Sequence record: PX667085.1
Strand: one strand, 5' to 3'
From: a phage
Length of the DNA stretch: 64,000 nucleotides
The notes under the pieces are model-generated. The model did no database searches and was not told where the DNA came from. It worked only from the letters and a program-made list of their open reading frames with translations. This document shows positions 1 through 64,000 of the stretch, piece after piece (positions within the stretch are counted from its first letter, which is position 1; every line of letters starts with the position of its first letter). Made by a program: the position numbers and the translations under genes.

Positions 1-1
1 A

Positions 2-283
2 CTTCAATGTTTTGATGATATTCCTCTTTTTGTTTTCCGTTTAATCTATGTGAAAGAAGAAGATTTGCGAATGGTTTGTAAATTGTGCAACTCTATTCTT
101 GCTTATGCAGACAAGCAAGGTATATCTTTTGAAGAAGCGAAAGCTGAAAAAGAAGCGATAGCTTTGTGCAGAGCTAAGAAAGATAAAGCATGGCTGAAGA
201 AGCGTAAAATAGAACCTGAAAGCACAGTAGCGAAACGCCGCAAACAAATAGTCAAAATCCTATTGCAGGAAATTGAAAGTTAG
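2..283 (+). CDS. hypothetical protein, 3' portion (reading frame open to window start)
   Basis: Frame has no stop between base 2 and 283; ORF table entry 50..283 starts at an internal GTG. Confidence 0.4.
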   Translation, partial: LQCFDDIPLFVFRLIYVKEEDLRMVCKLCNSILAYADKQGISFEEAKAEKEAIALCRAKKDKAWLKKRKIEPESTVAKRRKQIVKILLQEIES

Positions 284-319
284 TATAAGATAACTATACT
301 AAAAGAGAGAGGAGGTTTT

Positions 320-928
320 ATGCAGATAGTATGTGATTGGGATTTAGTTGTGGCTCCATTAGATGTTGCTTGGTTAGAATGGTTGAATAAGATTAGTGGA
401 CTTGGTGTTAAGATAGACACATTCACAAAAAATGCAGACTATGATCTTACCAACTACTTTCCTGGTTTCAGGGAGGAGTTCAATATAAATCCTTACGGAT
501 TTCTGGATAATCCTCATCTCTATGATACAATGGGTTTTGTTCCAGGTATGCCAGATTTCTTAAAGTATGTTTCAAGGAAAGGTAGCAATCTTTTGATCGC
601 AAGTGTGACAAAAGGTGGTCACTTAAGTTCTAAACATAAGCATGTTTTAAGAACATTAGATACGATTGATTTTAGCAAAGGATCTGGCAACGGCTTTTTT
701 GCTACGAAAGAAAAATACTTATTGCCTTGTGATATAGCAATAGATGACAGGGCTGATAACCTACTATATTTTCCAGATGAAGTGGTTAAAATATATTTTA
801 ATACGCCTTATAAAGATAACCATCTAGAAGAACTAAAGAAAAAACCAAATGTTGTGATCACAGGTTTAGAAGATCAGTGGCTAACATGTTTGGATGTTTT
901 TAACACTTTGAACAATTTTAAAAACTAA
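320..928 (+). CDS. HAD-superfamily hydrolase, putative 5'(3')-deoxyribonucleotidase
   Basis: N-terminal DWD (HAD motif I-like), C-terminal IDDRADN (motif IV-like); RBS GAGAGGAGG upstream. Confidence 0.5.
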   Translation: MQIVCDWDLVVAPLDVAWLEWLNKISGLGVKIDTFTKNADYDLTNYFPGFREEFNINPYGFLDNPHLYDTMGFVPGMPDFLKYVSRKGSNLLIASVTKGGHLSSKHKHVLRTLDTIDFSKGSGNGFFATKEKYLLPCDIAIDDRADNLLYFPDEVVKIYFNTPYKDNHLEELKKKPNVVITGLEDQWLTCLDVFNTLNNFKN

Positions 929-937
929 GGAGAAAAA

Positions 938-1936
938 ATGACAAAACAGATTTCGGCTAGTATTATTGCGCATTCCATCACTGAAGACGGAAAAGAGATT
1001 GTAACTTTTGAACTAGAATATCCACGTATTATTCATTCAGAATTGATGACTCACCGCCTGTTCAGTCGTAATGCTGCTTCTAGCCGTGCTATACCTGTTA
1101 AAACACTGATTGAAATGGTGCGAAATCAACCTGCTCGTCCTTATCGTTTTGGGGCTAACCAACCTGGTATGCAGGATAAAGGTGTTGATCACGATGCTCT
1201 TATTGATGCAGGTTATACTGCTCAAGAGTGGTGGGATCTTGCCGCGCTTAGTGCAGCACGTTTTGCAGAAGAATTCTCTTTGGCAGGGTACCACAAACAA
1301 GTTGCAAACCGTCTTCTGGAACCTTTCCAACGAATTAAAACAGTTCTGACAGCAACAGAATATGAAAATTTCTGGTGGCTACGTGATGACAAAGAAGCCG
1401 ATCCTACTATCGAAGCTTTGGCTAAAGAGATGCACAAAGAGTATGAAGGATCTACACCAGAAGTGCTGAAACCAGGGCAATGGCACACACCTTATGTAGA
1501 CCATTTCTATGATACTATTGGCACAGAAGGTGACGATCATTTTGTTTTTGGTGGATACTATGTTCAAGATGAATCTGGAGAAGTTGTTGTGCTTACTTTG
1601 GAAGAAGCCAAAGCTATTTCAGCTTCGTGTTGTGCACAGGTTAGTTATCGTCGTTTAAATGCAACTAAAGATAAAGCTTTAGATATCTATGGTCGCTTGC
1701 TGACTGGGCGCAAGGTTCATGCTTCTCCGTTTGAACATCAAGCCACTCCAATGCAAGAAACATACGAACAATATGGAGAGAACTGTTTTGAAGATTTGTT
1801 TATCAATGCTCCTTGGGATTTTAACTCTTGGGAACCAGGTATTACCCATGTAGATCGTAATGGTAAGTTTTGGTCTGGCAATTTCAAAGGTTGGATTCAA
1901 CATCGTCAACTTTTAACAAATCATACTAAATGGTGA
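938..1936 (+). CDS. thyX: flavin-dependent thymidylate synthase ThyX-like
   Basis: HRLFSRNAASSR resembles ThyX RHR-x7-8-S signature; sits immediately upstream of nrdA where T4 has td. Confidence 0.55.
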   Translation: MTKQISASIIAHSITEDGKEIVTFELEYPRIIHSELMTHRLFSRNAASSRAIPVKTLIEMVRNQPARPYRFGANQPGMQDKGVDHDALIDAGYTAQEWWDLAALSAARFAEEFSLAGYHKQVANRLLEPFQRIKTVLTATEYENFWWLRDDKEADPTIEALAKEMHKEYEGSTPEVLKPGQWHTPYVDHFYDTIGTEGDDHFVFGGYYVQDESGEVVVLTLEEAKAISASCCAQVSYRRLNATKDKALDIYGRLLTGRKVHASPFEHQATPMQETYEQYGENCFEDLFINAPWDFNSWEPGITHVDRNGKFWSGNFKGWIQHRQLLTNHTKW

Positions 1937-1952
1937 TCTGTTTAAATAGTTA

Positions 1953-1980
1953 TTGACTTTAGTATTAGTTTTAGTATAAT
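1953..1980 (+). promoter_or_regulatory. sigma70-type promoter TTGACT-16-TATAAT
   Basis: Near-consensus -35 and -10 hexamers read directly. Confidence 0.6.
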
Positions 1981-2034
1981 ATAGCACAATACTGGGAGGA
2001 GGTGAGTCCTCCCATTCAAAATGAAGGAGAAAAT

Positions 2035-2445
2035 ATGTCATTAGTAAATACTACAACTTGGGCTACCGTAAGCATGTCTACTGTAATGTCTACCCCTATC
2101 TGGAAACTAGAATCAAATAAACACAATGGCAATATCCCACACGAGAAACAAAATGCTGTTATTAGAGCGTCGCTTGTAATGCTGGGTATGGCTGAAGATT
2201 CACACTATTCTGTTGAGCGTAATGTGAATATCCGAAGCAATAACGATAAGCGAGTAGTGTTTGCAAATACAACGCTTTTCACTTTCCCTGTTTCACCTAA
2301 TTGTGGTTTTAAACGAATCTATCAAGAAAATGATATTTTTCATTTTGGTGATGAAGAATTTACAGGTTGGGGTGCGTCACATATTAAGATGGATGATTTC
2401 GGTAACTCTTATGATCCTGCGAAAGCAGATGATACTAATCAATGA
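2035..2445 (+). CDS. hypothetical protein
   Basis: ORF; ATG at 2035 preceded by GAAGGAG (table start 2002 is GTG). Confidence 0.5.
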   Translation: MSLVNTTTWATVSMSTVMSTPIWKLESNKHNGNIPHEKQNAVIRASLVMLGMAEDSHYSVERNVNIRSNNDKRVVFANTTLFTFPVSPNCGFKRIYQENDIFHFGDEEFTGWGASHIKMDDFGNSYDPAKADDTNQ

Positions 2446-2453
2446 GAGGGACA

Positions 2454-2696
2454 ATGACTGATAATAAATATGAAGGCTGTGAAATCGAAGTCTATTTTGA
2501 TGAAACTGTTGGTTGTAATGTAACTGTAATTCTAGACACTTCAAAACGTTTATCTCCTAAAAGACAAGAAGCAGACCGTCGAGCAAAAGCAAAAGGGTTT
2601 GATGACATAACTCATTTTGAAGGTTTTCTATATGCTAATGGACTTTTTAATGAAATGAAGTTCGGTTATGATGTAGATGTTTTGAATATGCATTAA
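2454..2696 (+). CDS. hypothetical protein
   Basis: ORF; second ATG has RBS GAGAGGGA. Confidence 0.45.
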   Translation: MTDNKYEGCEIEVYFDETVGCNVTVILDTSKRLSPKRQEADRRAKAKGFDDITHFEGFLYANGLFNEMKFGYDVDVLNMH

Positions 2697-2712
2697 TAAT
2701 AGGGAGGAGAAG

Positions 2713-4959
2713 TTGATTCGTTTTGTAACTAAATCTAACGGTAAGACAGAGGAGTTTAATCCAGAAAAACTTCGCAAGTGGTCTGAATTTGCAGCAGGTA
2801 AACTAAACTGGTCTGAAATTGAATTAGAAGCTGTGAAGCGGTGTTATGACGGTGTGTCTACACGTGATCTGCATAAAGCAATGATTGCAGCGTGTATTGA
2901 CAAGAAAACACAAGCTTACAGTGATATGGCAGGAAGACTTCTTCTGGGTATGATTTACAAACAGGCTCATGGGGGATACCACAGTATCCCTTCACTGAAT
3001 ACCTTTTATCATGATATGGTAGAACGTGGACATTGGGCTAAAATGGATTATACTGATGAAGAGATCAAAGAAATCGGTAAGATTGTAAAGCATAATAAAA
3101 ATCTAACTTATGGTTATTCTGTTTTACGTCAGATGGTAGATAAATATCTTATTCGAGATGCAGTAAACGATGTTGTGCATGAGTCTCCACAGTTTCTTTT
3201 CATTGGTATCGCAATGAAGGTTATGGAGATCCAACCAAAAGAACGCCGTATAGAAGATATTAAAAAACTTTATACTTATGTTAGCGATCTTAAGATTAAT
3301 CTGCCATCGCCGTATCTGACAACTCTACGAACTCCAATCAAAGGAAGTGCGTCTTGTTGTTTATTCCGTGCAGACGATACGGCAGAGTCTTTAGCCATTG
3401 CTAACTACTTAGCTCATGAGTATACGTTGAATAACGCAGGTATTGGTGTTAATCTTCAAACCCGTGCCACAGGTCAAGGTGTTAAGAATAATCGTATTAT
3501 TCATGGTGGTCTTCTTCCGTATCTGAAATGGATGGAAGATAGTGTTGGAGCTTCGAAGCAAGCAAGCCGTGGAGGTAGTGCTACAGTTACCTTTACCATA
3601 CTTGAACCAGATTTCGACGATCTGATTCGACTGAAGAATCCAACAACACCTATAGATAAACGAGTAGACAAACTGGATTATTCTATTGTTGTTAACCGTT
3701 CATTCTTGCGTCGAGCAGCAAAAAACGAAGATTGGATGTTAGTTAGTTGTGATGATGCTCCTGAACTTTATGAAGCTTTGTATAAAAGTGAAGAAGAGTT
3801 TGATGCAGTTTATGACAAAGTAAGCCGTCGTCGCATTAAGAAAAAATTTGTTAAGGCTCGTGATCTTCTGACAGAGATTATTGTTCAACGTGCAGAAACA
3901 GGACGTATTTACATGTTCTTTGCTGACAACGTTAACAACCATACACCTTTCCTGGATACGGTGTATCAATCAAACCTGTGTCAAGAGATTTTCTTACCGA
4001 CTAAAGCTTTCCACAATATGCCGGATCTCTTTACTGGTGAGAATACTGAAGATCAAGAATTGGCTTTATGTTTCTTATCTTCTATTGTTGCTGGTCGTGT
4101 ATTACCTGAAGAATATGAAGATGTTGCATACTACACTGTATTGACAATTGACAACGTTATTGAAACAATGGATTATCCATTTAAACATAACGAAATAACT
4201 GCTAAAGCACGTAGATCTATTGGTGTAGGCATTACAAACTTAGCGCATTACTTGGCAAGTAATTTTGTAAATTATTCAGATGCTTATGCTAAAAAATTAA
4301 TGCATGAACTTGCAGAACGTCATTACTTTTGGTTGGCAAAAGCCTCTCTGCGTCTGGCTAAGGAAAAAGGTAATGCGGAGTGGATCGATAAGACCAAATG
4401 GCCTCAAGGTTGGCTACCAATTGACACTTATGCTAAAACAGTAGATAGTATCGGTAATTTTGATCTTAAAATGGACTGGGAAGGCTTACGTGCTGAAATC
4501 ATTGAACAAGGTGGTATTCGTAACAGTGTCTTGGCTGCTATTGCACCTAATGAGTCCAGCAGTTTGGTAAGCAATACTACTAACTCTCTGTATCCTGTTC
4601 GTGATACCATTATGTATAAACAAAGTCAGAAAGGCAGTGTATTATTTATTGTTCCAGACTATGAAAAACTGAAAATGTTCTACCAATCTGCCTGGGATAC
4701 TCCGGCTAAAGATCTTGCAGAAATGTATGGTATTTTTACCAAGTTTACGGACCAAGGAATTTCTTGTGATTCTTGGTTAGATTATTCTAAATTGGTAGGG
4801 GGACGTTTATCAGTTAAAGAAGAGATGAAATTTATTTTGAACTTTGCTAGACTGGGTGGTAAGTCATTGTATTACCTTAATAGTAGAACAAAATCAGCAG
4901 ACTCTTTAGCACAAGAAGATAACCTGAAAGAGTCTGGATGTGAGGGTTGCAGCATGTAG
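2713..4959 (+). CDS. nrdA: ribonucleotide reductase class Ia large subunit
   Basis: 748 aa; N-terminal ATP-cone-like VTKSNGKTEEFNPEKL; C-terminal Cys pair CEGC; TTG start after GGGAGGAG. Confidence 0.9.
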   Translation: MIRFVTKSNGKTEEFNPEKLRKWSEFAAGKLNWSEIELEAVKRCYDGVSTRDLHKAMIAACIDKKTQAYSDMAGRLLLGMIYKQAHGGYHSIPSLNTFYHDMVERGHWAKMDYTDEEIKEIGKIVKHNKNLTYGYSVLRQMVDKYLIRDAVNDVVHESPQFLFIGIAMKVMEIQPKERRIEDIKKLYTYVSDLKINLPSPYLTTLRTPIKGSASCCLFRADDTAESLAIANYLAHEYTLNNAGIGVNLQTRATGQGVKNNRIIHGGLLPYLKWMEDSVGASKQASRGGSATVTFTILEPDFDDLIRLKNPTTPIDKRVDKLDYSIVVNRSFLRRAAKNEDWMLVSCDDAPELYEALYKSEEEFDAVYDKVSRRRIKKKFVKARDLLTEIIVQRAETGRIYMFFADNVNNHTPFLDTVYQSNLCQEIFLPTKAFHNMPDLFTGENTEDQELALCFLSSIVAGRVLPEEYEDVAYYTVLTIDNVIETMDYPFKHNEITAKARRSIGVGITNLAHYLASNFVNYSDAYAKKLMHELAERHYFWLAKASLRLAKEKGNAEWIDKTKWPQGWLPIDTYAKTVDSIGNFDLKMDWEGLRAEIIEQGGIRNSVLAAIAPNESSSLVSNTTNSLYPVRDTIMYKQSQKGSVLFIVPDYEKLKMFYQSAWDTPAKDLAEMYGIFTKFTDQGISCDSWLDYSKLVGGRLSVKEEMKFILNFARLGGKSLYYLNSRTKSADSLAQEDNLKESGCEGCSM

Positions 4960-5600
4960 GAGGTCAAATGCTCAAAGGTAAACGTGCAGTGACCGTTACT
5001 ACCGAAAGGGGAGAAATCCCCTTAGTAGTTGATGTAGAAAGACGATTATTTGTAGACGGGAAGCCCGACCCGTCTTACAAAGCTTGGAAAAACATGTTCG
5101 AAAGAGCCTATAAAATGGAACAAGCAAGACCTGGGTATACAGGTGTGACGGTTTGTGACGAGTGGTTTATGTTTTCAAACTTCGACATGTGGTATCAAGA
5201 AAACTTTGTAGCAAACTTTGTTCTGGACAAAGACCTTGTACTTGAAGGTAATACGGTCTATTGTCCAGCGTATTGTAGGTTTGTTCCAGCATATGTGAAT
5301 ACTCTGTTAAGTTACTCAAAAAGGACGGAAAGAAAATCCCTTTTAGGGGTAACTGTAAGAAAATCCGATGGTAAGATTTCTTCTAAATCATCTGGACACA
5401 AAGGAAAGCATTTAGGTTACTTCGCTACAGAGGAAGAGGCACACTTCGCTTGGCTAAAAGATAAAGCTAAGTCAATCAGGGAAACAGCGGATCGTTACAA
5501 AGAGGAAGAACATTTTTATCCAGAGGTGTACAACACTCTTGTAAACAAGGCGGATTTCTATTGGCACCTGGCGGAAACAAAAACAGTATTTCGAGGCTAA
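4947..5600 (+). CDS. homing endonuclease-like protein with AP2-type DNA-binding domain (mobE-like position)
   Basis: C-terminal GVTVRKSDGK...HLGYFATEEEAHFAW resembles AP2 domain; inserted between nrdA and nrdB as mobE is in T4. Confidence 0.5.
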   Translation: MQHVGGQMLKGKRAVTVTTERGEIPLVVDVERRLFVDGKPDPSYKAWKNMFERAYKMEQARPGYTGVTVCDEWFMFSNFDMWYQENFVANFVLDKDLVLEGNTVYCPAYCRFVPAYVNTLLSYSKRTERKSLLGVTVRKSDGKISSKSSGHKGKHLGYFATEEEAHFAWLKDKAKSIRETADRYKEEEHFYPEVYNTLVNKADFYWHLAETKTVFRG

Positions 5601-5604
5601 ATAT

Positions 5605-5626
5605 AAAGGGGCTTCGGCCCCCTTTT
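5605..5626 (+). terminator. intrinsic terminator
   Basis: AAAGGGGCTTCGGCCCCC hairpin followed by TTTTATT. Confidence 0.7.
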
Positions 5627-5643
5627 ATTAAGGAGAATTTTAA

Positions 5644-6729
5644 ATGGCAGCAATTAATTTACACAATGAAGTTTACAAAACAGGAAAATATCCAGTATTT
5701 TTGGGGGAGCAATTAGGGATCTTTGATTCTGTTAACGTAACTTATCCAGAAATGCACAAACTCTACAAACTTCAAAAAGCACAAGATTGGGATGAAAACG
5801 AAGTTAATCTGGATCAGACACGTAAAGATTTCGTAGCTTGTTCTAAAAACAACTATGATGTTATGATTAAAAACTTATCGTTCCAATGGGAAAATGATTC
5901 TCTTGCAAAATCAATCATCACTTTGTTCTCTCCATTCTTGAGTAACAATGAAGCCTGTGCTATGATGATGAAGCAGAGTGAAATGGAAGTTCTCCATGCG
6001 TTAACGTATTCTGAAATAATCCGTCAATGTACTCCAGATCCAATTGAAGTCATCAATCAGATTATGATTAATGATAAAATTTTCAATCGTATGGGTATCA
6101 TTGCTGATATCATGGGTCAGTTGGAAGAAGCTGGTCATAAGTATGCTCTAGGATTGATTGAAGCTAACGATGAACTTCGCTTGCTGATTCTTAAAGGGAT
6201 GGTAGCCCTGATTGGATTAGAAGGTATTCAGTTTATATCTTCCTTCTCTGCTACTTTTGCTATGGCAGAACAACAACTGTTTGTTGGGGCTTGTAAACTG
6301 ATCCAGAAAATTATGCTAGATGAAATCTTGCATGTTAAGATGGACTATGCTGTAATTGATGCATTGATGCATGACCCAATTTGGCGTAAAATTTACGAAG
6401 ATAATATTGAAGAGTTGACTTTGATCCTCGACACTGTTGTTGAACAAGAGGAACAGTGGTGTGACTACCTGTTTAGTGAAGGTCGTTTTATTGTAGGTCT
6501 TAACGCCGAATTGTCTAAACAGTGGGTTTATTTCAATGCTGCTCCTATTTATCGTCGATTGAAAATGAAAGCCAAGTTTAAAGCACCTAAACATAGTCCT
6601 TTAGCTTGGATGGAAAAATGGTTGAATCCTGATTTGATTCAGTCAGCAGCCCAAGAGATTCAGTTAACTAATTACAAATTGAATTCAGCTAACAAAGATC
6701 TCTCTGATGATGAGGAGCTTGACTTCTAA
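5644..6729 (+). CDS. nrdB: ribonucleotide reductase small subunit
   Basis: 361 aa, position after nrdA, size and context typical of class Ia beta subunit. Confidence 0.8.
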   Translation: MAAINLHNEVYKTGKYPVFLGEQLGIFDSVNVTYPEMHKLYKLQKAQDWDENEVNLDQTRKDFVACSKNNYDVMIKNLSFQWENDSLAKSIITLFSPFLSNNEACAMMMKQSEMEVLHALTYSEIIRQCTPDPIEVINQIMINDKIFNRMGIIADIMGQLEEAGHKYALGLIEANDELRLLILKGMVALIGLEGIQFISSFSATFAMAEQQLFVGACKLIQKIMLDEILHVKMDYAVIDALMHDPIWRKIYEDNIEELTLILDTVVEQEEQWCDYLFSEGRFIVGLNAELSKQWVYFNAAPIYRRLKMKAKFKAPKHSPLAWMEKWLNPDLIQSAAQEIQLTNYKLNSANKDLSDDEELDF

Positions 6730-6938
6730 TGATTTTGAGATGTGTTGGTATAATCGACACATTCAAAGACGTTTTTGACAAAGGGGCTTCTTATGAAGCC
6801 TCCGAAATGAAGAATGGTTTTTGTGATGTATTCGGTAAACGCCTGAAGAAAAACGGCGATCCTTGGCTAGGAGTTATGTCTTGTGGTCATATTATTGTAA
6901 ATGGTGTTGCCAAGTTTGAAATAATTAAGGAGGAATAA
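6729..6938 (+). CDS. hypothetical protein
   Basis: 69-aa ORF abutting nrdB stop. Confidence 0.45.
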   Translation: MILRCVGIIDTFKDVFDKGASYEASEMKNGFCDVFGKRLKKNGDPWLGVMSCGHIIVNGVAKFEIIKEE

Positions 6939-7090
6939 TGGCTGAAAAACTTATTTTTTGTCCTGTGTGTGGTGGGACTGGACAGATGGAAGTGGAAATT
7001 ATGGTAACATTTCCTTGCCTGAATTGTCATGGTGAAGGACGAGTAGTAGTCTTTGAAAAAGAAGGGTTGGAGGTAGAAGATGGAGAGTGA
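6938..7090 (+). CDS. small zinc-ribbon protein (50 aa)
   Basis: CPVCGG...CLNCHG; RBS AAGGAGGAA; below ORF-table size cutoff. Confidence 0.4.
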   Translation: MAEKLIFCPVCGGTGQMEVEIMVTFPCLNCHGEGRVVVFEKEGLEVEDGE

Positions 7091-7244
7091 AAAAGAGTAT
7101 GTCCGAATTCCACGAGAATTAACAGATCACATTGCAGAAGCAATAGCTTTCGAAGCTAGATGTTGTGGAGGCATTGCTTACGATATTTATGAAGCAATTA
7201 TTAAAGCTGCTCAAGAAGAGGAGGAGATGAAAAATGGGTATTGA
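7080..7244 (+). CDS. hypothetical small protein (54 aa)
   Basis: Short ORF in compact array, overlapping neighbours. Confidence 0.3.
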   Translation: MESEKEYVRIPRELTDHIAEAIAFEARCCGGIAYDIYEAIIKAAQEEEEMKNGY

Positions 7245-7560
7245 TATCGAATGGCGTATGTTACAGGGTGCACCTTTTAATAAGTGGGAAGAGGTTGTAG
7301 GAGAAGATCCTAGAATTGAAGAAGAATTTGATGGAGATTTTAACTGGTTCTTACAAGAAGGTCTTGACTTAAGTCGCATCTCTCCTTTCTACGATGCTGA
7401 TGAGTCTTATTGCATATATGGTATTTATTTAGAAGGCGGAGAAGGAAGCGTAGCTGTAGATCTTGAGCAAGTAAATGAGAATGCAAAAGAAGCCTATGCA
7501 GAGCTACTTGAAAAATATAACATTAAAACGGAAACTATTATTTCTCAACATGTCTGGTAA
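7234..7560 (+). CDS. hypothetical protein
   Basis: 108-aa acidic ORF. Confidence 0.5.
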   Translation: MGIDIEWRMLQGAPFNKWEEVVGEDPRIEEEFDGDFNWFLQEGLDLSRISPFYDADESYCIYGIYLEGGEGSVAVDLEQVNENAKEAYAELLEKYNIKTETIISQHVW

Positions 7561-7569
7561 GGAGAGAAA

Positions 7570-8136
7570 ATGAAAGTAGAAAAAACAAAAATTGAAGGTG
7601 CGGTAATTATCAAACCAGACGTTTATAAAGATGATCGTGGTTTCTTTTTAGAAACATACAATGAACAAAAATACGAAGATATCATTGGTAAACAAACTTT
7701 CGTTCAAGATAATATGTCTAAATCAAACTTCGGTGTTTTGCGAGGAATGCACTTTCAAACAAATAATCCGCAAGGTAAGCTTGTTCGTTGTGTAAGTGGA
7801 GAAGTATTGGATTTCGCTGTAGATTTACGTAAAGATAGTCCAACTTACGGTGCTTGGGACGGTGTTGTTCTTCGTGCACGACACCATACGCAGTTTTGGC
7901 TTCCCCCTGGTTTGGCACATGGTTTTATAGTTTTGAGTATGGACGCTATCTTTGAATACAAATGCACAACTCCATACGACCCTTCTAGCGAACAAAGTTT
8001 ACGTTGGGATGATCCTGACATAGGGATCGATTGGGGCTTCGATATGATTTTTGACGAAGGTTTTAAACCTATCTTATCAACAAAAGATGCAATGGCTAAA
8101 TCTTTTCAACAGTTGCGTAGTGAGGGTGTATGCTAA
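7570..8136 (+). CDS. rmlC: dTDP-4-dehydrorhamnose 3,5-epimerase
   Basis: DDRGFFLETY and RGMHFQ motifs typical of RmlC cupin. Confidence 0.8.
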   Translation: MKVEKTKIEGAVIIKPDVYKDDRGFFLETYNEQKYEDIIGKQTFVQDNMSKSNFGVLRGMHFQTNNPQGKLVRCVSGEVLDFAVDLRKDSPTYGAWDGVVLRARHHTQFWLPPGLAHGFIVLSMDAIFEYKCTTPYDPSSEQSLRWDDPDIGIDWGFDMIFDEGFKPILSTKDAMAKSFQQLRSEGVC

Positions 8137-8972
8137 CATATCTGGTATTGGGTGGTAATGGACAACTGGGACAAGCTTTACGTAAAGTGGTTCCTTCTAA
8201 TGTATCTTTAATTTATCCTAAAGAACGTGTAGATATTACAAATTTTGAAGCTGTGCGAAACGCTATTGTTGAAGATTATGTAGACGGTGTTATTAACTGC
8301 GCTGCTTATACGGCTGTAGATAAAGCAGAACATGATTTTGCTACTGCTTTGGCTGTTAATGCGTATGGACCTGCAAATATTGCAGCAGTGTGCAGCAAAC
8401 TTAAAATTGATTTTGTGCATATTTCTACAGACTATATTTTTAATTACTCTCACCCTATTTTTGAAGATACTACACCTAACCCAATAAACAATTATGGGTA
8501 TACGAAAGAACTTGGTGAAAAAATGGTGCGAGGAGTTAACCCAAATGCATATATTATTCGAACAGCCTCGGTATATAGCGAATTTGGAAATAACTTTCTA
8601 AAAACGATGTTGTCTCGCTATAATGATGGACAACGTGATTTTATTATTGTTGCTGATCAGTTCTCTTGTCCAACATATGCTCCAGATTTAGCAGAAGCTA
8701 TTTTTGAAGTATTAAAAACAGGTTGGTCAAGGTCTGTTAAGACTTACCATTTTGCAGGAAGCCATTTTATTTCTTGGGCGGAGTTTGCGGAAAAGATCTT
8801 GACACAGATGCCAGAACCTGTTAAGATATCGGCGGTATCAGCTTCAACCTATAATGCTCCAGCAGCACGTCCGGTGAAGTCACAACTAGTAACCAGTCAC
8901 TACCTTACAAAATCAGATTTAAATAAAGGTATTGAACAGTCTTTAGCAGTATTACTTAATAAGGAGAGGTAA
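8130..8972 (+). CDS. rmlD: dTDP-4-dehydrorhamnose reductase
   Basis: N-terminal Rossmann LVLGGNGQLGQAL; length 280 aa; follows rmlC. Confidence 0.75.
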   Translation: MLTYLVLGGNGQLGQALRKVVPSNVSLIYPKERVDITNFEAVRNAIVEDYVDGVINCAAYTAVDKAEHDFATALAVNAYGPANIAAVCSKLKIDFVHISTDYIFNYSHPIFEDTTPNPINNYGYTKELGEKMVRGVNPNAYIIRTASVYSEFGNNFLKTMLSRYNDGQRDFIIVADQFSCPTYAPDLAEAIFEVLKTGWSRSVKTYHFAGSHFISWAEFAEKILTQMPEPVKISAVSASTYNAPAARPVKSQLVTSHYLTKSDLNKGIEQSLAVLLNKER

Positions 8973-9232
8973 TGGAATTTGTAATTTTTGGTAAACCTAA
9001 CTGTCAATTTTGCGAAATGTCAAAACAACTATTAACCATGCGCAATAAACAGTTTGAATATTTAAGTCTTGATCAAGACTATGATTTAGAATCAATGACT
9101 AAAACAGTTGTTGATCTTACCGGAGTTCCTCCACGCACATTTCCACAAATTCTATCTGAAGTGAACGGGGAGGTAACATACGTAGGCGGTTTTACCGAAC
9201 TGCGTGATCTCATGGCTCAAATTGCGGAGTAA
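8972..9232 (+). CDS. glutaredoxin/thioredoxin-like protein (NrdC/NrdH-like)
   Basis: FGKPNCQFCEMSK CxxC active-site motif, 86 aa. Confidence 0.7.
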   Translation: MEFVIFGKPNCQFCEMSKQLLTMRNKQFEYLSLDQDYDLESMTKTVVDLTGVPPRTFPQILSEVNGEVTYVGGFTELRDLMAQIAE

Positions 9233-9237
9233 CAATT

Positions 9238-9387
9238 ATGAAAAGTAAACAGAAACGTAAGATCTTTTCTCGTGCTTTGGCAAATGAGCTGAAGTCCAAC
9301 ATAAAGAAAACGAAACCAAAACGTGAAACTTCTCCAGAACATCTGTTGTTTAACGAGTTGGATCACGGAGTAGGAGACGACGAATAG
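9238..9387 (+). CDS. hypothetical basic small protein (49 aa)
   Basis: Short ORF filling gap between glutaredoxin and endolysin. Confidence 0.35.
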   Translation: MKSKQKRKIFSRALANELKSNIKKTKPKRETSPEHLLFNELDHGVGDDE

Positions 9388-9394
9388 GAAGTAA

Positions 9395-9895
9395 ATGGCT
9401 AAAGTAGTAGATGAGTTTGATATGCTACGAGTCGATGAAGGACTGAAGCTTACTGTTTATCAAGACCATCTTGGTTATTGGACAGTCGGCATAGGACACC
9501 TTCTGACTAAAATAAAAGATAAAGCAAAGGCTATTCAAATCTTAGATAATCTTCTTGGTCGTAAGACTAATGGGGTTATCACAGAAAAAGAAGCCCGTCA
9601 AATCTTTGCTGATGATGTTGCAAAAGTGAAGAGAGACATAAAAAACAGTACTATCTTATCACCAATCTATGATAAGGTTAGTGATACTCGTAAATTGGGA
9701 ATAATCAACATGGTTTTCCAGTTGGGGTTAAAAGGTGCTGAAGGGTTTCAAAATAGCTTGACTTTAATCAGCAATGCATATTATACTCAAGCAGGTAAAA
9801 ACATGCGTAAAAGCCGATGGTATAGCCAGACGCCAAACCGTGCTGAACGAGTAATTAAAGTTCTGACTTCTGGAACTTTAGATGCTTACAACTAA
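9395..9895 (+). CDS. e: endolysin, T4 lysozyme family (muramidase)
   Basis: EMLRVDEGLKLTVYQD..YWTVGIGHLLTK...INMVFQ...KSRWYSQTPNRAERVI aligns by eye with T4 gene e lysozyme along its length. Confidence 0.9.
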   Translation: MAKVVDEFDMLRVDEGLKLTVYQDHLGYWTVGIGHLLTKIKDKAKAIQILDNLLGRKTNGVITEKEARQIFADDVAKVKRDIKNSTILSPIYDKVSDTRKLGIINMVFQLGLKGAEGFQNSLTLISNAYYTQAGKNMRKSRWYSQTPNRAERVIKVLTSGTLDAYN

Positions 9896-9896
9896 T

Positions 9897-9915
9897 AAAG
9901 GGGCTTCGGCCCCTT
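9897..9915 (+). terminator. intrinsic terminator
   Basis: AAAGGGGCTTCGGCCCCTT hairpin. Confidence 0.6.
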
Positions 9916-9932
9916 CTAAAAGGAGTGCTACT

Positions 9933-10691
9933 ATGGGAAATAAAACCGCAGCTAAAACACAACGGCAGAAACTGGCTAATTCAGCAAAGATTGAAAGCCG
10001 TTATGCAGCAAAAGCGGTAGGTAATGACGATTACCGTTTAGATGAATTTATGCCTGAAGGGGACCAAAATAAGATTGTTCAAAGCATGATTTGGAATGAT
10101 CTGACTGTTGTAAATGCTCCGGCAGGGACTGGTAAAACCTCTGTTGCTTTATGGAAAGCTTTGCAGATGCTTCGTTCAGGAGACTTCCGTAAACTACTTT
10201 TTATCAAGAACCCTACTGAAGTCGGAGATGATCAGATTGGTTTCTTGTCGGGGGATAAAACAGATAAACTAGCAGCACACTATGAATCTACAAAACGTAT
10301 TTTCCAGCAATTCATGACAGCCAACAAATTGGAAAACGATATTGGATCAGGTAAGATCGAATTGAATATTCCTAACTATTTGTTAGGGGCTACCCTGGAT
10401 AATACAATCGTCATTATTGACGAAGCACAACTTATGTCAACAGAAACACTTAAACTTCTTATTGAACGTGCAGGTATTAATACGCATGTTATTGTATTAG
10501 GCGATGTTCGCCAGACATATGCAATTAAAAAACGTAGCAATGGTCTGCATCAAATTTTAGAACTTTTATATCCAGAAAATGAAGAAGGTGTTCGTGAGCC
10601 AATTGTAGATTTTATTGGATACGTTGAACTGACAACGGACGATAATAAACGTGGACGTTTGTCTAAACTGATTACTGAAGTGTTTATTTAA
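9933..10691 (+). CDS. phoH: PhoH-like ATPase
   Basis: Walker A NAPAGTGKTSVAL; start moved to ATG after the terminator hairpin. Confidence 0.85.
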   Translation: MGNKTAAKTQRQKLANSAKIESRYAAKAVGNDDYRLDEFMPEGDQNKIVQSMIWNDLTVVNAPAGTGKTSVALWKALQMLRSGDFRKLLFIKNPTEVGDDQIGFLSGDKTDKLAAHYESTKRIFQQFMTANKLENDIGSGKIELNIPNYLLGATLDNTIVIIDEAQLMSTETLKLLIERAGINTHVIVLGDVRQTYAIKKRSNGLHQILELLYPENEEGVREPIVDFIGYVELTTDDNKRGRLSKLITEVFI

Positions 10692-10726
10692 TAACATGGC
10701 AGGGAAGCCATTTATAAGGAGGATTG

Positions 10727-11227
10727 ATGGGTGTAGCAACAATAGCTATCGGAAGAAGCGGTATAGATGAGTGCTATCAAACGGGACTCGTAAAACCTAA
10801 CGAATTTCGTCAAATTTGTGTAAACCATATTGAAAAAGAGATTGCTCTTACTTTAGAGAATATGACCCTCCGAGATAAACTGGAAATGTTTAAATGTTGG
10901 TGTCTAGGAGAAGATTGGCTTTTAAACCATTTTCAAGAACTTTCTGATAGTAAAGAAAGCTTGTTTGATTGTATAATAGGAATAGCTGGCTCCGATCCTA
11001 GCCTTCTGCACATAACAGAAGAAGAGGCGAAGTTACTGTTCTTAAGTAATTTGTTTAATAAGAAAGCACTGCTTGTTCGTGATTGCAGTGATCTTCTTAA
11101 TAACCCGCTCGCAACGTCTGATCAAATTTTTGTTGACAAAGAGACACTACGTGCGATAGAATACATCTGCAAATACGTGAATGGCGGGAAAGCGGTTCTT
11201 AAAACATTAACAGAGGAGGAAGAATAG
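10727..11227 (+). CDS. hypothetical protein
   Basis: ORF with RBS AAGGAGGA. Confidence 0.55.
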   Translation: MGVATIAIGRSGIDECYQTGLVKPNEFRQICVNHIEKEIALTLENMTLRDKLEMFKCWCLGEDWLLNHFQELSDSKESLFDCIIGIAGSDPSLLHITEEEAKLLFLSNLFNKKALLVRDCSDLLNNPLATSDQIFVDKETLRAIEYICKYVNGGKAVLKTLTEEEE

Positions 11228-11919
11228 TGACGACAATTATTGCAACCAAAAATAAGATTTTGAGTGACGGTAAGGTAACTTTTGGTGGACGTGTAGATTC
11301 TATTAATTTCAAAAAGGTCCGAAAAATTGGAGATTACCTTGTAGGTGGTGCTGGTCGTCTGACATCCGTGCTTTCTTTCTTTCAATGGTTTGAACAAAAT
11401 CTACAGTGCGAAGCAGCACGTGATGCTGTCCCTGGTTTGATGATTCACTCTGATCCAGATAAAGAAGATGAAGAGTTTATTGCACTTGTTGTTCATCCAG
11501 ACGGACGTATTTTCCTGCACGAAGGTAACAACCCAACACGTGCATATCCGATTGATGAAGAATATTATGCAGTAGGGAGTGGGTCAGATTTTGCTTTAGC
11601 TGCTCTTGATGCAGGGGCAACACCAGAACAGGCTATGGAAGTAGCTAAAAAGCGAGATGCTTTTTCTGGTGGTGAAACATTTATTGAAGAACAAGACGAG
11701 ATTATTGAATTAACAGATGATGATTTAGAAAACTTCTCCAAAGAAGAATTGATCAATCTTTTGAAATTCGGTAATCCCTACGGTGAAGAAGAACCTCGTA
11801 ACGTGGCAGGTAACGAGGCGGATACTGAAGAAAAATCTGTTGCAGAAAACAACTTGACTTCTAAATCTGAAAATATTAATCTCGTAAATGTGGCGGATTT
11901 CGAAGAAACCGCTATTTAA
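11227..11919 (+). CDS. HslV/proteasome-like Ntn-hydrolase with acidic C-terminal tail
   Basis: Begins M-TTIIATKN (Thr right after Met), GGAGR and YAVGSGSDFALAAL resemble HslV; GTG start after GGAGGAAGAA. Confidence 0.5.
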   Translation: MTTIIATKNKILSDGKVTFGGRVDSINFKKVRKIGDYLVGGAGRLTSVLSFFQWFEQNLQCEAARDAVPGLMIHSDPDKEDEEFIALVVHPDGRIFLHEGNNPTRAYPIDEEYYAVGSGSDFALAALDAGATPEQAMEVAKKRDAFSGGETFIEEQDEIIELTDDDLENFSKEELINLLKFGNPYGEEEPRNVAGNEADTEEKSVAENNLTSKSENINLVNVADFEETAI

Positions 11920-11925
11920 CAAACT

Positions 11926-11946
11926 GCCCCTTCGGGGGCATTTCTT
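11926..11946 (+). terminator. intrinsic terminator
   Basis: GCCCCTTCGGGGGC hairpin then ATTTCTT. Confidence 0.6.
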
Positions 11947-11964
11947 AAACATAGGAGATTAATA

Positions 11965-12399
11965 ATGTTACAAGTTCCTGCTAAGTTTGTTGAAGGCGCT
12001 ATCCACTCTTACCGTCAAACATGTAAGAGAGCAAGAAACTGTTTAGATGGTCTGGTGGCAAAAACCTATACTGTTGAAAAGAAAAAACGTTGGTTTGGCA
12101 AAGATGTTTACGAAGTTAATATTTTTGGTGAACATAAACTAAACCACGATACTCCTGAAAACATGTTAGAAATATTTCTAAGAGATGATAAAATATCTCC
12201 TATGGATTACCAACTTTTAAAATTTTATGATTCTTCTTTGGCTATTGATAAGTTTGTTGAAGATATTCTGTCTAGAAAAACAGATAAAAACACTTATCCT
12301 CTAGAGGCTGATCAAATAGGATTATTAAACGAGATTTCATCTTTTAAAGAGTTGGATAATATTACAAAAGAGGAGATTTTAGATGGCATTAGATTATGA
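11965..12399 (+). CDS. hypothetical protein
   Basis: 144-aa ORF. Confidence 0.55.
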   Translation: MLQVPAKFVEGAIHSYRQTCKRARNCLDGLVAKTYTVEKKKRWFGKDVYEVNIFGEHKLNHDTPENMLEIFLRDDKISPMDYQLLKFYDSSLAIDKFVEDILSRKTDKNTYPLEADQIGLLNEISSFKELDNITKEEILDGIRL

Positions 12400-12892
12400 T
12401 CGCCCAACGAGCGATTATTATCCGACACCGCAAAAAGCAATCAATAGTTTGTTTAGTGTTATAGATTTCAAAAATCTAAAGGAAGAAGGTTGGGTTTTTG
12501 CAGAACCTTGCAGAGGTGAAGCTGAAGCGATTTATCGCCATTTTCCTGAAGGTTCAGAATATTGCGAACTTGAAGAAGGTAAAGATTATTTTAGTCATGA
12601 ATGGGAAAATCGTCCCGACATTATAATTACAAACCCTCCATTTAAGTTAGCAATGGAGTTCTTGGAAAAGAGCTTAAAAGAGGCGGATGTTTGTATTTAT
12701 CTTCTTCGGTTGGGCTTCTTGGAGTCAAAGAAACGACGAGAGTTCCATCAAAAGAATCCACCAACAAACCTTATAGTCCTTTCAGAACGGCCTTCGTTTG
12801 TTGCAGGTGGAACAGATAAGACAGCATACGCTTGGTATGTATACGACCCAAAGAATCGTTTGGGCCTCTCTCAACCATTTTATTTTGTTTAA
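12383..12892 (+). CDS. putative DNA N6-adenine methyltransferase (small, NPPF motif)
   Basis: IIITNPPF catalytic motif IV of amino-methyltransferases. Confidence 0.55.
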   Translation: MALDYDRPTSDYYPTPQKAINSLFSVIDFKNLKEEGWVFAEPCRGEAEAIYRHFPEGSEYCELEEGKDYFSHEWENRPDIIITNPPFKLAMEFLEKSLKEADVCIYLLRLGFLESKKRREFHQKNPPTNLIVLSERPSFVAGGTDKTAYAWYVYDPKNRLGLSQPFYFV

Positions 12893-12904
12893 GGAGTGTG
12901 AACT

Positions 12905-13141
12905 ATGGGTAAACTAATTATGACAGTGGCTATTGATTTTGATGAAGTAGATGAAAGCCTCAACCTTTCACTTTCTACTGACGTAGATGGCGAAATGGAT
13001 AATATTGAAGCAGCTACTGCTCTTTTCTTCAAAAAAGCCATTGAAGTTTATGCCGAACATGCTGCAAATCAGGCAGTAGATTACGGTGGTATCGTGCGAG
13101 CTTTAGTTCACTCTACCGAGGGCAATGACTGGGAAGATTAA
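12905..13141 (+). CDS. hypothetical protein
   Basis: 78-aa acidic ORF. Confidence 0.45.
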   Translation: MGKLIMTVAIDFDEVDESLNLSLSTDVDGEMDNIEAATALFFKKAIEVYAEHAANQAVDYGGIVRALVHSTEGNDWED

Positions 13142-13344
13142 TGGCTTACAATTATTACTGCATTTATGCACATGAAAAGAAAAAAGGTGACACTGGGACT
13201 AACGTTTATGCGGAGTCCGAATCTCATGCAAAAGAGATTGGTGCTATCCTTTTATCACGCTGGACTGGAAATAATTACAGTGCAGAAGATATGTTTGCAG
13301 AAGTGGATTCTAGTATCCAAGAAGACAACATAACAACTACGTGA
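13141..13344 (+). CDS. hypothetical protein
   Basis: 67-aa ORF. Confidence 0.45.
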   Translation: MAYNYYCIYAHEKKKGDTGTNVYAESESHAKEIGAILLSRWTGNNYSAEDMFAEVDSSIQEDNITTT

Positions 13345-13353
13345 TATACTTAT

Positions 13354-13377
13354 ACTCCCTTTTCGGAGGGAGTATTT
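13354..13377 (+). terminator. intrinsic terminator
   Basis: ACTCCCTTTTCGGAGGGAGT hairpin then ATTTT. Confidence 0.65.
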
Positions 13378-13389
13378 TAAGGAGGGATT

Positions 13390-13584
13390 ATGCAGAGCGG
13401 AGAAGAACTTTTAGAGAAACAATTCTCAACGCGTCAACAAGCTTTAAGTTATATGGTTTTTCTAAGCAATCTTGATGTGAATGAGATACTTTTACGGCGC
13501 GAAGGTAATTTCTGGAGCGTTAAATATCATGCAACAAGGTCTGTAATCTACCTGGAAGAGGCGGAATTCTCTTTGGTAGAATGA
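13390..13584 (+). CDS. hypothetical protein
   Basis: 64-aa ORF, RBS AAGGAGGG. Confidence 0.5.
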   Translation: MQSGEELLEKQFSTRQQALSYMVFLSNLDVNEILLRREGNFWSVKYHATRSVIYLEEAEFSLVE

Positions 13585-13598
13585 TCCGAGGAGTAGTT

Positions 13599-14171
13599 AT
13601 GCGTTCAACTTTCACTGGCAAAATAAATGCTGGTTTGATTTTTACAGCAGTAAGCATTCTTAGCAAAAAGTTTAAAGTTGTTAACTTACCTGTGTGTGTC
13701 GATTTCGATCATGTTTTTGATCCTTCGAACCCCACTCGTTGCATAGTAAGGAGTAATGTTGAAAACCCAACAGAAAATCTTTTTTATGTAACAAAACCAT
13801 CTCAAAGCATACTTAACCAGGTTGAGGCGAAATTGATACCTAACGGTAAATATTACTCCTTTTTACCTTGTAAGTCGGTTGAAGTAGAGAATAGCAATAC
13901 TTTCGCTAATAACTTGTCTGTATTCGTTTTCTTTGTTTCACAGGAAGACGAAACAGATGAAATGGTAGCAACAGTGAGATCACTTTATGACTCTTTAGGG
14001 GTTGTTTATAGTCAACAAGTGTGCGAAAATAATAAAGCCTGTGTAGATTTCATTATCAACGGTATTTGTGTTTGTAGAGTAGAATCTTTTTGGCTGCACG
14101 ATACATATGTGACTGTAGCAGAGGTTATATCTGAACCAAGATTTAGTCATGCGGTTTCGTTAATAATTTGA
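13599..14171 (+). CDS. hypothetical protein
   Basis: ORF; internal ATG with RBS GAGGAG chosen. Confidence 0.5.
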   Translation: MRSTFTGKINAGLIFTAVSILSKKFKVVNLPVCVDFDHVFDPSNPTRCIVRSNVENPTENLFYVTKPSQSILNQVEAKLIPNGKYYSFLPCKSVEVENSNTFANNLSVFVFFVSQEDETDEMVATVRSLYDSLGVVYSQQVCENNKACVDFIINGICVCRVESFWLHDTYVTVAEVISEPRFSHAVSLII

Positions 14172-14181
14172 GGAGGAAGGA

Positions 14182-14511
14182 ATGGAAATTACTACAGAAC
14201 AAGCCCTTATCGACGAGGGTCGTAAAATCTTAGAAAAGTATTTAGGGGAGATTCATAAAACCCCTGGCTATTTGGGTTGGAGAATTGTTGAAGCTGTAGA
14301 TTTCCTTCCTCGTAACAGTAAAAACGTCGAAATGCGATCTCTTTTCTTATTAGTAAAGGTGGATGGGGATACACCTTTTAAAGATGCCGCAGAACATATT
14401 GAAAAAGTTGAAGAGAAAGCTTATGCAGAATTTGCCGATCTTGTTTTAGAACAAGAGATTGAAGGAAAGGTGAATATTTTTATTTTCTTAGATTTTGAGG
14501 AGGATAAGTGA
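14182..14511 (+). CDS. hypothetical protein
   Basis: 109-aa ORF, RBS GAGGAGGAAGG. Confidence 0.5.
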   Translation: MEITTEQALIDEGRKILEKYLGEIHKTPGYLGWRIVEAVDFLPRNSKNVEMRSLFLLVKVDGDTPFKDAAEHIEKVEEKAYAEFADLVLEQEIEGKVNIFIFLDFEEDK

Positions 14512-15251
14512 TCATACACAAAGAAATTACTGTTAAAAGCGATCAAGATCTTTTTATAATTGGAGATCTACACGGTTGTTATAATTTGTATGAAAAAGGA
14601 AAGGCAAAGTTAGGTATCCGAGATACAGATGTGGTTGTATCTCTAGGAGATCTTACTGACCGTGGAAAGCAAAACTTTCGTTGTGTTTTAGAATTTACTC
14701 GTAAACACAATCGCTACGCTATTCGTGGCAATCATGAAGACATGATGATTAAAGGTATGCTGGAAGGAGATCGTAGCTACTACGAGTGTTGGTATCAAAA
14801 TGGAGGATATACGGTCTTTGAAGAATGTGGTGAAGAAGGAGCTACAGCCTTAGCAATGATGACAGAAGATTTACCTGTTGTTCTCATTGTTAACTACAGA
14901 GGCATGAAACTTGCGTTTATTCATGGTGGGTATCCATCTTCTTTGGAATATCTCCCTGTAACAGATATTCCAGAATACATTTCGAAGATGACAAAAACAC
15001 AGGAAAACCGTTTTGCTGAAGCACTTATGTGGGACAGAGATATGGTAGACTGTGCTAAAGAGGGAATGAAACTTCCTGTTGTGATGGGTGTGGATTATGT
15101 GTTTCATGGACACTCTTATGTAAAAACACCTATTATCAATGCGAATCGTGTTTATATGGATACTGGATCTGTGTTCAATAATAACTTAACATTTGCTTAT
15201 TTCGATATGGACGGTGGTCTTCAATTTTATTCAACTCTTGAGGAGGATTAA
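14508..15251 (+). CDS. Ser/Thr protein phosphatase (calcineurin-like metallophosphoesterase)
   Basis: GDLHG, GDLTDRG and GNHE motifs in order. Confidence 0.85.
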   Translation: MIIHKEITVKSDQDLFIIGDLHGCYNLYEKGKAKLGIRDTDVVVSLGDLTDRGKQNFRCVLEFTRKHNRYAIRGNHEDMMIKGMLEGDRSYYECWYQNGGYTVFEECGEEGATALAMMTEDLPVVLIVNYRGMKLAFIHGGYPSSLEYLPVTDIPEYISKMTKTQENRFAEALMWDRDMVDCAKEGMKLPVVMGVDYVFHGHSYVKTPIINANRVYMDTGSVFNNNLTFAYFDMDGGLQFYSTLEED

Positions 15252-15559
15252 TGTATAAGATTACAATTATTCAAAGTGTAGGTAATATCCGTAAAGAAGT
15301 TATCTTAGAAACAGAAGATGTTAATCTTGTTCGTGAGATTGTTCTTAAGGAAGATAACCTGCAAGCTGTAGAATCAGATGCACCGAATCTTATGGTGGAT
15401 CAAGAATATTCTGAACTTCGTCGTATTTTTGAAGAGATTCAGAAGAAAGAAACACAACCGACCATAAAACCTTTTGGTCCTTATGATCCGAGCAATCCTA
15501 GCAGTCCTTGGATCATGAGAAATACGGAACCGTATACACCTTTTGAAATTACTTGTTGA
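15251..15559 (+). CDS. hypothetical protein
   Basis: 102-aa ORF. Confidence 0.5.
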   Translation: MYKITIIQSVGNIRKEVILETEDVNLVREIVLKEDNLQAVESDAPNLMVDQEYSELRRIFEEIQKKETQPTIKPFGPYDPSNPSSPWIMRNTEPYTPFEITC

Positions 15560-15566
15560 GGTGATT

Positions 15567-16148
15567 ATGGCAGAACTGTTCTACACGGGAGTTGGAAGTA
15601 GAGACATATCCGAAGAAGAGTGGGCTTTGATGGTAGGCATAGGGAAATGGCTTTCAAACCTTGGGTTTAAATTAAGGTCTGGGAAGGCAGAGGGTAGTGA
15701 TTCTGCTTTTGAAACAGGTGTCCAAGAGTCTGAAAATCCTACTAACAAGGAGATTTATGTTCCTTGGGAAAATTTCAAAGGTAATCAGATTCCAGGGGAT
15801 GTTATTGTTCTTGCAAAACCAGATACAATGAACTATGCTATCTCTGTGCAATGGATCAAAGATGTTCACCCAGCCTATGAAAAGCTTAAGCAGGGTGCTA
15901 GAAAATTGCACCAACGTAATGTGCATCAAGTGTTAGGTAGAGATTTGGAGAATCCTGCTCCATCATGTTTCTTGTTGGCTTGTGCTAATACTGATAAACA
16001 TGGAGATGCAAAAGGTGGAACAGCTACGGCTTGGAAGATAGCTAAAGCCAATAATGTTCCTTGTTTAAACATTCGTGGGAAAACAAAACAAGAGATTTAC
16101 GATTTTCTACGACCTTTGGTAATGAGGGCAATAACAAGTGATTCCTAA
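15567..16148 (+). CDS. DprA/Smf-like (SLOG Rossmann-fold) protein
   Basis: YTGVGSRDIS ... LRSGKAEGSDSAFETG pattern resembles DprA core; tentative. Confidence 0.4.
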   Translation: MAELFYTGVGSRDISEEEWALMVGIGKWLSNLGFKLRSGKAEGSDSAFETGVQESENPTNKEIYVPWENFKGNQIPGDVIVLAKPDTMNYAISVQWIKDVHPAYEKLKQGARKLHQRNVHQVLGRDLENPAPSCFLLACANTDKHGDAKGGTATAWKIAKANNVPCLNIRGKTKQEIYDFLRPLVMRAITSDS

Positions 16149-16650
16149 ACGTAAACGTGGTGAACAAAGAACAAACTTGGCAGAAATCTTAGATTACAAC
16201 ATGGTTAATGATGTGACAAAAGAAATTCTGCCTGTTGTAGAAGATATTCTTCAAAGAGGGTTACGATTCTGCTCGGATCGGGTGCATTTCATGTGGACAC
16301 ATAAAAGTGACTCCGCTTTGAATTTCTATCCTTTGGATTATACTCTAAACAATACAGAGATGAAAGATATCAACAAATACTTAATGGGATATAAAGATAT
16401 AACCGAAACCGTTCTTGGAGAATTGGCAGAAATCTTGGCTAACGATATCCTTAGAAATATTAATAAGGCTCTTGACAGAAGCCCAGCAGGAGTAGTAGTA
16501 TCTTTTGCTGTGCCAGATATGGTTAAATATGAGTCTACAATACCTAATAAAGCTTATGCCTTTCTTCGGAGAGACGTTCGTGGAAATGTGTTGGAGATGG
16601 AGTCAAACTACAAGATTGAGGAGGTTTTATGGCAGAGTTCGGATCAGTAA
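16138..16650 (+). CDS. hypothetical protein
   Basis: 170-aa ORF. Confidence 0.5.
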   Translation: MIPKRKRGEQRTNLAEILDYNMVNDVTKEILPVVEDILQRGLRFCSDRVHFMWTHKSDSALNFYPLDYTLNNTEMKDINKYLMGYKDITETVLGELAEILANDILRNINKALDRSPAGVVVSFAVPDMVKYESTIPNKAYAFLRRDVRGNVLEMESNYKIEEVLWQSSDQ

Positions 16651-16919
16651 CAAGTTTTGAAAGTAACTTCGTTACCGCTTGGGAAGCTTGGGATGAAATG
16701 GGTGTTGGGGAACTTTATTTTTACAATGTAACACTACGTCCAGAGTATGCTTACCTGGTACCAGAAGGAACAGTTCAAATTGGCATGTATTTGTCTTCTC
16801 AAGACGGTGTTGTTCAATTTGAGTTTTATTCTAACACAACGGACAACGAATTTACATATCGTGCATTTCATGTCAACATGTCTTTAGGAGAGGAGAAATT
16901 TTATGACGACCAAGTTTAA
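16629..16919 (+). CDS. hypothetical protein
   Basis: 96-aa ORF. Confidence 0.5.
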   Translation: MAEFGSVTSFESNFVTAWEAWDEMGVGELYFYNVTLRPEYAYLVPEGTVQIGMYLSSQDGVVQFEFYSNTTDNEFTYRAFHVNMSLGEEKFYDDQV

Positions 16920-17100
16920 AACAGTAGAAGAAGCCGTAAAAGCAGCTTATGAGGCTTTAGCGGAAGCAGAGCAGTTAGCAGATGAGACTGGTAAAGGTTT
17001 CCGTTTCTCCCCTGAATATGGGATGGGTGGCTATTATGATCCAGAAGATGAAAATGAGAATACTGGAACAAATTGGCATCCATCTTCTTTAAGTTGTTAA
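16903..17100 (+). CDS. small acidic protein, C-terminal NWHPSSLSC
   Basis: 65-aa ORF; member of WxSSSC C-terminal motif group. Confidence 0.5.
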   Translation: MTTKFKTVEEAVKAAYEALAEAEQLADETGKGFRFSPEYGMGGYYDPEDENENTGTNWHPSSLSC

Positions 17101-17111
17101 TAGGAGGTAAA

Positions 17112-17387
17112 GTGGGAATCGAAGATATCAAAGGTTATAAGGCGCATACTGACGATAAGATTGGCAAGGTTAACGCTATTAAAGATGCAGAAGAGCGTTT
17201 AGGTTTAATCTTCAAAGCTTTAGAGGAAGAGTATTGTGAAGCATATCATGGGTCTTTTGACGGCACAGAAAAAGAATTAGATCTTGCATACGAACGTATT
17301 GATCAAATCCGTTGTGCTATTAAACATTTAAAAGAAGCTAGTATGTGGGCTTGTCGTTCAGTTTTCCAACCAGAGGAGAAATACTAA
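17112..17387 (+). CDS. hypothetical protein
   Basis: ORF; GTG start after AGGAGGT chosen over table start. Confidence 0.4.
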   Translation: MGIEDIKGYKAHTDDKIGKVNAIKDAEERLGLIFKALEEEYCEAYHGSFDGTEKELDLAYERIDQIRCAIKHLKEASMWACRSVFQPEEKY

Positions 17388-17605
17388 TGAGTGATCGTAA
17401 TGTTGAAGAATTAACTGAAAAAGCCCAAGCTATTATGGCTTTAGTGGACGAACTTACAAAAGAAGCTGAAGATGCTGGTTTTGGTCTTAGTTTAGAAAAT
17501 GACGCAATCTGTTTTGAAGATTGGCAATCCTCTTCTTGTTATGGTGAAGGTGATGATGGTTTCGTCGTTAATTCTCAAGGCGTTTGGCACAGTAGTAGCT
17601 GTTAA
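17387..17605 (+). CDS. small acidic protein with WQSSSC and C-terminal WHSSSC
   Basis: ORF starting MSDRNVEEL; repeated WxSSSC motif. Confidence 0.5.
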   Translation: MSDRNVEELTEKAQAIMALVDELTKEAEDAGFGLSLENDAICFEDWQSSSCYGEGDDGFVVNSQGVWHSSSC

Positions 17606-17614
17606 GGAGAGATT

Positions 17615-17887
17615 GTGGAGTCTGAAGGCGAACTGCTGATAAAAAAGAAAGTTAAAGAGATGGAACAAGCACAAAGAAAGTTCCGTAAGGAGATTGAAGA
17701 ACTTTGTGAACAGTTTCAGGAACAAGCTTGGATAGGTGACTACGGTAACGGAGAAACTTATTACCCTACAGGAACGCCAGCCGCAGATCACTATATTGAT
17801 TTCATTTGTGAAGATTATGGTGTAGAGTTGGATGAAAATGGTTTAACCACAAGAGGTGTTTGGATCTCTTCTTCCTCAATGTGTTAG
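17615..17887 (+). CDS. small protein, C-terminal WISSSSMC
   Basis: 90-aa ORF, GTG start after AGGAGAG. Confidence 0.5.
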   Translation: MESEGELLIKKKVKEMEQAQRKFRKEIEELCEQFQEQAWIGDYGNGETYYPTGTPAADHYIDFICEDYGVELDENGLTTRGVWISSSSMC

Positions 17888-17895
17888 TAAATAAT

Positions 17896-17918
17896 AACCC
17901 GCTTCGGCGGGTTTTTTA
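17896..17918 (+). terminator. intrinsic terminator
   Basis: AACCCGCTTCGGCGGGTT hairpin plus TTTTTT. Confidence 0.75.
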
Positions 17919-17947
17919 TTGACAGGAATCTGGAAGCTTGATAAACT
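17919..17947 (+). promoter_or_regulatory. sigma70-type promoter TTGACA-17-TAAACT
   Basis: Hexamers read directly, immediately after terminator. Confidence 0.55.
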
Positions 17948-17977
17948 TAACCTATCAACCAATAGAGGAGAAATATT

Positions 17978-18919
17978 ATGGTGTTAATTGGTAGCCGTGC
18001 ATTGCAAATTCATGCTATGGACATGGGAAAAGACTTGTATCGCCCTTGTGTAGATTTAGATTACCTGTGTACAGAACAAGAGTGGGAAGAATTATCAAAA
18101 ATGTTCTCTCAAGAGGAGTTTGTTGAACTTGTAGAACGTAAAGGAAACAAAGGCCATGTCAAAATGATAGCTGGTGCACATTTGGAATACGATATTGCTT
18201 CTCAAGGAGATAGCACAGAAGCTTTGATTAGTTATTGTGAAGATTCTGATGATGTTCGTCGAACTTACGCTGGACATGTTGTTGCTCCTTTAGATGTGCT
18301 CTACCTTCTTAAAATGAGTCATCGTTTTAAAAAGGATAGTCCTCACTTCTTTAAAACTATGAAAGATATTCATTTCATGCGGTCACTGGGCGCAAAGATC
18401 CCAGAAAATCTTAAGAGTATTTATGAGTTGCGTGAGAAAGAAACATACACTTACTCTCATCCGAACTTAAACGTAAAAAGTAAAGACTTTTTTAAAGGTG
18501 ATGAGGTTCCGTATGTTTATGATCATGATTCTATCCATGAAGCAATCGCGGTAATGGATGCTCCGGCATATAAATCTTATATGAAAGATGGAAGTGAAGT
18601 TATGACCAGCAAAGAAAAGTTTTTTGCTCAACCAAAACATGTGCGCCTGTTAGGTGTTTATGAAGAAGCGTGTGTTTTGGCTTTGGAACGTTCACAAATT
18701 CCTTTCGGTGGAGAGATCGGAGGTCCAACCCCTAAGCAAAGTTTTATAATGGCTTTATCTAAAGTCTGCACATCCATCACTAGTGGTTGGTTTAGGGAAT
18801 ATGCTTGGGAAAACTTTTATGTTGTTATTAAGCTATATGAAAACATGGGCGAAAACGACTATGTTGAACGTTTTAAAGCTAATCAACATGTAGTAAAGCC
18901 TTTTGAAGGAGGTTATTAA
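17978..18919 (+). CDS. hypothetical protein (313 aa)
   Basis: Long ORF with RBS GAGGAG; no family recognised. Confidence 0.6.
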   Translation: MVLIGSRALQIHAMDMGKDLYRPCVDLDYLCTEQEWEELSKMFSQEEFVELVERKGNKGHVKMIAGAHLEYDIASQGDSTEALISYCEDSDDVRRTYAGHVVAPLDVLYLLKMSHRFKKDSPHFFKTMKDIHFMRSLGAKIPENLKSIYELREKETYTYSHPNLNVKSKDFFKGDEVPYVYDHDSIHEAIAVMDAPAYKSYMKDGSEVMTSKEKFFAQPKHVRLLGVYEEACVLALERSQIPFGGEIGGPTPKQSFIMALSKVCTSITSGWFREYAWENFYVVIKLYENMGENDYVERFKANQHVVKPFEGGY

Positions 18920-18920
18920 T

Positions 18921-19316
18921 ATGTGTGGATATCTTTCAGAAAGTTATTTCAAAGTGACGCATGAGGATTTAGAAAAAGCACGATTGAAACTGACAGCTAT
19001 TATTGAATACTCTAATACTGTTGATCACAGATTAAAGACTACTAAAGTATCTGTTCCTTGTTGGTTAGGTTTACGGCATAAAATAATGTCTCAACATGAC
19101 CATGTTGTTCGAGAGATGCATGGTTGGTGTTGGTTTCACGATGTGGCTCTGCATTTTGGTTATATTACAGAAGAAGAGCATAGATTCTGTGAACTAACAT
19201 ATCGTATTCCAACCCTTCACGATTTAGATTTGTGGAAGAAAGCAAACGAGATTTTTCTTACAGAAAGTGATTGGCGTAAAGTTATGGCTTGTCTTGAATG
19301 GAGGGGTAATGAGTAA
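18921..19316 (+). CDS. hypothetical protein
   Basis: ORF; ATG after AGGAGGT. Confidence 0.5.
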   Translation: MCGYLSESYFKVTHEDLEKARLKLTAIIEYSNTVDHRLKTTKVSVPCWLGLRHKIMSQHDHVVREMHGWCWFHDVALHFGYITEEEHRFCELTYRIPTLHDLDLWKKANEIFLTESDWRKVMACLEWRGNE

Positions 19317-19992
19317 AACAGTTTTGTCTATGTTTGACGGATCTGGAATCATGGTGTTACGTTATGCCGAAGCAGGTCACAAGTGTTTTTGTGTAAACGC
19401 TGATGAAGGGGATCACGGTAAATACGAGGTTAGGATGGAGCACCCAAACATAACCTATGTGAATGCCTGGATAGATTCTACATTCAACCCTGAAGATCAT
19501 GGGATACCTAAACCCGATATTATTTTTGGATTTCCACCTTGTACTATGTTAGCAGGTAGTGGTAGCAAACACGAACGTAGCACAGAGGAATTAGATGAAG
19601 CTTTAGCTAATATTCGTGTAGTGGAAGCTTTGGGTAACAAATATAATGTTCCTTGGATGATTGAAAACCCAGTAGGTAAACTTTCAACCTTATGGCGTAA
19701 ACCCGATTTTTACTTTGATCCTTATGAGTATGGTGGGTATTTGTTTGAAGAGGAAGGAAGCTTTCATCCTAAAATGCCTACCCGTGATGGGTATACAAAG
19801 AAAACTTGTATTTGGCACGGCAATGGTTTTGTTCAACCAGTGAAGAAACCAGTAGATCATATAGGCTGCTTCTGGGGTTGGAAAAGCTTAGGCGGAGCTA
19901 GTGCAAAAACAAAACAACTTAGATCCCTAACCGCACGTGGTTTTGCTCGTGCCGTGTTTTTGTCTAACAATCTTCTAGATAAGGAGAAATAA
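19309..19992 (+). CDS. compact DNA cytosine-5 methyltransferase-like protein
   Basis: FDGSG (motif I-like), GFPPCT (PC catalytic motif-like), ENPVG (ENV-like); shorter than typical C5-MTases. Confidence 0.45.
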   Translation: MSKTVLSMFDGSGIMVLRYAEAGHKCFCVNADEGDHGKYEVRMEHPNITYVNAWIDSTFNPEDHGIPKPDIIFGFPPCTMLAGSGSKHERSTEELDEALANIRVVEALGNKYNVPWMIENPVGKLSTLWRKPDFYFDPYEYGGYLFEEEGSFHPKMPTRDGYTKKTCIWHGNGFVQPVKKPVDHIGCFWGWKSLGGASAKTKQLRSLTARGFARAVFLSNNLLDKEK

Positions 19993-20645
19993 TGTCAAAT
20001 TCAAAACCAGTAGTTGCTTATCAAGTAGATCGTAATGATGGTGAAGGAAGTGTTGTTATTTTCAGTACACACGGTCTTGAGGCTCGTCGAAAAGGTGCAT
20101 ATCGTTTAGAATGTGAGTTTGAAGACTGCACAAGCCACCGTGTCAAACAATTCGATCAATATGCTGATAAAGGCTTCGTCCCTATCAAAGCCTTACTGGA
20201 AGATGGTTGGTGGGTATATTCTGCTTTTGATTACTCAAGACTGGAGGAGTCAGCCTCGTGCGCCTCCGAGATCGAATATGATGATTACTATGACACTCTC
20301 TACCTTCCAGAATGGCTTGTCTTTTCTCCTGATGAAAGAAGTGTCTGGAAAACGTGGGAAGAAATGGAGAGACATGCATATAGCATCAATGAAGCTTTAG
20401 ATCGTAAAGCTTGGTTTATTGAGGCAGTAAAGGCGGCATACCCCCAATTCTCATTTTGTGATTTCACTGGTGGCCCAGGATACATTACACATACAGCCTC
20501 TTTTGAGTTTCCTGGTTCACGTTATAAGGGTAATGTTTATTGGGACTGGGATGAAAATAAACAACCTTCGGCTCAAGACTTCCGTTGCTATGTTTGTCAA
20601 GGCGATCAAGAAGCCCTTGACAAATACCTACAAAGTCTGGTATAG
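19992..20645 (+). CDS. hypothetical protein
   Basis: 217-aa ORF. Confidence 0.55.
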   Translation: MSNSKPVVAYQVDRNDGEGSVVIFSTHGLEARRKGAYRLECEFEDCTSHRVKQFDQYADKGFVPIKALLEDGWWVYSAFDYSRLEESASCASEIEYDDYYDTLYLPEWLVFSPDERSVWKTWEEMERHAYSINEALDRKAWFIEAVKAAYPQFSFCDFTGGPGYITHTASFEFPGSRYKGNVYWDWDENKQPSAQDFRCYVCQGDQEALDKYLQSLV

Positions 20646-20661
20646 TGCCAGCATCTGAACA

Positions 20662-20692
20662 AAGCCTCCTGTTTCAGGGGGCTTTTCTTTTA
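20662..20692 (+). terminator. intrinsic terminator
   Basis: GCCTCC-TGTTTCA-GGGGGC hairpin then TTTTCTTTT. Confidence 0.6.
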
Positions 20693-20703
20693 TAGGAGGG
20701 AAT

Positions 20704-21189
20704 ATGTTTCAAGTAAATGTCAATGTGCATAATAGTTACTCTGATTGTGAAACGTGTGGCTATAATTCATCTAATGTTGTTCGTATTAGTGGCGATTTAG
20801 GAGAAGCTTCTTTTGGAGAAGAAGCAAGTTGCTTTAGTGGTATGGATGCAGAATGGAATGATATTGCACATTGGTTAGTGAGCAAACTAAAAGAAAAAGA
20901 GAAACCATTTCCTACTCTGCTTGATCGTTCTCTTGTGGAAGATGCAGGTAAAGCATATGCAGACTATGCGTATGCAGACGGGAAATATTTGGAAGATGAT
21001 AAGGCTAACCATTTGCTTTATGTTTACTATGAAGCTGAATCTGCCTACGATAATTATTACAGCATGTCTAACATCCTACGTCTGTTTGCAGAGTTTGATA
21101 TTTATTTCGAAGTAGAATTTTCAGAAGATGATACTTACGAGTACAATTCTTATGATCCATTTGAGGAGGAAGAATGCCAAGACGAGTGA
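20704..21189 (+). CDS. hypothetical acidic protein, translationally coupled to Sir2
   Basis: 161-aa ORF overlapping the Sir2 start by 16 bp. Confidence 0.55.
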   Translation: MFQVNVNVHNSYSDCETCGYNSSNVVRISGDLGEASFGEEASCFSGMDAEWNDIAHWLVSKLKEKEKPFPTLLDRSLVEDAGKAYADYAYADGKYLEDDKANHLLYVYYEAESAYDNYYSMSNILRLFAEFDIYFEVEFSEDDTYEYNSYDPFEEEECQDE

Positions 21190-21989
21190 TTTTTGTAAGC
21201 GGTGCAGGTTTAAGTGCAGACAGTGGGATTCGAACATTTAGAACAGACACAGATAGTGGTCGTGCTTTATGGGAAGAATATGATTTAGAAGAGGTCTGCG
21301 ATATTGGAGCTTTCCAAGCAGGTTATCGTGTTAGAACATCTCCAGATCTTCCAGTGGTCGGTGGTGTAGACGAGAACGGTATGGATTTGTATGCCAAAAC
21401 ACACGAATTTTATAACAAAAGACGTGTTGAGCTTAAAGATGTACAACCTAATGCTGCACATATTCAAATAGCAAAGTGGTTTAAGGAATATCCTAACCAA
21501 ATAGTAAACTTGACAACAAACGTTGATGATCTACTAGAGCGAGCAGGTGTAGACAGAGATTCTGTTATTCACGTACACGGCTATCTTCCTGAAGTAGTTT
21601 ACCGTATGCATCCTGGAGATTACAAAACACTGGTAGATATTGGTTACAATAGTATAAACATAGATGATTATAACTGGGTGAAGCCTAATGTTGTATTTTT
21701 TGGTGAGGCTGCACCTTTGTATGCAGATATGGCTCACTTGTTCGATACTTTGACCATGCAAGATTTGGTTGTAGTAGTAGGATGTTCAAACCAAGTTATC
21801 AATTTTAATTGGGAATTATTTCCTGCACTTAGTATGGGTACAAAAATGGTTGTAGTTAACCCTGGAGTTAATTACGAAGAAACACTTCTCTATGAAGATC
21901 GTGGAGTTTTTGTTTACCGAGAAAAAGCTGCAACAGCCTTCAGCAATGAAGGTTTCATTAAAATGGTCGAAGACCACTTAAACAAATAA
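21174..21989 (+). CDS. Sir2-family NAD-dependent deacylase/NADase-like protein
   Basis: GAGLSADSGIRTFR nucleotide-binding motif, TTNVDDL and HVHG motifs. Confidence 0.75.
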   Translation: MPRRVIFVSGAGLSADSGIRTFRTDTDSGRALWEEYDLEEVCDIGAFQAGYRVRTSPDLPVVGGVDENGMDLYAKTHEFYNKRRVELKDVQPNAAHIQIAKWFKEYPNQIVNLTTNVDDLLERAGVDRDSVIHVHGYLPEVVYRMHPGDYKTLVDIGYNSINIDDYNWVKPNVVFFGEAAPLYADMAHLFDTLTMQDLVVVVGCSNQVINFNWELFPALSMGTKMVVVNPGVNYEETLLYEDRGVFVYREKAATAFSNEGFIKMVEDHLNK

Positions 21990-21996
21990 ACCACTC

Positions 21997-22017
21997 AAGG
22001 GGCTTCGGCCCCTTTCT
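21997..22017 (+). terminator. intrinsic terminator
   Basis: AAGGGGCTTCGGCCCCTTT hairpin. Confidence 0.7.
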
Positions 22018-22032
22018 TATTAGGAGAATAAA

Positions 22033-22305
22033 ATGACTGAAGAAATCCGTGATTACTACCTTGCACATTACGTTTACTACTTTGCCAATGCTACACAAAA
22101 AGGGGAAGGTAATCTTTACTTGGCAACAGGACATGGAACAGGCGTTAGGAAATCAAATATTGATAATGCCTTGGCTCAAGTGGCTGCGGGGCTAGAAGAT
22201 AAACTTCAAACACCTGTAGTTGTAGTGATGCAAAATATAAGTTACTTAGCAAGTTGTACTGAAACCGAATTTAACGCGTCTGAGACGCAATCTAACGAAG
22301 AATAA
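22033..22305 (+). CDS. hypothetical protein
   Basis: 90-aa ORF, last plus-strand gene before strand switch. Confidence 0.5.
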   Translation: MTEEIRDYYLAHYVYYFANATQKGEGNLYLATGHGTGVRKSNIDNALAQVAAGLEDKLQTPVVVVMQNISYLASCTETEFNASETQSNEE

Positions 22306-22307
22306 AA

Positions 22308-22332
22308 CAAAGGCACCCAAGTGGGTGCCTTT
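22308..22332. terminator. bidirectional terminator between convergent genes
   Basis: AAAGGCACCCAAGTGGGTGCCTTTT, T/A tracts on both sides. Confidence 0.7.
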
Positions 22333-22374
22333 TCTATTTTAGAGCGTCTCTGTTCGATTTAGGTGGGTTCTAGC

Positions 22375-22605
22375 TTACTTGTGTAGTGCTCTCTCGTATA
22401 ACTCAATGATCAATTCATCCTCTACTGTAATACGCGCCATTTGATCCGTCTTAAGTATTGTTGGTTGGTAGTGGTGCATTTCACTATTGATACTACAATC
22501 CCATTCGTCATAACCTAAATACTCTCCTACATGGACCTTAACCATAAAGGGAAACGGGTTATCTACCAAAAATGCCATACAACCTTCTTCGATTTTATTT
22601 AACAC
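22375..22605 (-). CDS. hypothetical protein
   Basis: 76-aa ORF, start of minus-strand small-gene block. Confidence 0.5.
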   Translation of the reverse strand: MLNKIEEGCMAFLVDNPFPFMVKVHVGEYLGYDEWDCSINSEMHHYQPTILKTDQMARITVEDELIIELYERALHK

Positions 22606-22629
22606 ACGACCTCCTATTGCTACAGATAT

Positions 22630-22652
22630 GAAAAAACCCGCCGAAGCGGGTT
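22630..22652 (-). terminator. intrinsic terminator (minus strand)
   Basis: AACCCGCCGAAGCGGGTT hairpin with U-tract on minus strand. Confidence 0.6.
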
Positions 22653-22696
22653 CTATTGCTACGATAGGATCACTATCCTATAGTATTGTTTCTGTG

Positions 22697-22978
22697 TCAA
22701 GCCTTAGCGTAGAAAAACTTCTCATATTCAGATTTTGTTACGATTGTGGGGCAATCTTTTGTTCCATCCTCGATAACAGGGGCTTCTACCATTCTGGTGT
22801 TGAATAAGCAATAAGTTCCACGCATGTAAATACCCAGTTTTGTTTCTACGATGTGCTCTTTACTTACGCTTGAAAACTTAATCTCACCATCGGAGTCTCT
22901 TATAGCAATAAGCGCATGTTCGGGCCAATCTTTTCCTTTTGCTCCTAAAGCATTATACAATTCTTGAACGAGTTCCAT
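22697..22978 (-). CDS. hypothetical protein
   Basis: 93-aa ORF. Confidence 0.5.
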   Translation of the reverse strand: MELVQELYNALGAKGKDWPEHALIAIRDSDGEIKFSSVSKEHIVETKLGIYMRGTYCLFNTRMVEAPVIEDGTKDCPTIVTKSEYEKFFYAKA

Positions 22979-22990
22979 ATGACCTCCTTA

Positions 22991-23191
22991 TTAAATAACA
23001 AATTTTTCTTCTTCTGGCTTATCGTAATCTGGAGAATAAACATGTGCGGGATTAAAACCTTTAAAATTTCCGCGACCTTTACGTGGACAGTTGAATGTGC
23101 GAGCTTGATGATCCCCAAAAGATTTCCCACAATGCATACATTTAAAATCAGTGCGTTTAGTCATGCCATATCTCCTTTTAAAAGGCTGCAC
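22991..23191 (-). CDS. hypothetical small Cys-rich protein
   Basis: 66 aa, CMHCGKSF...H...CPRKG. Confidence 0.45.
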   Translation of the reverse strand: MQPFKRRYGMTKRTDFKCMHCGKSFGDHQARTFNCPRKGRGNFKGFNPAHVYSPDYDKPEEEKFVI

Positions 23192-23327
23192 CTATTGAAG
23201 ATGCAGCTTTGATAGATTATTTAGATGAGTCTAAAATGTCTTTTACTTTTGCCGTGATAACGTCTTGATATTTGTTAATAAGATAGCCTACAACTACACC
23301 TACGATAAATGAAACCATTATTTCTCC

Positions 23328-23936
23328 TTATTTAAGTGGTGAGAGAACAATCTCTCGGTTTTTTAAGAACCAAAGCACGTCATCTTGATCATAGTCTGAT
23401 CCCTCTGTAGTAGAATTTTTGATAGAATCAAAAAACCAACGAGGTATACCAAAACAACTTCCAGATGACTGCATGTCTTTCTGCGACATTTTAAATGTGA
23501 TTGGAAAATCACAATTATCAATCTCTCGGATATCTGCTGAAGATAAGATTGTAACTTCAACCAGTTCGTCGTTAGATGTAGTATCGTTGTCTTCCTGAAT
23601 AATGTCAAATGCTTTTTGCACATCTTTTGCATCTAATGTTAAACCTGTGGCTTTCTGAAAAGCCGAAACAAAAATTAGAGCTTCTTCAGAGCAAGGGGCT
23701 TCCAGCAAATGAGCCATAATAGGTGACAAGCAAATGTTAAGATCTTTGTCATACCAACGAACAATCCACACAGGCGTTGCTCCGTTTTGTTTGTCACGAG
23801 CCAAAATTGTAACGTGCTGACCTTCTTCTGGTATATGATACAAACCAGAAAAACCAGGACCTGTAGTAGATTTTTTGACACGCACTACGTGTCCAACTTC
23901 TAAAGGATCTTTACCATCCCAAATCTTCTCTTCCAT
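23328..23936 (-). CDS. hypothetical protein
   Basis: 202-aa ORF. Confidence 0.55.
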   Translation of the reverse strand: MEEKIWDGKDPLEVGHVVRVKKSTTGPGFSGLYHIPEEGQHVTILARDKQNGATPVWIVRWYDKDLNICLSPIMAHLLEAPCSEEALIFVSAFQKATGLTLDAKDVQKAFDIIQEDNDTTSNDELVEVTILSSADIREIDNCDFPITFKMSQKDMQSSGSCFGIPRWFFDSIKNSTTEGSDYDQDDVLWFLKNREIVLSPLK

Positions 23937-23944
23937 ATAACCTC

Positions 23945-24208
23945 CTAAATAACATCTTTGAAATAGTGAATCACTTCAATATTATGGTACAAAGTGCTTC
24001 GCTCTTTTGTGTACTCTGTTTTAGTAACAAACACTTTTGCAATACCGTACTTATGCACTGGTAGGCTTGGATTGGTTTGCATAATTTCTTTCACTACACT
24101 TATAGTTTCGTGCTCGGATTCCCAATAAGTGAAGTAACCCTCACTATCAACGATTAAAGACTCGTTTTCAAGATCTACAAAACAGAAAAATATTGACGGA
24201 TGGCTCAT
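23945..24208 (-). CDS. hypothetical protein
   Basis: 87-aa ORF. Confidence 0.5.
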   Translation of the reverse strand: MSHPSIFFCFVDLENESLIVDSEGYFTYWESEHETISVVKEIMQTNPSLPVHKYGIAKVFVTKTEYTKERSTLYHNIEVIHYFKDVI

Positions 24209-24368
24209 TCTTTTTCTTCAACCTTCCTCAAAGCTTTTTGATCGAATATGGCGTGTTGCAATTCCCCGTTTTCATCGAACCAAGTTACTTTACAAGATTC
24301 ACCATAACTTTCTATTACTGTCATTTGTTTGTTTGCACCTTTAAGGCAAACCACATCACCTACTTGCA

Positions 24369-24818
24369 TCATGATTGAGTTCCTTTTTGTTTTTCAATAG
24401 CTGCACGAATTTCTGCTAAAGGTTCTGCTACCAAGTCTTCAACTTCTTGGATTTGTTCATTCATCACATCACGAACCATTTGAATACGCTCTTCAAGGGA
24501 AACAGCAAGTTCATCTGCATAAGCCATATTAAGAACGTGGTAGAAATTTTCTTGTGCACTTAAAGCACCAGATAACAAATAATCCTGATCTTCCTCTGGT
24601 AAAAGCATGTGTTGCTCATATTCAGCAAAAGTGTTTTTGTTAATCTCAAGCAAAGCACCCATCATAACATCATACTGATAATCTTTATGACCAGGGTTGT
24701 TTAAAATAACATCTTCAAAGATATTAAGAAGAATCTTAGTAACAAAAGCATTGTTTTCGGCACCTTCCATCTGACGGATTACCGTGATTACTTCTTTTTC
24801 TTTAGCGTTTTGGCTCAT
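24369..24818 (-). CDS. hypothetical protein
   Basis: 149-aa acidic ORF. Confidence 0.55.
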   Translation of the reverse strand: MSQNAKEKEVITVIRQMEGAENNAFVTKILLNIFEDVILNNPGHKDYQYDVMMGALLEINKNTFAEYEQHMLLPEEDQDYLLSGALSAQENFYHVLNMAYADELAVSLEERIQMVRDVMNEQIQEVEDLVAEPLAEIRAAIEKQKGTQS

Positions 24819-25008
24819 AGTGTTTCTCCTCTGATTCTATTTGGATATAACCTGTGGTTTTGCACGGGTTACACTCGTAAATTTGACCTACGTCCGCCAT
24901 AACATATCCTGCACCACCACAATAGGGGCAAGGCATAGGAGGACAAGGTATGGACGTAGTGATTGTTACGACATTATCAATTTCCAACATTTTCGCCATT
25001 ACTACCAT
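24802..25008 (-). CDS. small zinc-ribbon protein
   Basis: CPYCGG...CNPCKTTG. Confidence 0.5.
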   Translation of the reverse strand: MVVMAKMLEIDNVVTITTSIPCPPMPCPYCGGAGYVMADVGQIYECNPCKTTGYIQIESEEKHYEPKR

Positions 25009-25250
25009 TCCGCTATTAACGTCAAACCAAGTGCATCGTTAAAACGCTCAACATTTGAGTATAGGTATGGAGGGGTTATTTGCTCTAAAATTTGTGCTGC
25101 TTCCACTTGGTGTTCTATGTTTTGAGAAGTTCGGGCATAAACTAAGACACCCATTTTATTCAAAATAAAAACAGAATCAGACCCATCCAGCTTATCAACG
25201 GCTGCATACATTTTAGTCATATCTTCTCCTGGATTACCATTCAGCAACAA
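25002..25250 (-). CDS. hypothetical protein
   Basis: 82-aa ORF. Confidence 0.5.
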   Translation of the reverse strand: MLLNGNPGEDMTKMYAAVDKLDGSDSVFILNKMGVLVYARTSQNIEHQVEAAQILEQITPPYLYSNVERFNDALGLTLIAEW

Positions 25251-25449
25251 GACTAGGATTCATAGCAAAAGCTTTGAAAGTTGTTATGTCATGACTAATA
25301 TTAAAACTAACACCTTTTACTTTCTCTAGTATTTGAACTTTTGTCTCTCCGTCCCACGGTAGTATGATAACACCATCTCCTGTGATCAACCACCAATGGT
25401 TCTCTCCATCTCGTGAATCTTTTGCTTTGTATAGAAAATTGGAACTCAT
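25234..25449 (-). CDS. hypothetical protein
   Basis: 71-aa ORF with RBS AGGAGGA. Confidence 0.5.
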   Translation of the reverse strand: MSSNFLYKAKDSRDGENHWWLITGDGVIILPWDGETKVQILEKVKGVSFNISHDITTFKAFAMNPSLVAEW

Positions 25450-25650
25450 TCTTCCTCCTGTTCGGTATTATTCACCTGTGAGACACAATGTAACACAAGC
25501 TTTGTGAGTTTGTCAAGGATCTAATTACATTCTACAGAAGAAGAGGGTTAATAACTATAGGAATAGTCTTACTATAGGTGCAATACTAGTTAAGACTTAG
25601 ATTGATAGGTAAGACTTATCTTAAACAGATAATTGATAGGTGAATCAGCA

Positions 25651-25679
25651 TTGACTTTTTCAAAAAAATATGGTACCCT
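25651..25679 (+). promoter_or_regulatory. promoter-like module TTGACT-17-TACCCT, copy 1 of a duplicated ~65-bp element
   Basis: Same element recurs at 63724-63752; followed by short palindrome and conserved CGAGCGATAGCGAGTA. Confidence 0.45.
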
Positions 25680-25809
25680 AAACATATGTTTACGAGCGAT
25701 AGCGAGTAGTAGATTTCTATATAATAATGTTTCATGTTACTCACGATAGTTAGGTATGAAACGTAAGTGAAGGTAGATAAACTATGATCATCTATCTACC
25801 ATCTATTAA

Positions 25810-26019
25810 TCAATATAGATCTAATGTTAGACTAACAGTTATCCAACAAACAATAGCAGTCCATATAACAAGTAATGATCTACAAACTACATCCCATTCA
25901 AATACATTGTATGTTAACCATTCTCCCATCACAACAGAAGAACCCAACCAACATCCAACAACAACTATAATCCAATAAAAGAATCCTACAGTAGAGTATA
26001 CAGCAAAAGCTTTTAACAT
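25810..26019 (-). CDS. small hydrophobic membrane protein
   Basis: 69 aa, mostly hydrophobic; RBS GGAGGAAAG. Confidence 0.5.
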   Translation of the reverse strand: MLKAFAVYSTVGFFYWIIVVVGCWLGSSVVMGEWLTYNVFEWDVVCRSLLVIWTAIVCWITVSLTLDLY

Positions 26020-26432
26020 CTTTCCTCCAGAAGTTGTTCAACAGTTTGACGAGTATGATTGTCCCAGTAAACCTTAGTGAAGTCAAGAGTTCCTTGTTCG
26101 TTTCTCTTAGTTTCGAAGAAGTATCCGCCTTCTCTTTCTACTCTGTCTCTAATGTGCTCTATAAGGTGCTTTTTACAAGATGCTGATAAACAATAGTCAT
26201 ACTCCCCACGAAGCAATGCTATAGCTGCAAGTCTGTTATCACCAACTTGAGATATTGTCCAAGAAAGCATACTACCTTCTATACCTAAAGGTGTTTGTCG
26301 AATGGAATATCCACCATGCCGACTGATAGAAATTATGGCAAGTGGTTCTCCTGTTAGGGATCTTCCTAATGCACCTTCTGTTGGACTTCCTTCAATAACA
26401 CGTTTGAAAAAAGCTTTGATCTTACCTAACAT
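26013..26432 (-). CDS. hypothetical protein
   Basis: 139-aa ORF. Confidence 0.5.
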   Translation of the reverse strand: MLGKIKAFFKRVIEGSPTEGALGRSLTGEPLAIISISRHGGYSIRQTPLGIEGSMLSWTISQVGDNRLAAIALLRGEYDYCLSASCKKHLIEHIRDRVEREGGYFFETKRNEQGTLDFTKVYWDNHTRQTVEQLLEERC

Positions 26433-26576
26433 AAGTCCCCCTTAAAAACTTACTTGTTTAAAGTATCTCTTACTTGTTCTGCTTGACGTTTAGTAATAAA
26501 AGTCCCAACCGAAACGTTAAATTCATTGACTACAGAGAACGATCCATCACGATTCTCACGAATATTAAACAATTTC

Positions 26577-26780
26577 TTACTCATTTCTACCTCCTTCGAT
26601 GCTTTGTGCCGTACCATCCCAAGCCATTAGAATATTTGCCAATAGTTCACGAGGCTCTTTAAACCAAACTTCCATTTCATCAAGAATCTCGTCCGTGTCG
26701 TAAGTATAACCTGGAACACCAAGTTCGCATTTCTTAAGATAGCTTTCTAACCAGCGGTGATAATTCTTAACCCCATTCAT
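26577..26780 (-). CDS. hypothetical protein
   Basis: 67-aa ORF. Confidence 0.4.
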   Translation of the reverse strand: MNGVKNYHRWLESYLKKCELGVPGYTYDTDEILDEMEVWFKEPRELLANILMAWDGTAQSIEGGRNE

Positions 26781-27107
26781 ACTGTGCTACCTTTTCTTTT
26801 ACCCAATCTACACGATCTTTATCATAATGTTGAGTGCCAAGGAAAAGACCATTGTGGAAACTTTCCTCACCGAAAGGATAAATTGGATCTAAACCATCTT
26901 CTTCAAACAACATTTTTAATCGATTTGATGTAGATTTCTTAGTTTCTGAGTTGTAGTTTGTGGTTATAAGCCAATCTTCCAAACAACGACACAAACCTTG
27001 ACGAGAATCCCAAGGAAAAACACAATCTCCGACAGGAGCTTGTTCCGCCCATTTCAACCAGCCTTTAAAAAAGTTATACAGTATATAGTCTTCAGTGTAA
27101 TACATTA
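26767..27107 (-). CDS. paralog-family protein A (GLC / PFx / WVKEK motifs)
   Basis: Shares FxxW...GLCxCL...YPF...DRVDWVKEKV with six other ORFs; start at ATG after AAGGAGGAG. Confidence 0.55.
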
Positions 27108-27156
27108 TCTCCTCCTTTACGTATACAATAACACCCCGAAGAACGGGGTGCAACTG

Positions 27157-27768
27157 TTATTTAATCTGTTTAAAAATTTCGTTTGGAACGGTACCGTTTA
27201 AAATACCTTCTACGATCTCTTGTGCAGACGTGTAAGAGAGTCCAAAAGAAGCTACGCCTAAAATTGCCTCCTTCAAAGGATCTGGCAGGGGTTCAAAATT
27301 ACCTGCAACAAAGCCACCTGCACAAGCAGCACCTTCATCATCCCAGAAAACAACTGCTACATCGTTACCATGCGAAGTTGTGCGATGTGCAATAACTTCA
27401 ACTTCGGTGCCTTCTTTAGGAACAGAATAAGAACTGTCCCAAGAATATCTTTCCAAGTCAGGAACAAAGATAACCTTTTCGCCTACTGGCGGCAGTTCAC
27501 AACGATAATACCAAGAATTTTTTTCGTTCATTGTTTTATTTTCCTCCGCGTCTTCAAAAGTAACGATCCAATCGTAGCCGTAAGAAAACGGATATTTTAG
27601 ATCTAAAGAATAAGTTTGACCTAGATCATCCTCAACAAGAACCATCCTGTCAAAGTTTGCGATGTTAGGATTATGTTTAATGATAGGGTATGTTTCCCCT
27701 ACAGTAAATTGTCCCAAATGGTAAAGTTCATCTCTCCAAGTAATTTGGATATGAGTGCATTGAATCAT
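27157..27768 (-). CDS. hypothetical protein
   Basis: 203-aa ORF. Confidence 0.55.
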   Translation of the reverse strand: MIQCTHIQITWRDELYHLGQFTVGETYPIIKHNPNIANFDRMVLVEDDLGQTYSLDLKYPFSYGYDWIVTFEDAEENKTMNEKNSWYYRCELPPVGEKVIFVPDLERYSWDSSYSVPKEGTEVEVIAHRTTSHGNDVAVVFWDDEGAACAGGFVAGNFEPLPDPLKEAILGVASFGLSYTSAQEIVEGILNGTVPNEIFKQIK

Positions 27769-27772
27769 AAAA

Positions 27773-28045
27773 TCACCCCCAAGAAATATTTATATATCTT
27801 ACAATGTTTGCACTGTCTAAAGCCATGTTTGCACCACACCCACGCTCGCGCCAGTAACTAACAATACCTTCACAGATGCTCTCTTGTATCTTCTTATCAC
27901 TTGGCATTTCTAGTATAAGACTTGGGTTGTGGATGTTTATGTTATAATATCCTTCCTCTGCGGCTTGAGCTACCAATTTACTTACTTTTTCAAAGTACGG
28001 GGAATTAGTGGCATCTGCCATTGTTTTTAAGGTTTGTCTATCCAT
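27773..28045 (-). CDS. hypothetical protein
   Basis: 90-aa ORF. Confidence 0.5.
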   Translation of the reverse strand: MDRQTLKTMADATNSPYFEKVSKLVAQAAEEGYYNINIHNPSLILEMPSDKKIQESICEGIVSYWRERGCGANMALDSANIVRYINISWG

Positions 28046-28410
28046 TATTCTGCCTCATCATAGAAGAAATCCAACTCTTGTTCCAGTTGTTTAACTCGAT
28101 CCTTAACCCACTGTACACGTTTTTCATTAAACATGCAACGTTTTTCCTTACACTCTTGCTCAAAAGATTTTGCTGTGTTAAATGGGAAAGTTGTATCTAA
28201 GCCAGCGTTTTCAAAACTGGCTAATTGCATACCATAAACAGAATATGCTAGAGAATGCTCTGCCCGAAATTCATCACTTATATACATACGCAGACCTCGG
28301 CATAAGCCAACATCAGCGTAACCACTTTCTCTTGGAAAGAGACGGAGGTGTTCTAACCAATTATTATAGAAATCTAAAAGAATCCTCTTACACTTCAAAT
28401 CGATTGTCAT
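28045..28410 (-). CDS. paralog-family protein B (GLC / PFN / WVKDR motifs)
   Basis: LLDFYNNWL...VGLCRGL...FPFN...KRVQWVKDRV; start at ATG after AGGAG. Confidence 0.55.
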   Translation of the reverse strand: MTIDLKCKRILLDFYNNWLEHLRLFPRESGYADVGLCRGLRMYISDEFRAEHSLAYSVYGMQLASFENAGLDTTFPFNTAKSFEQECKEKRCMFNEKRVQWVKDRVKQLEQELDFFYDEAE

Positions 28411-28810
28411 AAAAAGTTTCTCCTTCATCAAACAAGTTGGCAAGATTGTTCACGGCAATCTGGGTGGAAAGAAGACAACTGTTTGCAGACACATAAGCAC
28501 GAGCTATTTTGTAAACATAAACTTTCGTATTACAATTGTCTAGGATCGGAAGACTTTCGTCGATAGCATCTATAACACTAAACATCACATCTAAAACTTT
28601 AATGGTGAGTGTTGTATTTGTATCTTCGTAACCTTTTTCAATCAGACCTGAATAGAAGGTATAGTCCTCAACAGTTCGTCGTTTAAATTGGCGCATAAAA
28701 TCGGAACCATCTGTAGCAGAATTGAACAAATTTTCAAAAAATACGTCCCATCCTGCAAAAAGGGCTGATAGCATGATTAAGTGATCTATAGATTCATTTT
28801 CTTGTTTCAT
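28388..28810 (-). CDS. hypothetical protein
   Basis: 140-aa ORF. Confidence 0.5.
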   Translation of the reverse strand: MKQENESIDHLIMLSALFAGWDVFFENLFNSATDGSDFMRQFKRRTVEDYTFYSGLIEKGYEDTNTTLTIKVLDVMFSVIDAIDESLPILDNCNTKVYVYKIARAYVSANSCLLSTQIAVNNLANLFDEGETFYDNRFEV

Positions 28811-28818
28811 ATCCTCTC

Positions 28819-29490
28819 CTATTTAATGTTCAGTCTGGCACACAAACGAGAAACAGTCTTAGCATCCCATTTACCACCACGTGCTGTTGCTATTTTCTTA
28901 CTATTGAATTTTTCAGCAATAGTTTTGTAAGGTGTATTTAAATCTCTAAGGATCTCCAAACGTTCACGAAATGTCTCTGCAAAAGCGTCTGCTTTAACAG
29001 AGTTGTATTCCATTTTTCCTTTTCTACGTGCAGCGGCAGTTTTAGGATTAGCACTGCCTAATAAAACACCTTTGCTTTTTGCTACAGCAAGACCCTTTTT
29101 AATACGATCAGCAATACCTCTAACTTCTTGTTCAGCCAGAACAGATAGAAGCTGTATAACCATTTTATCTGCGTCTGGCATGATGGCTATCTTAACATCG
29201 ATCATCTCCAGAAGAGTTGCTACGGAGGCGTTGTTACGACCCAAGCGGTCAACTTTAGCTACCAATAAAGTTGCTCCGGTAGCTTTACACATTTCAACCG
29301 CTTTGACCAGTTCTTTACGTTGCTTCCAATCGCCCTTACCCGAATAGTATTCAGAAAATTGACCAATAACTTCAGCATCAGGCACAGAGTCTAAGAAGTA
29401 ACGGATATCGTTCTCTTGGCTCTCCATACCATATTGTGCCTCACCTTTTTTCTGTTTAGAAAGACGACTGTAAACAACAAACTTTTTCAT
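28819..29490 (-). CDS. small serine recombinase (resolvase/invertase family) with C-terminal HTH
   Basis: VYSRLSKQ (catalytic Ser region), LLVAKVDRLGRN, C-terminal basic HTH-like segment; ATG after GGAGTGG. Confidence 0.7.
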   Translation of the reverse strand: MKKFVVYSRLSKQKKGEAQYGMESQENDIRYFLDSVPDAEVIGQFSEYYSGKGDWKQRKELVKAVEMCKATGATLLVAKVDRLGRNNASVATLLEMIDVKIAIMPDADKMVIQLLSVLAEQEVRGIADRIKKGLAVAKSKGVLLGSANPKTAAARRKGKMEYNSVKADAFAETFRERLEILRDLNTPYKTIAEKFNSKKIATARGGKWDAKTVSRLCARLNIK

Positions 29491-29519
29491 AACCACTCCT
29501 AAACTATTACTGTATTCTC

Positions 29520-29548
29520 ACTTTACAAAACGAATAAACACTTGTCAA
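29520..29548 (-). promoter_or_regulatory. sigma70-type promoter TTGACA-17-TAAAGT for recombinase gene
   Basis: Hexamers read on minus strand; no hairpin cassette here. Confidence 0.5.
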
Positions 29549-29560
29549 GGTATTTATTAT

Positions 29561-29773
29561 TTACAGCCATTCTACTCTTAAGCAGTATTCCTCGACATGT
29601 TGTTTACGCTTGTTTTTGTCTATGTAAGTGTATTCAACAAATGTCCCAAGATAGTCCTTGTCTACATTGTGTGGGCTATTGATTGGACATTTAGTACGAC
29701 AAACCCGTTGCCACTGACGAAGAATTACGGCTTTGTTTTTAGGATCAAAGGGATGAGGGTAATGTGCCTTCAT
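29561..29773 (-). CDS. hypothetical protein
   Basis: 70-aa ORF. Confidence 0.45.
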   Translation of the reverse strand: MKAHYPHPFDPKNKAVILRQWQRVCRTKCPINSPHNVDKDYLGTFVEYTYIDKNKRKQHVEEYCLRVEWL

Positions 29774-30097
29774 TCACGACTCCTGTTTTAGTCGAAAAAT
29801 ATTTTGAATAACGAGAGATGTATAGTTATCACCTAGTCCCATAAGTTCTACTTCCAAGTTTCGAATATCTTCCACCGTAGGAGGATATGTTGGTAAAAAT
29901 GCTTGAGCGTTACCAGACCCCACCTCATTGCTGTAAGCAGTTGTAAAATTGTAAGATACAAAACATGAAACACCTTTTTGTCGGTACCCGATTAATCGAC
30001 GAATACACCAGATAAGAGCCAAACCTATGAGGACACCTCCTAAACCAGCTAACAAGAAGGATAAGTTCATAATAGCTTCGTTAACAACTGCTTGCAT
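29774..30097 (-). CDS. membrane protein (one predicted TM helix)
   Basis: LSFLLAGLGGVLIGLALIWCI hydrophobic segment. Confidence 0.5.
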   Translation of the reverse strand: MQAVVNEAIMNLSFLLAGLGGVLIGLALIWCIRRLIGYRQKGVSCFVSYNFTTAYSNEVGSGNAQAFLPTYPPTVEDIRNLEVELMGLGDNYTSLVIQNIFRLKQES

Positions 30098-30107
30098 TCT
30101 TTTCTCC

Positions 30108-30455
30108 TTAGTTATGTAAACCCAAATGTGCTACAACTTCTCTACGATAAGATAACTGCATAGCGATTTTATAGCCAGGATGAAAACCATTTACATCAAT
30201 GTCATCAAACCAAACCTCAAACGAACCGTGCTTAAGAGTCATTAAGTTGATATACCATTCAATAGTATAATGATCGTTAGCGATACCTTCGATGTAAAAT
30301 TCTCGACAACAGTGAGATAAATCTTCACTTGTTTCACGTTTCCAGTCTTTGATAGCACCCTTCTCTTTGGCTTTATTCAGAATGTGGATCAGGTCTTCAA
30401 CTTGCATATTCTCTCCTTTAGTTCCAACTAATAACGATGTGTTTGATAATCCCAA
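30108..30455 (-). CDS. hypothetical protein
   Basis: 115-aa ORF. Confidence 0.5.
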   Translation of the reverse strand: MGLSNTSLLVGTKGENMQVEDLIHILNKAKEKGAIKDWKRETSEDLSHCCREFYIEGIANDHYTIEWYINLMTLKHGSFEVWFDDIDVNGFHPGYKIAMQLSYRREVVAHLGLHN

Positions 30456-30972
30456 AAATACTGTGCTCTGCGGTTGCCAATGTTACATCCAAACCTTTTG
30501 CACGTAGTATTGTAGCTACAACATTTGCCCCTCTTTTCTGTTCACTTATCTGTTCATAAGAAGAAGGGTTATTGCACAAACCAAAACTGGAAGGTTCAAA
30601 GTATTTTTCAAACTTCCCTTGTTCCGCACAATCTTCAATCTCTAACAGAACGGCGTCTACCATTTCAGTAAAATGGGAATTTGCTTGCAGTGCTTTATTA
30701 CGCAGTTTATCACGTAAACTTCCCGTAGATTCTTCCTGCTCTTCTGTCTGTCCATCTTCACAGAAAGGATGAAGTTCAGCCCAATCCCAAGCATCTCCTT
30801 CTAAAGCAAATGGAGTGTTGTAATTGAAGAAAGTGCAGCGCGGATATTCCCCGTTGAAAGAATCTTTCAGCAGAATATATTTCTTACCGTTTGCATGGAA
30901 GAGTTCTCCTTTGATAACCTTACCTACAAGGATATCACTGTTAGTGGAACGGGTGCAAATAAACTTTTTCAT
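30418..30972 (-). CDS. hypothetical protein
   Basis: 184-aa ORF. Confidence 0.5.
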   Translation of the reverse strand: MKKFICTRSTNSDILVGKVIKGELFHANGKKYILLKDSFNGEYPRCTFFNYNTPFALEGDAWDWAELHPFCEDGQTEEQEESTGSLRDKLRNKALQANSHFTEMVDAVLLEIEDCAEQGKFEKYFEPSSFGLCNNPSSYEQISEQKRGANVVATILRAKGLDVTLATAEHSIFGIIKHIVISWN

Positions 30973-31026
30973 GATTTTCTCCTCTCTGTTTCGATGAGAT
31001 GATTATGACAAAGACAAATCCTTCTG

Positions 31027-31353
31027 TCAACCCATTATTTCTTCTGCTACACGTTCTTTTACCCAGTTCACACGATCCACATTCAAATGACAACGGCTTT
31101 TTTCCGCTTCTAAGGTGTACTTTCCAAAATTACTGTTGAAAGGCAACACCATAACCAAACCTTTGAGGTAGAACTGCTCATGCATTTCATCCAGTACAGG
31201 TTCGTATCGTTCGCTTTCTCCCATGTCGTAAAAATCATAGAGGTTCGTGCACAAACCTGTGCAACGGGTGAACGGTTCACCTTCAGGAGCACCAGCTTCC
31301 AACCATGCCAAATACGTGCGGTAAAATGTTAATAGTTCTTCGCTCATTTCCAC
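31027..31353 (-). CDS. paralog-family protein C
   Basis: FYRTYLAWL...GLCTNL...LPFN...CHLNVDRVNWVKERV. Confidence 0.6.
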   Translation of the reverse strand: MEMSEELLTFYRTYLAWLEAGAPEGEPFTRCTGLCTNLYDFYDMGESERYEPVLDEMHEQFYLKGLVMVLPFNSNFGKYTLEAEKSRCHLNVDRVNWVKERVAEEIMG

Positions 31354-31556
31354 TCTCCTTCGTGATAGTAAACCTCAAAAGAATAGTAAGTGAACATGCT
31401 CATTGTAACACCTGCCATTTCTGGATCAAAGGGGGTGTTGTTATACATGTCAACTACTGCCTGACCCGCTGCTTTGGCATGTGCTGCTGAATCACAGGCA
31501 CAAACATCTTTCTCCCACGGAAACTTGCCATCATACTTAAGACGGACAATCCACAT
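31344..31556 (-). CDS. hypothetical protein
   Basis: 70-aa ORF. Confidence 0.45.
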   Translation of the reverse strand: MWIVRLKYDGKFPWEKDVCACDSAAHAKAAGQAVVDMYNNTPFDPEMAGVTMSMFTYYSFEVYYHEGEWK

Positions 31557-31558
31557 GC

Positions 31559-31786
31559 TTATTCCTCCATCTCAAACCATTCAGGGAACACTTTATGGAA
31601 TACACGGGTTGTTTCCAAAAGGAATTCCAATTCTTTTTCCAGATTTGCGTTCCAATCGTGCACTTTAACATTGATTGCCAATGCACTTGCACGGCGACTT
31701 AATTCTTGACAGATTGGATCACGCAGAACTATTGAGTCGTAAAACTGACAAACAGCCTCAAGTTCATACCAGTTATAATCCGACAT
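31559..31786 (-). CDS. hypothetical protein
   Basis: 75-aa ORF. Confidence 0.45.
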   Translation of the reverse strand: MSDYNWYELEAVCQFYDSIVLRDPICQELSRRASALAINVKVHDWNANLEKELEFLLETTRVFHKVFPEWFEMEE

Positions 31787-32112
31787 TATTCATCCTCCTC
31801 TGCAATACGATCTCTTACCCAATTAATCCTGTCCACGTTCAGGTGACATACCTCTGCATCTGATTCTAAGACATATGCATCGTAGTTCTCATTGAAAGGG
31901 AGTTCTTGACTCAACCCTTTGTAGTAAAACTGTGAGTGCATTTCGTCTGACAAGGTTGTTATAAGGAGATTGTAGCCATCTGCGTGCACATAATCGAACA
32001 AGTTGGCACACAAACCGCAATCTCGCCGAAAAGGTTTACCATCAGGAGCACCAACATCAATCCATGCTAGATAAATTTTATAAAACTCCATCAACCCTGT
32101 GCTTGTTTTCAT
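31786..32112 (-). CDS. paralog-family protein D
   Basis: FYKIYLAWI...GLCANL...LPFN...CHLNVDRINWVRDRI; closest to C. Confidence 0.6.
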   Translation of the reverse strand: MKTSTGLMEFYKIYLAWIDVGAPDGKPFRRDCGLCANLFDYVHADGYNLLITTLSDEMHSQFYYKGLSQELPFNENYDAYVLESDAEVCHLNVDRINWVRDRIAEEDE

Positions 32113-32350
32113 TTAGCCACCTCGTTAGTTTTTCTTGCTCTTTGTTTGCGCGTTCTAAGCTTCTAAACTTTAAACAAAGGGAACGAGAATCCCTACCCAT
32201 GCACAAGCTTTCATCTAAGCTGTGCTCCCCAACCAACCAAAGAGAATATGTTTGAACATCTAACCCATAGTTTCTGTCTTTCCATAATCTCACCCCAAGA
32301 ACATCAAAAGGCGCTTCCGCGACTAAAGAAAGAAACCGATCTTTATTCAT
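32078..32350 (-). CDS. hypothetical protein
   Basis: 90-aa ORF. Confidence 0.45.
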   Translation of the reverse strand: MNKDRFLSLVAEAPFDVLGVRLWKDRNYGLDVQTYSLWLVGEHSLDESLCMGRDSRSLCLKFRSLERANKEQEKLTRWLNENKHRVDGVL

Positions 32351-32412
32351 ATTACACCACCTTGCTCACGTTGATAATGTATGTATACCATACATAAAAT
32401 AAATGTCAAGGC

Positions 32413-32613
32413 TTATCGACACAGATAGTTGTAACGATCTGCTTTATCCTCTGCTTCAGCAAAGTCAGCAATCAAGGAAGTTTTGAGTTCTTCCAACTCT
32501 TTCACCCAAGAGTCGTAATCGTCCTGTGTTTCTCCAATAGTTTGGAGAAAACAATCGTCGTAGCCAATAGACATGGCTAACTCGATAATACGTTCCAGTT
32601 TTTCTTCCATCAT
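32413..32613 (-). CDS. hypothetical protein
   Basis: 66-aa acidic ORF. Confidence 0.45.
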   Translation of the reverse strand: MMEEKLERIIELAMSIGYDDCFLQTIGETQDDYDSWVKELEELKTSLIADFAEAEDKADRYNYLCR

Positions 32614-32972
32614 TTCTCTCCTTCTACAGGCTTCTGTTTAACATAAAAGTAAGCACCACGAGCAAGATACAAATCATGTTCAATATCGCTCACAGGAAAA
32701 CCATCTGGATTTTTAAAACCATCTTCTACAGCCAAAATGAGAGATCGTAAACTGATAGCTAACAACTCCATTTGATCTTGTAGTTTTCTATTTTCTGCGT
32801 AAAGGTTTTTGCATTTTTGTTCTGCATTTTTCCATTGTTCTAATGCATGATCATAGCGGTGCATAAGAATAGCTTTTTCTTGTTCACGCTTAAAAGTTTC
32901 TTCGCAAATGAAACCTGTGCCTAAACCAGTTTCTTCGTCTTTGACAAACACTTCAACAAAATCTTTAGACAT
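32610..32972 (-). CDS. hypothetical protein
   Basis: ORF; internal ATG with RBS GGAGATAAT chosen, removing overlap with upstream gene. Confidence 0.45.
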   Translation of the reverse strand: MSKDFVEVFVKDEETGLGTGFICEETFKREQEKAILMHRYDHALEQWKNAEQKCKNLYAENRKLQDQMELLAISLRSLILAVEDGFKNPDGFPVSDIEHDLYLARGAYFYVKQKPVEGEK

Positions 32973-32973
32973 A

Positions 32974-33237
32974 TTATCTCCTATTTGCTTTCGGATACTC
33001 CCAACCCTCTGGGAGATCTTCTTTACACATCCACTCAAAAGGCCAGCGACAATAACTGTGCCACTTTCCATTGAGATACAAACAATCTTCATCTACTGGT
33101 CCACAAGGGTTGATAACTACAACACACCCTTTTGCTCGCCAATATTGAACTATTTCAGGGTAAAAACAAGAAACGTCGGTCCACTCCCAAATACGTTCAT
33201 CATTCAAACGGTATGCTGCTGGCAATGTCTCTTTCAT
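32974..33237 (-). CDS. hypothetical protein
   Basis: 87-aa ORF. Confidence 0.45.
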   Translation of the reverse strand: MKETLPAAYRLNDERIWEWTDVSCFYPEIVQYWRAKGCVVVINPCGPVDEDCLYLNGKWHSYCRWPFEWMCKEDLPEGWEYPKANRR

Positions 33238-33241
33238 ATTA

Positions 33242-33688
33242 TTAAACCTCTGTCAAAGAGAAACGCCAATCCTTACTACTACCTACGCCAAGGAAGATAT
33301 AGTCTCCGGTACTAACGGAAATACGCCAAGCGGGAATCCAATCAGGAATCTCTGGCTTATGGCTGTAACCATAACGATCACCATCCGAGTCTGTTGCAAT
33401 ATAATTAACAAATTCAGGAACATCTAAAGTTTCACCTTGATACTCTACACGCTTGAAGCCATCTTTCACTTCTTTCTCACCTTCTACCAGACAAGCAAGA
33501 AGTTTGATGTGAGGGCAAGTGAAATCTTGTCCTGGATAACGTGAACGGATATCAGTTAACAATGCGATCACAGCATCCGATAACTCTTTATAATCCTCAT
33601 ATCTTACAAATGTGCCTTCTGTCGGATCATCAGGACACAAACGCCAAGCATCGTTGCAGTTTACAGCATAATGTCGCACTTTAGTCAT
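33242..33688 (-). CDS. hypothetical protein
   Basis: 148-aa ORF. Confidence 0.5.
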   Translation of the reverse strand: MTKVRHYAVNCNDAWRLCPDDPTEGTFVRYEDYKELSDAVIALLTDIRSRYPGQDFTCPHIKLLACLVEGEKEVKDGFKRVEYQGETLDVPEFVNYIATDSDGDRYGYSHKPEIPDWIPAWRISVSTGDYIFLGVGSSKDWRFSLTEV

Positions 33689-33698
33689 AAATACCCCC

Positions 33699-34097
33699 TT
33701 ATCGTTGCGTACAATCGGCTTCTAGAGTAAGAACATTCGTTATTGTTTTATCATTTTTTAGAAATGCAAACCAAGCTAAAGTGTCTCGATACTCTGTGCG
33801 CATCATCACAACTTCAGTAGTGCCAATAAATTGTTGTGAACCGTACATAGCACTACCATCTTTACTTTTTTCTCCTGTGTGTTGCAGAATGCCACTCATC
33901 AAAGCACCACCTGAATTTTTAAGGATAAAGGAGTTATCTTTATTAATGACAACAGAAGCCATTTTCTTAGGACCAGAAATCACTTCACCTTTCAGATTTT
34001 TAACAACCACATCTGACACACACTCATAAACTTGAGACGCATTTGCTGTTCCAAGTGATGCAATGAGTAACAAGAAACCTACAATGATCTTTTTCAT
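33699..34097 (-). CDS. secreted/periplasmic protein (signal peptide)
   Basis: MKKIIVGFLLLIASLGTANA signal-peptide-like N-terminus. Confidence 0.55.
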   Translation of the reverse strand: MKKIIVGFLLLIASLGTANASQVYECVSDVVVKNLKGEVISGPKKMASVVINKDNSFILKNSGGALMSGILQHTGEKSKDGSAMYGSQQFIGTTEVVMMRTEYRDTLAWFAFLKNDKTITNVLTLEADCTQR

Positions 34098-34193
34098 ATA
34101 AACTCTCCTCTTTATTTACCCGACGCGCCCCCTGTTGGGCGGAAAGGGTTGTACGCAAAATTTTTAGCTCCAATCGTCGGGTGTCCCGACTCC

Positions 34194-34400
34194 TTACGCT
34201 TTTAATGTTTTAACAGAATGACAAGCTTTGCAAACCATAACCGGAACAAGTTCATCTCCATTATCCGCATAAATCACTGTTTTCTTCATTCTGCCACCAC
34301 ATGAACAATACTCTGTATGATCCACTGGAATATTAAATATTCCGTAATCACTTTCATACTGTTTCTTACATATGGACACTGCTTTTGTAAAACAAGACAT
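34194..34400 (-). CDS. small zinc-ribbon protein
   Basis: CKKQ...CSCGG...CKACH. Confidence 0.45.
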   Translation of the reverse strand: MSCFTKAVSICKKQYESDYGIFNIPVDHTEYCSCGGRMKKTVIYADNGDELVPVMVCKACHSVKTLKA

Positions 34401-34402
34401 AC

Positions 34403-34624
34403 CTACTCCGAAAGAACATTCACTTCATCAGAGAAAAATACGTAATCACAACCTTCCCAAACATCTTCTTCAAACCACTCCCATCCCTCAACTTTGGACA
34501 TTTCTTCTATCGTAACAAAGAATGTTGTCATGTCATCGCTAACAAGATGTGCTTCAACAACAAAAGGAATCTGAACATTCTCAAAACCAACATAACCCAA
34601 TACATCACAAACTCTAATTTTCAT
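34403..34624 (-). CDS. hypothetical protein
   Basis: 73-aa ORF. Confidence 0.45.
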   Translation of the reverse strand: MKIRVCDVLGYVGFENVQIPFVVEAHLVSDDMTTFFVTIEEMSKVEGWEWFEEDVWEGCDYVFFSDEVNVLSE

Positions 34625-34625
34625 A

Positions 34626-34826
34626 TTATGCTCCTTTGTAGATTATGTTGGTGCGTTCACACTCTGCTACCAGCAAGCGATTAGCGATGTTGTCCATAGG
34701 AACATCAATCTCTACGCTCCAGGCGTTGATATACACTTCTTCAATCTTTGCTCCAAGCGTTTGTGCGATCAGGGCAACAGCCCCAGCATATTCAAGTTTA
34801 ATCTCAATTACCATTTTGCACCTCAA
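34626..34826 (-). CDS. hypothetical protein
   Basis: 66-aa ORF. Confidence 0.45.
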   Translation of the reverse strand: MRCKMVIEIKLEYAGAVALIAQTLGAKIEEVYINAWSVEIDVPMDNIANRLLVAECERTNIIYKGA

Positions 34827-34828
34827 GG

Positions 34829-35029
34829 TTATTTATCTTGCTTGTATCTTACAAGACGATCACACTCTAGGTCAAGAAATTTCTCCGCATTTCGTTCATG
34901 TTTGAGCACAATACATTGTTCTTTCCAGTCTGTAGCTCTTTGCTGCGCTGCTCCTGGGTCAAAATCCCAAAGCCATGCCGCGAAAAGAACAACCATAACA
35001 ATTACTAAGAAACTAAACACTATTGGCAT
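34829..35029 (-). CDS. small membrane protein
   Basis: MPIVFSFLVIVMVVLFAAWLW; ATG after AGGAGGA. Confidence 0.45.
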   Translation of the reverse strand: MPIVFSFLVIVMVVLFAAWLWDFDPGAAQQRATDWKEQCIVLKHERNAEKFLDLECDRLVRYKQDK

Positions 35030-35334
35030 TGCACATCCTCCTGTGTAGCATGGTCTTTTACCCATTTTATACGGGCAGCATTCAAATGCAATAGCCCGTT
35101 TCTTTGTGCAAAATCATATTTAAACCAGTCTCCGTCATCAAACGGGTATTCTTCAGACAATCCTGCCTCACGGAATTGCATTTGCATTTCATAATTTAGA
35201 TCATCATAACCTCCAGTCCAAAGGTAGAGGCAACTACATAATCCTTTATCATGCCAGAAAGGATTATTATCTGGAGCACCAGCTAATAGCCAGTTATGAT
35301 ATGCCTGATAAAATTCTTTAAGTTCTTCTGACAT
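35020..35334 (-). CDS. paralog-family protein E
   Basis: FYQAYHNWL...GLCSCL...YPF...LHLNAARIKWVKDH. Confidence 0.55.
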   Translation of the reverse strand: MSEELKEFYQAYHNWLLAGAPDNNPFWHDKGLCSCLYLWTGGYDDLNYEMQMQFREAGLSEEYPFDDGDWFKYDFAQRNGLLHLNAARIKWVKDHATQEDVQCQ

Positions 35335-35511
35335 TTAACCTCCTGTATACAGTGTTGAAAGATACACAGCAAAAGCATTCTCGGCTGTTTTCACCTCCTC
35401 TTCAAGATCTTCACGCTCTGCTGGCGTTAATGCATTCCGCACAGCAGCGTCTGCTTCTCGGATTTTTCTTACTAAACGTGAAACATCTTTCAATTGTTGA
35501 AAAGTAGCCAT
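35335..35511 (-). CDS. hypothetical small protein (58 aa)
   Basis: Short ORF translated by hand; abuts paralog E start. Confidence 0.3.
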   Translation of the reverse strand: MATFQQLKDVSRLVRKIREADAAVRNALTPAEREDLEEEVKTAENAFAVYLSTLYTGG

Positions 35512-35526
35512 AATCTTTCTCCTGTT

Positions 35527-35886
35527 TTAGTTAGTGTCACGCCATTCGGCAATCTCTTCGGCTAAACGATCACAAGAATCGAAAGCCACTTTACCTTCAC
35601 TAGGGTAGTTCCAGAAGACACCCCGTGAATCTGTAATATTTATATGATACTTGTCCCACATCTCTTTTGCAAGTGGTCGATCAACATATCCTTCAAAATA
35701 TACTTCAGTTTCTGCTGAATACGGAGTGTAATCGCTTGCAGCAAAAACGTCCTGGAAGATGACCATCACGTTACGTGTTGTGCTTGGGTACATCAATTGG
35801 TGAAATTTCAACAACCTTCCGTTGATCCTAACAACATCTCCTTCAAACAAGGAGATATCTTTTACTTTACGAAATTCTCCGCTCAT
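35527..35886 (-). CDS. hypothetical protein
   Basis: 119-aa ORF. Confidence 0.5.
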   Translation of the reverse strand: MSGEFRKVKDISLFEGDVVRINGRLLKFHQLMYPSTTRNVMVIFQDVFAASDYTPYSAETEVYFEGYVDRPLAKEMWDKYHINITDSRGVFWNYPSEGKVAFDSCDRLAEEIAEWRDTN

Positions 35887-35895
35887 TTTACCCCC

Positions 35896-36087
35896 TTAAT
35901 ACACATCTCCTACAAACCAGATTTCTGGATCGCCATACTGATCCTTCTCGTAAGATTTATAGACACTACAGCAATATTTCAAAACACCATCGACAAGGAT
36001 TGTTGATCTTTCCTCTGGAATCTCTGTGATTTCACCTTTACGGGTTTCGAAGATGGTATCACCCTTTTCAATTAGTCTGATTTTCAT
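35896..36087 (-). CDS. hypothetical protein
   Basis: 63-aa ORF. Confidence 0.45.
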   Translation of the reverse strand: MKIRLIEKGDTIFETRKGEITEIPEERSTILVDGVLKYCCSVYKSYEKDQYGDPEIWFVGDVY

Positions 36088-36286
36088 ATCGTCCTTCCTT
36101 CAATGCGAGTAATGCATTCACCAGATTATCAACACCTTGATCATCCAGTGCAATAACATCAAAGTTAAACCCTGTATCAGTTGGGACTTTACGTTTTATA
36201 GTGTAATAGTCTCCTTCATGACGTTCAACATCCGCGTATGGGTAACTGCTGTTTGGATCATGTTTTACGCGAATAGATGTTTTCAT
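36068..36286 (-). CDS. hypothetical protein
   Basis: 72-aa ORF. Confidence 0.45.
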   Translation of the reverse strand: MKTSIRVKHDPNSSYPYADVERHEGDYYTIKRKVPTDTGFNFDVIALDDQGVDNLVNALLALKEGRYENQTN

Positions 36287-36756
36287 GTTTTGTTCTCCTC
36301 TTTAATTGCAACACGGAACTTATTAGCTTCTCTCACCTGGTGCATGAAGTCTTTCTTCTTCATAATCCCGATGGACATTTCATCCAGTTCTTCTGGGTGA
36401 ATCTGAAGATTACGGCGATCAGACAGGAACCAAGTTTTCTCCCACCAGAAGCGTTGATCCTCCTCTTCGTGATATTTATATGTCTCTTTTTCTTCTTCTG
36501 TGAGAAGTTTGAATCGGTTTTTCGCTTCGTACCTCATTGGGGTATGAAAAGGAATGCCATTATCACCATTATACACCGCAGACGTACCTAGACAATAACC
36601 AGTTTCTGCGTCGATCATTTGGTAGTGAAACTCACACTCCAGTTCAACATACTCTAAATCCCCATAAAAATCACTAATCAAGAAAGCAATGTAAGTTTCA
36701 CCGTGTTCGGGAACAAATTCTTGCTTTGTCAACATCTCCAGTTTCAAACCTGCCAT
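36283..36756 (-). CDS. hypothetical protein
   Basis: 157-aa ORF. Confidence 0.5.
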   Translation of the reverse strand: MAGLKLEMLTKQEFVPEHGETYIAFLISDFYGDLEYVELECEFHYQMIDAETGYCLGTSAVYNGDNGIPFHTPMRYEAKNRFKLLTEEEKETYKYHEEEDQRFWWEKTWFLSDRRNLQIHPEELDEMSIGIMKKKDFMHQVREANKFRVAIKEENKT

Positions 36757-36768
36757 TGCTTTCTCCTT

Positions 36769-37020
36769 TTAGTCAAACCAGTTGTATTCAGAAGGGTAAC
36801 GAGCGTAGTTTGGCTTGTACCCCAGCCTTTTCATCTTGACAGACATACGAGTGAAGCCAAAGGTTGTTTTGCCCTTAGACATAAACTTCTTCCCACTCTT
36901 CATTGGCTTCTTAGGGTCTTTGATCGTCTGGTGTAACGCTCGCGCAAGCCATAAAGTGTATGCGCTCGGCACTTGATTAACTTTCATCTTGTTACCTTTC
37001 ATCATTTCACCTCGGACCAA
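36769..37020 (-). CDS. hypothetical basic protein
   Basis: 83 aa, Lys-rich. Confidence 0.45.
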   Translation of the reverse strand: MVRGEMMKGNKMKVNQVPSAYTLWLARALHQTIKDPKKPMKSGKKFMSKGKTTFGFTRMSVKMKRLGYKPNYARYPSEYNWFD

Positions 37021-37301
37021 TCAATAGTGATCCACTCGTATGCCCCGTTCAGATCCATTTCTTTATAAACAACAAGCCCACGCTCACGAAGAATTGCTAC
37101 TGCTTCATCCATCCATTTCACCTGATTGTAGATTTCCCCTGGGTGAGTAGGAGAATTATCCAAACCAAAATCAGATGGTGTGAAATTTCTTGAAGAGTTC
37201 CCCGCTCGTGCTTCAGCAAAACATGTCTCGATCACTTCTTCAACAGGGAAGTTGAAGGAAGCTTCTTTTGCAATACGGCGTAACTGTTCAGTCAGATTCA
37301 T
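37002..37301 (-). CDS. hypothetical protein
   Basis: 99-aa ORF. Confidence 0.5.
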   Translation of the reverse strand: MNLTEQLRRIAKEASFNFPVEEVIETCFAEARAGNSSRNFTPSDFGLDNSPTHPGEIYNQVKWMDEAVAILRERGLVVYKEMDLNGAYEWITIDWSEVK

Positions 37302-37328
37302 CTTATTCTCCTTTCGTTGTGTGAAACA

Positions 37329-37766
37329 TTACAGCAGATCTAATGCTTTCAACTCTTCTTTCAATGATTCAGGCAGGTCACATTCAATGTCAATCAGAGA
37401 TAACAAGTGACCAACAATGCCTTCCAGATGTTGATACTCACTATAACTTATAAATTCAGAATTGTAAACAGAAACATCCTTAGTTTCTTTCACAACTTCC
37501 CCCGCAGACACGCACATAAAAAAGTTACGCTCTCCGCGAGCTAACAATATCTCCCAACTCCTGAACGGATACTGTCCAGCTTCAATAATATCCCCGCTGT
37601 CCAATAAAGTCAATGAGCAAACAGACCCTGATTCACTAACATCTTCGACGCGGAAACAAGACCCTTCAATCAAAGCTGCCATTTTGAAATTTTCATCAGA
37701 GATCATAGAGAAAGCTTCACATGCAGCTTTACTTTTGAAACAGTAAACAGCATTAACTTTAAACAT
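37329..37766 (-). CDS. MFK-paralog 1
   Basis: Starts MFKVNAVYCFKS; related N-terminus to next two ORFs. Confidence 0.5.
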   Translation of the reverse strand: MFKVNAVYCFKSKAACEAFSMISDENFKMAALIEGSCFRVEDVSESGSVCSLTLLDSGDIIEAGQYPFRSWEILLARGERNFFMCVSAGEVVKETKDVSVYNSEFISYSEYQHLEGIVGHLLSLIDIECDLPESLKEELKALDLL

Positions 37767-37778
37767 AACATTCCCCTT

Positions 37779-38234
37779 TTAAACAAAAGATACGCCGATG
37801 GTAGCAACAACCAAACGTTTATAAACTTCAACCTCTTCTGTAGGATTAGCCATTTTATGCTCTGCTGCTTCTTTCAAAGCTTCTTCATAACTTTCAAATC
37901 CAGAAATACAGGTGTCATCAGTCATTACAACATACCACTCTTCTTTTGTTGTATCAACAGGTTCTTCTTGGGGTTTTCCACGACCACCACGAATACCACC
38001 GTCAACAAAATAATCTATATGAGCAGAATTGATTATGTAACGATCCCCATCACTAGCAGTGATAACACCGTCTCTCCCTATCACAACAATTGACAAGATA
38101 TTACCATTTGCATCAGTGCTCAACACCTCGAAAAAATTCTCTCCAATGATAGAAGCAATACTGTTATCAAAGGTAGAATATAGTCGCATATAATCTTCAT
38201 CCTGGAAACGGTAGACATGACCTTCTTTGAACAT
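37779..38234 (-). CDS. MFK-paralog 2
   Basis: MFKEGHVYRF...IGENFFEV...W.VV...VE.Y.R.VVA shared with 38240..38695. Confidence 0.55.
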   Translation of the reverse strand: MFKEGHVYRFQDEDYMRLYSTFDNSIASIIGENFFEVLSTDANGNILSIVVIGRDGVITASDGDRYIINSAHIDYFVDGGIRGGRGKPQEEPVDTTKEEWYVVMTDDTCISGFESYEEALKEAAEHKMANPTEEVEVYKRLVVATIGVSFV

Positions 38235-38239
38235 TGGCT

Positions 38240-38695
38240 TTACTCCTTATCAATAGTGATTGTGGCGTTTGCTACTGCAACACGAGCGTAAATCTCAACC
38301 GTCTTCGACGGATAATCCTTCTTAGCTTTTGTAGCGACTTCAGAAGCTTTTTCAAAACTAGAACAAACATCTACACACTCTGATCCTACGATCACAACAT
38401 GCCATTGTGGTTCTGCTTTACCCATTGTTTCCTCCTTTACTTCTTCAAAATATTTAAATTCTTCGTTATCAATCAAATAAGTATATGAATTAAACCCTGG
38501 GGTAACACCTGCTGTATAAAGGGTACCATTGATATAAAACTCAAGAACATGACCATACTTATCATCTGTATTCATAACTTTGAAAACTTCGTTTCCAATC
38601 GCTTGGCAAACAGCAATATTTGCTTTGTCATGTGTTGCCATATCTCCTTGGTCAGCAACGCTTTTGAATTTATAAGTAAACCCTACTTTAAACAT
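38240..38695 (-). CDS. MFK-paralog 3
   Basis: MFKVGFTYKF...IGNEVFKV...; start at ATG after AAGGAG. Confidence 0.55.
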   Translation of the reverse strand: MFKVGFTYKFKSVADQGDMATHDKANIAVCQAIGNEVFKVMNTDDKYGHVLEFYINGTLYTAGVTPGFNSYTYLIDNEEFKYFEEVKEETMGKAEPQWHVVIVGSECVDVCSSFEKASEVATKAKKDYPSKTVEIYARVAVANATITIDKE

Positions 38696-38882
38696 GATGT
38701 GCTCCTTCTTGTTCAAGAGTAAAAGGAATGATCTCACCATAGCTGTATTGCATGGCATCCACTTCTGCTTCTGCACGTTGTGCTAGTTCTAATGTTGCAC
38801 AGATCTTGTAAGGAACAGTGCTGCATTGGCTCCAACCTGGGGTGTTCTTAGTCACTAAATATACAGTAGTTCCTTTATTCAT
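38688..38882 (-). CDS. hypothetical protein
   Basis: 64-aa ORF. Confidence 0.4.
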   Translation of the reverse strand: MNKGTTVYLVTKNTPGWSQCSTVPYKICATLELAQRAEAEVDAMQYSYGEIIPFTLEQEGAHHV

Positions 38883-39336
38883 AACTTTCTCCTCCTAGTT
38901 CATCATACCATTTCAAAGCGTCTTTTGGAAGCATACCAAAATCTTCTTTCAGTTCTTTTTCAATCTCTTCTTGCATTTCCATTAGCATTTTCAATTGACG
39001 GACTTTTTTGTGCATAGCCACATTCCTTTCATTAAGGTTTGTCACTACATTATTTGCACGACTCGGTGGAAATGACAAAGGTTTCACGGGAAGATAATCT
39101 TCGATATTATCTAATGCGTTACGAAAATTATGATCCAAGAAACGCACATCTACACGATTGTAATCGGCAGCTACAACAGTGAACACTTTAAACGGCACGT
39201 TGGATAAAGTATGTTGCACACAGACAGTACCCATATTACCTTCAATTTTACTGGTAACTTCCAGCAAACCTGTATGAGCACTAACATAATCGTGAACACA
39301 TTGCACATAAGCTGCCAGTATAGTGAATTGTCTCAT
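38875..39336 (-). CDS. hypothetical protein
   Basis: 153-aa ORF. Confidence 0.5.
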   Translation of the reverse strand: MRQFTILAAYVQCVHDYVSAHTGLLEVTSKIEGNMGTVCVQHTLSNVPFKVFTVVAADYNRVDVRFLDHNFRNALDNIEDYLPVKPLSFPPSRANNVVTNLNERNVAMHKKVRQLKMLMEMQEEIEKELKEDFGMLPKDALKWYDELGGESYE

Positions 39337-39572
39337 TTTCTACCTCCCCATAATGCTAACATTTTATTGAAAATAGAAACGCGTCGTGCGCGAGATGCTA
39401 ATGTTATATTATCTTCCTCGGCACGTTGCAAGTAGCGATCACACTTAATCAAAGCTTGCGTCTTCTCTTTTAGAGTTTGCGTGTTCATCCACTCTGTCTC
39501 AGAGTAGTGATTGTAGAAGTATTCTGTATCCAGAACATTCATAGCTATCTCATTATCTACTGGAAGGATCAT
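39333..39572 (-). CDS. hypothetical protein
   Basis: 79-aa ORF. Confidence 0.45.
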   Translation of the reverse strand: MILPVDNEIAMNVLDTEYFYNHYSETEWMNTQTLKEKTQALIKCDRYLQRAEEDNITLASRARRVSIFNKMLALWGGRK

Positions 39573-39790
39573 TGTACCTGCTCCGCATCCTTCAAGTTTT
39601 TAATGAAGTAACGACCAACCGGATTCCCTCGGAAGTATTCGTTAATGAAATCGATAACACACGTTTCACTGCCTGTCACAACGGACGGCTTAAAGTTTTG
39701 GAATTCTACAGCTACACGGCTGGCTTTAGCCAGTGCTTGCACACGTGTAGGATCAGTCAAGAACATTGTGACAGTTTTCAAATTCTTCAT
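39569..39790 (-). CDS. hypothetical protein
   Basis: 73-aa ORF. Confidence 0.45.
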   Translation of the reverse strand: MKNLKTVTMFLTDPTRVQALAKASRVAVEFQNFKPSVVTGSETCVIDFINEYFRGNPVGRYFIKNLKDAEQVQ

Positions 39791-39834
39791 CTCCTCATTG
39801 GCTATCTGTTATGCCATCCATTATACAGACATTT

Positions 39835-40203
39835 TTATTCAATGCAAGCATTATTTGCATCTTCAATTCTGTCTTTCACCCACTGAAGACGTAACGTGTT
39901 GGTATGACACGCCAAGTTTATACACTCTGAAAGGTAATCCATGCAATCCGCATTGAACGGAAGATTATAGTCCAGCCCTGCACATGTAAATTGTTTCCTC
40001 ATTTCATATTTCAAACGGTCCAACAAACTATCCCGCCATCTTCTATCTTCTTCTCTAGTTGTCTCACCAACAAAATCATTTACATAATCTACCAGACAAC
40101 CACATAAGCCACTCGTTGTGCGATTCATTGCAGGATAGTTGGCAATCCATGCTTTATAGAAGCGAAGCAATGTTGCACTGCTCAACGGAATACTATTTGT
40201 CAT
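39835..40203 (-). CDS. paralog-family protein F
   Basis: FYKAWIANY...SGLCGCL...LPFN...CH...LRLQWVKDRI. Confidence 0.6.
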   Translation of the reverse strand: MTNSIPLSSATLLRFYKAWIANYPAMNRTTSGLCGCLVDYVNDFVGETTREEDRRWRDSLLDRLKYEMRKQFTCAGLDYNLPFNADCMDYLSECINLACHTNTLRLQWVKDRIEDANNACIE

Positions 40204-40537
40204 TTTTCTCTCCTTCGTAATCCTGAATTCTATCTAGCACCCATTGTATACGATGTTTGTTTTTATGGCAAATAAGTTTTTTATGTTCGAAGGTGTATTC
40301 TTCATAACCACCTTCATTGAACGGGAAATTGTAATCTAATCCTGCACCAATAAACTGGGATTTCATCTCTTGTTGTAGACGAGGTAACAGTTCATCAGGG
40401 TATGTTCCCTCTACATACTTAATCAAACATATGCACAAACCACTCGTTGTGTGACCTTCTACCTCACCAGCAAACCAAGCTTTGTAAAACTTCATTAGAC
40501 GTAAGCTACTCAAGGGAACATTTTTACTCTCTTGCAT
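40193..40537 (-). CDS. paralog-family protein G
   Basis: FYKAWFAGE...SGLCICL...FPFN...CH...HRIQWVLDRI; tandem with F. Confidence 0.6.
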   Translation of the reverse strand: MQESKNVPLSSLRLMKFYKAWFAGEVEGHTTSGLCICLIKYVEGTYPDELLPRLQQEMKSQFIGAGLDYNFPFNEGGYEEYTFEHKKLICHKNKHRIQWVLDRIQDYEGEKNDK

Positions 40538-40559
40538 GACAATCTCCTCTCATCGTTAG

Positions 40560-42030
40560 CCATCTTTCATGGCAATCATCAATCACCAACATCATACGAT
40601 CAATCTTCGGCAATTACAATCGAATTATCATAGGGGATTCCTATCAATTATCCTATATATACCGATTATTTTTGACACCCCATTCTTGTATAAAAAGTAA
40701 CCCAAAATATCTACGGGGAGAGATTATTTCGACACACCCTGTTTCATGGCAATCACGGCAAGAATATCTAATAGAATCAATATGATATGGCAAAAATCAT
40801 GGCGTATACGTAAGAAGTGCTTAACGCGAATTTTCGGGCCGTCAGGTCCACGCAGCGACAATTCCCAAATATCATGCGAATGAGAATAATTATCATTCGT
40901 ATTCAATGACTTATGCAAGGCTCATGCCAACGTAGCGACAAGGTGGGCCACTCGATTATAAATCACACAAACACTTATTTATCAATGGCTTGGCAACTTC
41001 ATCATATGACGGAACAATGTCAACTAATCCCGCTCATGACAAGCAGACTATTATTTATATGAGAATGATTATTATTTAAACGTTTATTAACATAAAAACT
41101 AAAATAAATCAAGATTATTCTGATTTTATTTACGTTTAAGAGAAGATGCTCAACATCCTACCGGATCGCCGTTGGCAATCCTCGGATATTTACGCCCCCA
41201 TGATTAAGGTTTATCTCTTTCTTAGTGCTCAACATTCCCGCCCGTGGCGGTAACATTTCGCCCCCAAAATTATTGACTTTTATTCTATTATGTGCATAGT
41301 GTGCAATGTATCGGAATGATGATAATCATCCTCCCATTGCCCCCAATAATTATTGCCATGCTAATGATTTCATATTGTAACCATTACAATGATTATTGTT
41401 ATTGCGCTAATGTTATGATCTTGGTAATTACATATAATGCTAATAATAAGCCAGCGCAATAAGTGTAAGCGTCATTACGCTTGCAATTATTGCAAGCTAC
41501 GCAGTAACAAGAAATAACCATCACCGATGGTTATGATTGTTGGGGTGTAGTTGGCTTATTATTAGCTCGCTATGTGTCCGGCATAGCGTGCTAATGATGA
41601 TCCTGGGAATGATTCGTTTTGTAATGATTTCATTCAGTCACTATTATGGCAATAGTTATTATTTTAATGGTTTCGTTTGTTATTGTTCGTTAGTTGGTTG
41701 TTTTGTCGTGTTATCGTTATCTTGCTTAGTATTCATCATGGTTTGATTGTTTGTCGTTATCAATCATCTTGCTATTATTCCTTTGATTATGATTAGTTTG
41801 CTTATTGTTTTAGGTTGTTGGTTAGTTAGTTGTTGCGAACTGTTATCAACATTATAGTTATGCGCTTATATTGCATATATAATCATGTATAGATGATAAT
41901 GGTTATCATTGCACTAGAAAGGAGGTAAAAGGGTGTTTTTGATGGTTTGTTGTTGGTTGTTGATCGATTTTAACCGCTATAAATGGCTCTCTAACAGCCT
42001 GTTACCCTGGGAGGTATGGTTATTCGTTTA
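40560..42030. repeat. 1.4-kb non-coding palindrome- and repeat-rich region (candidate origin/regulatory hub)
   Basis: No convincing ORF; GAGAATrATTATyATT at 40882 and 41061, ATGATAATCAT-type palindromes, T/G-rich short repeats. Confidence 0.5.
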
Positions 42031-42111
42031 ATGGTTGATTAGCTCGATACCGCGATTTATTCAATTTTGTTCTGTGTCGGTTTTTCATAGGGGAAAGCTA
42101 TCAACATTGTT

Positions 42112-42154
42112 CGGGCAAAAAGAAAGGGCGCTTGGTGCGCCCCTTGTTTTGTTG
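42112..42154. terminator. bidirectional intrinsic terminator
   Basis: GGGCGCTTGGTGCGCCCC hairpin flanked by A- and T-tracts. Confidence 0.65.
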
Positions 42155-42158
42155 TCAA

Positions 42159-42578
42159 TTATAACGCTTCATAGATTGAGTAGATCCGGTTTGCCAGGTC
42201 ATTACGAAAGCGGAATTTTTCATCACGTTTGATCATCAGATCCTTAAAACCGCATTCTTTCAGTGCTTCATTAACTTTATGGCGGCAAACGTTCATATTA
42301 TCCTGCGCGTCACCAATAAACTTATTGCTGTGATGCATTGCTTTGATCTCTTCCTCTAATACCAGGGCAACTACACGGATCGGATCAAGCTGATATGCGG
42401 TAACATCCATGCGGCATTGTAAACGGCTTTTAACATCGTTTACCGGATATACTGCAACCTCTTCCCCGTCAACGTTCACGATAACCAATTTACCATCGAT
42501 TTCGAAGCCTTTGGCGGCGCTACCGTGACAAAAAGCGTTATCGAAGGAGTAAGCTGGATTATTTGATTTAATGTTCAT
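42159..42578 (-). CDS. hypothetical protein
   Basis: 139-aa ORF; promoter TTGACA within CCCCTATTGACAGGGG upstream. Confidence 0.55.
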   Translation of the reverse strand: MNIKSNNPAYSFDNAFCHGSAAKGFEIDGKLVIVNVDGEEVAVYPVNDVKSRLQCRMDVTAYQLDPIRVVALVLEEEIKAMHHSNKFIGDAQDNMNVCRHKVNEALKECGFKDLMIKRDEKFRFRNDLANRIYSIYEAL

Positions 42579-42688
42579 GGTGTTGTCCTTTGTTTCGTTT
42601 CGTTGTTTGCTGCCAGTGAGTTAAATATAATATAACGCCGATCCCCTGTCAATAGGGGATAGCGCATTATTTACATTTCTTTACGTTA

Positions 42689-42709
42689 AAGGGCGCTTGG
42701 TGCGCCCTT
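42689..42709 (-). terminator. terminator-like hairpin
   Basis: AAGGGCGCTTGGTGCGCCCTT, same hairpin as 42126-42143. Confidence 0.45.
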
Positions 42710-42717
42710 GTATAATC

Positions 42718-43086
42718 TTACTTTGTGCTGTTGTAAACGTTATCGCGTTCAACCATCACGGCAAGGCGGATCAGTTGATCAGTTGTATCGCGTAAATTGT
42801 CGGGCCATGTTTTACTGTTCCAGCTATCCAGGTTTGACTGTATATAGGTTTCAATGGCTTGATCCATATTATCAAACAAGTTTTCCTCCAGGCTCTCGGC
42901 TGTTTCACACTGGAAAGCATTAGCGACACTATTAATCAATAAGCAAGCCAGTAAATCAGCATTACGCCAATTTTTACGGATAGTTTCATCTGTCAAATAA
43001 CCAACGAGATTAACCTTTGCGCCAGTGGTTGACGTTGCGATCACTTCTTGTGCTTTTTCAAGTGCTTTAATTGCTGATTTGCTCAT
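42718..43086 (-). CDS. hypothetical protein
   Basis: ORF; start at internal ATG (MSKSAIK) after AGAGGAAAAG. Confidence 0.5.
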   Translation of the reverse strand: MSKSAIKALEKAQEVIATSTTGAKVNLVGYLTDETIRKNWRNADLLACLLINSVANAFQCETAESLEENLFDNMDQAIETYIQSNLDSWNSKTWPDNLRDTTDQLIRLAVMVERDNVYNSTK

Positions 43087-43164
43087 CTTCTTTTCCTCTT
43101 TGTGGGCTTGCTGTATTGCTCGCCCTACGCAATAACTATAAATTAACAGGAGAAACAAAGCAAG

Positions 43165-43398
43165 CTATTTTTTATAAAATTTTTCTGCTGTGATATTCTT
43201 CCCAGTAGGCTTAACCACTTGCAAGATCTTATCATGTGCCGAACGTCCAAAAGAGTAAGATCCGTACACGGTAAACCAATAATCCCCGTTCGGTTGAACG
43301 GTTACGGCGGCGTACGGTGTACCTCTTTCATTATCCCCGATAAAGTGAGAAACATTACCGTTAACATTTGGTTTAGTGCTTTTAATTTGTTCGATCAT
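43165..43398 (-). CDS. hypothetical protein
   Basis: 77-aa ORF preceded by PeSL-like cassette. Confidence 0.5.
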   Translation of the reverse strand: MIEQIKSTKPNVNGNVSHFIGDNERGTPYAAVTVQPNGDYWFTVYGSYSFGRSAHDKILQVVKPTGKNITAEKFYKK

Positions 43399-43416
43399 GA
43401 TATGACTCCTAAATCA

Positions 43417-43475
43417 GGCGGGAAACATTCCCGCCCTACGTGATAAATGATAATGTAAGCGTGATCCGGTGTCAA
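43417..43475 (-). promoter_or_regulatory. PeSL-like cassette: TTGACA-17-TATCAT promoter plus 5' stem-loop GGCGGGAA-ACA-TTCCCGCC
   Basis: -35 at 43470-43475, -10 at 43447-43452, hairpin at 43417-43435, RBS and ATG at 43398. Confidence 0.6.
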
Positions 43476-43787
43476 TAGGTAGGATTGTAAAGATTTGATA
43501 GTTTATCTCTTTGATGTTTTGTTGTTTGATAGATGTTAGCTATCAATATATAGCGGGGTCGTCCGGTGATTATCTTCCCCTGCTCCCAGGTGCCGCCCGT
43601 TCAATAAGTATAACAAAAAACAGGACAAAAACAAGCCCTGTTTATTTATCTTAAAACCAGTTGCCAACCGTTTCCAATAGGTCACTGACTACCAGGACAA
43701 CATTAATCAGCACATATTCGACCAGGAAGGGAATAAGCGCCAGCGTTGCTACTACGATCCCCATTGTGATGATTACCTTTCTCATGG

Positions 43788-44072
43788 TTAGCGGCTTACG
43801 TAAGCTTTACCGTTTACGGTCATCGGTATGGCCTCAAGGTCTGGATCTTCCTTAAGGTCGCGTGCAAGCTCACCGCAGCGGATACCCTCGAATCCGTAGT
43901 ACTCTGTTGTGCCGTCCTGGAAAGTTTTAGCGGCAAGGCATAGGCGATAATTAACGCCGATCCGGTTTATTGCGTTGATATCGGTTAACGTGATGGATTC
44001 AGGCAAATCATTAGCCATTACAGGCGTGTTAATACCAACAACCAGGGCAACTACTGCGATCATCTTTTTCAT
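43788..44072 (-). CDS. secreted/periplasmic protein (signal peptide)
   Basis: MKKMIAVVALVVGINTPVMA N-terminus. Confidence 0.5.
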   Translation of the reverse strand: MKKMIAVVALVVGINTPVMANDLPESITLTDINAINRIGVNYRLCLAAKTFQDGTTEYYGFEGIRCGELARDLKEDPDLEAIPMTVNGKAYVSR

Positions 44073-44127
44073 GTGTCTATCCTCTTCCTATTGCGTTTAA
44101 TGGGGGCGTTACCGCCCTGCTTATGGT

Positions 44128-44364
44128 TTATTGATTGATGTTATAATGAAAATTATTTTCTTCAATAGCTTTTAAAATAAAAGCCGTGATCGCTTTCGTG
44201 TCTACTTGTTCGAACGTATCAGAATAGCACCAATAATAATCATCCCCTACTTTCGGCGGGTAAACCTGGACAAGGAGATCGCCACCTGGTTGATCTATAA
44301 GCTCAACATGCAAGCCGGATGATTCAGCGGTTTTAACGGCGTTTAATACTGTTGCAATACTCAT
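44128..44364 (-). CDS. hypothetical protein
   Basis: 78-aa ORF; hairpin GGGGCG-TTG-CCGCCCC upstream. Confidence 0.5.
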   Translation of the reverse strand: MSIATVLNAVKTAESSGLHVELIDQPGGDLLVQVYPPKVGDDYYWCYSDTFEQVDTKAITAFILKAIEENNFHYNINQ

Positions 44365-44408
44365 AATCTTTCCCTTTCTGATGTGGGGCGTTGCCGCCCC
44401 TTTGTTGA

Positions 44409-44708
44409 TTAGATCGCTGTTTCCAGTAGTTCGGCTAACGTCTTACCGCCTGATAGTTGGTCTAACGTTTGCTCTTCTGGCAAGAAATTAGCTGATATCA
44501 AACCGACTTGATTCCCTTTGTGCCAATTAGCTTGACGGATGATTCCATCCTTTAAGGATTTTACCGCCATTGTGCAACCGTCGCCAAATGATTCATTTTT
44601 ATGATCCATCACTTCGTAAGCGCCCAGTTTGCTGCTGTTAGGCACCATTAACGCGAATACATCACCAACAACCAGTTTTTCTACGGTAACAATAGCGATA
44701 GTTTCCAT
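44409..44708 (-). CDS. hypothetical protein
   Basis: 99-aa ORF preceded by PeSL-like cassette. Confidence 0.5.
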   Translation of the reverse strand: METIAIVTVEKLVVGDVFALMVPNSSKLGAYEVMDHKNESFGDGCTMAVKSLKDGIIRQANWHKGNQVGLISANFLPEEQTLDQLSGGKTLAELLETAI

Positions 44709-44726
44709 TTTACTTTCCTCATTATT

Positions 44727-44783
44727 GGCGGCACCATTGCCGCCCTACGTGGTAAATATTAGCACACTGGCGATCTGTGTCAA
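44727..44783 (-). promoter_or_regulatory. PeSL-like cassette (TTGACA-16-TAATAT, hairpin GGCGGCA-CCAT-TGCCGCC)
   Basis: Hairpin at 44727-44744, -35 at 44778-44783. Confidence 0.6.
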
Positions 44784-44789
44784 TACTTT

Positions 44790-45176
44790 TTATTCAATAT
44801 AAATCAAATTATCTTCACCAATGTAAGCCGACACGTTCGGCATAAACTTAGCTGCATTGGTTAGGCGGTTGGCTGTGTTAGTGGTGTATATTTCAGGGCG
44901 ATCCCAAAAGCCTACGCCGTGACCGTTACGGGTAAAATGTAAATCATTCCCGATCTGGTTGGCTGTTGCGCCGTCGCTCATTGCCTCAGAGATAGCGGCA
45001 AGATTAGCATTAATAAAGGCTGTTACATCCTGGGCGATCCGTTCGTCCGCGCTAGGAGAAAAATCATAATCGTCTAAGTTATCAATAAAATTACCTTCAT
45101 GATCCCTTGCTGATTCAGCAAAAATAAAGGCTTCTTTATAGCCGTTGATGATTTCAATAATGATTTCTGTTTTCAT
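44790..45176 (-). CDS. hypothetical protein
   Basis: 128-aa ORF. Confidence 0.5.
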   Translation of the reverse strand: MKTEIIIEIINGYKEAFIFAESARDHEGNFIDNLDDYDFSPSADERIAQDVTAFINANLAAISEAMSDGATANQIGNDLHFTRNGHGVGFWDRPEIYTTNTANRLTNAAKFMPNVSAYIGEDNLIYIE

Positions 45177-45397
45177 GCTGTACGCTCGACAATAATAATA
45201 GTTTGCGGGATCTCGTTTTCTACTACTAACAAGGCTTTTTTCTGTGTGATAGATATTTTAACACGTTGTAAAGTAGCGGTAAAATCTTTCATTTCATTAT
45301 GCGCGGATTTAGTACAATGCCAGATCTCAGGCTTACCAACTTGTAAGCCGCGTAAAAATTCCGTTTTGCCTGTTTTGTTCGTGATCATTTGTTTCAC
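45173..45397 (-). CDS. hypothetical protein
   Basis: 74-aa ORF. Confidence 0.45.
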   Translation of the reverse strand: MKQMITNKTGKTEFLRGLQVGKPEIWHCTKSAHNEMKDFTATLQRVKISITQKKALLVVENEIPQTIIIVERTA

Positions 45398-45768
45398 CTT
45401 AACCGATACCGTGGGAAGATAGGATCATATTAGCCATAGTTGCAACTACTCCAACCGATAACGCCAGGCCAACCACTGCAACCGTGAAAATTTTCTCTAA
45501 CATGATTCTACCCTCATTAATGGGCGTTGCACCATTGCCCCGCCCTACGTAATACACTTTACTAGATAACAAATTATTGTCAAGCTTTATTTTACTTCCC
45601 AAACGGAAAATTCGCTGCCTGTTGGGATCATTTTTTTAATCTTGTTTGCTGCCGCTACCAGGTCAACGGCTTGTACTGTAATAATATAACCAATTGTCGA
45701 GGCTGTTGCGTTGAAAGTTTTCATTATATTGCCCTTTAATACAGGCGGGATTAATCCCGCCTTTTTGA

Positions 45769-45939
45769 TTACTCTTCATTATCGCCGTTATAGTATTCAA
45801 TGCCGTTTTCATCGGTTACGGTGATGTTAACGCCACCGATAGCAACACGATCACGGGCAAACGTCATAGCTTCATTTAAATCTTCAGACCAAAAAATATT
45901 GTGACCTTTGCGCGATACATAAAACATAGTCGGGATCAT
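45769..45939 (-). CDS. hypothetical small protein (57 aa)
   Basis: Table ORF 45769..46023 trimmed to ATG downstream of hairpin 45963-45983. Confidence 0.45.
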   Translation of the reverse strand: MIPTMFYVSRKGHNIFWSEDLNEAMTFARDRVAIGGVNITVTDENGIEYYNGDNEE

Positions 45940-46024
45940 GATTTGTTTCTCTTCTGTTATGAGCGGTGGACCATTCCGCCGCCCTATGTGGTAAACTTTA
46001 CTACGTTGTTTGCCTGCTGTCAAA

Positions 46025-46309
46025 CTATTTTTTAATGTTTTGCCCTACAAAATCGATCACTTCCTTAAGCTGTCTCTCTGTCATGATCGTACCTGGTAAC
46101 TCTTCTTTAATTTCTTCCGGTAAATAGATATTACCGCGCCAGGTTAACAAACAACCGTTTTGATCTTCGCAGATAGAATAAGAAAACATCCACTCGCAAT
46201 CATTTTCAAGCTCCCAAAAACACAAAAAGTCTTCTTTCCCTAAGTTTTCAACGGTTAAACATAATCCGCGACGTGCTGCATAATTAGTTAGGCTTTTTGT
46301 GATTTTCAT
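46025..46309 (-). CDS. hypothetical protein
   Basis: Table ORF trimmed to MKITKSL start below hairpin at 46331-46346. Confidence 0.5.
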   Translation of the reverse strand: MKITKSLTNYAARRGLCLTVENLGKEDFLCFWELENDCEWMFSYSICEDQNGCLLTWRGNIYLPEEIKEELPGTIMTERQLKEVIDFVGQNIKK

Positions 46310-46507
46310 GATTTTTCTCTCTTCTTGTGAGCGGCACCATTGCCGCCCTACAAGATACATATTACCAGATTAAGCGGACTTGTCAAACTATTTTTTCTTT
46401 TTCTTTGCTTTCAATCGTCTAAGGTTACGGCTGGACTTATTGCGCAAGGCGCTTAGATCGTCGTACCCTTTCCATGCTTGCATATCTTTCGGATTCATGT
46501 TATCCCC

Positions 46508-46669
46508 TTACTTGTTAGCCGGATCATATACCAGGACCGCGCCGCTTGCTTTCACGCTTTCCGCTTCATAGTTGCGCAGATCGTTTTCTGTAAGATTGAG
46601 CGCGATCACTTCCTCGATCTCAACGCCAGCGGCAAGGGCGATCTCTTTGATAATATCTGTTGTTTTCAT
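46508..46669 (-). CDS. hypothetical small protein
   Basis: ATG (MKTTDII) after AAGGTG; table start lies in upstream gene. Confidence 0.4.
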   Translation of the reverse strand: MKTTDIIKEIALAAGVEIEEVIALNLTENDLRNYEAESVKASGAVLVYDPANK

Positions 46670-46897
46670 GGTGTGCACCTTATAAGATGATTGATAAGAT
46701 AGTGACAACGAAAGCGATTATACTGATGGCAAATGTCATCTTTTTACCTTCGGATACTGCCGGATTTTCTACCGTGTATTCTACTGTGTACTTGCTCATC
46801 GTGTAATCCTCTCGTTTGCTTTGGGAACTATTCCCGCCGCCCTATGAATTAAATATACACTATCTCAAAATGATTGCAAGCCTTTTTCTAAATTACT

Positions 46898-47182
46898 TTA
46901 TTCAGTAAACAAACCATCATTTACAACGGCGGCGATGATCTCCCGTGCCATTGATTCAGGGAAAGGGGCGCTATAGTCCTGGCTTGTCTCATCGGTATCG
47001 GTGATCCAATGATAAGCTAACGAGTAAAAGCCTTTACTAACTGTTTTCAGTGAGATGATGATCACTCGGTCAAGCTTATTGGTGAATGTTGCCGTTAATG
47101 TGTTACCCTCCTGCGTCATGTTGGACAAGTAAGCGAGATCATTAATCAGGGAAAACATTAGCACGGTGTTAGCTTTACTCAT
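46898..47182 (-). CDS. hypothetical protein
   Basis: Trimmed to MSKANTV start below hairpin 47203-47218. Confidence 0.5.
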   Translation of the reverse strand: MSKANTVLMFSLINDLAYLSNMTQEGNTLTATFTNKLDRVIIISLKTVSKGFYSLAYHWITDTDETSQDYSAPFPESMAREIIAAVVNDGLFTE

Positions 47183-47253
47183 GATTGCATCCTCAAAGGG
47201 GCGCGGCACTATTGCCGCCCTACACGATAACTATAACACAATGTAAAACAGGG

Positions 47254-47460
47254 TCAACCTTTATTTTTCCACGGTGTCAGCTTGTTAATCATTGGTGATA
47301 AATAGCGTTTACCAACGTAAAACAGTACGCCAACTGATGCAACGGCGGCGACCTCATGCATAGCCGACGGGAAACGGGTATCATAATAAGATCCAATAAT
47401 AGCAATAGCGGCAACGGCTGCAACGTCGATAATGATTTTCTCTTGTTTTGCGGTGATCAT
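47254..47460 (-). CDS. small membrane protein
   Basis: IIIDVAAVAAIAIIGSYY hydrophobic segment; hairpin 47483-47497 upstream. Confidence 0.5.
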   Translation of the reverse strand: MITAKQEKIIIDVAAVAAIAIIGSYYDTRFPSAMHEVAAVASVGVLFYVGKRYLSPMINKLTPWKNKG

Positions 47461-47545
47461 AGTATTTACCTTTTTGTATGGTGGGGAACTATTCCCCGCC
47501 TGATGTAATACAGTTTAACAGGTCCGGTTATGGTGTCAACCACTT

Positions 47546-47731
47546 TTAAAGATATTTTATGCTAATGACGTTTTCAGGTTTTACCTTGTTATGATGTGCA
47601 TCAACATAGATCAAACCATCGTCAGAAAAGCCCAGGATCACGCCCTGCGCGATAAAACCGTACTCGTCACGGTAACGCACGGCTATTTTTAATGTTGCGT
47701 TGTAGGCTGTTTTAAGCTCGTTTAAAGTCAT
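47546..47731 (-). CDS. hypothetical protein
   Basis: 61-aa ORF. Confidence 0.45.
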   Translation of the reverse strand: MTLNELKTAYNATLKIAVRYRDEYGFIAQGVILGFSDDGLIYVDAHHNKVKPENVISIKYL

Positions 47732-47758
47732 TTTTGTTTATCCTCTACATGTAAAAAG

Positions 47759-47781
47759 AAAGGGCGCTTGATGCGCCCTTG
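47759..47781 (-). terminator. intrinsic terminator (minus strand)
   Basis: AAGGGCGCATCAAGCGCCCTT hairpin followed by TTTCTTTTT on minus strand. Confidence 0.55.
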
Positions 47782-48012
47782 TTATGTTAATCCTCTAAAT
47801 CCATCCAATTATATTTGTCACTCTTCCCGCGCTTTGTTTTATTACGCTTGTCACCTTTGCGGATCACTTCCTCGTTCCAGGCCTTGCGGATCTTGGAAGA
47901 TTGAATTTTTTCTGCGCGATTAGATGTATTCATTTTGTTTCCTCTTTATATGAGCGGCACCATTGCCGCTATATTGTTAATTTAAACTGTTTTGTAAAAT
48001 TGTCAAGGTTTA

Positions 48013-48366
48013 TCATTCATAAGAGCAAGCAAGGATCACGCCTGCAATATAAAGCCAATAATTTTCCCTTTCTCGTTGGATTTTATCATCGCTGCTATTC
48101 TCTTTAATGTATCCCCAGGATGTTAACAAGCGATCAATTTCCCAATATTCGAAAGCTATATTAATATCTGATGGCAAACCTTGTAACCATGATGCAAGTG
48201 CTTTAACAATACTATAATTAAAACGTGATTGATTATCAGGGTACCAGTACTCGGAATTAAAACGGCGCATCAATTCCGCGATCTTCTCTTTTTCGGTTGT
48301 AATACCGTAATCATTAAAATCGATAGCGGCAAGGATGTACTCTTTAATTGCATTTTGTGCTTTCAT
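48013..48366 (-). CDS. hypothetical protein
   Basis: 117-aa ORF; hairpin 48385-48401 upstream. Confidence 0.5.
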   Translation of the reverse strand: MKAQNAIKEYILAAIDFNDYGITTEKEKIAELMRRFNSEYWYPDNQSRFNYSIVKALASWLQGLPSDINIAFEYWEIDRLLTSWGYIKENSSDDKIQRERENYWLYIAGVILACSYE

Positions 48367-48444
48367 GGTCTTTCTCTCTTTTTAGCGGGAACTATTCCCG
48401 CCCTACGTGTAACAGTTTACTGAAAATTAAATCCGTGTCAAGCT

Positions 48445-48666
48445 TTATTTTGTTACTACCATTTGGTACCCTGTTTCAATGTTAGTAAATACTGTTATCC
48501 CGTCCTGGCGTTCACTCATTAGCATACAAGGCGCTAACATCCTTTCTACTGCCTTGCACTCATTGTAAACGGCGGTTATGTCTCCTGCGGCCTTGTCTTC
48601 TGTGGTGAATGTATCGTTTATGTAAACTTGACTAGCGACAACGGCGACAATAGCGAAAGTGATCAT
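48445..48666 (-). CDS. hypothetical protein
   Basis: 73-aa ORF. Confidence 0.45.
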   Translation of the reverse strand: MITFAIVAVVASQVYINDTFTTEDKAAGDITAVYNECKAVERMLAPCMLMSERQDGITVFTNIETGYQMVVTK

Positions 48667-48739
48667 GATATTTTTCTCTTTATGTGTTTCTATTAGTTGA
48701 TATTACAGCAATTCGCAGATTATTTTTTAGCAATTCGTG

Positions 48740-48958
48740 CTATTTACTCATAACAGTATCGAAAACAAATTTTTCTTTGTTGTCAAAGCTCACGTATCCG
48801 ATTCTACCACGCAAGCCGCAAGTAGTGCCGTATTCGTAACCGTCAAGACCTTTAACCTTCCAATCCACGCCCATTAAAACCGCATTATATTTCTGACCAA
48901 CTACAAACGCGCCACCAGTTGATTCAATGCAAACAACTTTAATTTTACGGATTGCCAT
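48740..48958 (-). CDS. hypothetical protein
   Basis: 72-aa ORF. Confidence 0.45.
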   Translation of the reverse strand: MAIRKIKVVCIESTGGAFVVGQKYNAVLMGVDWKVKGLDGYEYGTTCGLRGRIGYVSFDNKEKFVFDTVMSK

Positions 48959-49296
48959 TTTCTTTCTCTCTTTCTGGTGATTGGTTTCTCTTCTCTATAG
49001 CGCCCATTGTAAGGCGCTATAACGAAAAGTCAACGATTATTTTTTAAGGCTTAAAGTACCTAACTTGTCAGCATGACGCAGACCAGGGAAGATCCATTTG
49101 CCTGACTCATCTTTCACCGGGGCTTTAAGCGTAGCGCCCAGGTTGGCGGCGTTAACTTTACGTGCAACGTTGCGAGCGGCTTCACGGGTAGCGAAAGTGA
49201 TCATGGTGTTTTCCTCTTCTCTTTGTTAGGCGGTGGACCATTCCGCCGCCTTGATGTAATACAGTTTACTTTATTTTATTAAGATTGCAAGCGGTT

Positions 49297-49512
49297 TTAT
49301 GAAATAATTGTCAAAGTAAAATCATAAGACTGATTTAATTTATATTGTACTTTATTGCCGTAGTAGTCACCTTTACGTAAAGATCCGCGAATACCTATCA
49401 CATCCTTTACATCTTTAAGATTTTTTACGCCTGTAATGTCTTTATTGAAATACTCGTCATCTGAAAATAAAACTTGACTTGCATTTTTTAACAGTGTACG
49501 GATATTAGCCAT
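49297..49512 (-). CDS. hypothetical protein
   Basis: 71-aa ORF preceded by PeSL-like cassette. Confidence 0.5.
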   Translation of the reverse strand: MANIRTLLKNASQVLFSDDEYFNKDITGVKNLKDVKDVIGIRGSLRKGDYYGNKVQYKLNQSYDFTLTIIS

Positions 49513-49537
49513 CGTGATAATCTCTCTTCTGTTGTGA

Positions 49538-49593
49538 GCGGCACTATTGCCGCCCTACGTAATACAGTTTACTCTTTTTCTTTCCGGTGTCAA
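49538..49593 (-). promoter_or_regulatory. PeSL-like cassette (TTGACA-16-TAAACT, hairpin GCGGCA-CTAT-TGCCGC)
   Basis: Hairpin 49538-49553, -35 at 49588-49593. Confidence 0.6.
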
Positions 49594-49602
49594 CAATCTT
49601 TT

Positions 49603-49830
49603 TCAGATTAATTCATCCAGGCATAACAGGCGATCAACGTTGAGATCGGTTAGGCTGATGGTTGGCACCTGGTAGGATTCGATGTACTCAACGCTTGTAT
49701 ATTCCCCAAAATTAGCAATAGCCCATTTATTCAAGATCTCACATACATCATTAATCTTTTTGTTTGTTACAACTGCAATGACCTGGGAACTGCCAACGGT
49801 GCCGGATACGCGAACAATATTGATAGCCAT
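49603..49830 (-). CDS. hypothetical protein
   Basis: 75-aa ORF; hairpin 49852-49872 upstream. Confidence 0.5.
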   Translation of the reverse strand: MAINIVRVSGTVGSSQVIAVVTNKKINDVCEILNKWAIANFGEYTSVEYIESYQVPTISLTDLNVDRLLCLDELI

Positions 49831-49920
49831 AATCTTTAATCTCTCTGTTTTGGCGGGAAACCACTTCCCGCCCTATGTGATACATCTTACACTAATTTTA
49901 AACGTTGTCAACTGTTTTTA

Positions 49921-50160
49921 TTACATTCCAACCATCGCGGCACGGATCGCAGTAGTGCTATATTTGAAACCGTCTGGCGTTTTATCTTGTCCAGTTTGTT
50001 CCAGAAAAAGCATCATATCCCGCGCCGCATCATTACGATTAGCATTAGCGTTAATAAAATCTTGGGCCAACCGGTATAACGATTCATCGTTATTAATCCA
50101 AAGGCTTACATTCCAATGAGTTTTGTTTTTGTGACCGTTGTACATTTTAGATTTAGCCAT
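49921..50160 (-). CDS. hypothetical protein
   Basis: 79-aa ORF; hairpin 50185-50201 upstream. Confidence 0.5.
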   Translation of the reverse strand: MAKSKMYNGHKNKTHWNVSLWINNDESLYRLAQDFINANANRNDAARDMMLFLEQTGQDKTPDGFKYSTTAIRAAMVGM

Positions 50161-50249
50161 GATTTTTCTCTCTTTTTCAGTGAGGCGGGAAGTGTTCCCG
50201 CTCTCTATGTAATACAGTTTACTCTTTTTATTCGTGCTGTCAATGCTTT

Positions 50250-50615
50250 TTATAAATCTTTTTTACGTTTTACATCGCTCGCATGACTGTATACAGTGAT
50301 CCCATTGTCACGGCAAAAACGGGAAAGATACGCGCCGCGTGAAAACTCTTTACCTTCCATATTAATAACCTTGCTAAATTCTTCCAGGGCGACGGTATCA
50401 AAATGATCACCATAGCCATATTGAAACGGAACGTTAACCACCTCGATCAGTTTACCGCCGATCTCAACGTCAACCATTAAAGAAAAATATGTGTTACCGT
50501 AGGACTGTTGAAACCAGCGACGGGCGCTAATGTGCACCGCTTCAATGCTGGATAATTCAATTTTAGCCGTGTTAGCCAGGGTAGCATAAGCGGAAACATT
50601 GATATTAATAGCCAT
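50250..50615 (-). CDS. hypothetical protein
   Basis: 121-aa ORF; hairpin 50643-50655 upstream. Confidence 0.5.
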   Translation of the reverse strand: MAININVSAYATLANTAKIELSSIEAVHISARRWFQQSYGNTYFSLMVDVEIGGKLIEVVNVPFQYGYGDHFDTVALEEFSKVINMEGKEFSRGAYLSRFCRDNGITVYSHASDVKRKKDL

Positions 50616-50912
50616 GATGATAATCTCTCTTTTTGGTTAGTGGGAAGTATTCCCGATAAAAGTTATTATGCTTATACTATCACTCATTGTCAATAGTATA
50701 AGACTAAAACTTTTAACGATAATCGTTATAGGCTTTATTGACCTGGCGAATGTAACATTCGAAAGCAAGATCAATGTATTCGTATTCACGCACATAATCA
50801 CCATAGGTCACTACATACATTTTTAAAGTTTCCTCATAAGCCAGGAGGATCGAATCTAAACCTATAATCTCAGTTTTTGCAATGATAGCCATGATGTTAA
50901 CCTTTTATTGTT

Positions 50913-50969
50913 GGCGGCACCATTGCCGCCCTACGTGATAAACTATACCAGAAGTTTAAACAGTGTCAA
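50913..50969 (-). promoter_or_regulatory. PeSL-like cassette (hairpin GGCGGCA-CCAT-TGCCGCC, -35 TTGACA)
   Basis: Hairpin 50913-50930, -35 at 50964-50969; precedes short ORF about 50700-50893. Confidence 0.55.
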
Positions 50970-50975
50970 CCGTTT

Positions 50976-51338
50976 TTATTCGTAAATTTTACCGCTTTCG
51001 GCCCATACCATAACGCGGCGCATACTATCCCAAGTGTTTTGATCCAGGTTTAATCCGTGCAATTCTTCGGTACTTCCCAGACCAGGTACCGCCTTGTTGT
51101 AAGTTGCATATAAGCGCCCTTGATACTCATACGCCAGGGTGAGATCCGTTTGAATCATCTTTTTAAGCATAGCATTAAGCATCATATTAGCGGCATGTTG
51201 ATCACGTTTTAGCGGTAACATATCAATAAGGGCGCGATAAGCTGAAACATGAATATCAACCGTTTCACGTGGTAAATTTTTCATCTCATCGCGGAAAGAT
51301 ACCAGATTAAACATGATAGTATTGATTTGCTTGCTCAT
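50976..51338 (-). CDS. hypothetical protein
   Basis: 120-aa ORF; hairpin 51360-51381 upstream. Confidence 0.5.
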   Translation of the reverse strand: MSKQINTIMFNLVSFRDEMKNLPRETVDIHVSAYRALIDMLPLKRDQHAANMMLNAMLKKMIQTDLTLAYEYQGRLYATYNKAVPGLGSTEELHGLNLDQNTWDSMRRVMVWAESGKIYE

Positions 51339-51607
51339 TGTGTTACCCTTTTTTGTTTTGGCGGGGAAGTATTCCGCCGCCCTATGTGATACATCTTATC
51401 AGATTAAAAAACGTTGTCAAGAATATTTTTTAGAAAATAATAGCCGCTACTACAACCCAAAATGGAACGGCGAAAATGAGAGCGTTAATCGTTCCAACCG
51501 TCAAGCTATTTTCTTTATTAATCATTGTAAGCCTCTTGCATAATTTCACTATGAGCGGCACCATTGCCGCCCTACGTGGTAAATATTATGCCAGTGGCGG
51601 CGATATG

Positions 51608-52174
51608 TCAAAGACTATTTTCAAAGTTTTCTAGTGCGATCCTTTTTTCTTCCTCTGTCGGCTGATAATCAGGAAAAGCATCAACACACAACAACGGCGG
51701 GATCTCTTCGTACTCTTCCTCTTCCGTTGTCTCCTCGTCTTCCTCCTGGGCTATGGCTGCAATTTTGGCTAATTTTCTTTCGGCTTGAATCAATTTACCA
51801 TCAAGTACGTTTTTTGCCATGTTGTAAGCGGTCCAGGTGATGCGCTTACTTTCCAGGGCCTGATCGAGCGCCGCTATCTTGCTGGGGTATTCATCCAGGA
51901 CACGAAAAGCCGGATCAATTTTGTACAAAGGATTATCTTTCGCGCCGTCGCTCGCATCTTCCGCACTGGATAAATCAGCGTTACCATTTGCCAGCCAGCC
52001 AGGGCGCACATAACGCGCTTTTACGTTGCCGTTACTACGTGCTAACCTGTTACCTATTTGCTCACCGCTATATCCCGTGGATTCATCGATAAGATGATCG
52101 GGAATGATGCGCGGATCATCTGCTTCATGTTTTACCCAAGACTGGATCACATATTCGCGGCCCATATTAACCAC
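51608..52174 (-). CDS. hypothetical protein with acidic C-terminal region
   Basis: 188-aa ORF. Confidence 0.55.
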   Translation of the reverse strand: MVNMGREYVIQSWVKHEADDPRIIPDHLIDESTGYSGEQIGNRLARSNGNVKARYVRPGWLANGNADLSSAEDASDGAKDNPLYKIDPAFRVLDEYPSKIAALDQALESKRITWTAYNMAKNVLDGKLIQAERKLAKIAAIAQEEDEETTEEEEYEEIPPLLCVDAFPDYQPTEEEKRIALENFENSL

Positions 52175-52424
52175 CTTTTTTCAACAATTGGCATACTTTG
52201 AAAAGACTTGCTGAATCCTTGCAAGGGTAGAAAGATGTACGATAATCACGTACGCCAACCTTGCGGATCTCGATGTTTTCGCATGTTGTTTGATCAAAGA
52301 TATTTATTTCATCACGCCCCCTTATATAAACATAGTGGGGATGTATTAACGCATATTTTGCTAATCTGTAAAAAGCGTTATCTTTGAACGCGATCACGTG
52401 ACCTTTTAATTTGATGTAAAACAT
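52167..52424 (-). CDS. hypothetical protein
   Basis: 85-aa ORF; hairpin 52443-52459 upstream. Confidence 0.5.
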   Translation of the reverse strand: MFYIKLKGHVIAFKDNAFYRLAKYALIHPHYVYIRGRDEINIFDQTTCENIEIRKVGVRDYRTSFYPCKDSASLFKVCQLLKKGG

Positions 52425-52500
52425 TCTACCACCTTACAAATAGCGGGAACTATTCCCGCTTTATGTAACATATTAACAAATTATTCGTTAATGTCAAGCT

Positions 52501-52773
52501 TTAAAGCAAAAACGCTACATCTTGCGCTTTTAGTGTAGTATCAACCATTTTTGGGCTTTTATAATCAACAAAGCGCGCGGTTTTTTCAATAGCAAAACCG
52601 AGATAATCTTGTTTATTGAATTTACATTCTTTCTTAAATGTTTCCCGCGCCACGGTGATCGCTGCGTCCAGGGATAAACGCCCGTCAATGTTGATATTTG
52701 CGAAAGATCCGCCACCGCTCATAGGTTTACCAGTGGTGCCAGCTACGATCATTGTTGCGCTATATGATGCCAT
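52501..52773 (-). CDS. hypothetical protein
   Basis: Table ORF trimmed to MASYSAT start below hairpin. Confidence 0.5.
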   Translation of the reverse strand: MASYSATMIVAGTTGKPMSGGGSFANINIDGRLSLDAAITVARETFKKECKFNKQDYLGFAIEKTARFVDYKSPKMVDTTLKAQDVAFLL

Positions 52774-52795
52774 GATGATAATCTCTCTGTTGTGA

Positions 52796-52856
52796 GCGGC
52801 TGGACCATTCCGCCGCCCTATGTGGTACATCTTATCAGGTTGTTGTTTGTTGTCAA
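52796..52856 (-). promoter_or_regulatory. PeSL-like cassette (hairpin GCGGCTGGA-CCA-TTCCGCCGC, -35 TTGACA)
   Basis: Hairpin 52796-52816, -35 at 52851-52856. Confidence 0.55.
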
Positions 52857-52862
52857 TACTTT

Positions 52863-53060
52863 TTATTCTATTCCTGCAATTTGATTAACGCGCTTGCATT
52901 TTGTAGCGTGCTGGTCTTCTGTAATGACTCCCATTTCTAACAGGGAATCAATGAAAGATAAAACCGTTTCATGATCATCCTGGGGATGACTGAACTCAGT
53001 AAAACCGTTTACTATTACGTTGATTTGTCCAGCTTTCGCCACAATATGCAATGTTGCCAT
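52863..53060 (-). CDS. hypothetical protein
   Basis: 65-aa ORF, last gene of the array. Confidence 0.5.
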   Translation of the reverse strand: MATLHIVAKAGQINVIVNGFTEFSHPQDDHETVLSFIDSLLEMGVITEDQHATKCKRVNQIAGIE

Positions 53061-53195
53061 GATCTTAACTCCAGGTGATAAATGATGTTTTTTGTTGGTG
53101 GACGGTGGATTATGGAGATCCTCACCTTTGCCCGTCCTGCATTGCGCCCTCCTGTTGTTTATTGTCGTTGTGCCGCGCCCCCCTCGACAAGATGA

Positions 53196-53224
53196 ATACT
53201 ACGCTACCAGGTGAGGAACGTCAA
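53196..53224 (-). promoter_or_regulatory. sigma70-type promoter TTGACG-17-TAGTAT (minus strand)
   Basis: Divergent from the plus-strand promoter at 53258. Confidence 0.45.
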
Positions 53225-53257
53225 CCACTTTTTCAATCTTTTTTATTTTCTTTTTGC

Positions 53258-53286
53258 TTGCTATATATAAAGGAAAGGGCTATCAT
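53258..53286 (+). promoter_or_regulatory. sigma70-type promoter TTGCTA-17-TATCAT
   Basis: Followed by GCGCC-AACCAG-GGCGC leader hairpin and RBS. Confidence 0.5.
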
Positions 53287-53333
53287 CTTTCTACCGCGCC
53301 AACCAGGGCGCACAACAAAGAAAGGGCGACACC

Positions 53334-53501
53334 ATGACAAATACTACATTACACCTTATGCACTCATTGGGCTGGCAAGGCGGCACGGTGCACCAGGTAG
53401 CAAGCGCAACGGGCTTAAAGGTTGAAACAGTTCTCAACCTGGGCGATCATAAGGTGGAAGAGATAGATCATTTTGATACGTTCGCAAATGGTTATCTATA
53501 G
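53334..53501 (+). CDS. small helix-turn-helix DNA-binding protein (55 aa, Cro/XRE-like)
   Basis: TVHQVASATGLKVETVLNL HTH-like segment; own promoter; below ORF-table cutoff. Confidence 0.5.
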   Translation: MTNTTLHLMHSLGWQGGTVHQVASATGLKVETVLNLGDHKVEEIDHFDTFANGYL

Positions 53502-53602
53502 GCTTGCAGTGGCGGCGGGGAAAGCAAGATACCACCAGGGGCGCGGGGCGATATGTATTTTTGGTTAGGTGTCCTATCCTGGCAAGAAAACAAAAAATAA
53601 TC

Positions 53603-53631
53603 TTGACAAGCCCAGGGATCGGGCTTATACT
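53603..53631 (+). promoter_or_regulatory. near-consensus sigma70 promoter TTGACA-17-TATACT with no downstream ORF
   Basis: Hexamers read directly; next 750 bp have no convincing plus-strand ORF. Confidence 0.55.
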
Positions 53632-53850
53632 GTTTTACATACAGAAGAGGAAGCGCCACCCCACGGCGTAAAGGCGGGGCTAACATACCAGGGGCACTGG
53701 TTGGAAGGTTGATCGCCGGTAGGCTGGGCGCTATATATTTGTAAAGAAATGTAAAGATAAAATAATCGCTTGCTTTCCTGGCTGGATCTGTTATTCTTAT
53801 TACATGGCGAGGGGACACGGGAGCGCGAGACAAACACCACCCCTGCGCGT

Positions 53851-53964
53851 CATTCTCTAAATGAGAATGATTATCATTTACCTTATTGAATAAGAATCAA
53901 TCTCATTTATAAACTTAAATGCGAATCATTCTCATTTGCATTTCCACATGAGAACTCTTCTCAT
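53851..53964. promoter_or_regulatory. cluster of operator-like palindromes (Fur-box-like)
   Basis: CATTCTC-TAAAT-GAGAATG, GAGAATGATTATCATT, AATGCGAATCATTCTCATTTGCATT, ATGAGAA-CTC-TTCTCAT. Confidence 0.45.
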
Positions 53965-53980
53965 CCCCACCTGCATAAAT

Positions 53981-54188
53981 TTTTGTAAACTTTAAATTTT
54001 GCTTTTGTACTTTCATTTTTGTAAAAGCAAAAAAACTTTAAATACTGTGGGCGCGCAAAATTTTTAAAATTTTCCTTGACTTTTGAGTTTTGTTTTGTAT
54101 CTAACATTTTAAGATAATTTTCCTAAACTTTAAATTTTGGTTTTCAACTTTCACTTTTGTAAATTCTTAAAAAGTTTAAATAATTTGA
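53981..54188. repeat. two ~65-bp AT-rich direct repeats
   Basis: AAACTTTAAATTTTGsTTTT..ACTTTCAyTTTTGTAAA occurs at about 53981 and 54122. Confidence 0.5.
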
Positions 54189-54405
54189 GGGATTTTTGAG
54201 ATAATAGGTAGTGGAAATTTGAGATAACCTTTAATCTTATTGGTAGACCTTCAGGAACTCACCTAAATCGAATCCTAGTGATGCAAACTGAAAAAGATAA
54301 GTGTTTGTATAAGACAAAATAACAGGCTCTCTACGGTGCTGTAGGAGCCTTATTTCTGTGCTACAAAGTGACACCTTTGTTCTAAAAATGAAAAAAGTTA
54401 AAATA

Positions 54406-54948
54406 TCACAAATATCGTCTTTGCGGTATTTTGTCTGGGAAAAGTATTTCGATCAGTTTGTTATGATATTTGCCTAAAAGATTCTGCCCTTTCCAGGTGG
54501 CAGGGTTTAGCACCCCTGGTTCATACATCCCCATTCCAATTCCGTAAACCTTATCGTAGGGGCTTGCTTCAACAAACGTTTTGTATTGGTAAAGGTGTAA
54601 GTCTGCATACAAATCTGGATTCTGTACATATTTCAAGCATAAACCTCGCATAACAATACGCTCACGGTTCTCTTCCCATACGTTGTTATCAAAATCCGAC
54701 ACTGCCCTACCCATACGTTTGTAATAAGCTTGGATCTTCTCATCTTTCCGTATCAAACTATGAGTCAGAATAGCCTGTGCAGTGTTGTGGTCATTAAAAA
54801 GCAAAGCTTTACGCCACATCATGTATTGTTCGACACAATTAAATGTTTGATTGTAACCTGGTTCGGTTTCTGTAAAGGGTGCAATATACCAATTACTAAA
54901 CACATCTTTATGTGAAAAGAAGAATACATAATCATCAGTTATTCGCAT
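54406..54948 (-). CDS. NADAR-family (YbiA-like, DUF1768) protein
   Basis: VFFFSHKDVFSNWY, EQYMMWRKALLF and YGIGMG motifs. Confidence 0.7.
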   Translation of the reverse strand: MRITDDYVFFFSHKDVFSNWYIAPFTETEPGYNQTFNCVEQYMMWRKALLFNDHNTAQAILTHSLIRKDEKIQAYYKRMGRAVSDFDNNVWEENRERIVMRGLCLKYVQNPDLYADLHLYQYKTFVEASPYDKVYGIGMGMYEPGVLNPATWKGQNLLGKYHNKLIEILFPDKIPQRRYL

Positions 54949-55159
54949 TTTTCATACTCTCCAAAATTTCACGTTGCCCTTGCTGATAGGCTTTCATCAG
55001 AACTACTTTAAGGTTTGTCTCCAAGAGGTCTTCATTGTAATTATACCGCTCCACAACATATGTCAATTCATCATAAAGATCAAGAACGGGGTAGAATACA
55101 GGGTTATCTGCTAAACGTGCCATAGTTTCTCCTTTGTTAATCCATCCACCAGTAGCCAT
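54935..55159 (-). CDS. hypothetical protein
   Basis: 74-aa ORF. Confidence 0.45.
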   Translation of the reverse strand: MATGGWINKGETMARLADNPVFYPVLDLYDELTYVVERYNYNEDLLETNLKVVLMKAYQQGQREILESMKNANN

Positions 55160-55502
55160 AAACTGCGTCTGCGTCGATGAGTTTGTGTTTGTTGTTCCGC
55201 ATGTAGTCTAAGATAAGTAGACGTTTATTGTATCTGGAGAGATTATGACCCTCTTTTCCGCCATAGTCAAAATATTTTGCAAGATCTTTGCACTCAAACA
55301 AAATTAGTTCAGGAGTTTCTTCACACTGGTCTGTCTGGTACACTTGACGAATGATCATGTATACATCGTCGTCTTCCGCTAAATGCTCTACTGGTCCACA
55401 TCCAGCAGGAACAAATTCATAGTCCCATCGAATCAGATGTTTCTCTACTGCTTCAAAGAAATCCATCCTTTCGTTGCGCATAATTTGAACGTCAACTAAC
55501 AT
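55137..55502 (-). CDS. hypothetical protein
   Basis: 121-aa ORF. Confidence 0.5.
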   Translation of the reverse strand: MLVDVQIMRNERMDFFEAVEKHLIRWDYEFVPAGCGPVEHLAEDDDVYMIIRQVYQTDQCEETPELILFECKDLAKYFDYGGKEGHNLSRYNKRLLILDYMRNNKHKLIDADAVYGYWWMD

Positions 55503-56698
55503 GTTTCCTCCTGTAATGTTCCACCATAAAGTTTATAAATGTTTTGTATTGAGGCCATGCAAGATAACTCTACTGTTTCTGTGTAGCCATCTGGCATAGC
55601 ATATTTGCTCACTGCTTCCGTGTGAAGGACACGCTTACAACGCTTCTCTGCATCTTTGCATTGCTTCACAGTAGGGAAGTGCCACACTTGGACCTGTTTC
55701 ATAGTAAACACATTACGACTATTTTGTTTTTTGATACGGCGATCACTATTATTGGCAATTCCAAATTTCAAAGCACAGAGAATACCTTGTTCATCATGAA
55801 TGTGGTTAATGTAACATTGTTGTTGTGTCTGGTTAGCACATTGCGGACAACCAGTGCCATGATTTAACAAACCACTGGCACGTCCTATTTGTACCCCATG
55901 TTTCTTACATCCATATTTAAACTTACCTAATCTTACAGACGGTTTCCCGATCCAACCTACCCAGATATACCCTTTCCTTTCTACTGCCTTTTTTACCCTA
56001 TAGGTAATCTGTGCTTCTGTGTAATGACAGTTAGTTGCACAACGGCAAGGAATCTTCCCTTGTTTAAGGTCATTCCCTGCGACATAAAACTTACCATCAC
56101 ACACCCCAGCTTGCACATACTCATCGTGAGAGCAGGCAGGACACTCTACACACCATAAAGAATCGCGGCCTCGTTTTTTATCTGTTTTAGTGAAGATTGT
56201 ACCCTCTTTAAACTTTCCTGTATTAATGAAGTCTTGTATGTGCTGATCGTCTGGAAGTATTTTAGAATTCCTAGATCTTTTGTTACCGCATTTAGGACAA
56301 CCACTACCACCCTTAAGATTATGAAATGTTAATGTTCGCCATTCCCCGTGCTCAGGACAAAGGTTGATCATCTTTGTATGTACACCTATAAACTCTCCAT
56401 TAATGCCTAAAATCTTGATTCCCTTAGCTTCAGCAATAGGTTTACATTCCGAAAGGTAATAATCTAGGTTTTTACTGTTGTCTTGTCTTGCTTTCTCATT
56501 TTTGCACCTAGGGCAACCAGACTTACCACGTTTAAAATTGGCAAATGTGGATGTTCTCCACTCCCCATGATTAGGGCAGAAGTTGATCATCTTCGTGTGC
56601 ACACCTTTAAATGGCTCTACAATCCCTATAATCTCATATCCTTTAGCTTCCGCTATTGGTTTACATTCTCCTATATACTGTTCTAACGTCTTCGCCAT
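55496..56698 (-). CDS. zinc-ribbon repeat protein with T5orf172/GIY-YIG-like C-terminal module
   Basis: Repeated CPxHGEWRT...GCPxC units; C-terminal GIANNSDRRIKKQ and PDGYTET shared with ORF 61484..62470. Confidence 0.45.
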   Translation of the reverse strand: MAKTLEQYIGECKPIAEAKGYEIIGIVEPFKGVHTKMINFCPNHGEWRTSTFANFKRGKSGCPRCKNEKARQDNSKNLDYYLSECKPIAEAKGIKILGINGEFIGVHTKMINLCPEHGEWRTLTFHNLKGGSGCPKCGNKRSRNSKILPDDQHIQDFINTGKFKEGTIFTKTDKKRGRDSLWCVECPACSHDEYVQAGVCDGKFYVAGNDLKQGKIPCRCATNCHYTEAQITYRVKKAVERKGYIWVGWIGKPSVRLGKFKYGCKKHGVQIGRASGLLNHGTGCPQCANQTQQQCYINHIHDEQGILCALKFGIANNSDRRIKKQNSRNVFTMKQVQVWHFPTVKQCKDAEKRCKRVLHTEAVSKYAMPDGYTETVELSCMASIQNIYKLYGGTLQEETC

Positions 56699-56743
56699 CT
56701 TTATCTATCCTCTCTCCCTATAAGTCTGAAGTCAATATAACAA

Positions 56744-56761
56744 AACCCGCCGAAGCGGGTT
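56744..56761 (-). terminator. intrinsic terminator (minus strand)
   Basis: AACCCGCTTCGGCGGGTT with U-tract on minus strand. Confidence 0.6.
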
Positions 56762-56778
56762 TAGTTATTTGTGCTGTA

Positions 56779-57918
56779 TCAGAACACGCTACCCAGTGTA
56801 GTGGAACGTTGTGTTACAGGCTCCAGCACCACTCGCAGAGTGTTTCCTGGTGTAGTGCTCATCACCAGAATCTTACCACCTTCAATCAGATCACAAGTTA
56901 GACCATCAGCAGTTGCACACAGATCAATATGTGGATCGCCATCTTCATCCAGGATAACATAACTGTTGGTTTCCATTGCTTCCACTTCATCATCTTTCAA
57001 ACTTTGTAGATAGATGTTCAGGGAACAAGCACCCGACAAAAACTTAGTAGGGGTGAAGTCGTGCCAGTTATTGATCCAATTCACCTTCAAGGTTTTGCCA
57101 TTAGCTACGATAGAAGCCACATTCCATTTAGCATCGTTCCCTAAAGAAATACCCATCATTTCAAGACATTCTTTAAAAGTCATTTTTGGATAGAAATTCA
57201 ATTCTTCTACAATGCCTTGAATAACATCGAAAGACAACTCTGTGCTAACATCCCATAAACGTTGGAAGTTATCTACGTGCTTTTTATTTACCAAGTTCTT
57301 ATCCAAGTAATCTAACATAGTTTCACTAGATAGTTTATCGTAATTGAAACTGTAGTAGATACGACTAGGACGGTTTACAAAATATTCCGAGATATAGCCA
57401 CTATTTTTAGTGAGGATGTAAAGTTTATTCCCACTTCCTGTTCCATCCAACAAGGTCAACAGTGCTTCCTGATCTTCTTTCTTAGCGTACACTTTATCAA
57501 ATTCGTCAAATAAAACAACAGCACGATCTGTAATTTTACTCATAAATTCTAAGAAGCCAGCATCTGTGTAAGGCTGTGTAACCAAAATGGTTGGAATACC
57601 TAAACCTTCTGTGGACATTAGAGACATGCTAATCAGTTTAGCTAACATCGTCTTACCACTGCCCTTTGTCCCTGTCAGTAACACCCCAGTATTTTTACCT
57701 TCTTTACTACGACGAGCAAATGTTTTAATAACATGTGCGGCGCGGTCTTTAGTTTCCCCATAAAGAGTGTTCGGAAGAGAGAAACTTTCGCCACGCACTA
57801 AAGAGTAGTTACCGTGCGGATCGCAGTTGACAACCCAAACTCCAGCAGGAAGTTTATTAGCTTCAACACCATATTCCTTATTTACAACAGCCACATCTCC
57901 AAAAATAGTGTATTTCAT
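56779..57918 (-). CDS. AAA+ family ATPase
   Basis: Walker A GTKGSGKT, Walker B VVLFDEFD. Confidence 0.65.
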   Translation of the reverse strand: MKYTIFGDVAVVNKEYGVEANKLPAGVWVVNCDPHGNYSLVRGESFSLPNTLYGETKDRAAHVIKTFARRSKEGKNTGVLLTGTKGSGKTMLAKLISMSLMSTEGLGIPTILVTQPYTDAGFLEFMSKITDRAVVLFDEFDKVYAKKEDQEALLTLLDGTGSGNKLYILTKNSGYISEYFVNRPSRIYYSFNYDKLSSETMLDYLDKNLVNKKHVDNFQRLWDVSTELSFDVIQGIVEELNFYPKMTFKECLEMMGISLGNDAKWNVASIVANGKTLKVNWINNWHDFTPTKFLSGACSLNIYLQSLKDDEVEAMETNSYVILDEDGDPHIDLCATADGLTCDLIEGGKILVMSTTPGNTLRVVLEPVTQRSTTLGSVF

Positions 57919-58274
57919 TAGAACGTTTCTCCTTTTAAAATAATTACTGTAAACTTTGCAGTTTTTTCACTCTTAATATTCTTGACTAATAAGTACTCTC
58001 CTCCAGGGGCATCTTTGTATTGTTTAATAGCTACTATTTCATTTTTGCAAGTAGCTATAATCGAATAAAAATGACGTTCCGTGTTATCTTCTTTTCCTGT
58101 ATATGCCTCAACATCTTGGCACTCTTCCAGAACACCATTTCCAGGTGTATAGTAAAATTTGTTGCCTGTGATCACAACATCTTTACCAATATCTGTTTTA
58201 ACTGCTACAAATTTTTGAGCGTAAGTGGTGAAGCTTACGGTAGCCAGCAATGTGGCTAAGATTAGTTTTTTCAT
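57918..58274 (-). CDS. secreted/periplasmic protein (signal peptide)
   Basis: MKKLILATLLATVSFTTYA; start at ATG after AGGAGGG. Confidence 0.5.
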   Translation of the reverse strand: MKKLILATLLATVSFTTYAQKFVAVKTDIGKDVVITGNKFYYTPGNGVLEECQDVEAYTGKEDNTERHFYSIIATCKNEIVAIKQYKDAPGGEYLLVKNIKSEKTAKFTVIILKGETF

Positions 58275-58459
58275 AAACTTCCCTCCTATTCCCACAACAT
58301 ACAAATCGCAGCGATAAACATATTAGCAATAGCCGCACCAAGAACTATAAACATCGCCAGTTCTGAACAATATTCACCAACCAGAGGAGATACTATTGCA
58401 CAAAGTAGTCCCAATGTCAAACACAAATTGATGATGAAGTTTAAAATCATATTCTCTCC

Positions 58460-58651
58460 TTACAACCAACCCTTTGCCTGGTAGCCTTTAGAAAATCCAT
58501 TTTCCCATTCTTCGAATTCCTTTTTGTGTGTCATTGGACAGTATGGATTTACTTTATTAAACATACCAAACTTGAACCCTGCGGTATACCCTTTCTTAAA
58601 AGCTATTGATTCTAAAGAGATCATATTCTTTCTCCTCTTAGAACTCGACAA
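58460..58651 (-). CDS. hypothetical protein
   Basis: 63-aa ORF. Confidence 0.45.
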   Translation of the reverse strand: MSSSKRRKNMISLESIAFKKGYTAGFKFGMFNKVNPYCPMTHKKEFEEWENGFSKGYQAKGWL

Positions 58652-58889
58652 TGATTTTGTCTAAGTGTTCTGCTTCAACTTGGGATAATGTTAACACCTG
58701 CACCAAACCTCTGTCAATGCCTAATTTGATCACTTGCAAATAATCACCGAAAAGATCAGAGATTTCAATCTGGTGTTCAGTAACCACCACGACCTCGTTA
58801 CCCTTGGTATACTCTCTCCAGATTCGTCCACACTTGTAAATGAAATCTTTCTGGTCTTCACTGATCATCTTAGGCTTAACGCTTAACAT
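58638..58889 (-). CDS. hypothetical protein
   Basis: 83-aa ORF. Confidence 0.45.
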   Translation of the reverse strand: MLSVKPKMISEDQKDFIYKCGRIWREYTKGNEVVVVTEHQIEISDLFGDYLQVIKLGIDRGLVQVLTLSQVEAEHLDKIIVEF

Positions 58890-59245
58890 TACATACTCCC
58901 GTATTCTGGTTCAATATTATGTTTACGACAAATGGTATCCCAACGTTCATTACCAAAACTTCTTCCATGTAGAGCGTTAAATGCGAAATGCTCTGCCAAC
59001 CACAATACTACATCATCAGGATCTGTGTCAAGAGGAATTCTAAACTCTCGATCATAACGCATACGCAGAATAAAATCCTTATCATCTTCAAGGAGATACA
59101 TGTGACTTTTAGCCCGTGATGCCAAATCAAAGAAAGGAGGCTCATCTTTCCAAACGTGACGCTCAACTTCAACACCATGATCAACTACCAGAGTAGCGAT
59201 TACCTCTCTCATTTCTTTACTAAACATATTACCTCCATTAACCAA
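58889..59245 (-). CDS. hypothetical protein
   Basis: 118-aa ORF. Confidence 0.5.
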   Translation of the reverse strand: MVNGGNMFSKEMREVIATLVVDHGVEVERHVWKDEPPFFDLASRAKSHMYLLEDDKDFILRMRYDREFRIPLDTDPDDVVLWLAEHFAFNALHGRSFGNERWDTICRKHNIEPEYGSM

Positions 59246-59426
59246 TTAGTTCAACCGATTTGCAAATGTAAATCCAAACTGGAGTGAGCATAAGAGCTAT
59301 ACCGAATACACAATTCCACTTAATTCCCATTTCCTCTATTAGAGACATGATTAAGCCAACAGCACTAATAATCAGATAGATCCCTAAGAAAGCCATTGTG
59401 AAGAATTCAGACATATTTAGCTCCAA
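59238..59426 (-). CDS. small membrane protein
   Basis: Two hydrophobic segments in 62 aa. Confidence 0.45.
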   Translation of the reverse strand: MELNMSEFFTMAFLGIYLIISAVGLIMSLIEEMGIKWNCVFGIALMLTPVWIYICKSVELIG

Positions 59427-59773
59427 AGATTATCAAAATAACTAGCGAATAAAAGACGGCCCTCTAATCGTGCCTTCCTTTGATCTTCAGCATACACGAT
59501 TTCTGGATTACCACTATCAATAAAAGCATTCTCCATCTTTTCTAAAATATTTAACCACTCTCTTCTACCTGTCTCCTCTTCTTCATCTGTATACGGCGCA
59601 CTTCTATTTGGATACAAAACACGCATCAGTTTAGTGGGGATCATGACAAACGTGCTATTGTTTGCCTTCTCACGGAAGGCTTTAATTCCTGCATAGATTA
59701 CCTTCCCCAAAGCTGCATCCAAATCCATCAGGTCACTTTCTTCTATTTGAATTTCATCGTGTACAATTTTCAT
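59417..59773 (-). CDS. hypothetical protein
   Basis: 118-aa ORF. Confidence 0.5.
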   Translation of the reverse strand: MKIVHDEIQIEESDLMDLDAALGKVIYAGIKAFREKANNSTFVMIPTKLMRVLYPNRSAPYTDEEEETGRREWLNILEKMENAFIDSGNPEIVYAEDQRKARLEGRLLFASYFDNLWS

Positions 59774-60057
59774 CGTGCCTTCTCCCGATCTGCATCTAAT
59801 TTCAACAAGAAAGCTGTATACTCTTCCGAACCTTGGTGTAAAAACATGCGATAAGAGCTTACCAGTTTCTTGGTCGTTGTATAACGTTCCATTTCCCCAA
59901 CAACACCTCCACCTAGTGTGTAGAGCACAATACCTTCAACTCCAACATGGGTTACTACTTCAACCAAGTCTGTGTTATCCCAATGATAGTTAGGTGACAC
60001 AATAAGATCGCCAACTGCCAGTTTAATGTTTGCTACTTCATTTTGTGAATAATACAT
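59770..60057 (-). CDS. hypothetical protein
   Basis: Trimmed to ATG (MYYSQNE) after GAGAGGAGAA. Confidence 0.45.
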   Translation of the reverse strand: MYYSQNEVANIKLAVGDLIVSPNYHWDNTDLVEVVTHVGVEGIVLYTLGGGVVGEMERYTTTKKLVSSYRMFLHQGSEEYTAFLLKLDADREKAR

Positions 60058-60094
60058 TTGGTTCTCCTCTCTTAATTGATGGAAGTAGTATACC

Positions 60095-60586
60095 TTACCA
60101 CATAATCTCGCGCAACTCTTTTTCTTCTTTGAAATTACGTAAGTTTTCCAGTGCACGATTTAGGTCTTCTTCCGTCTCTGCTTTCTGGACTTTTTCCATC
60201 ATTTTCGCAACAATATTTTTCTTAACTTGCAAATCTGGAACAGGCATACGTTTTTCCATTTCATAAGCTTCTCGTTTATGACGTTCCTCCATCTCTGCTT
60301 TTTCTTTCACCCAATCCGCCTCGTCCATTGCACCTTTGCAGACACAAGTGTAACCTTTAATAGTATAATCACCATGTTCAATACCAGGTTGAAGAGCTAA
60401 AGCTTCATTACCACAATACGCGCACAACGGACGACCTGGCATTTTCAAAGTTTTGGTAGCCTTAGCGCCACATTGACTATCCCAGCTTGTTTTATAACTG
60501 GAACCGTTGTCTCCGTGAGAACGACCAACCAAGAAGTTACGGAAGAAACCCATAGCACGTTCGTCAATGTAATCAGGGTAAGCCAT
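60095..60586 (-). CDS. hypothetical protein
   Basis: 163-aa ORF. Confidence 0.5.
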   Translation of the reverse strand: MAYPDYIDERAMGFFRNFLVGRSHGDNGSSYKTSWDSQCGAKATKTLKMPGRPLCAYCGNEALALQPGIEHGDYTIKGYTCVCKGAMDEADWVKEKAEMEERHKREAYEMEKRMPVPDLQVKKNIVAKMMEKVQKAETEEDLNRALENLRNFKEEKELREIMW

Positions 60587-60598
60587 TATATTCTCCTT

Positions 60599-60892
60599 TC
60601 ACATTAAGACACGTTTTGTGTCGATGGGTGCATTATCAAACATGTTAAGAACATTGTCAAGCAGTTTTACTAATTCATTTGTAATTTGTTCTTTTGAACG
60701 GGAGGAAGTGAGCACTTTGCTTTCACCAACGATATGCATAACTTTTATAGGAGCGTCTAAAATGATGTTGTGTTGACGATCCTCTTCAAAAGAAGCCAAC
60801 CATTTCTCATTGTTACCGTGCAAGGCTACAATCACACCAAAACCGTTAATTGTTTCAGAAATATTCTTAGTTGCTAAAGTAATGTTCATCAT
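60599..60892 (-). CDS. hypothetical protein
   Basis: 97-aa ORF, first gene of minus block. Confidence 0.5.
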   Translation of the reverse strand: MMNITLATKNISETINGFGVIVALHGNNEKWLASFEEDRQHNIILDAPIKVMHIVGESKVLTSSRSKEQITNELVKLLDNVLNMFDNAPIDTKRVLM

Positions 60893-60948
60893 CTACCTCT
60901 CTTGTTAATGTTTATACATGATACCTGAAAATAATTTCAGATCAAGTG

Positions 60949-60976
60949 TTGACATGCTTTTTAGTCCTGTTAAGAT
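60949..60976 (+). promoter_or_regulatory. sigma70-type promoter TTGACA-16-TAAGAT
   Basis: In divergent intergenic region before 61007. Confidence 0.5.
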
Positions 60977-61006
60977 CAACTCATACAAAACGAGAGGAGA
61001 AAACAA

Positions 61007-61432
61007 ATGCAAAACATGACTTGGACCGAAGCTAAAGAAGCGATGCAGAATGGCAAACGTGTGAAGCACGAATACTTCTGTAGTGATGAGTGGTTTGAGA
61101 TGCAATACGGTGTTATTCTGGATGAGCATGGCTACAATATGTCAAACTGGTTCAGAGGGGAAGCTTGGCAGGAAGAGGGTTGGTCTGTAATTGAAAAAGA
61201 AGACAGTAAGGAAGAAGGCGTGTTGTCTAATGTAGAACGCGAGATGAGGGAAACAAAGATACCTGCTTTGGATTTTGTATACCTGGAAGAACTTGTGGCA
61301 GCCTCTTTTGTAGCAGGGAATCTTTGGAAGACGCCTGTTAGCCGACTGGAGAATCAAAATAACCCGTCTGCTCGTAATCACAAGCTTTATAAGGGCAAAA
61401 ACCACAACAAACTAAAGAAAAGGAAGAAATAA
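61007..61432 (+). CDS. hypothetical protein
   Basis: 141-aa ORF with basic C-terminus. Confidence 0.5.
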   Translation: MQNMTWTEAKEAMQNGKRVKHEYFCSDEWFEMQYGVILDEHGYNMSNWFRGEAWQEEGWSVIEKEDSKEEGVLSNVEREMRETKIPALDFVYLEELVAASFVAGNLWKTPVSRLENQNNPSARNHKLYKGKNHNKLKKRKK

Positions 61433-61483
61433 TCCATCCTTGTATTAGTGCCATAGAGCGTGATTACATCAAGGAGATTTTTA

Positions 61484-62470
61484 ATGATTAATGAAGAACA
61501 ATTTGTAAAAGTTCCTATGTGGATTCTAAAAATAAGCCAAGTAAACGGGCATAAATTTACAGATAGTGCTAAAAACCTTTACTGCTATTTGAGAGGGTTT
61601 GATCGTGCATTTCCCTCTTACGCTAAGATAGGCGATGTTTTTGGCATAACACCAAGAGCAGCAGAAGAAAGGGTTAAGAAATTGCTCGAAATGGGATTAA
61701 TTATAAAAGATGCACGACCAGGAAGCTCTAACCTTTATCGAGTGCTTGATATTCCAAAAGGAGAATCATCACTACCTGATCCTTCTGAGAAAGAAGAAGC
61801 TATTGTTAAAGCTGTTCAGGAACAGCTTCCCCTTATGGAATGGAAGAACTTTAAAAAATGGTACTCACCATCTGGTAATGAATACACCGCTACACTGCCA
61901 GCCGTTGAAATCTATAGCTATATAGCTGGATTCAATGAACAAGGGCAAGAATGTTACGCTACTCAAAAAACATTAGCTAATATTGGAATGGTTAGTGATC
62001 GTCAGGTACGCAATATTATAAATATGTTTGTTGATATGGGAGTTCTTTCTGTAGAGGCACGCCACGGTCAAACATCACTCTATAAAACCTTACCCTTTAC
62101 AGAGATGAATGTTAAAAAGCAAAAAAGAGTAAAAGAGATTCCGTACACTGAAAACCAACAATCAGATTGGTGTTTTTATATACAAAAATTGGTTTCTCCC
62201 TTTTATACCTGCCTGAAAGCAGGGATTACGGTAAACATTGATCGTAGAATCAAAGAGCAAAGTAAAAACAGCATGTTTAAACATTATCTACTTGACAGTT
62301 TTAGTGGAGATTATGCTACTATTTTCTCTTTGGAGAAAGAAGTTAAAAAAGGTTTTAACCGCTCTTTATGCTTAAAAGAGTGGCTGCCAGATGGTTATAC
62401 CGAAACATATAATCTAGAAGACTATGAAAGTATAAAAAATTTTGTTAGTGAGAAATTGATTAAGGAGTAA
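61484..62470 (+). CDS. winged-HTH repeat protein with T5orf172/GIY-YIG-like C-terminal module
   Basis: Two HTH-like segments; C-terminal GITVNIDRRIKEQ and PDGYTET. Confidence 0.45.
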   Translation: MINEEQFVKVPMWILKISQVNGHKFTDSAKNLYCYLRGFDRAFPSYAKIGDVFGITPRAAEERVKKLLEMGLIIKDARPGSSNLYRVLDIPKGESSLPDPSEKEEAIVKAVQEQLPLMEWKNFKKWYSPSGNEYTATLPAVEIYSYIAGFNEQGQECYATQKTLANIGMVSDRQVRNIINMFVDMGVLSVEARHGQTSLYKTLPFTEMNVKKQKRVKEIPYTENQQSDWCFYIQKLVSPFYTCLKAGITVNIDRRIKEQSKNSMFKHYLLDSFSGDYATIFSLEKEVKKGFNRSLCLKEWLPDGYTETYNLEDYESIKNFVSEKLIKE

Positions 62471-62472
62471 AC

Positions 62473-62622
62473 ATGATTATCTACAAAAACAAGTTCACTG
62501 GTTGTCTCCGTAAATTTATCGATAAGAAAGGGTATGTTTCTCTTGACAACGGGGTTACATGGACAGAGAATGGCACTTCAGAACAGCTGATCAAAGCTTT
62601 GCCTTACTACGAGGAGGTTTAA
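62473..62622 (+). CDS. hypothetical small protein (49 aa)
   Basis: Short ORF tightly packed after previous stop. Confidence 0.35.
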   Translation: MIIYKNKFTGCLRKFIDKKGYVSLDNGVTWTENGTSEQLIKALPYYEEV

Positions 62623-62946
62623 ATGTCAAACAGCCTGTTTAGCGTGTCAATTGCACCACGTGTCAACATCCGTTGTCAGTTTGTTACTTTACCTGGTGTA
62701 ACGCATATCACATTAGAATACGATCCTCGCTCACGAGACAACCCAATCACAGGGAAAATTGATTGTGCTTATGGAGACTTTGTTATGGATCACCAAACCC
62801 TCTTATGCTGTGTGCAACGCTTACAGGCAGGATCTTTATACATCTTTAAGAAAACAGTGTTCCAAGAGATTGCTCAAGCAGTTGAAAGCGGTATGGAGAC
62901 TCTTAACGTTATGATTGAAGCAGCCAACCAGAAGGAGGTTTTATGA
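62623..62946 (+). CDS. hypothetical protein
   Basis: 107-aa ORF. Confidence 0.5.
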   Translation: MSNSLFSVSIAPRVNIRCQFVTLPGVTHITLEYDPRSRDNPITGKIDCAYGDFVMDHQTLLCCVQRLQAGSLYIFKKTVFQEIAQAVESGMETLNVMIEAANQKEVL

Positions 62947-63200
62947 CACTTTATCACGTAACCACTGAAGGCGATACCGAAGGTCGTACTACGAAAGATT
63001 TAGGGTATGTTGAAGCAGATTCCCCTGAACACGCAATTAAGTATTTGCATTCCATCGGTAAATATGCGACTTATGAATATACTATCTACAAGGTTGAAGT
63101 TAGCCCTATACAAGTGGCAACTCCTATGGCAGAGTTGAAACATCTTAAGGCAAAAGTAAGACCTGGTATAGTGTCCGATTACAAAGGGGAAGTAAAGTGA
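62943..63200 (+). CDS. hypothetical protein
   Basis: 85-aa ORF. Confidence 0.5.
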   Translation: MTLYHVTTEGDTEGRTTKDLGYVEADSPEHAIKYLHSIGKYATYEYTIYKVEVSPIQVATPMAELKHLKAKVRPGIVSDYKGEVK

Positions 63201-63409
63201 GTGGATGGATTAAAGTATCTGGTACCGAGGATGTTCCTATCGGAGAATGGCTCGTAATCATGGCAAACGGCAAGAAGGGATTCTGTGAAGTTAACAAAAC
63301 ACGCAATGGCACGATAGCTGTTATCAATGGTCATTTTTATTTTGACTTGGCACCTGTGATCGCATACCATGCACTACCAACATATGAAGAGGAGATTAAC
63401 AATGGCTAA
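63197..63409 (+). CDS. hypothetical protein
   Basis: 70-aa ORF, GTG start. Confidence 0.45.
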   Translation: MSGWIKVSGTEDVPIGEWLVIMANGKKGFCEVNKTRNGTIAVINGHFYFDLAPVIAYHALPTYEEEINNG

Positions 63410-63719
63410 CAAAGAACCACATGTATATACTGCACTGGTAAAGCACTTGAACAAAGAACGTAACAGGATCATTGCAGATTATCGTAAATTTAAACGTAGT
63501 AGTCTAAATCGTAAATACATGCCACATGCAGCTTTTGACGCTACACGTGCAGTATTTCGTGCAAAGATTGCGGAAATGGATAATCTGCTTAAGCTTGCAC
63601 GATTATCTATTCATGCATCCAAAGTAACAGGAGTCACTCACTTCTTTGACTTCGATACTAAAGCACTATATGCACCAGAAGCAGGTGAACAATTGATTTA
63701 TCTACTTACCAAAAAATAA
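63402..63719 (+). CDS. hypothetical protein
   Basis: ATG (MANKEP) after GAGGAG. Confidence 0.5.
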   Translation: MANKEPHVYTALVKHLNKERNRIIADYRKFKRSSLNRKYMPHAAFDATRAVFRAKIAEMDNLLKLARLSIHASKVTGVTHFFDFDTKALYAPEAGEQLIYLLTKK

Positions 63720-63723
63720 GTGT

Positions 63724-63752
63724 TGACTTTTTTCAAAAAATATGCTACCCTA
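63724..63752 (+). promoter_or_regulatory. promoter-like module TTGACT-17-TACCCT, copy 2 of duplicated element
   Basis: Near-identical to 25651-25679; followed by CCC-GAA-GGG hairpin and CGAGCGATAGCGAGTA. Confidence 0.5.
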
Positions 63753-63895
63753 ACCCCGAAGGGTCGAGCGATAGCGAGTATAGATTATGTAATAGATTAA
63801 TCTCTATCGTTAGATGTTCGAAGAACAGAGATTTAAGTACTTGTTCTTATCGGTAGATGATCGTAAGATCAAGAACAATAATAGGAGAGTGTGTT

Positions 63896-64000
63896 ATGTT
63901 AGTCAGTGAAATACTACCTGACTCTAATGGTAATCAGATCACTATTGATTGGTTTCCTGGTACTGGTACACTAGATCTAACTGCTGAATGGTCTGGTGAT
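63896..64000 (+). CDS. hypothetical protein, 5' portion (continues past window end)
   Basis: ATG after AGGAGAG; frame open to window end. Confidence 0.4.
   Translation, partial: MLVSEILPDSNGNQITIDWFPGTGTLDLTAEWSGD

Follow-up and report, generated by a model that had tools for sequence, protein, structure and literature searches.

Conserved Fur-type palindromes at the predicted genome ends of a Phapecoctavirus

Several described systems offer points of comparison for the locus analysed here. In Repeat Region 3 of phage T5, the DRC copies and the palE-palJ palindromes, which are the same as those of our phage, lie at the injection-stop, or first-step-transfer, boundary (Wang 2005, Davison 2020). 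Neither a mention of Fur in relation to these palindromes nor any other link of Fur to T5 or to phage termini was found in the literature searched. The lambdoid phages provide a second parallel, as the only strong Fur-type site of lambda (48450-48468) lies 34 bp from the right end, where it adjoins cosQ, and the cos-proximal site is also found upstream of nohA/nohB in the prophages Qin and DLP12. It has been demonstrated that the equivalent lambdoid-prophage site upstream of nohA is positive in Fur gel shifts and is selected in vivo for Fur binding; the cos-proximal site has no described role in either packaging or entry. In addition, lambda cosB with its IHF site I1 illustrates a concept shared with our locus, namely a host DNA-bending or DNA-binding site set amid terminase recognition and cut sites. 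Among the relatives of our phage, a terminal repeat of 328 bp has been reported for Schickermooser (Korf et al. 2019), and the literature searched yielded neither a dissection of a Phapecoctavirus terminal repeat nor a transcriptome.

The DNA studied here is a window of 64,000 nucleotides (record PX667085.1) from a Phapecoctavirus, a large phAPEC8-like myophage of E. coli. Scans of IMG/VR returned only three relatives and three unrelated pattern matches, and the comparisons are therefore based on GenBank phage records. The gene-free gap at 40560-42030 had been read in a preliminary description as a non-coding region dense in Fur-box-like palindromes; both points hold, and what that reading missed is a direct terminal repeat and, with it, both genome ends. 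Comparison with relatives gives solid grounds for placing the Phapecoctavirus genome termini, that is, the concatemer junction, in this region. Schickermooser (NC_048196.1) carries an exact 329-bp repeat at both record ends, which maps to window positions 40822-41150 with 97% identity, WPEC4, from another laboratory, carries an exact 328-bp repeat at both ends that maps to 40823-41150, and several other, independent linear records have their breakpoints at window positions 40822-40831. By homology to these two relatives, the window is shown to hold a direct terminal repeat of 329 bp (40822..41150), present as a single copy in its collapsed assembly. The virion orientation is the reverse complement of the window, the DNA starting at 41150 and ending at 40822. 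This arrangement is like that of T7-type concatemer junctions and of the Schickermooser repeat, with an exact, non-coding repeat of ~329 bp at both ends and conserved boundaries, and the first genes are read inward from the left end, as in the Schickermooser-type layout.

The motif GTGCT/YAAC, in which the slash marks the boundary, occurs on both sides of the repeat (40818-40825 and 41147-41154), and the boundary sequences GTGCT/TAACGCGA and GTGCT/CAACA are kept in Phapecoctavirus, the phiWec181 clade and Justusliebigvirus. An alternative right boundary, at 41229, is provided by another copy of TGCTCAACAT at 41226. Between the repeat and the first gene of the left end (40537..40193, minus strand) lies a unique leader of 284 bp (40538..40821, minus strand), in which the block 40538-40690 and, inside it, an TCATAGGGGAttcCTATCAA element (40628..40647, plus strand) are conserved across genera. 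The only other copy of this element in the window (42085-42104) belongs to the right-end unique non-coding spacer (41151..42122, ~970 bp), which comprises an indel-prone part (41151-41290), a conserved hairpin-rich part (41438-41620), a T/G-rich tract (41640-41860) and a conserved block (42016-42122) that includes this twin and whose conservation reaches Av-05 and some Klebsiella phages. A bidirectional intrinsic terminator (42123..42145) closes the last right-arm gene (42578..42159, minus strand). The terminal repeat itself is only 54% identical between genera, despite its conserved boundary motifs and a box layout (cut, ~57 bp, box A, ~180-195 bp, box B, ~75 bp, cut) that is common to the phiWec181 clade and Justusliebigvirus. 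At its exact centre, in a 16-nt island identical across genera, there is an IHF-like site, TATCAATGGCTTG (40980..40992, plus strand), with a perfect IHF core consensus. This candidate would parallel the IHF site of cosB, with no terminase-binding R sites identified, and it is only suggestive, because the window has no excess of IHF core patterns (8 versus 7.1 expected). To our knowledge, no counterpart to the symmetric pair of Fur-type boxes with a central IHF-like site has been described in T7.

The two boxes of this pair, together with a third in the spacer, are the strong Fur-type palindromes of the gap when scored against the 9-1-9 consensus AATGAKAATNATTMTCATT. Box A (AATGAGAATAATTATCATT, 40879..40897) matches at 18 of 18 positions and lies 57 bp from the right genome end, box B (TATGAGAATGATTATTATT, 41058..41076) matches at 16 of 18 and lies 74 bp from the left genome end, and box C (GATGATAATGGTTATCATT, 41892..41910), also with 16 of 18, is kept in all clades. 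A weaker conserved palindrome (AATCAAGATTATTCTGATT, 41107..41125; 14/18) is found 25 bp inside the right repeat boundary. Box A is identical in Justusliebigvirus, the phiWec181 clade and the T5-like phage HildyBeyeler (a 19-nt run), and box B of Justusliebigvirus, TGATAATGATTATCA, is a perfect 7-1-7 Fur box. A further site, at 41315-41330, is probably non-functional, since it has been lost by deletion from phAPEC8, the phiWec181 clade and Justusliebigvirus. The preliminary description was accurate in its particulars: the five sequences that it quoted are exact in letters and position, the additional short palindromes AAGCGTCATTACGCTT (41467) and GCAATTATTGC (41483) are real, and its tally of 13-15 matches to the 19-bp Fur box agrees with our best scores of 15/19.

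Since both the region and the Fur consensus are rich in A+T, and the consensus is degenerate as well, such matches might be a chance by-product of base composition. The enrichment exceeds what AT-rich DNA is expected to give: seven positions in 40540-42158 match GATAATGATAATCATTATC at 14 or more of 19, versus 0.24 +/- 0.50 in dinucleotide shuffles, an excess of ~30-fold, and the observed count was reached in 0/300 shuffles of the region. The 64-kb window as a whole contains 17 positions of this quality, these seven included, and words of the ATGATTAT/ATGATAAT/ATGGTTAT type head the 7- and 8-mers enriched in the region. Across ~151 kb of genome, sites scoring at least 16/18 occur at two loci only, that of boxes A, B and C and the array at 53860-53965, and the probability that two of the six strong sites would land in the repeat by chance is ~7e-5. 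Moreover, the boxes stand out as conservation islands within the weakly conserved repeat. Chance is effectively refuted by the shuffles, the confinement to two loci and the conservation islands. At the level of sequence and conservation, the palindromes are shown to be genuine Fur-type 9-1-9 operators held by selection, and among the three functions proposed in the preliminary description it is an iron-responsive (Fur) control element that this level of evidence favours, ahead of a replication origin and an operator array for a phage regulator.

The core motif AATGAGAATnATT(A/C)TCATT coincides with Fur-box consensuses in the literature: the one from Xanthomonas is AATGAgAATcATTctCATT, the Fur box of E. 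faecalis is TGAGAATGATTCTCA, and both correspond to the phage motif. The phage palindromes have the same length, symmetry and consensus as the E. coli Fur boxes (9-1-9 / 7-1-7; mntH, iucA, fhuF), and, as there, one of them (box C) overlaps a -10 element. The overlapping 6-bp registers of box A, which score 13/18/14 at -6/0/+6, resemble footprinted Fur sites, and those of the first array box score 10/18/14, while the flanking registers of boxes B and C are weak. It is also this first array box (window 53858-53876), and not box A, B or C, that is identical at 19/19 positions to the Fur site in the promoter of E. coli mntH, where it adjoins the MntR box. The mntH site has been listed with 19.9 bits at -56 (Chen et al. 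2007, Table 4), and the same paper states, citing Patzer & Hantke 2001, that mntH is repressed by Fur. Unlike the E. coli boxes, the phage sites belong to a virulent phage, lie in a terminal repeat, have no conserved promoter in two of three cases, and favour GAGAAT (/ATTCTC) where the E. coli consensus has GATAAT (/ATTATC); GAGAAT-type sites exist in E. coli too (mntH). Sites for Lrp, ArgR, KdgR, CRP and RcsB were considered for the motif and rejected, as half-site spacing or core bases seem to differ from their consensuses. A tblastn search for phage homologues of Fur, A1, A2 and dmp, with an approximate E. coli Fur sequence as the Fur query, returned none.

The preference for GAGAAT/ATTCTC, which holds throughout, would also be expected if the palindromes were operators of a dimeric protein encoded by the phage (an early regulator, for example, or the small terminase subunit) and their likeness to Fur sites were coincidental. 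Such a protein would also suit the strict 29-bp period of the array, typical of dedicated operator or iteron arrays, as well as the fixed distances of boxes A and B to the terminase cut sites, which fit a packaging recognition protein, and many small ORFs with no assigned function lie beside both loci. Pfam and PHROGs searches with the flanking genes and the 55-aa ORF at 53334 revealed no DNA-binding domain, the matches being to unknown-function families and one NADAR protein only. However, a Fur site of the host chromosome has the identical motif, and box B of Justusliebigvirus carries GATAAT in place of GAGAAT, the swap that produces its perfect 7-1-7 box and that is expected if selection preserves Fur specificity. 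The operator array that the preliminary description had envisaged for a phage regulator finds less favour, since the motif recurs in unrelated phages (in T5-like siphoviruses the sequence, in lambda a Fur-type site) with no shared regulator detected, and we consider this explanation unlikely.

The recurrence of the motif near 53863, pointed out in the preliminary description, proved larger than claimed, as four Fur-type palindromes (53860..53965; 18, 16, 17 and 14 of 18) follow one another at 53861, 53890, 53919 and 53948 with a period of exactly 29 bp. This array lies outside the gap, ~13-14 kb from the right genome end (about 9% from that end), and as judged from its sequence it is homologous to the DRC/palE-palJ cluster of T5. 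The T5 sequence AATGAGAATCATTATCATT scores 18/18 against the Fur-type consensus, T5 shares a 21-nt run with window 40884-40904 (20/21 identical, including ATTATCATTCGTATTC), and palindromes of the box type are found in T5, HildyBeyeler, ESCO30 and EC104. In T5 they occupy the inner edge of the terminal repeat, and the calculated shear point (9618) falls in the T5 array (9473-9637); as in our phage, the palindromes lie in a large non-coding block tied to a terminal repeat. On the other hand, the paired DnaA boxes, the DRD repeats, the A1/A2 genes and the 10-kb repeat are T5's own, and none of them was found in our phage: there are no DnaA boxes in either non-coding region of the window, short-word blastn gave no DRD-like match, and a tblastn search of ~151 kb with all T5 left-repeat proteins gave nothing below E = 0.02. 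In the lambdoid phages, too, a strong Fur-type site lies no more than tens of bp away from a packaging cut, but lambda, unlike our phage, has cohesive ends, a single site and no terminal repeat.

It may be postulated from these parallels that the genome ends of coliphages have a conserved cis-acting partner in host Fur, which would control DNA entry, end handling or terminase cutting. Strong Fur-type boxes are found 34-90 bp from the physical termini in lambda and Stephanstirmvirinae, and this generalization nonetheless seems doubtful to us. If it held, Fur would sit on the first-entering DNA or on the packaging substrate, the T5 palindrome cluster would mark the place where first-step transfer pauses, and the phapecoctavirus array might mark a T5-like pause in a myovirus without A1/A2. 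Should Fur indeed occupy the sites of our phage, this would offer a testable identity for palE-palJ at the T5 injection-stop region, whose mechanism has been a question since the 1960s, and the same for the unexplained Fur site beside lambda cos.

The explanation that we favour, with a probability of roughly 0.55 for the whole of it, is narrower and combines a terminal region with Fur-type operators, host Fe2+-Fur acting at the genome ends and at a promoter, P_C, in the right-end spacer. P_C is a predicted sigma-70 promoter (41871..41900, plus strand; TTGCAT-N18-GATAAT), and box C overlaps its -10 and start region. Among ten aligned genomes its -35 hexamer TTGCAT is invariant in nine, the exception being TSP7_1 (TTGAAT), its spacer is fixed in length and variable in sequence, and Phapecoctavirus has GATAAT as the -10, Justusliebigvirus AAGAAT; the region has 14 sites resembling sigma-70 promoters where 10.1 are expected, which is no enrichment. 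Box C is the only one of the three boxes with a promoter conserved across genera, as a TTGCAT-N18-GATAAT promoter over box A is confined to core Phapecoctavirus and none was found at box B. Fur binding and a role for it at the boxes are what we infer from motif and conservation. Abundant and pre-existing, host Fe2+-Fur would bind the boxes once the DNA enters the cell. At box C, which lies on the conserved promoter about 750 bp in from the right end, it would repress transcription in the classical manner, so that a plus-strand non-coding RNA would respond to iron. Boxes A and B, ~57 and 74 bp inside the two ends and flanking the central IHF-like site, would load a host protein beside each end, where Fur might either gate promoters inside the repeat or contribute to a bent nucleoprotein complex at the place where terminase makes its two cuts, by analogy with IHF at lambda cosB. 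We know of no host-factor screen that flagged fur as essential for T5 or lambda, and for this reason any role of Fur is likely to be modulatory. If Fur does occupy these sites, a virulent phage would read the iron status of its host or borrow an abundant host DNA-binding protein at its chromosome ends, and no description of Fur at phage chromosome ends was found in the literature searched.

The alternative that the gap is, or contains, a replication origin, also raised in the preliminary description, draws on its AT-richness (GC 0.346 at 41001-42000, the flanks having about 0.38-0.42), a skew that changes sign locally, its numerous inverted repeats and hairpins, and the possibility that P_C primes. 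However, the AT-richness is modest, and no DnaA box (TTWTNCACA) occurs in 40000-42300. The boxes are 179 and 834 bp apart and show no regular iteron spacing. The GC-skew analysis gave only a local blip at 41-42 kb, coincident with the T/G-rich low-complexity tract, after which the cumulative trend resumes, so that there is no inflection at genome level, and the terminal repeat with its flanks accounts for the whole interval. We regard an origin in the gap as quite improbable. The 53.6-54.3 kb region, with a promoter, a G-rich transcript, periodic palindromes and AT-rich direct repeats, looks more origin-like than the gap.

Another alternative would make the DNA motifs secondary to a small RNA or micro-protein encoded by the right-end spacer. 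The conservation of P_C would fit this, as would a strong Shine-Dalgarno-like AAGGAGG followed by GTG at 41920-41935, a 32-codon ORF, and the conserved block 42016-42122 that ends at the terminator. This terminator may also end P_C transcripts, but TSP7_1 and Justusliebigvirus have not kept its plus-strand U tract. Against such a product, in-frame stops interrupt the 32-aa ORF in ETEC-TG, Schickermooser, TSP7_1 and the phiWec181 clade, and Justusliebigvirus has a frameshift in it. There is no conservation of the Shine-Dalgarno-like sequence or, across clades, of any ORF on the P_C transcript. The putative transcript has no fold signal (z = -0.8), the ATAG..CTAT element shows no covariation, and there is no Rfam match to support an RNA, which makes this possibility, too, a rather improbable one. 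Rfam searches, run on the whole window at the gathering threshold and on both non-coding regions at E <= 1, gave only two chance snoRNA matches, a tRNA scan gave none, and the only tandem repeat is CAATCAT x3.

The judgement of the preliminary description that the gap holds no convincing ORF, and that those at 40724-40918 and 41537-41746 look spurious, was borne out by the relatives. In the phiWec181 clade and in Justusliebigvirus the former is broken by stops or frameshifts, the latter has a stop in three close relatives, and none of the gap's ORFs of at least 28 aa stays open across clades. Most deposited annotations leave the gap empty. The mapped termini and the cut-site motif would allow orientation and annotation to be corrected in about 140 Stephanstirmvirinae genomes. 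Many Stephanstirmvirinae deposits have arbitrary starts or spurious ORFs called in the gap.

The gene-free interval at 40560-42030 lies between two minus-strand genes (40193-40537 to its left and 42159-42578 to its right). By megablast, the 1.8 kb around it match 76 phage records, nearly all from Phapecoctavirus (phAPEC8-like Stephanstirmvirinae, ~150-kb E. coli myophages), the best being ECO340P1 (97.7%). Some matched records carry the host labels Campylobacter, Acinetobacter or Pseudomonas, yet over the regions searched they share ~81-98% identity with these coliphages; the labels are probably unreliable. The authors of phAPEC8 annotated a terminator alone in this gap, and 6-9 tiny "hypothetical proteins" appear in those records that call genes there. 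An alignment of ten sequences from three clades (core Phapecoctavirus, phiWec181/PsgM04F and Justusliebigvirus muut/inny) supports the preliminary description, which had seen no convincing ORF: none of at least 28 aa is kept open across the clades, and both table ORFs that it had considered spurious are interrupted by stops or frameshifts. No tRNA, Rfam family or meaningful tandem repeat was found in the gap.

The interval very probably represents the termini of the genome, comprising a direct terminal repeat and its non-coding flanks. Many independent linear records start or stop within it, at window ~40822-40831. A 328-bp terminal repeat has been reported before in a close relative, Schickermooser (Korf et al. 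2019). NC_048196.1 opens and closes with exactly the same 329 bases, which align to window 40822-41150 with 97% identity, and the exact 328-bp repeat of WPEC4, a related phage from a different laboratory, maps to 40823-41150. The virion DNA corresponds to the reverse complement of the window. Its left end opens at 41150 with the repeat, which is followed by a 284-bp leader and the first gene (from 40537 down); at its right end come the last gene (42578..42159) with the terminator, a non-coding stretch of ~970 bp and the repeat again, which closes at 40822. Next to the left end, the first two genes (window 39835-40537; 114 and 122 aa) are paralogues, each matching phrog_2510 (function unknown).

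A boundary motif marks each side of the repeat without a change of orientation: it reads GTGCT/TAACGCGA on the left, GTGCT/CAACA on the right (slash at the boundary), and is conserved in all three clades. GTGCT/YAAC is a candidate terminase cut motif, with copies at the two boundaries (40818-40825 and 41147-41154) and a third at 41226-41233. Because of the second TGCTCAACAT at 41226, beyond an indel-prone segment of 80 bp, the right boundary of this isolate could alternatively be 41229. This ~80-bp segment, flanked by the third motif copy, is deleted in Schickermooser and in another relative, ETEC-TG, apparently via recombination between TGCTCAACAT repeats. Across the compared clades, predicted repeats measure 329-344 bp. 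Two further features were observed around the repeat. The element TCATAGGGGAnnnCTATCAA, present in only two copies in the 64 kb (40628-40647 and 42085-42104, same orientation), brackets the terminal region ~195 bp to the left and ~935 bp to the right of the repeat; both copies are kept in Justusliebigvirus, and no RNA covariation was found at them. A T/G-rich low-complexity tract at 41640-41860 (52% T, 10% C) retains ~97-100% identity between Phapecoctavirus clades that are elsewhere ~80% alike, and is replaced in Justusliebigvirus by tandem ATGAAATGATTAC repeats.

The preliminary description had drawn attention to palindromes resembling Fur boxes in the gap, and this observation is confirmed. 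All the strings it quoted are present at their coordinates, and 40540-42158 holds seven of the window's 17 positions scoring at least 14/19 against the classical Fur 19-mer, as compared with 0.24 +/- 0.50 in dinucleotide shuffles, where 0/300 were as high; chance is a highly implausible explanation. The most strongly over-represented words in the gap are of the ATGATTAT, ATGATAAT, ATGGTTAT and ATGGCAAT type. Three 9-1-9 palindromes, boxes A (40879-40897), B (41058-41076) and C (41892-41910), are conserved, whereas the site at 41315, also listed originally, is deleted in several relatives. The recurrence reported near 53863 proved to be the first of four Fur-type palindromes (53861/53890/53919/53948) forming an array at 53860-53965 with an exact 29-bp period, from which the motif was defined as AATGAGAATnATT(A/C)TCATT. 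When the window and the remaining ~87 kb, taken from ECO340P1, were scanned against AATGAKAATNATTMTCATT, sites of at least 16/18 were found only at 40879 (18), 41058 (16), 41892 (16), 53860 (18), 53889 (16) and 53918 (17). Judged by sequence, the palindromes are Fur-type operators; they occupy just two loci of the genome and keep their positions between relatives.

For Xanthomonas campestris, the Fur-box consensus in the literature, AATGAgAATcATTctCATT, is literally the phage motif; the consensuses of Shewanella and B. subtilis agree with it at 84% identity, and one Fur box of E. faecalis reads TGAGAATGATTCTCA. A 31-nt array query has an exact match of 19 nt in ~960 E. coli chromosomes, placed 45-63 bp before mntH and directly beside the MntR box. 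For mntH, which is repressed by Fe2+-Fur, a Fur site of 19.9 bits is listed at -56 (Chen et al. 2007). Box A has flanking registers at +/-6 bp that score 13 and 14, resembling the overlap described for every footprinted Fur site of E. coli; those of boxes B and C are weak. The repeat is only 54% identical between the window and Justusliebigvirus muut, yet box A is identical in both, box B of the latter being a perfect 7-1-7 Fur box (TGATAATGATTATCA). Spacing is likewise kept, at 56-60 bp from the left cut to box A, 181-197 bp from box A to box B and 88-90 bp from box B to the right cut (motif start to motif start). The repeat also contains a weaker conserved palindrome at 41107 and, exactly at its centre (40986), a 16-nt conserved island with a perfect IHF core, TATCAATGGCTTG, at 40980-40992, which is just suggestive since the IHF pattern is no more frequent in the window than expected by chance.

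Regarding the protein involved, we favor occupancy of the boxes by host Fe2+-Fur, with a probability of roughly 0.55. A phage-encoded regulator with Fur-like specificity would account for the same palindromes, and is a less likely candidate: tblastn with an E. coli Fur query detected no Fur homologue in the phage, and the motif extends to phages with which no common regulator was detected. The array region also matches T5-like siphoviruses, and the DRC copies and palindromes palE-palJ annotated in T5 (9468-9637) carry the same motif, forming canonical Fur-type 9-1-9 boxes that score up to 18/18 (AATGAGAATCATTATCATT). HildyBeyeler, a T5-like phage, has a 19-nt run identical to box A, and T5 matches window 40884-40904 at 20/21 positions, ATTATCATTCGTATTC included. 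By tblastn, the phapecoctavirus lacks homologues of all proteins encoded in the T5 left repeat (A1, A2, dmp and others). That these phages have the motif in common, but none of these proteins, suggests a factor of the host. In the analysis by Davison, the calculated first-step-transfer shear point of T5, 9618, falls within the palE-palJ cluster; Davison gave these palindromes no function and never mentioned Fur.

A weaker E. coli match to the motif leads to a lambdoid prophage cos region. In lambda (48.5 kb), the sole site of at least 15/18 is GATGATAATCATTATCACT, which occupies 48450-48468 and is separated by 34 bp from the right cohesive end. Its equivalents in K-12 cryptic prophages precede two Nu1 homologues, nohB (25.3 bits) and nohA (22.3 bits), and are among the strongest Fur sites in E. 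coli; the nohA site was gel-shifted and had been recovered earlier by in vivo Fur selection (Chen et al. 2007). The literature searched does not connect Fur with the ends of phage genomes, with cos or with the T5 injection stop, and the T5 literature searched contains no description of palE-palJ as Fur-type boxes. On sequence evidence, what is new is that the conserved palindromes of the repeat read as Fur boxes, that palE-palJ of T5 are these same elements, and that the lone strong Fur-type site of lambda is likewise terminal.

If host Fe2+-Fur binds boxes A, B and C, its roles may differ between them. Box C, conserved in all aligned genomes, overlaps a predicted plus-strand promoter (TTGCAT-N18-GATAAT) in what would be a classical Fur-repressed layout. 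The -35 hexamer is invariant in 9/10 aligned genomes (TTGAAT in TSP7_1), and the spacer has fixed length and variable sequence, the signature of a real promoter. Some 245 nt lead from it to the bidirectional terminator at 42123-42145, whose plus-strand U tract is not conserved; this stretch offers no conserved ORF, fold signal or Rfam match, and it is improbable that the gap mainly serves to encode a small RNA or a peptide. Boxes A and B flank the possible IHF bend, each close to a cut site and a physical end, and this symmetry suggests a terminal nucleoprotein organisation, which could serve packaging or entry, or alternatively control of promoters within the repeat. A TTGCAT-N18-GATAAT promoter over box A is found only in core Phapecoctavirus.

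A replication origin, also proposed in the preliminary description, is an unlikely identity for the gap, which has no DnaA boxes, periodic iterons or skew inflection. More origin-like in appearance, taken together with the promoter and G-rich transcript upstream of it, is the AT-rich block at 53970-54230, next to the array, in which long direct repeats occur (AAACTTTAAATTTTG..TTTTGTAAA). The array itself is homologous to the DRC/palE-palJ cluster of T5-like phages (77-94% over 22-95 nt) and lies ~13.98 kb (9.2%) from the right end in Schickermooser coordinates, against 7.9% in T5, and a TTTGAGATAA pair in 53.86-54.23 kb is shared with copies 2 and 3 of direct repeat A of T5. Position and shared pair invite the idea of a T5-like entry pause, although neither DnaA boxes nor DRD repeats nor A1/A2 are present. 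At 53590-53850, two GC-rich plus-strand units within a minus-strand gene block, driven by promoters near 53604 (TTGACA-N17-TATACT) and 53772 (TTGCTT-N17-TTCTTA), are probably small RNAs; they have no Rfam or tRNA match and are conserved by blastn to Vequintavirus and phages of Klebsiella, Cronobacter, Pectobacterium and Erwinia. Directly upstream of the internal non-coding region, 54406-54948 encodes a NADAR-domain protein (Pfam E = 8e-36).

Follow-up and report, generated by a model that had tools for sequence, protein, structure and literature searches.

[quoted passage not shown] A published description of an element combining a promoter with a leader hairpin was not found in the literature. 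The RefSeq record of phAPEC8 nevertheless annotates both halves of such an element, with the hairpin labelled 'PHIRE promoter', e.g. the orthologue of cassette c44783 described below carries the entries 'host dependent promoter (MEME)' and 'promoter determined with PHIRE'.

The window, i.e. the whole 64-kb stretch of DNA analysed here, belongs to a Phapecoctavirus (Stephanstirmvirinae), an E. coli phage of the phAPEC8 type, and not to a T4-type phage. The first-pass annotation had matched its promoter and stem-loop cassettes to the PeSLs of T4-type phages, which holds for modular recombination in a hyperplastic region but not for the anatomy: while the PeSL stem-loop is found upstream of or inside the promoter, the hairpin lies here downstream of the predicted start site, making the likeness functional and evolutionary rather than anatomical. 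We consider it reasonably likely that the array is the hyperplastic region in which a coliphage of the phAPEC8 type keeps its accessory genes, built with a reusable cassette that acts as host promoter, protective leader hairpin and recombination repeat.

The cassette array

Direct reading and scans of the window gave 21 cassettes on the minus strand at 43.1-52.9 kb, in line with the roughly 21 first proposed. Each unit is about 90 bp long and reads A-tract, TTGACA, 16-17 nt, TAnnnT, around 10 nt, a GC-rich hairpin, 13-27 nt and SD-ATG. The number in each name is the start of the -35 hexamer:

c52856, 52774..52868 (-): A-tract, TTGACA, 16 nt, TAAGAT, hairpin GGGCGGCGGAAUGGUCCAGCCGCUC ~52818-52794, SD, ATG 52773
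c52497, 52425..52509 (-): TTGACA, 16 nt, TAATAT, hairpin AGCGGGAAUAGUUCCCGCU 52460-52442, ATG 52424
c51611, 51526..51623 (-): TTGACA, 17 nt, TAATAT, hairpin 51572-51553, ATG 51525 (31-aa hydrophobic peptide)
c51420, 51339..51432 (-): TTGACA, 16 nt, TAAGAT, hairpin GGCGGCGGAAUACUUCCCCGCC ~51381-51360, ATG 51338
c50969, 50893..50981 (-): TTGACA, 16 nt, TATAGT (with TG), hairpin 50930-50913, ATG 50892
c50693, weak variant, 50616..50705 (-): TTGACA, 17 nt, CATAAT, short hairpin GGGAAUACUUCCC (-5.5 kcal/mol), ATG 50615
c50243, 50161..50255 (-): TTGACA, 16 nt, TAAACT, hairpin core 50201-50185, ATG 50160
c49911, 49831..49923 (-): TTGACA, 16 nt, TAAGAT, hairpin 49872-49852, ATG 49830
c49593, 49513..49605 (-): TTGACA, 16 nt, TAAACT, hairpin 49555-49536, ATG 49512
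c49290, 49205..49302 (-): TTGCAA, 16 nt, TAAACT, hairpin AGGCGGCGGAAUGGUCCACCGCCU ~49252-49229, ATG 49204
c48441, 48367..48453 (-): TTGACA, 16 nt, TAAACT, hairpin 48402-48384, ATG 48366
c48006, 47934..48018 (-): TTGACA, 16 nt, TAAATT, hairpin 47970-47953, ATG 47933
c47539, 47461..47551 (-): TTGACA, 16 nt, TAAACT, hairpin GGCGGGGAAUAGUUCCCCACC ~47501-47481, ATG 47460
c47257, 47183..47269 (-): TTGACC, 16 nt, TATAGT, hairpin core 47218-47203, ATG 47182
c46879, weak variant, 46800..46891 (-): TTGCAA, 16 nt, TATATT, UAGGGCGGCGGGAAUAGUUCCC, 3' arm decayed (-7.8 kcal/mol), ATG 46799
c46386, 46310..46398 (-): TTGACA, 16 nt, TAATAT, hairpin 46348-46329, ATG 46309
c46023, 45940..46035 (-): TTGACA, 17 nt, TAAAGT, hairpin GGGCGGCGGAAUGGUCCACCGCUC ~45984-45961, ATG 45939
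c45583, 45504..45595 (-): TTGACA, 16 nt, TAAAGT, hairpin GGGCGGGGCAAUGGUGCAACGCCC ~45545-45522, ATG 45503 (34-aa hydrophobic peptide)
c44783, 44709..44795 (-): TTGACA, 16 nt, TAATAT, hairpin 44744-44727, ATG 44708
c43475, 43399..43487 (-): TTGACA, 17 nt, TATCAT, hairpin 43436-43416, ATG 43398
c43163, 43087..43175 (-): TTGCTT, 17 nt, TATAGT, hairpin GGGCGAGCAAUACAGCAAGCCC ~43125-43104, ATG 43086

A scan for the complete module under strict criteria (TTGACA allowing up to one mismatch, 16-18 nt, TAnnnT and a hairpin of -11 kcal/mol or lower within 35 nt) yielded 17 minus-strand matches between 42.0 and 53.2 kb, none on the rest of the minus strand of the window and one on the plus strand, as against a mean of 0.02 in 200 dinucleotide shuffles. 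A covariance model, as called for in the first-pass annotation, was trained on 11 cassette copies and found 15 sites in the window, all on the minus strand and inside the array (43099-52828), and no match in the remaining 82 kb of the closest genome. Apart from a single isolated copy ahead of an alx/TerC-like gene, the element is confined to the array region. The genes of this hyperplastic region are small and of unknown function, and since 21 of about 35 have a cassette, placing one before 'almost every' gene was an overstatement. The three hairpins originally quoted are present at 44727-44744, 48385-48401 and 49852-49872. It was also correctly foreseen that open reading frames run across hairpins and thereby gain artefactual N-termini, i.e. 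the mechanically called 52501-52830 and 45399-45602, as well as at least one GenBank CDS (Ro121lw AXA27807, L005 3897-4100).

The -35 hexamer is exactly TTGACA or TTGACC in 18 cassettes, TTGCAA in two and TTGCTT in one. All 21 promoter sites match the consensus at 9-11 of 12 positions, several with an extended -10 TG, and are preceded by a tract in which A makes up 67-86 % at positions -10 to -4 relative to the -35 hexamer (background 31 %), a position agreeing with the proximal UP subsite. The proposed sigma-70-type promoters (TTGACA, 16-17 nt, TAnnnT) with UP-like tracts are thus supported. Such near-consensus promoters would recruit the unmodified host sigma-70 RNA polymerase, so that each small gene would be strongly transcribed, presumably early in infection.

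Position, folding and conservation of the hairpin

The GGCGG core begins 10-12 nt past the -10 box, i.e. further away than the 5-10 nt initially given, and in our hairpin catalogue this is also where the paired region most often starts. Automatic parsing of the 21 window copies returned +10 to +12 in 14 and other values elsewhere, the parse being misled by outer weak pairs or internal loops in the remaining copies. The distance from hairpin to ATG varies between 13 and 27 nt, and the hairpin is tied in position to the promoter rather than to the ribosome site. When 20 leaders were folded, each formed one 5'-proximal hairpin with the rest unpaired (z-scores -0.5 to -4.5), with two weak stems (c50693 and c46879). 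Of 68 strand comparisons, 46 favoured the fold of the sense strand over that of the antisense strand. A U-tract is absent after all 21 hairpins, none of which passes a coding-strand terminator scan; terminators with U-tracts occur separately at 47780, 43643 and 42145. Considering the missing U-tract and the fixed distance from the -10 box, the first-pass reading of the hairpin as a 5' leader structure rather than a terminator is correct, as far as sequence and folding can tell.

Further promoters, terminators and hairpins of the region are:

53061..53236 (-): promoter of the first array gene (53060-52863); TTGACG, 17 nt, TAGTAT
48959..49045 (-): variant promoter c49033; TTGACT, 16 nt, TACAAT, 11-bp hairpin 49022-48995 overlapping the -10 box
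47760..47780 (-): intrinsic terminator within the array; 8-bp GC stem and U-tract
45743..45762 (-): intergenic GC hairpin without promoter or U-tract; phAPEC8 breakpoint at 45756
44385..44400 (-): intergenic GC hairpin without promoter; GGGGCGGCAACGCCCC
44103..44118 (-): intergenic GC hairpin without promoter; AGGGCGGUAACGCCCC
43618..43643 (-): intrinsic terminator; 9-bp stem and U-tract, indel breakpoint in tuntematon, phiWec179 and nepoznato
42689..42709 (-): intergenic GC hairpin without promoter; nepoznato breakpoint at 42687
42579..42664 (-): promoter without leader hairpin, ahead of gene 42578-42159; TTGACA, 17 nt, TATATT
42123..42145 (-): intrinsic terminator, end of the array

With its hairpin over the -10 box, c49033 is the sole copy in the canonical PeSL arrangement. 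Upstream of the first array gene, relatives carry a canonical hairpin where the window has around 120 bp of unrelated sequence (53195-53073).

Selection on the stem is indicated by close copies, between which 51 changes fall in the flanks and none was found to break a pair of the core stem; those changes that do disrupt pairing affect the outermost pair or outer pairings that are spurious. How far structure rather than sequence is conserved, as first stated, depends on the part of the stem. Sequence conservation holds for the outer GGCGG/CCGCC stem and the UAG preceding it, and compensatory changes are limited to the inner stem and divergent variants. In the model-based alignment, the outer four of the eight pairs are invariant, only one pair shows a C-G to G-C swap, and G-U/G-C/A-U exchanges are also seen. 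A structure-derived alignment of 62 distinct hairpins from seven phages, divergent variants included, shows two-sided changes in 11 of 16 pairs (5.5 in shuffles), and this wider covariation is visible only there. Judged from these alignments, the covariation is genuine, if less extensive than first claimed. Fourteen of the 21 copies contain the 8-mer TAGGGCGG unchanged, and c43163 has it with one base altered. Variation is seen in the length of the stem (6-10 bp), in the loop (3-5 nt) and in the sequence of the inner stem, and fully different stems, for instance GGGGCG-ACAAG-CGCCCC and GGGGAGAA-UAG-UUCUCCCC, occur in the same place.

Possible functions of the hairpin

With transcription predicted to start at a conserved A or R that lies 6 or 8 nt past the -10 box, the mRNA would open with 3-5 unpaired nucleotides and then form a GC-rich stem-loop of 6-10 bp. 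For this hairpin, 5'-end protection or insulation of early mRNAs would be the most likely role: it may shield the 5' end from RppH and 5'-end-dependent RNase E and keep the ribosome site free of pairing with the 5' sequence, and any gene placed behind the cassette would be predictably expressed. In read-through RNAs from upstream promoters, it could also block 3' exonucleases. Judged from work on the ompA leader, 3-5 unpaired 5' nucleotides would leave protection against RppH and RNase E partial at best. In addition, the conservation of the outer stem and the UAG exceeds the need of a purely structural role, which counts against this explanation. Such conservation would be accounted for if UAGGGCGG and the stem were a recognition site for a phage or host protein, either an RNA tag marking early transcripts for timed cleavage, protection or translational control, or a palindromic DNA operator just past +1 silencing the early promoters. 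It fits this idea that, one further gene aside, the element is restricted to a single co-regulated block. Yet the variable stem length, loop and inner stem and the wholly different stems in the same place speak against it, and sequence identity is also explicable by recent duplication and gene conversion, as crossovers map inside the conserved sequence. No candidate binding protein for the hairpin motif was identified, and we regard a recognition site as doubtful, albeit with some chance of being right.

Following the PeSL proposal, the hairpin could instead terminate or attenuate transcription from the upstream gene, with the adjoining promoter restarting it. Besides the lacZ results from RB49/phi1, it is in favour of this that most genes have no other terminator between them, owing to upstream stop codons only 3-12 nt from the -35 box. 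However, lying downstream of the cassette's own promoter, the hairpin would equally stop that promoter's transcripts, and the lack of any U-tract next to genuine terminators in the same array, as well as the spacing fixed relative to the -10 box, make termination unlikely. The phAPEC8 record labels the 20-mer 'putative promoter determined with PHIRE', which would make it a phage-specific promoter. This label reflects its over-representation upstream of genes, but PHIRE reports repeated motifs, not promoter activity, and the 20-mer forms a perfect hairpin, follows a near-consensus sigma-70 promoter at a distance of 8-10 nt and varies by compensatory changes. We also know of no phage RNA polymerase in the phAPEC8-type group, and this reading is hardly credible. 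Finally, the hairpin could be a functionless passenger of cassette duplication and recombination, given that a few sequence types are each common to many cassettes. In the equivalent array of the rV5-like phage Gotham, only four of 28 promoter-like sites pass the hairpin scan, plus one by eye, and the orthologue of gene 50892-50713 has a promoter without hairpin, suggesting that such orthologues are expressed without it and that the hairpin is dispensable for expression, a point that also weighs against the protective role. Since conservation is far higher in the core stem than in the adjoining flanks, observed changes retain pairing and stems have decayed in only two of the 21 copies, a mere passenger is nonetheless improbable.

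Recombination at the cassettes

Relatives were compared for indels bounded by cassettes, as first recommended, which pointed to the cassettes as recombination points. In phAPEC8 and nepoznato, the promoter half of c43475 is joined to the hairpin of c43163 and gene 43398-43165 is missing; likewise, nepoznato joins the promoter half of c49593 to the hairpin of c49290 and lacks gene 49512-49297. Breakpoints fall in cassettes in 12 of 25 cases, while cassettes make up 17.7 % of the region (p = 5e-4), although selection against events that disrupt genes would likewise be expected to enrich breakpoints in intergenic DNA. A 362-bp indel at 46508, comprising a cassette plus gene, has just one cassette taking part, with microhomology no better than TAA, counting against repeat recombination. 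Still, the chimeric cassettes at missing genes, the enriched breakpoints and the altered unit order in the phi92-like phage EmilieFrey support PeSL-like modular shuffling, as far as genome comparison can indicate. According to these comparative data, the cassettes, which have identical blocks of 8-18 nt in common (CGTAGGGCG, AGTAAACTGTATTAC), act as dispersed direct repeats at which non-allelic homologous recombination deletes, replaces and reorders promoter-gene units, yielding a presence/absence mosaic among relatives. Individual cassettes also mark such events, i.e. a segment that is replaced in phiWec179 is bounded on its left by c46386, and c45583 contains a breakpoint (45547/45548) in both phAPEC8 and phiWec179.

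Anatomy and extent of the cassette array

The spacers between the array genes on the minus strand repeat one module, in which the upstream stop codon sits in an A-rich tract, followed 5' to 3' by TTGACA, 16-17 nt, TAnnnT, the conserved stretch G/T-T-A-Y-Y-A-C-R-T-A and a GC-rich hairpin mostly opening with GGGCGG, and then by an unstructured A/C-rich leader, a GAG-type Shine-Dalgarno (SD) sequence and ATG. Twenty-one such cassettes were counted (-35 starts from 52856 to 43163), in keeping with the roughly 21 of the first-pass annotation, whose three example hairpins were all found in place. The block holds ~35 genes, however, and therefore only ~60% of these have a cassette of their own, not 'almost every' small gene as had been claimed. 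With 9-11 of 12 consensus matches, the 21 promoters are near-consensus sigma-70 promoters, and the A-tract previously noticed upstream of -35 was confirmed (A makes up 67-86% of positions -10 to -4, counted from the -35 hexamer, vs a background of 31%), which we take to fit the proximal subsite of an UP element.

The array is not expected by chance: a strict composite scan gave 17 matches on the minus strand of the region and 0 elsewhere on that strand in the 64 kb, compared with a mean of 0.02 matches in 200 dinucleotide shuffles. Folding of 20 predicted leaders gave a single 5'-proximal hairpin each, the remainder being open (z-scores -0.5 to -4.5), and showed decayed hairpins in two cassettes, c50693 and c46879 (named by the window coordinate at which the -35 hexamer starts). 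No Rfam covariance model matched 41-54 kb on either strand at E <= 1. The ten largest array proteins matched only PHROGs of unknown function and, in a Pfam search, no family. Of note, two tiny ORFs, 51525-51430 (31 aa) and 45503-45399 (34 aa), encode hydrophobic peptides and have a cassette each; the latter is conserved in the rV5-like phage Gotham and unannotated in tuntematon, while the Ro121lw record calls a 67-aa ORF across the cassette.

The hairpin begins within the predicted transcript in 21 of 22 copies, 8-12 nt beyond the -10 box. Pairing in the hairpin catalogue most often opens 10-12 nt past the -10 hexamer, and an automatic parse placed it at +10 to +12 in 14/21 window copies, while in the rest weak outer pairs or internal loops misled the parse; the spacing from hairpin to ATG is variable (13-27 nt). 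The usual start of transcription is a purine that follows a pyrimidine, 6-8 nt past the -10 box. Considering this spacing together with the conserved A-C-R, transcripts would therefore begin ACRUAGGG... or RUAGGG..., leaving 3-5 unpaired nt before the stem, with the A at +6 or the R at +8 past the -10 box as the putative start site on promoter geometry only. No mapped transcript 5' ends for the Phapecoctavirus-type group were found in the searchable literature, and an MFE-based measure of SD accessibility was uninformative.

A role of the cassette hairpins as terminators was rejected as improbable, since none of the 21 has a U-tract or a terminator-like flag on the coding strand and each lies downstream of its own promoter; their description as leader structures in the first-pass annotation is supported. 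Other hairpins and related promoters in and around the array are the following.

47780-47760, minus strand: terminator with U-tract, in the array
43643-43618, minus strand: terminator with U-tract, in the array
42145-42123, minus strand: terminator with U-tract, in the array
45762, 44400, 44118 and 42709, minus strand: GC hairpins without promoter or U-tract, in the array
53224, 49033 and 42652, minus strand: related promoters without downstream hairpin

The promoter at 53224 (TTGACG, 17 nt, TAGTAT), which precedes the first array gene, has been kept while its hairpin was lost. The ~120 bp upstream of that gene (53073-53195) show no homology to the matching stretch in tuntematon, Ro121lw and nepoznato, where the counterpart is, in at least tuntematon and Ro121lw, a canonical promoter-plus-hairpin cassette. 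Past the terminator 43643-43618, which is overlapped by a promoter-like TTGTTT, 16 nt, TATACT, lies a ~140-nt non-coding stretch (43655-43490, minus strand, TTATACTTATTGAACGGGCGGCACCTGGGAGCAGGGGAAGATAATCACCGGACGACCCCGC...) that is conserved in Gotham (~2570-2490 of its locus L004), has no Rfam match and could represent a small RNA or leader.

Phage lineage and distribution of the cassette

By megablast, window 44-52 kb matched 268 phage records, with Escherichia phage vB_EcoM-P3322 on top (99% identity, 100% query coverage) and Mt1B1_P17, tuntematon, Ro121lw and phAPEC8 next; all are Phapecoctavirus (Stephanstirmvirinae) with genomes of ~150 kb. Therefore, the locus does not belong to a T4-type phage, the setting in which it had first been placed; the relatives are members of the Stephanstirmvirinae and Vequintavirinae. 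In tuntematon, the counterpart of the region is gp014-gp048, small minus-strand genes called 'hypothetical protein'. The array is also matched, at 83-93% identity, by between 9 and 19 'Campylobacter phage' entries of GenBank (MG0656xx, 87-146 kb), which look like rV5/phi92-type coliphages filed under a Campylobacter host.

A single 73-nt cassette used as BLAST query matched 145 records, by name either coliphages of the phAPEC8, phi92 and rV5 groups or records with other-host labels matching those, and an exact 20-mer search of IMG/VR returned 6 contigs only. In P3322, over the window and a further 82 kb of the genome, the cassette is restricted to the array and one solitary copy. The latter (11361-11436 of the P3322 locus L012, at ~81.36 kb of the genome, plus strand; TTGACA, 16 nt, TAAGAT, GAAGCGGGGAAUAGUUCCCCGC) is distant from the array, well inside a block of plus-strand genes, and precedes a gene whose annotation is inner membrane protein alx (TerC-like).

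The homologous array of Gotham, scanned as for the window, has 28 promoter-like sites, 13 of them with exact TTGACA, yet only 4/28 passed the hairpin scan and one further hairpin was found by eye; the Gotham orthologue of gene 50892-50713 has a promoter without a hairpin. Thus, the hairpin is an optional addition to the promoter.

Parts of the repeat are annotated in the phAPEC8 RefSeq record, where TATTGACA...TTACCAC (37 nt) is a 'putative host dependent promoter determined with MEME' and the adjoining GTAGGGCGGCAATGGTGCCG a 'putative promoter determined with PHIRE'. Thus, the repeat had already been noticed in 2012, but was taken for a phage promoter; the PHIRE 'promoter' reading of the hairpin was rejected here. 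A literature search on PeSL-like (promoter-early stem-loop) elements, promoters and transcriptomes of phAPEC8, rV5 and Phapecoctavirus found no description of the element, and no paper treating the repeat as a hairpin or tying it to gene shuffling.

Pairing conservation and recombination

Hairpins were collected from the window and six relatives, i.e. tuntematon, phAPEC8, Ro121lw, phiWec179, nepoznato and the phi92-like EmilieFrey. Several stem families share one position in the cassette.

GGGCGGCA-AUGG-UGCCGCYC: stem family
GGCGGGAA-UAG-UUCCCGCY: stem family
GGGCGGCGGA-AUGG-UCCACCGCUC: stem family
GGGGCG-ACAAG-CGCCCC: stem family
GGGGAGAA-UAG-UUCUCCCC: stem family
AGGCGGUGG-AAUAGC-CCACCGCCU: stem family

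Because stem lengths differ, a MAFFT alignment of full cassettes misaligned the 3' arms and was set aside, and structure-derived and covariance-model alignments were therefore used. In the N-padded structure-derived alignment of 62 distinct hairpins, which is biased towards structure since each 3' base is set opposite its MFE partner, 96.3% of the cells were paired vs 78.7% in shuffles, 11/16 pairs had changed on both sides vs 5.5, and the covariation score was 0.240 vs 0.083, the observed values being reached by 0/500 shuffles. A more conservative view is given by a covariance model built from the commonest class alone and aligned to 81 hits, in which 4/8 pairs, the outer ones, are invariant, two show one-sided variation (G-U, G-C, A-U), and at one, C-G is exchanged for G-C in 12 distinct sequences.

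Counted as minimum-spanning-tree steps among close copies, there were 51 changes in the flanks and no pair-breaking change in the core stem, with disrupting changes confined to the outermost pair or to spurious outer pairings. Owing to G-U pairs, folding is more favourable for the sense than for the antisense strand in 46/68 distinct sequences. Pairing is thus maintained and the hairpin is under selection. Nevertheless, the proposal that structure rather than sequence is conserved was only partly right: pairing is kept and the inner stem and variant classes covary, whereas the outer GGCGG/CCGCC stem is conserved as sequence.

Comparison of the array with five relatives by BLAST revealed a presence/absence mosaic of its genes, with single chimeric cassettes at two gene deletions. 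Gene 43398-43165 is absent from phAPEC8 and nepoznato, which there have one cassette composed of the c43475 promoter and the c43163 hairpin, with the crossover in the shared CGTAGGGCG. Likewise, in nepoznato, which lacks gene 49512-49297, the c49593 promoter is fused to the c49290 hairpin, the crossover falling within AGTAAACTGTATTAC, which both cassettes share. In phiWec179, 46392-45548 is replaced, from the c46386 -35 box through the first base of the c45583 hairpin. EmilieFrey shows a rearranged order of the numbered gene units (g5-g2-g6-...-g4-g7 vs g2-g3-g4-g5-g6-g7), with g30 relocated.

Overall, 12/25 distinct breakpoints fall in cassettes, which make up 17.7% of the region (binomial p = 5e-4), with the caveat that selection alone favours intergenic breakpoints. 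Four of the others are at promoter-less hairpins or terminators (43641, 45756, 42687 and 42147), another (46306) lies directly past a cassette's start codon, and the remaining ones are within or between genes. The expected indels bounded by cassettes do occur in related phages, although there is a counter-example, i.e. a 362-bp indel at 46508 comprising one cassette plus gene right behind a stop codon, without a second cassette. The crossovers resemble those of ordinary homologous recombination between stretches of shared sequence.

Relation to known elements and possible roles of the hairpin

In PeSLs, a sigma-70 early promoter is combined with an AT-rich tract, a stem-loop and an SD with its ATG; they cluster in the hyperplastic regions of T4-type phages, where they flank indels (Arbiol et al. 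2010, PMC2839356; Comeau et al. 2014, PMC4122927). Their stem-loop, which was shown to act as a terminator, is mostly located between -35 and -10 or over -10 in phi1/RB49, and just upstream of the promoter in PST and nt-1 (PMC2839356; PMC4122927). The cassettes described here share the AT-rich upstream tract, the near-consensus sigma-70 early promoter, the GC-rich stem-loop and the 3' SD and start codon, the clustering in a hyperplastic region whose genes have no known function, and the pattern of cassette-gene-cassette in one phage vs a single chimeric cassette in a close relative. They differ by their Stephanstirmvirinae/Vequintavirinae rather than T4-like lineage and by a stem-loop downstream of the predicted start, in the 5' leader, at a fixed spacing from the -10 box. 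The published geometry was found in one copy only, i.e. the 49033 promoter, whose -10 box TACAAT is enclosed by an 11-bp hairpin (49022-48995, TTATAGCGCC-TTACAA-TGGGCGCTATAG). The PeSL assignment of the first-pass annotation therefore holds for composition, genomic setting and recombination signature and fails for lineage and hairpin position (21/22 inside the predicted transcript), and the cassettes, working like PeSLs at the DNA level, were filed as a new architectural variant and not as a member of the class.

Promoter/stem-loop cassette shuffling, so far described for T4-like phages only, is hereby extended to the rV5/phAPEC8/phi92 group, whose members are widely isolated for therapy, with a new architecture in which the hairpin belongs to the mRNA leader. 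Such shuffling gives a concrete mechanism by which small unknown genes come to be present in some of these genomes and absent from others. In addition, annotations can be corrected, since the phAPEC8 hairpin is labelled a phage promoter and several records call CDSs across the cassette.

Integron cassettes are promoter-less, and their movement depends on a dedicated integrase whose substrate is the folded single strand of attC. The array resembles them as a series of small single-gene units parted by imperfect hairpin-forming repeats, which mediate gain, loss and reordering of units, but each unit here has its own promoter and an integrase is not evident. The HK022 put RNA comprises two stems in ~70 nt and suppresses termination by binding to RNA polymerase. 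Like the cassette hairpin, it is a cis-acting RNA structure encoded just downstream of early phage promoters (PMC9378689). In contrast, the element here is a single ~20-nt hairpin without Rfam match, repeated ahead of almost every unit, with few terminators to overcome.

Assuming that the promoters are used by the host RNA polymerase, as their near-consensus sequence suggests, the hairpin would probably serve in 5'-end protection or insulation of the mRNA, a role favoured by the fixed promoter-hairpin spacing, the lack of U-tracts and the open downstream leader. The ompA leader hairpin hp1 and engineered 5' hairpins, described by Belasco and colleagues and by Carrier and Keasling, are mRNA stabilisers; such elements reportedly need a short stable hairpin a few nt from the 5' end, with a requirement for pairing and none for sequence, and their gain in mRNA half-life reportedly depends on RNase E and RppH. 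On promoter geometry, the cassettes would have a short stable hairpin near the 5' end, with an unstructured leader and an SD downstream, but the element is repeated 21 times within a mobile promoter cassette of a virus, its stem is partly sequence-conserved, and the 3-5 predicted unpaired nt are at the limit for protection. The unpaired nucleotides, the sequence-conserved outer stem and the hairpin-less rV5-like promoters all weaken the protective role, and the hairpin may instead be a recognition tag for a protein binding RNA or DNA. It is tempting, if rather a long shot, to speculate that the stem-loop with its invariant 5'-UAGGGCGG does more than stabilise and marks early accessory mRNA leaders with a common 'self' tag, read by a phage-encoded or host factor, so that these mRNAs are spared from phage-induced bulk decay or jointly destroyed or silenced at the early-to-middle switch. 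If so, a mobile leader element would define a post-transcriptional regulon in which any gene captured behind a cassette is automatically enrolled. A search for an Srd-like or RNA-related protein near the divergent promoter at ~61 kb yielded nothing beyond a replication-initiator-like protein and matches to PHROGs of unknown function. The array provides ~20 natural predicted strong promoter/5'-hairpin/RBS parts for testing effects of 5' structure on mRNA fate during infection.

The initiator-like protein (61460-62470, plus strand, 336 aa) matches PHROGs for replication-initiator (O-like/DnaD-like) and endonuclease families. Downstream of the array, ~40300-42100 (~1.8 kb) has no annotated gene in tuntematon or phAPEC8; a tRNA scan of the whole window found none, and the stretch is therefore not a tRNA cluster. 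It contains several inverted repeats and dispersed AT-rich repeats, among them four copies of ATGAGAATGATTATTATT (40880, 41059, 41383 and 41893), and may be an origin or another cis element.

Follow-up and report, generated by a model that had tools for sequence, protein, structure and literature searches.

A truncated gp224-like gene at the probable head of a conserved rightward early unit in a phAPEC8-like coliphage

The locus and its promoters

The locus lies in the window, by which we mean the whole 64,000-nt stretch of phage record PX667085.1 that was analysed, and comprises two back-to-back promoter-like sites, a small plus-strand gene, and ~1.35 kb around this gene that is otherwise non-coding and strongly conserved (Table 1). 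The genome shows 98.8% identity to that of Phapecoctavirus ECO340P1, and the source phage is a phAPEC8-like virulent coliphage of the phAPEC8/phi92-like genus Phapecoctavirus rather than the carrier of a “T4-type lytic genome” assumed in the initial annotation. The small gene is often missed or mis-called: a CDS at this position is absent from the annotations of ECO340P1 and BI-EHEC, the call in ZCKP1 is in the wrong frame, and phAPEC8 carries an antisense ORF instead. Both competing ORFs were rejected, as neither has family matches; moreover, the ZCKP1 call (53075-53425, plus strand, 116 aa) spans the promoters, and the frame of the phAPEC8 call (53492-53833, minus strand, 113 aa) is broken by 1-nt indels among close relatives. 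ARAGORN found no tRNA or tmRNA, Rfam yielded only noise (e.g. snoRNA and miRNA models) both for the whole window at the gathering threshold and for 53150-54450 at E <= 5, and the cumulative GC skew tracks gene orientation without an origin-like turn at 53-54 kb. The literature search returned nothing on the transcription of phAPEC8-like phages, on their Fur boxes, or on the gp224-like family. Because the searchable literature gave no expression data for this phage group, promoter activity, transcript ends, and translation are deduced here from conservation.

Table 1. Features of the locus, in window coordinates; promoters, transcripts, and RNA structures are predicted
Feature	Position	Strand	Description
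First gene of the leftward small-gene array	52863..53060	-	65 aa, downstream of the leftward promoter; PHROG 23268, listed without function
Leftward sigma70-type early promoter	53224..53196	-	TTGACG (53224..53219)-17-TAGTAT (53201..53196); 9/12 consensus
A/T-rich tract between the two -35 hexamers	53225..53257		33 bp; kept A/T-rich in Tr1, 18-1-2, A7_1
P1, rightward sigma70-type promoter	53258..53286	+	TTGCTA-17-TATCAT; 9/12; predicted start near 53293
5'-terminal stem-loop of P1 transcript	53296..53311	+	GCGCC-AACCAG-GGCGC; dG -11.9 kcal/mol, z -2.0
Shine-Dalgarno-like AAGGG	53322..53326	+	7 nt before ATG
ORF as read in the window	53334-53501	+	55 codons and TAG; MTNTT...ANGYL, stop
Full-length gene frame	53334-53600	+	88 codons and TAA; phi92 gp224 / PHROG 19316 family; interrupted at codon 56
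In-frame amber codon (TAG)	53499..53501	+	in place of Trp56 (TGG); A at 53500 in the window only
P2, near-consensus promoter	53603..53631	+	TTGACA-17-TATACT; 11/12, top score in the 5 kb scanned
GC-rich hairpin inside P2 spacer	53608..53626	+	3' end of the gene's mRNA; flagged as terminator-like by scan
Conserved non-coding P2 transcript	53637..53769	+	candidate H-type pseudoknot; S1 53654-53657/53665-53668, S2 53659-53662/53676-53679
Direct repeat GTAAA-N5-GTAAA	53741..53755	+	ends 14 nt upstream of the P3 -35
P3, weaker promoter	53770..53797	+	TTGCTT-16-TATTCT; conserved transcript starts near 53803
Cluster of Fur-box-like palindromes	53851..53965		best 7-1-7 site 53862-53876 (TGAGAATGATTATCA)
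A/T-rich direct repeats	53978..54187		two 72-nt units and a partial third, around AAACTTTAAAT; families D1-D3
Hairpin at right edge of non-coding region	54324..54350		terminator of leftward NADAR-gene unit; minus-strand terminator annotated in phAPEC8

Both promoter-like sites and the leader hairpin described initially are found where they were placed, and the assertion that the plus-strand site drives the small gene agrees with our prediction of a sigma70-type promoter, P1, diverging from the first promoter of the leftward array. The promoter scan alone was non-significant (20 sites against 13.8 +/- 4.0 in shuffles). Nevertheless, the two sites possess the hexamers, the 16-18 nt spacing, and the conservation of sigma70 early promoters, and are predicted to be active. 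In the leftward promoter a -35 CGTCAA/TGTCAA with an equally spaced -10 is kept in 18-1-2, Tr1, FBKp34, and A7_1, and in P1 a -35 TTGC and a -10 TAnnnT, 16-17 nt apart, are kept in these four and in phi1_175008, the hexamers and spacing of both promoters being conserved in 18-1-2, Tr1, FBKp34, and A7_1 despite completely diverged spacers. The A/T-rich tract between them may act as an UP-like element common to both promoters. The leftward early promoters of the phage are built alike, with sigma70 hexamers, an ACAT/ACGT start, and a GC-rich 5' hairpin. The P1 leader hairpin, which leaves the ribosome-binding site free, is identical in A7_1 and replaced by different hairpins in FBKp34 and phi1_175008. 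At the Shine-Dalgarno position, relatives display GAGGA, AGAGGA, AGGAG, or AAGGA, and a ribosome-binding site is annotated there in phi92.

An inverted pair had also been pointed out beside the promoters. Its arms, GGTGAGGA at 53210-53217 and the reverse complement TCCTCACC at 53119-53126, do exist, but they carry no significance, as such 8-bp pairs are at chance level (~1-2 expected per 450 nt by our own estimate) and the arms are not co-conserved, PaulScherrer, A7_1, and phAPEC8 each lacking one of them. Furthermore, a search of 52800-54450 yielded no repeat, direct or inverted, whose two copies both fall within 53190-53300. We take the promoter pair to be constitutive early promoters of an ordinary kind and not a switch.

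The gp224-like gene and its product

The 55-aa ORF is present at 53334-53501 on the plus strand, and the view that a small plus-strand gene lies here stands; 55 aa, however, is not its natural length, as the TAG falls inside an 88-codon gene ending at 53600. The 55-aa product matches positions 1-55 of the 88 of the PHROG 19316 profile (E 6.7e-33), and the intact orthologue P0001, which heads the closest database cluster (88 aa, 99% identity, 136 member sequences), matches positions 1-88 (E 7.4e-59). The gene is syntenic in position and orientation in phi92, Mt1B1_P17, PaulScherrer, anhysbys, and others, and this synteny together with the full-length family match assigns it to PHROG 19316 / phi92 gp224. 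Indeed, phi92 gp224 (CBY99653.1) and its Phapecoctavirus/Justusliebigvirus orthologues represent this very gene: location, promoter, and ribosome-binding site agree, and identity to the window gene is 98-100% outside codon 56, where the window has TAG for TGG, leaving 55 of the 88 codons open.

Past the TAG the gene frame continues as ...GGGESKIPPGARGDMYFWLGVLSWQENKK up to its stop codon, and the C-terminal F-W-x-G-V motif is still encoded in frame, outside the 55-codon ORF; thus the intact 86-92-codon frame that includes this motif in the family is interrupted in the window at codon 56. The TGG-to-TAG change at 53500 is the sole difference between the window and ECO340P1 across 53179-53640. 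W56 is present in all 12 relatives read, the 60 nt around the TAG have no 100% match among 108 phage records, and in IMG/VR contigs the 26-mer with TAG occurs in none and the version with TGG in two. By these comparisons the 55-aa product is a truncated allele, found in the window only among the relatives examined. Since Trp56 is replaced by an amber codon, the ORF reads only 55 aa and lacks helix 5 with the nearly invariant residues F76, W77, and G79, and the truncated product is probably inactive. If the base call is right, the amber allele points to a dispensable accessory gene.

The TAG might also reflect something other than a true truncation, namely a sequencing or assembly error, or readthrough, either natural or in an amber-suppressor host (e.g. 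supE), so that the 88-aa protein would be made. This we regard as possible though doubtful. It would fit a single transition seen in no other record, the lack of a second disabling change, and a frame past the TAG that is intact and identical to that of ECO340P1; however, a genuine mutation that arose recently in a dispensable gene would look identical. As to natural readthrough, the stop is followed by a G, a context (UAG-G) in which E. coli terminates efficiently, and this speaks against substantial readthrough of this kind.

That the 88-codon frame is a gene is evident from its substitutions. Variable sites at the first, second, and third codon positions number 19/10/37 in codons 1-55 and 10/7/21 in codons 57-88, third-position changes thus predominating in both halves; dN/dS of the gene is 0.05-0.3, and past the TAG dN is 0 with a dS of 0.10-0.17 relative to phi92 and PaulScherrer. 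As judged from these patterns, both halves of the 88-codon gene are under purifying selection. The notion that the ORF is a chance open frame and that the conservation belongs to DNA or RNA elements could appeal to the highly conserved, otherwise non-coding 1.35 kb around it, and to the disagreement of annotators about which ORF to call. It is nonetheless contradicted by the prevalence of third-position changes and the low dN/dS, by homologous proteins in hundreds of unrelated phage contigs, with identities as low as 25-40%, by a confident AlphaFold model, by the conserved ribosome-binding site, and by the competing ORFs, which lack family matches and one of which, on the minus strand, is broken by indels. 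Within the reach of sequence analysis we consider it refuted and hardly conceivable.

The family comprises 211 representatives and at least 628 clusters at 90% identity, all unnamed or “hypothetical”, and PHROG 19316, like PHROG 33408, is listed without function. Neither the window protein nor 54 family members belong to a named family in Pfam, NCBIfam, or PHROGs, and a sequence profile search of the PDB with the protein gave nothing significant. The leucine-rich-repeat proteins P0051, P0150, and P0152, which appeared among the representative matches, were discarded as repeat-driven false positives to the L..L..L.L pattern of residues 28-36. The AlphaFold model (pLDDT 93.4) has five helices, and Foldseek found no match with E < 1 in the PDB. 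The nearly invariant residues form the loop G13-W-Q-G-G-T18/H20-Q21 (GWQGGT-HQ), in addition to G53 and W77/G79. The 88-residue protein appears to be a widespread small phage early protein, whose predicted five-helix fold is unlike any solved structure.

In the model put forward initially, the product is a Cro/XRE helix-turn-helix (HTH) repressor that autoregulates both promoters and binds palindromes 350 bp downstream and at 40.9-41.1 kb, the whole forming a small genetic switch. We judge this very improbable. In favour of the model, a small gene flanks the back-to-back promoters on one side, and residues 19-38 (H2-turn-H3) fit the classical HTH spacing A5/G9/hydrophobic-10/15. The best XRE protein in the PDB sequence search, 3b7h (HTH), aligned non-significantly (E 1.3), and among 54 members scanned singly against Pfam a single one matched HTH_26, with an E of 0.051 far short of the cut-off; including this one, scattered sub-threshold matches of single members to HTH families comprised LacI, HTH_7, HTH_26, IclR, and MerR (E 0.02-0.09). 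However, the “clear HTH-like segment” is backed by no profile or fold comparison with Cro/XRE proteins: a Pfam scan of the 55-aa product revealed no HTH family at E <= 1, NCBIfam had no match for the family, and hhalign gave a probability of 1.4% against the N-domains of 434 Cro, 434 cI, P22 C2, SinR, and lambda cI, whose sequences were entered by hand. At the level of structure, the Xfaso-1 Cro protein reached a TM of 0.34 (E 6.2) in Foldseek, and XRE or CI entries in BFVD had E > 0.8.

The family is also neutral to acidic (median pI 6.7, median net charge 0; window protein pI 5.9), and the putative recognition helix, residues 29-36, has the consensus (T/S)V.(E/D/Q)IL(D/Y/N)L and lacks the conserved basic or polar residues that XRE/Cro-C1 proteins display there; the invariant residues sit instead in the loop preceding this helix. 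The architecture of a switch is equally missing. Repeats lie neither over nor between the promoters and thus no operators overlap them, the leftward partner gene (52863..53060) has no HTH or repressor match and bears no regulator signature by any test, and distant homologues in other large phages are co-directional members of small-gene arrays that lack the back-to-back promoter arrangement. A DNA-binding repressor is thus an improbable role for the protein, although it might bind DNA or RNA in some divergent manner.

The downstream non-coding module

P2 begins 2 nt past the stop codon of the gene, and each of the 14 lineages examined retains its TTGAC(A/G) and -10. The hairpin in its spacer adopts seven different covarying stems in these 14 lineages, all between -8.8 and -16 kcal/mol, and G.U pairs that occur in four lineages on the plus strand only favour a plus-strand RNA; the hairpin would serve the mRNA of the gene as a stabiliser or weak terminator. 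The P2 transcript had no match in Rfam. In comparisons of the window with FBKp34, phi1_175008, and L029/L030 it surpasses the protein gene in conservation, and its indels are of lengths not divisible by three. Stem S2 covaries (CCCC/GGGG, CCAG/CTGG, CCAA/TTGG), and RNAalifold gave a weak consensus of -9.2 kcal/mol with a covariation term of -0.7. Because loop lengths differ, MAFFT misregisters the covarying helices, and covariation was therefore tabulated by script and is treated as suggestive only. P3 scores under the threshold of the promoter scan; FBKp34, phi1_175008, and L029/L030 retain its -10 TAtTaT and the transcribed ACATGGCGAGGGG...CCTGCGCG, and A7_1 and Tr1 do so in part.

The direct repeat GTAAA-N5-GTAAA upstream of P3 matches the CpxR-box consensus. 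Twenty fetched loci have it in the corresponding position, and the window contains two perfect matches against 0.40 expected (6 of 100 shuffles reach two), the second copy lying 17 nt upstream of another -35, at 42670-42684 on the minus strand. Comparison of the repeat region with the host revealed no similarity to promoters, including CpxR-regulated ones, and only a chance 21-mer in a helicase gene; a protein of the phage might equally well bind the repeat.

The “operator-like palindromes” reported at 53851-53964 are present (53851-53965), but they do not qualify as operators of a switch, as they match the Fur-box consensus and the fhuE region and lie away from the promoter pair, conserved instead downstream of the two further promoters P2 and P3. 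With GATAATGATAATCATTATC as the consensus and TGATAATnATTATCA as its 7-1-7 form, the window holds six matches with at most two mismatches versus 0.84 expected, four of them in two large non-coding regions, and clustered matches to the 19-bp or 7-1-7 consensus are found at 53851-53965 and 40881-41908. In 17 of 18 lineages, one to four sites occur at +250..+380 from P2, with two elsewhere in ~75 kb, and Fur-box-like sites are conserved at the same place in coliphages and in Klebsiella, Citrobacter, and Serratia phages of two subfamilies. Positions 53911-53946 are 83% identical to a region ~90-120 nt upstream of E. coli fhuE, which carries a predicted Fur site (PMC2189734). Like E. coli Fur boxes, the phage palindromes match the 7-1-7 consensus with one or two mismatches, and their cluster of ~115 bp is comparable to host Fur clusters, which span 19-142 bp (PMC2189734). 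Unlike these, they belong to a virulent phage, do not overlap a promoter but lie 55-160 nt downstream of one, and are followed by no gene.

A convincing promoter over the Fur boxes was not found: the -35/-10 of fhuE aligns to no promoter-like hexamers in the phage, and TTGAAT-18-TAAACT (53887-53916, 8/12), picked by eye, was rejected as it falls under the scan threshold. Against a Cro/XRE repressor acting at these palindromes, they stay conserved while the protein diverges to ~45% identity, and gp224-like homologues also occur without them. From their sequence, the downstream palindromes look like putative host Fur sites in a separate non-coding module.

To the right of the palindromes follow lineage-specific, iteron-like A/T-rich repeats, with CGATCGAGAAC at the same position in 18-1-2, L024, L029, and L030 and CTCAAGTTCTC in A7_1, and the hairpin at the right edge is possibly also the end of the rightward unit. 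The order gp224-like gene, P2 with its spacer hairpin, ~130-nt ncRNA, GTAAA-N5-GTAAA, P3, Fur-box cluster, and repeats is constant in the window, phi92, A7_1, 18-1-2, FBKp34, phi1_175008, Tr1, L023, L024, L029, and L030, and thereby spans Stephanstirmvirinae and Vequintavirinae-type phages. We found no description of this rightward module in the literature searched. The tight synteny of the gene with the P2/P3/Fur-box module in two subfamilies could mean a functional link.

A stronger proposition gives the 88-aa protein a dedicated role in the module, perhaps as either an RNA chaperone or RNA-binding protein for the P2 and P3 RNAs or an accessory factor at the repeats. The gene adjoins the module in the same order in every Stephanstirmvirinae/Vequintavirinae-type lineage examined, and its 3' hairpin is built into the P2 spacer. 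Distant members, however, reside in arrays without a trace of the module (L013-L018, L025, L028), and in L026 a P2-like promoter drives protein genes instead. Furthermore, the repeats differ by lineage (AAACTTTAAAT, CGATCGAGAAC, CTCAAGTTCTC) while the best-conserved part of the protein does not change, and the window phage combines a truncated gene copy with an intact module. A dedicated module factor therefore appears unlikely to us.

Proposed role and comparison with known systems

We propose, as the likely explanation, that the locus is the head of a conserved rightward early unit, placed back to back with the leftward array and carrying a truncated gp224-like gene, and not a switch. Host RNA polymerase would start at P1, and the resulting transcript would open with a GC-rich 5' stem-loop like other early transcripts of the phage, present a Shine-Dalgarno site and the 88-codon phi92 gp224 / PHROG 19316 gene, and end in the GC-rich hairpin inside the P2 spacer. 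A single G-to-A change, absent from the relatives examined, would have turned Trp56 into an amber codon. Both early promoters would be constitutive and supported by the common A/T-rich upstream tract, and the palindromes would be sites for host Fur in the separate non-coding module. By analogy with small early “host-takeover” proteins and given the location of the invariant residues, the protein most likely acts on a host protein or a small ligand via its GWQGGT-HQ loop.

Had the initial reading held, a virulent phage would possess a lysogeny-style regulatory switch; as it does not hold, the main value of our analysis is corrective. The genome is phAPEC8-like and not T4-like, the 88-codon gene is truncated in the window, and the public annotation of this spot is inconsistent. 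The gp224-like family itself is large and uncharacterised, with no Pfam family and no structural neighbour to its confident model, and the natural knockout allele offers a convenient start for probing its function. In sum, the ORF constitutes an ordinary early-gene cassette for an uncharacterised protein, and the Fur-box module is the more interesting by-product. If the Fur boxes are real, virulent phages of the therapeutic type would have part of their early programme tied to host iron status.

Going further, we can only speculate that a virulent phage reads host iron via Fur, and perhaps envelope stress via CpxR, to gate non-coding transcription into the repeat region, or that it titrates Fur, with the GWQGGT-HQ protein representing a new fold with a host target; taken together, this is a tentative and rather unlikely scenario. 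Within it, the repeat region may be a replication origin, or alternatively replicating phage DNA, with its many Fur boxes, may titrate Fur and thereby derepress host iron uptake.

Compared with known systems, the locus shares with Cro/CI and XRE systems a small all-helical protein beside back-to-back promoters and HTH-like spacing at residues 19-38. In contrast to lambda Cro/CI and XRE, it lacks sequence, profile, or fold similarity, promoter operators, and a repressor partner, and the phage is virulent; the family is, moreover, neutral to acidic and its invariant residues fall outside the putative recognition helix. Another parallel, as a functional analogy only, is provided by T4 AsiA and T7 Gp2, examples of the small “host-takeover” proteins that virulent phages make early and that bind proteins of the host. 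Resemblances include a size of ~60-90 aa, predicted early sigma70-dependent expression, a place in small accessory-gene arrays, and apparent dispensability. AsiA, too, is all-helical and contains an HTH-like motif, which does not bind DNA. For the Fur boxes and the GTAAA repeat, a possible parallel is found in the PhoB “pho boxes” upstream of cyanophage pstS/phoA, where virulent phages likewise carry sites for a global regulator of the host and part of their transcription follows host nutrition. This parallel is conceptual only, as regulator and host are different and the product in our case would be non-coding.

The truncated gene and its genomic setting

The 55-aa ORF (53334-53501) on which the initial annotation centred is indeed present and, judged by its homologs, is a truncated allele of an 88-codon gene of the phi92 gp224 family. 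Its product matches PHROG 19316 (E 6.7e-33) over profile positions 1-55 of 88 only, the frame continues beyond the TAG as ...ACSGGGESKIPPGARGDMYFWLGVLSWQENKK* to a stop at 53600, and at the position of the TAG all 12 relatives read carry TGG (Trp), their proteins being roughly 87-100 aa long. The closest database protein cluster (P0001, 136 member sequences) has 88 aa and 99 % identity, and across 53179-53640 Escherichia phage ECO340P1 differs from the window at one base, 53500, which is A in the window and G in ECO340P1. A perfect match to the 60 nt around the amber codon was found in none of 108 phage records, and the 26-mer with TAG was absent from IMG/VR, where the TGG version occurs twice. 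Since it is unmatched in relatives and databases, the amber codon is either specific to this genome or a sequencing error. That the TAG is an error, or is suppressed, seems to us somewhat unlikely, and the remaining conclusions are unaffected either way. Because helix 5 with F76, W77, and G79 is missing, the truncated product would be inactive; provided that the base at 53500 was called correctly, the gene would be dispensable.

Comparison among lineages shows the 88-codon gene to be real, conserved, selected, and truncated here. Among ten lineages, variable sites fall on the three codon positions as 19/10/37 in codons 1-55 and 10/7/21 in codons 57-88, the gene's dN/dS is 0.05-0.3, and the part behind the TAG has dN 0 and dS 0.10-0.17 against phi92 and PaulScherrer; a chance open frame is hardly conceivable. 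Furthermore, profile searches indicate that the family reaches far beyond Stephanstirmvirinae-type phages, with 211 representatives at E <= 1e-3 in an exhaustive search and at least 628 clusters in a word-indexed search with a 54-sequence profile. Nearly all members have 80-120 aa and every one is unnamed or "hypothetical"; the distant ones are co-directional with their neighbours in small-gene arrays, and the phage contigs that carry them measure 24-220 kb and come from unrelated samples.

The genome had been taken for T4-type; by 93-98.8 % identity it is instead a phAPEC8-like member of the Stephanstirmvirinae. Region 52800-54400 is 98.8 % identical to ECO340P1 and 93-98 % to phAPEC8, Mt1B1_P17, ZCKP1, phi92, and about 140 further Stephanstirmvirinae records (Phapecoctavirus, Justusliebigvirus), the matching phages being virulent myoviruses of about 150 kb. 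Five Campylobacter records, Acinetobacter vB_AbaM_ABPW7, and one Pseudomonas phage record match as well, Campylobacter phage B15 and the Acinetobacter records with about 97-98 % identity among the matches listed, and the host labels of the records so named look doubtful.

Public annotation across 53061-54405, a stretch of 1.35 kb without long ORFs that is flanked on the left by an array of small leftward genes and on the right by a NADAR-domain gene, is mutually inconsistent. ECO340P1 and BI-EHEC records have no annotated feature in the equivalent stretch, and those of phi92, Mt1B1_P17, PaulScherrer, and anhysbys call a plus-strand gene of 88-89 codons; the gp224-like gene is thus already on record in relatives as a hypothetical protein. 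Two other ORFs were rejected as spurious, both without family matches: 53075-53425 (+), annotated in ZCKP1 as AWY08214 (1880-2113 of locus L003), is out of frame and crosses the promoters, and 53492-53833 (-), phAPEC8_00257 (3606-3947 of locus L001), lies opposite the real gene and the promoter behind it, in antisense, and 1-nt indels that separate close relatives disrupt its frame. The NADAR gene is variously named "GTP cyclohydrolase II", "YbiA-like N-glycosidase", or hypothetical in relatives.

Fold and conservation of the protein

The initial annotation saw a Cro/XRE-like HTH protein, which none of the profile, fold, or conservation tests favours. In Pfam the 55-aa product matched no HTH family, the 54 family members scanned singly gave only isolated sub-threshold matches (LacI, HTH_7, HTH_26, IclR, MerR; E 0.02-0.09) and matched no NCBIfam family, and the family profile found nothing significant among PDB sequences (XRE protein 3b7h, E 1.3). 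Profile-profile comparison with an XRE alignment (434 Cro, 434 cI, P22 C2, SinR, lambda cI N-domains) gave a probability of 1.4 %, and the XRE segment aligned was the helix 4-5 part, not the HTH. Leucine-rich-repeat proteins among the profile matches were discarded as repeat-driven false positives on the same L..L..L.L stretch, illustrating how unspecific the "HTH-like segment" is.

With the family alignment, AlphaFold2 gave a confident model (pLDDT 93.4, pTM 0.86) of five helices (4-11, 19-26, 30-38, 44-58, 74-86), for which Foldseek found no PDB match at E < 1 (a Cro protein reached TM 0.34) and in BFVD only members of the own family. G16, G17, T18, and G53 are invariant, G13, H20, Q21, G27, W77, and G79 are conserved in at least 90 %, and W14 and Q15 occur in 47 and 48 of the 54 members; together the conserved residues outline a G-W-Q-G-G-T-x-H-Q loop ahead of helix 2. 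For the supposed recognition helix, the consensus (T/S)V.(E/D/Q)IL(D/Y/N)L contains no conserved basic residue, and the family has a median pI of 6.7 and a median net charge of 0 (pI 5.9 for the window's protein). This pattern also points against Cro/XRE. Tentatively, we hypothesize that the invariant loop would let the protein act on a host protein or ligand.

The divergent promoters

Both promoter-like sites, the rightward P1 of the gp224-like gene and its leftward counterpart, exist as the initial annotation described them, as does the leader hairpin (see table). The promoter scan itself was not above chance (20 sites versus 13.8 +/- 4.0 in shuffles), both sites scoring exactly at its 9/12 threshold. 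Comparison rescues them, as their hexamers are kept where spacers and flanks have diverged: the leftward -35 (plus-strand CGTCAA) with a properly spaced -10 is retained in 18-1-2 (Vequintavirinae), Tr1, FBKp34, and A7_1, and the rightward TTGC...(16-17 nt)...TAnnnT in these four and phi1_175008, five distant relatives in which spacers and flanks of both promoters are unalignable. The alignments thus show conserved sigma70-type hexamers on both strands.

Neither inverted nor direct repeats were found over or between the two promoters. The inverted pair GGTGAGGA (53210-53217) and TCCTCACC (53119-53126) is real but without significance: by our own estimate 1-2 such 8-bp pairs are expected per 450 nt, and one arm is missing in each of PaulScherrer, A7_1, and phAPEC8, so that we regard it as chance. 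With no operators at the promoter pair and no Cro/XRE similarity, the proposed Cro-like genetic switch is very improbable. What was taken for a switch is an early-gene cassette; its promoters are ordinary, and both would be constitutive early promoters. Other leftward early promoters share one build, with sigma70 hexamers, an ACAT/ACGT start, and a GC-rich 5' stem-loop (AGGGCGGCAATGGTGCCGCTC), of which P1 with its leader hairpin is a further example. The "PHIRE promoters" of phAPEC8 (739-758, 1755-1774, 2644-2663, and 3283-3302 of L001) are such transcribed hairpins, not promoters. By analogy with the 5' stem-loops that shield E. coli mRNAs from 5'-end-dependent decay, the P1 leader hairpin, which leaves the ribosome-binding site free, is probably a stabiliser, not an attenuator.

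The leftward 65-aa gene has a leader (53080-53180) that varies between close relatives, phAPEC8 having a short canonical 5' hairpin immediately before the gene, and the window, ECO340P1, ZCKP1, anhysbys, and phi92 another leader about 100 nt longer.

Features of the region (window coordinates unless a locus is named)
Feature	Position	Strand	Remarks
Leftward early promoters	52856, 52497, 51611, 51420	-	shared build with 5' stem-loop
Leftward promoter-like site	53224..53196	-	TTGACG-17-TAGTAT
A/T-rich tract			33 bp between the two -35 hexamers
P1	53258-53286	+	TTGCTA-17-TATCAT
Leader hairpin	53296-53311		GCGCC-AACCAG-GGCGC; dG -11.9 kcal/mol, z -2.0
Shine-Dalgarno-like AAGGG	7 nt before ATG	+	relatives: GAGGA, AGGAG, or AAGGA
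P2	53603-53631	+	TTGACA-17-TATACT; near-consensus, best promoter match in 5 kb scanned
Candidate H-type pseudoknot, P2 transcript	S1 53654-57/53665-68; S2 53659-62/53676-79		
GTAAA-N5-GTAAA (GTAAAGAAATGTAAA)	53741-53755	+	14 nt upstream of P3; present in 20 fetched loci
Second identical GTAAAGAAATGTAAA copy	42670-42684	-	17 nt upstream of leftward promoter 42652..42624
P3, third promoter	53770-53797	+	downstream of GTAAA repeat
Fur-box-like sites	40881-40895, 41060-41074, 41894-41908, 53862-53876		4 of 6 matches, in two large non-coding regions
A/T-rich direct repeats	53978-54187		72-nt units around AAACTTTAAAT; after Fur boxes
Repeats at equivalent place	L004 ~3180-3360; L029 ~3190-3390; L011 ~1790-1960		loci of related phages
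Terminator hairpin	54324-54350		right of repeats
NADAR-domain gene	54406-54948	-	Pfam E 7.8e-36; right flank of 1.35-kb stretch

The downstream module and its Fur-box-like sites

P2, the next rightward promoter and already beyond the coordinates given in the initial annotation, begins 2 nt past the stop codon of the 88-codon gene and is kept in 14 of 14 lineages. Its spacer holds a GC-rich hairpin that has seven different stems among lineages and always folds (-8.8 to -16 kcal/mol); in four lineages G.U pairs give the plus-strand RNA markedly greater stability, so that the best interpretation is a 3' hairpin of the gene's mRNA lying within P2. Across lineages, the 5' hairpin architecture is conserved and the 3' hairpin covaries. 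A distantly related phage (L026, IMGVR_UViG_3300048919_000048, 2752-3200) has two successive promoters, TTGACA...CAATAA and TTGACG...TATCAT; in both, a GC-rich hairpin separates -35 from -10, and a protein-coding gene follows. Placing a hairpin inside the promoter spacer may be a general way of joining terminator and promoter in these phages.

Compared with FBKp34, phi1_175008, and the loci L029 and L030, the P2 transcript of about 130 nt is conserved above the protein gene and, because its indels are not multiples of three, is non-coding. S2 of the candidate pseudoknot varies as CCCC/GGGG, CCAG/CTGG, and CCAA/TTGG; the RNAalifold signal over the transcript is weak overall, and Rfam gave no match. 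The GTAAA repeat, a candidate CpxR box by its match to the consensus, showed no similarity to a host promoter. Farther right, the A/T-rich repeats are replaced in other lineages by different iteron-like ones (CGATCGAGAAC or CTCAAGTTCTC), an arrangement that resembles a replication origin or other protein-binding array. The module looks like a control region, possibly, as a hypothesis, a replication origin, for which GC skew gave no support here. The protein could be a factor dedicated to this module, as strict synteny of gene and module in two subfamilies would suggest; given homologs without the module, and the window's intact module next to a truncated gene, we consider this improbable. A large protein family that has neither annotation nor structural neighbours and the conserved rightward module with Fur boxes are notable by-products of this study, neither of which we found described in the accessible literature.

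The palindromes at 53851-53965 are present and match the Fur consensus, TGAGAATGATTATCA (53862-53876) being one position off the 7-1-7 form TGATAATnATTATCA. Allowing at most 2 mismatches, the whole window has 6 matches versus 0.84 expected, a number reached in 0 of 100 shuffles. The two non-coding regions holding such sites, both pointed to by the initial annotation, flank the small-gene array. The second (40540-42150, about 1.6 kb without a convincing ORF) is rich in A/T and T/G as well as in short repeats, contains three Fur-box-like sites, and ends at a bidirectional terminator-like hairpin (42123-42145). Across lineages the Fur-consensus palindromes are shown to be conserved in position, 17 of 18 having 1-4 sites 250-380 nt downstream of P2, with only 2 at other places in the roughly 75 kb of loci fetched. 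Against 5,426 E. coli genomes, 53845-53970 gave weak matches (E 1-4), and many of the matches listed share one intergenic spot, in the inspected genome about 90-120 nt upstream of fhuE, to which 53911-53946 is 83 % identical, with AATGCG.ATC.TTCTCATTTGCATTT in common. On the simplest reading, the palindromes would be bound by Fur of the host and would not serve the small protein as operators. The receptor gene fhuE is under Fur control and has a predicted Fur site, and clusters of 19-142 bp are typical of Fur sites in the host (PMC2189734).
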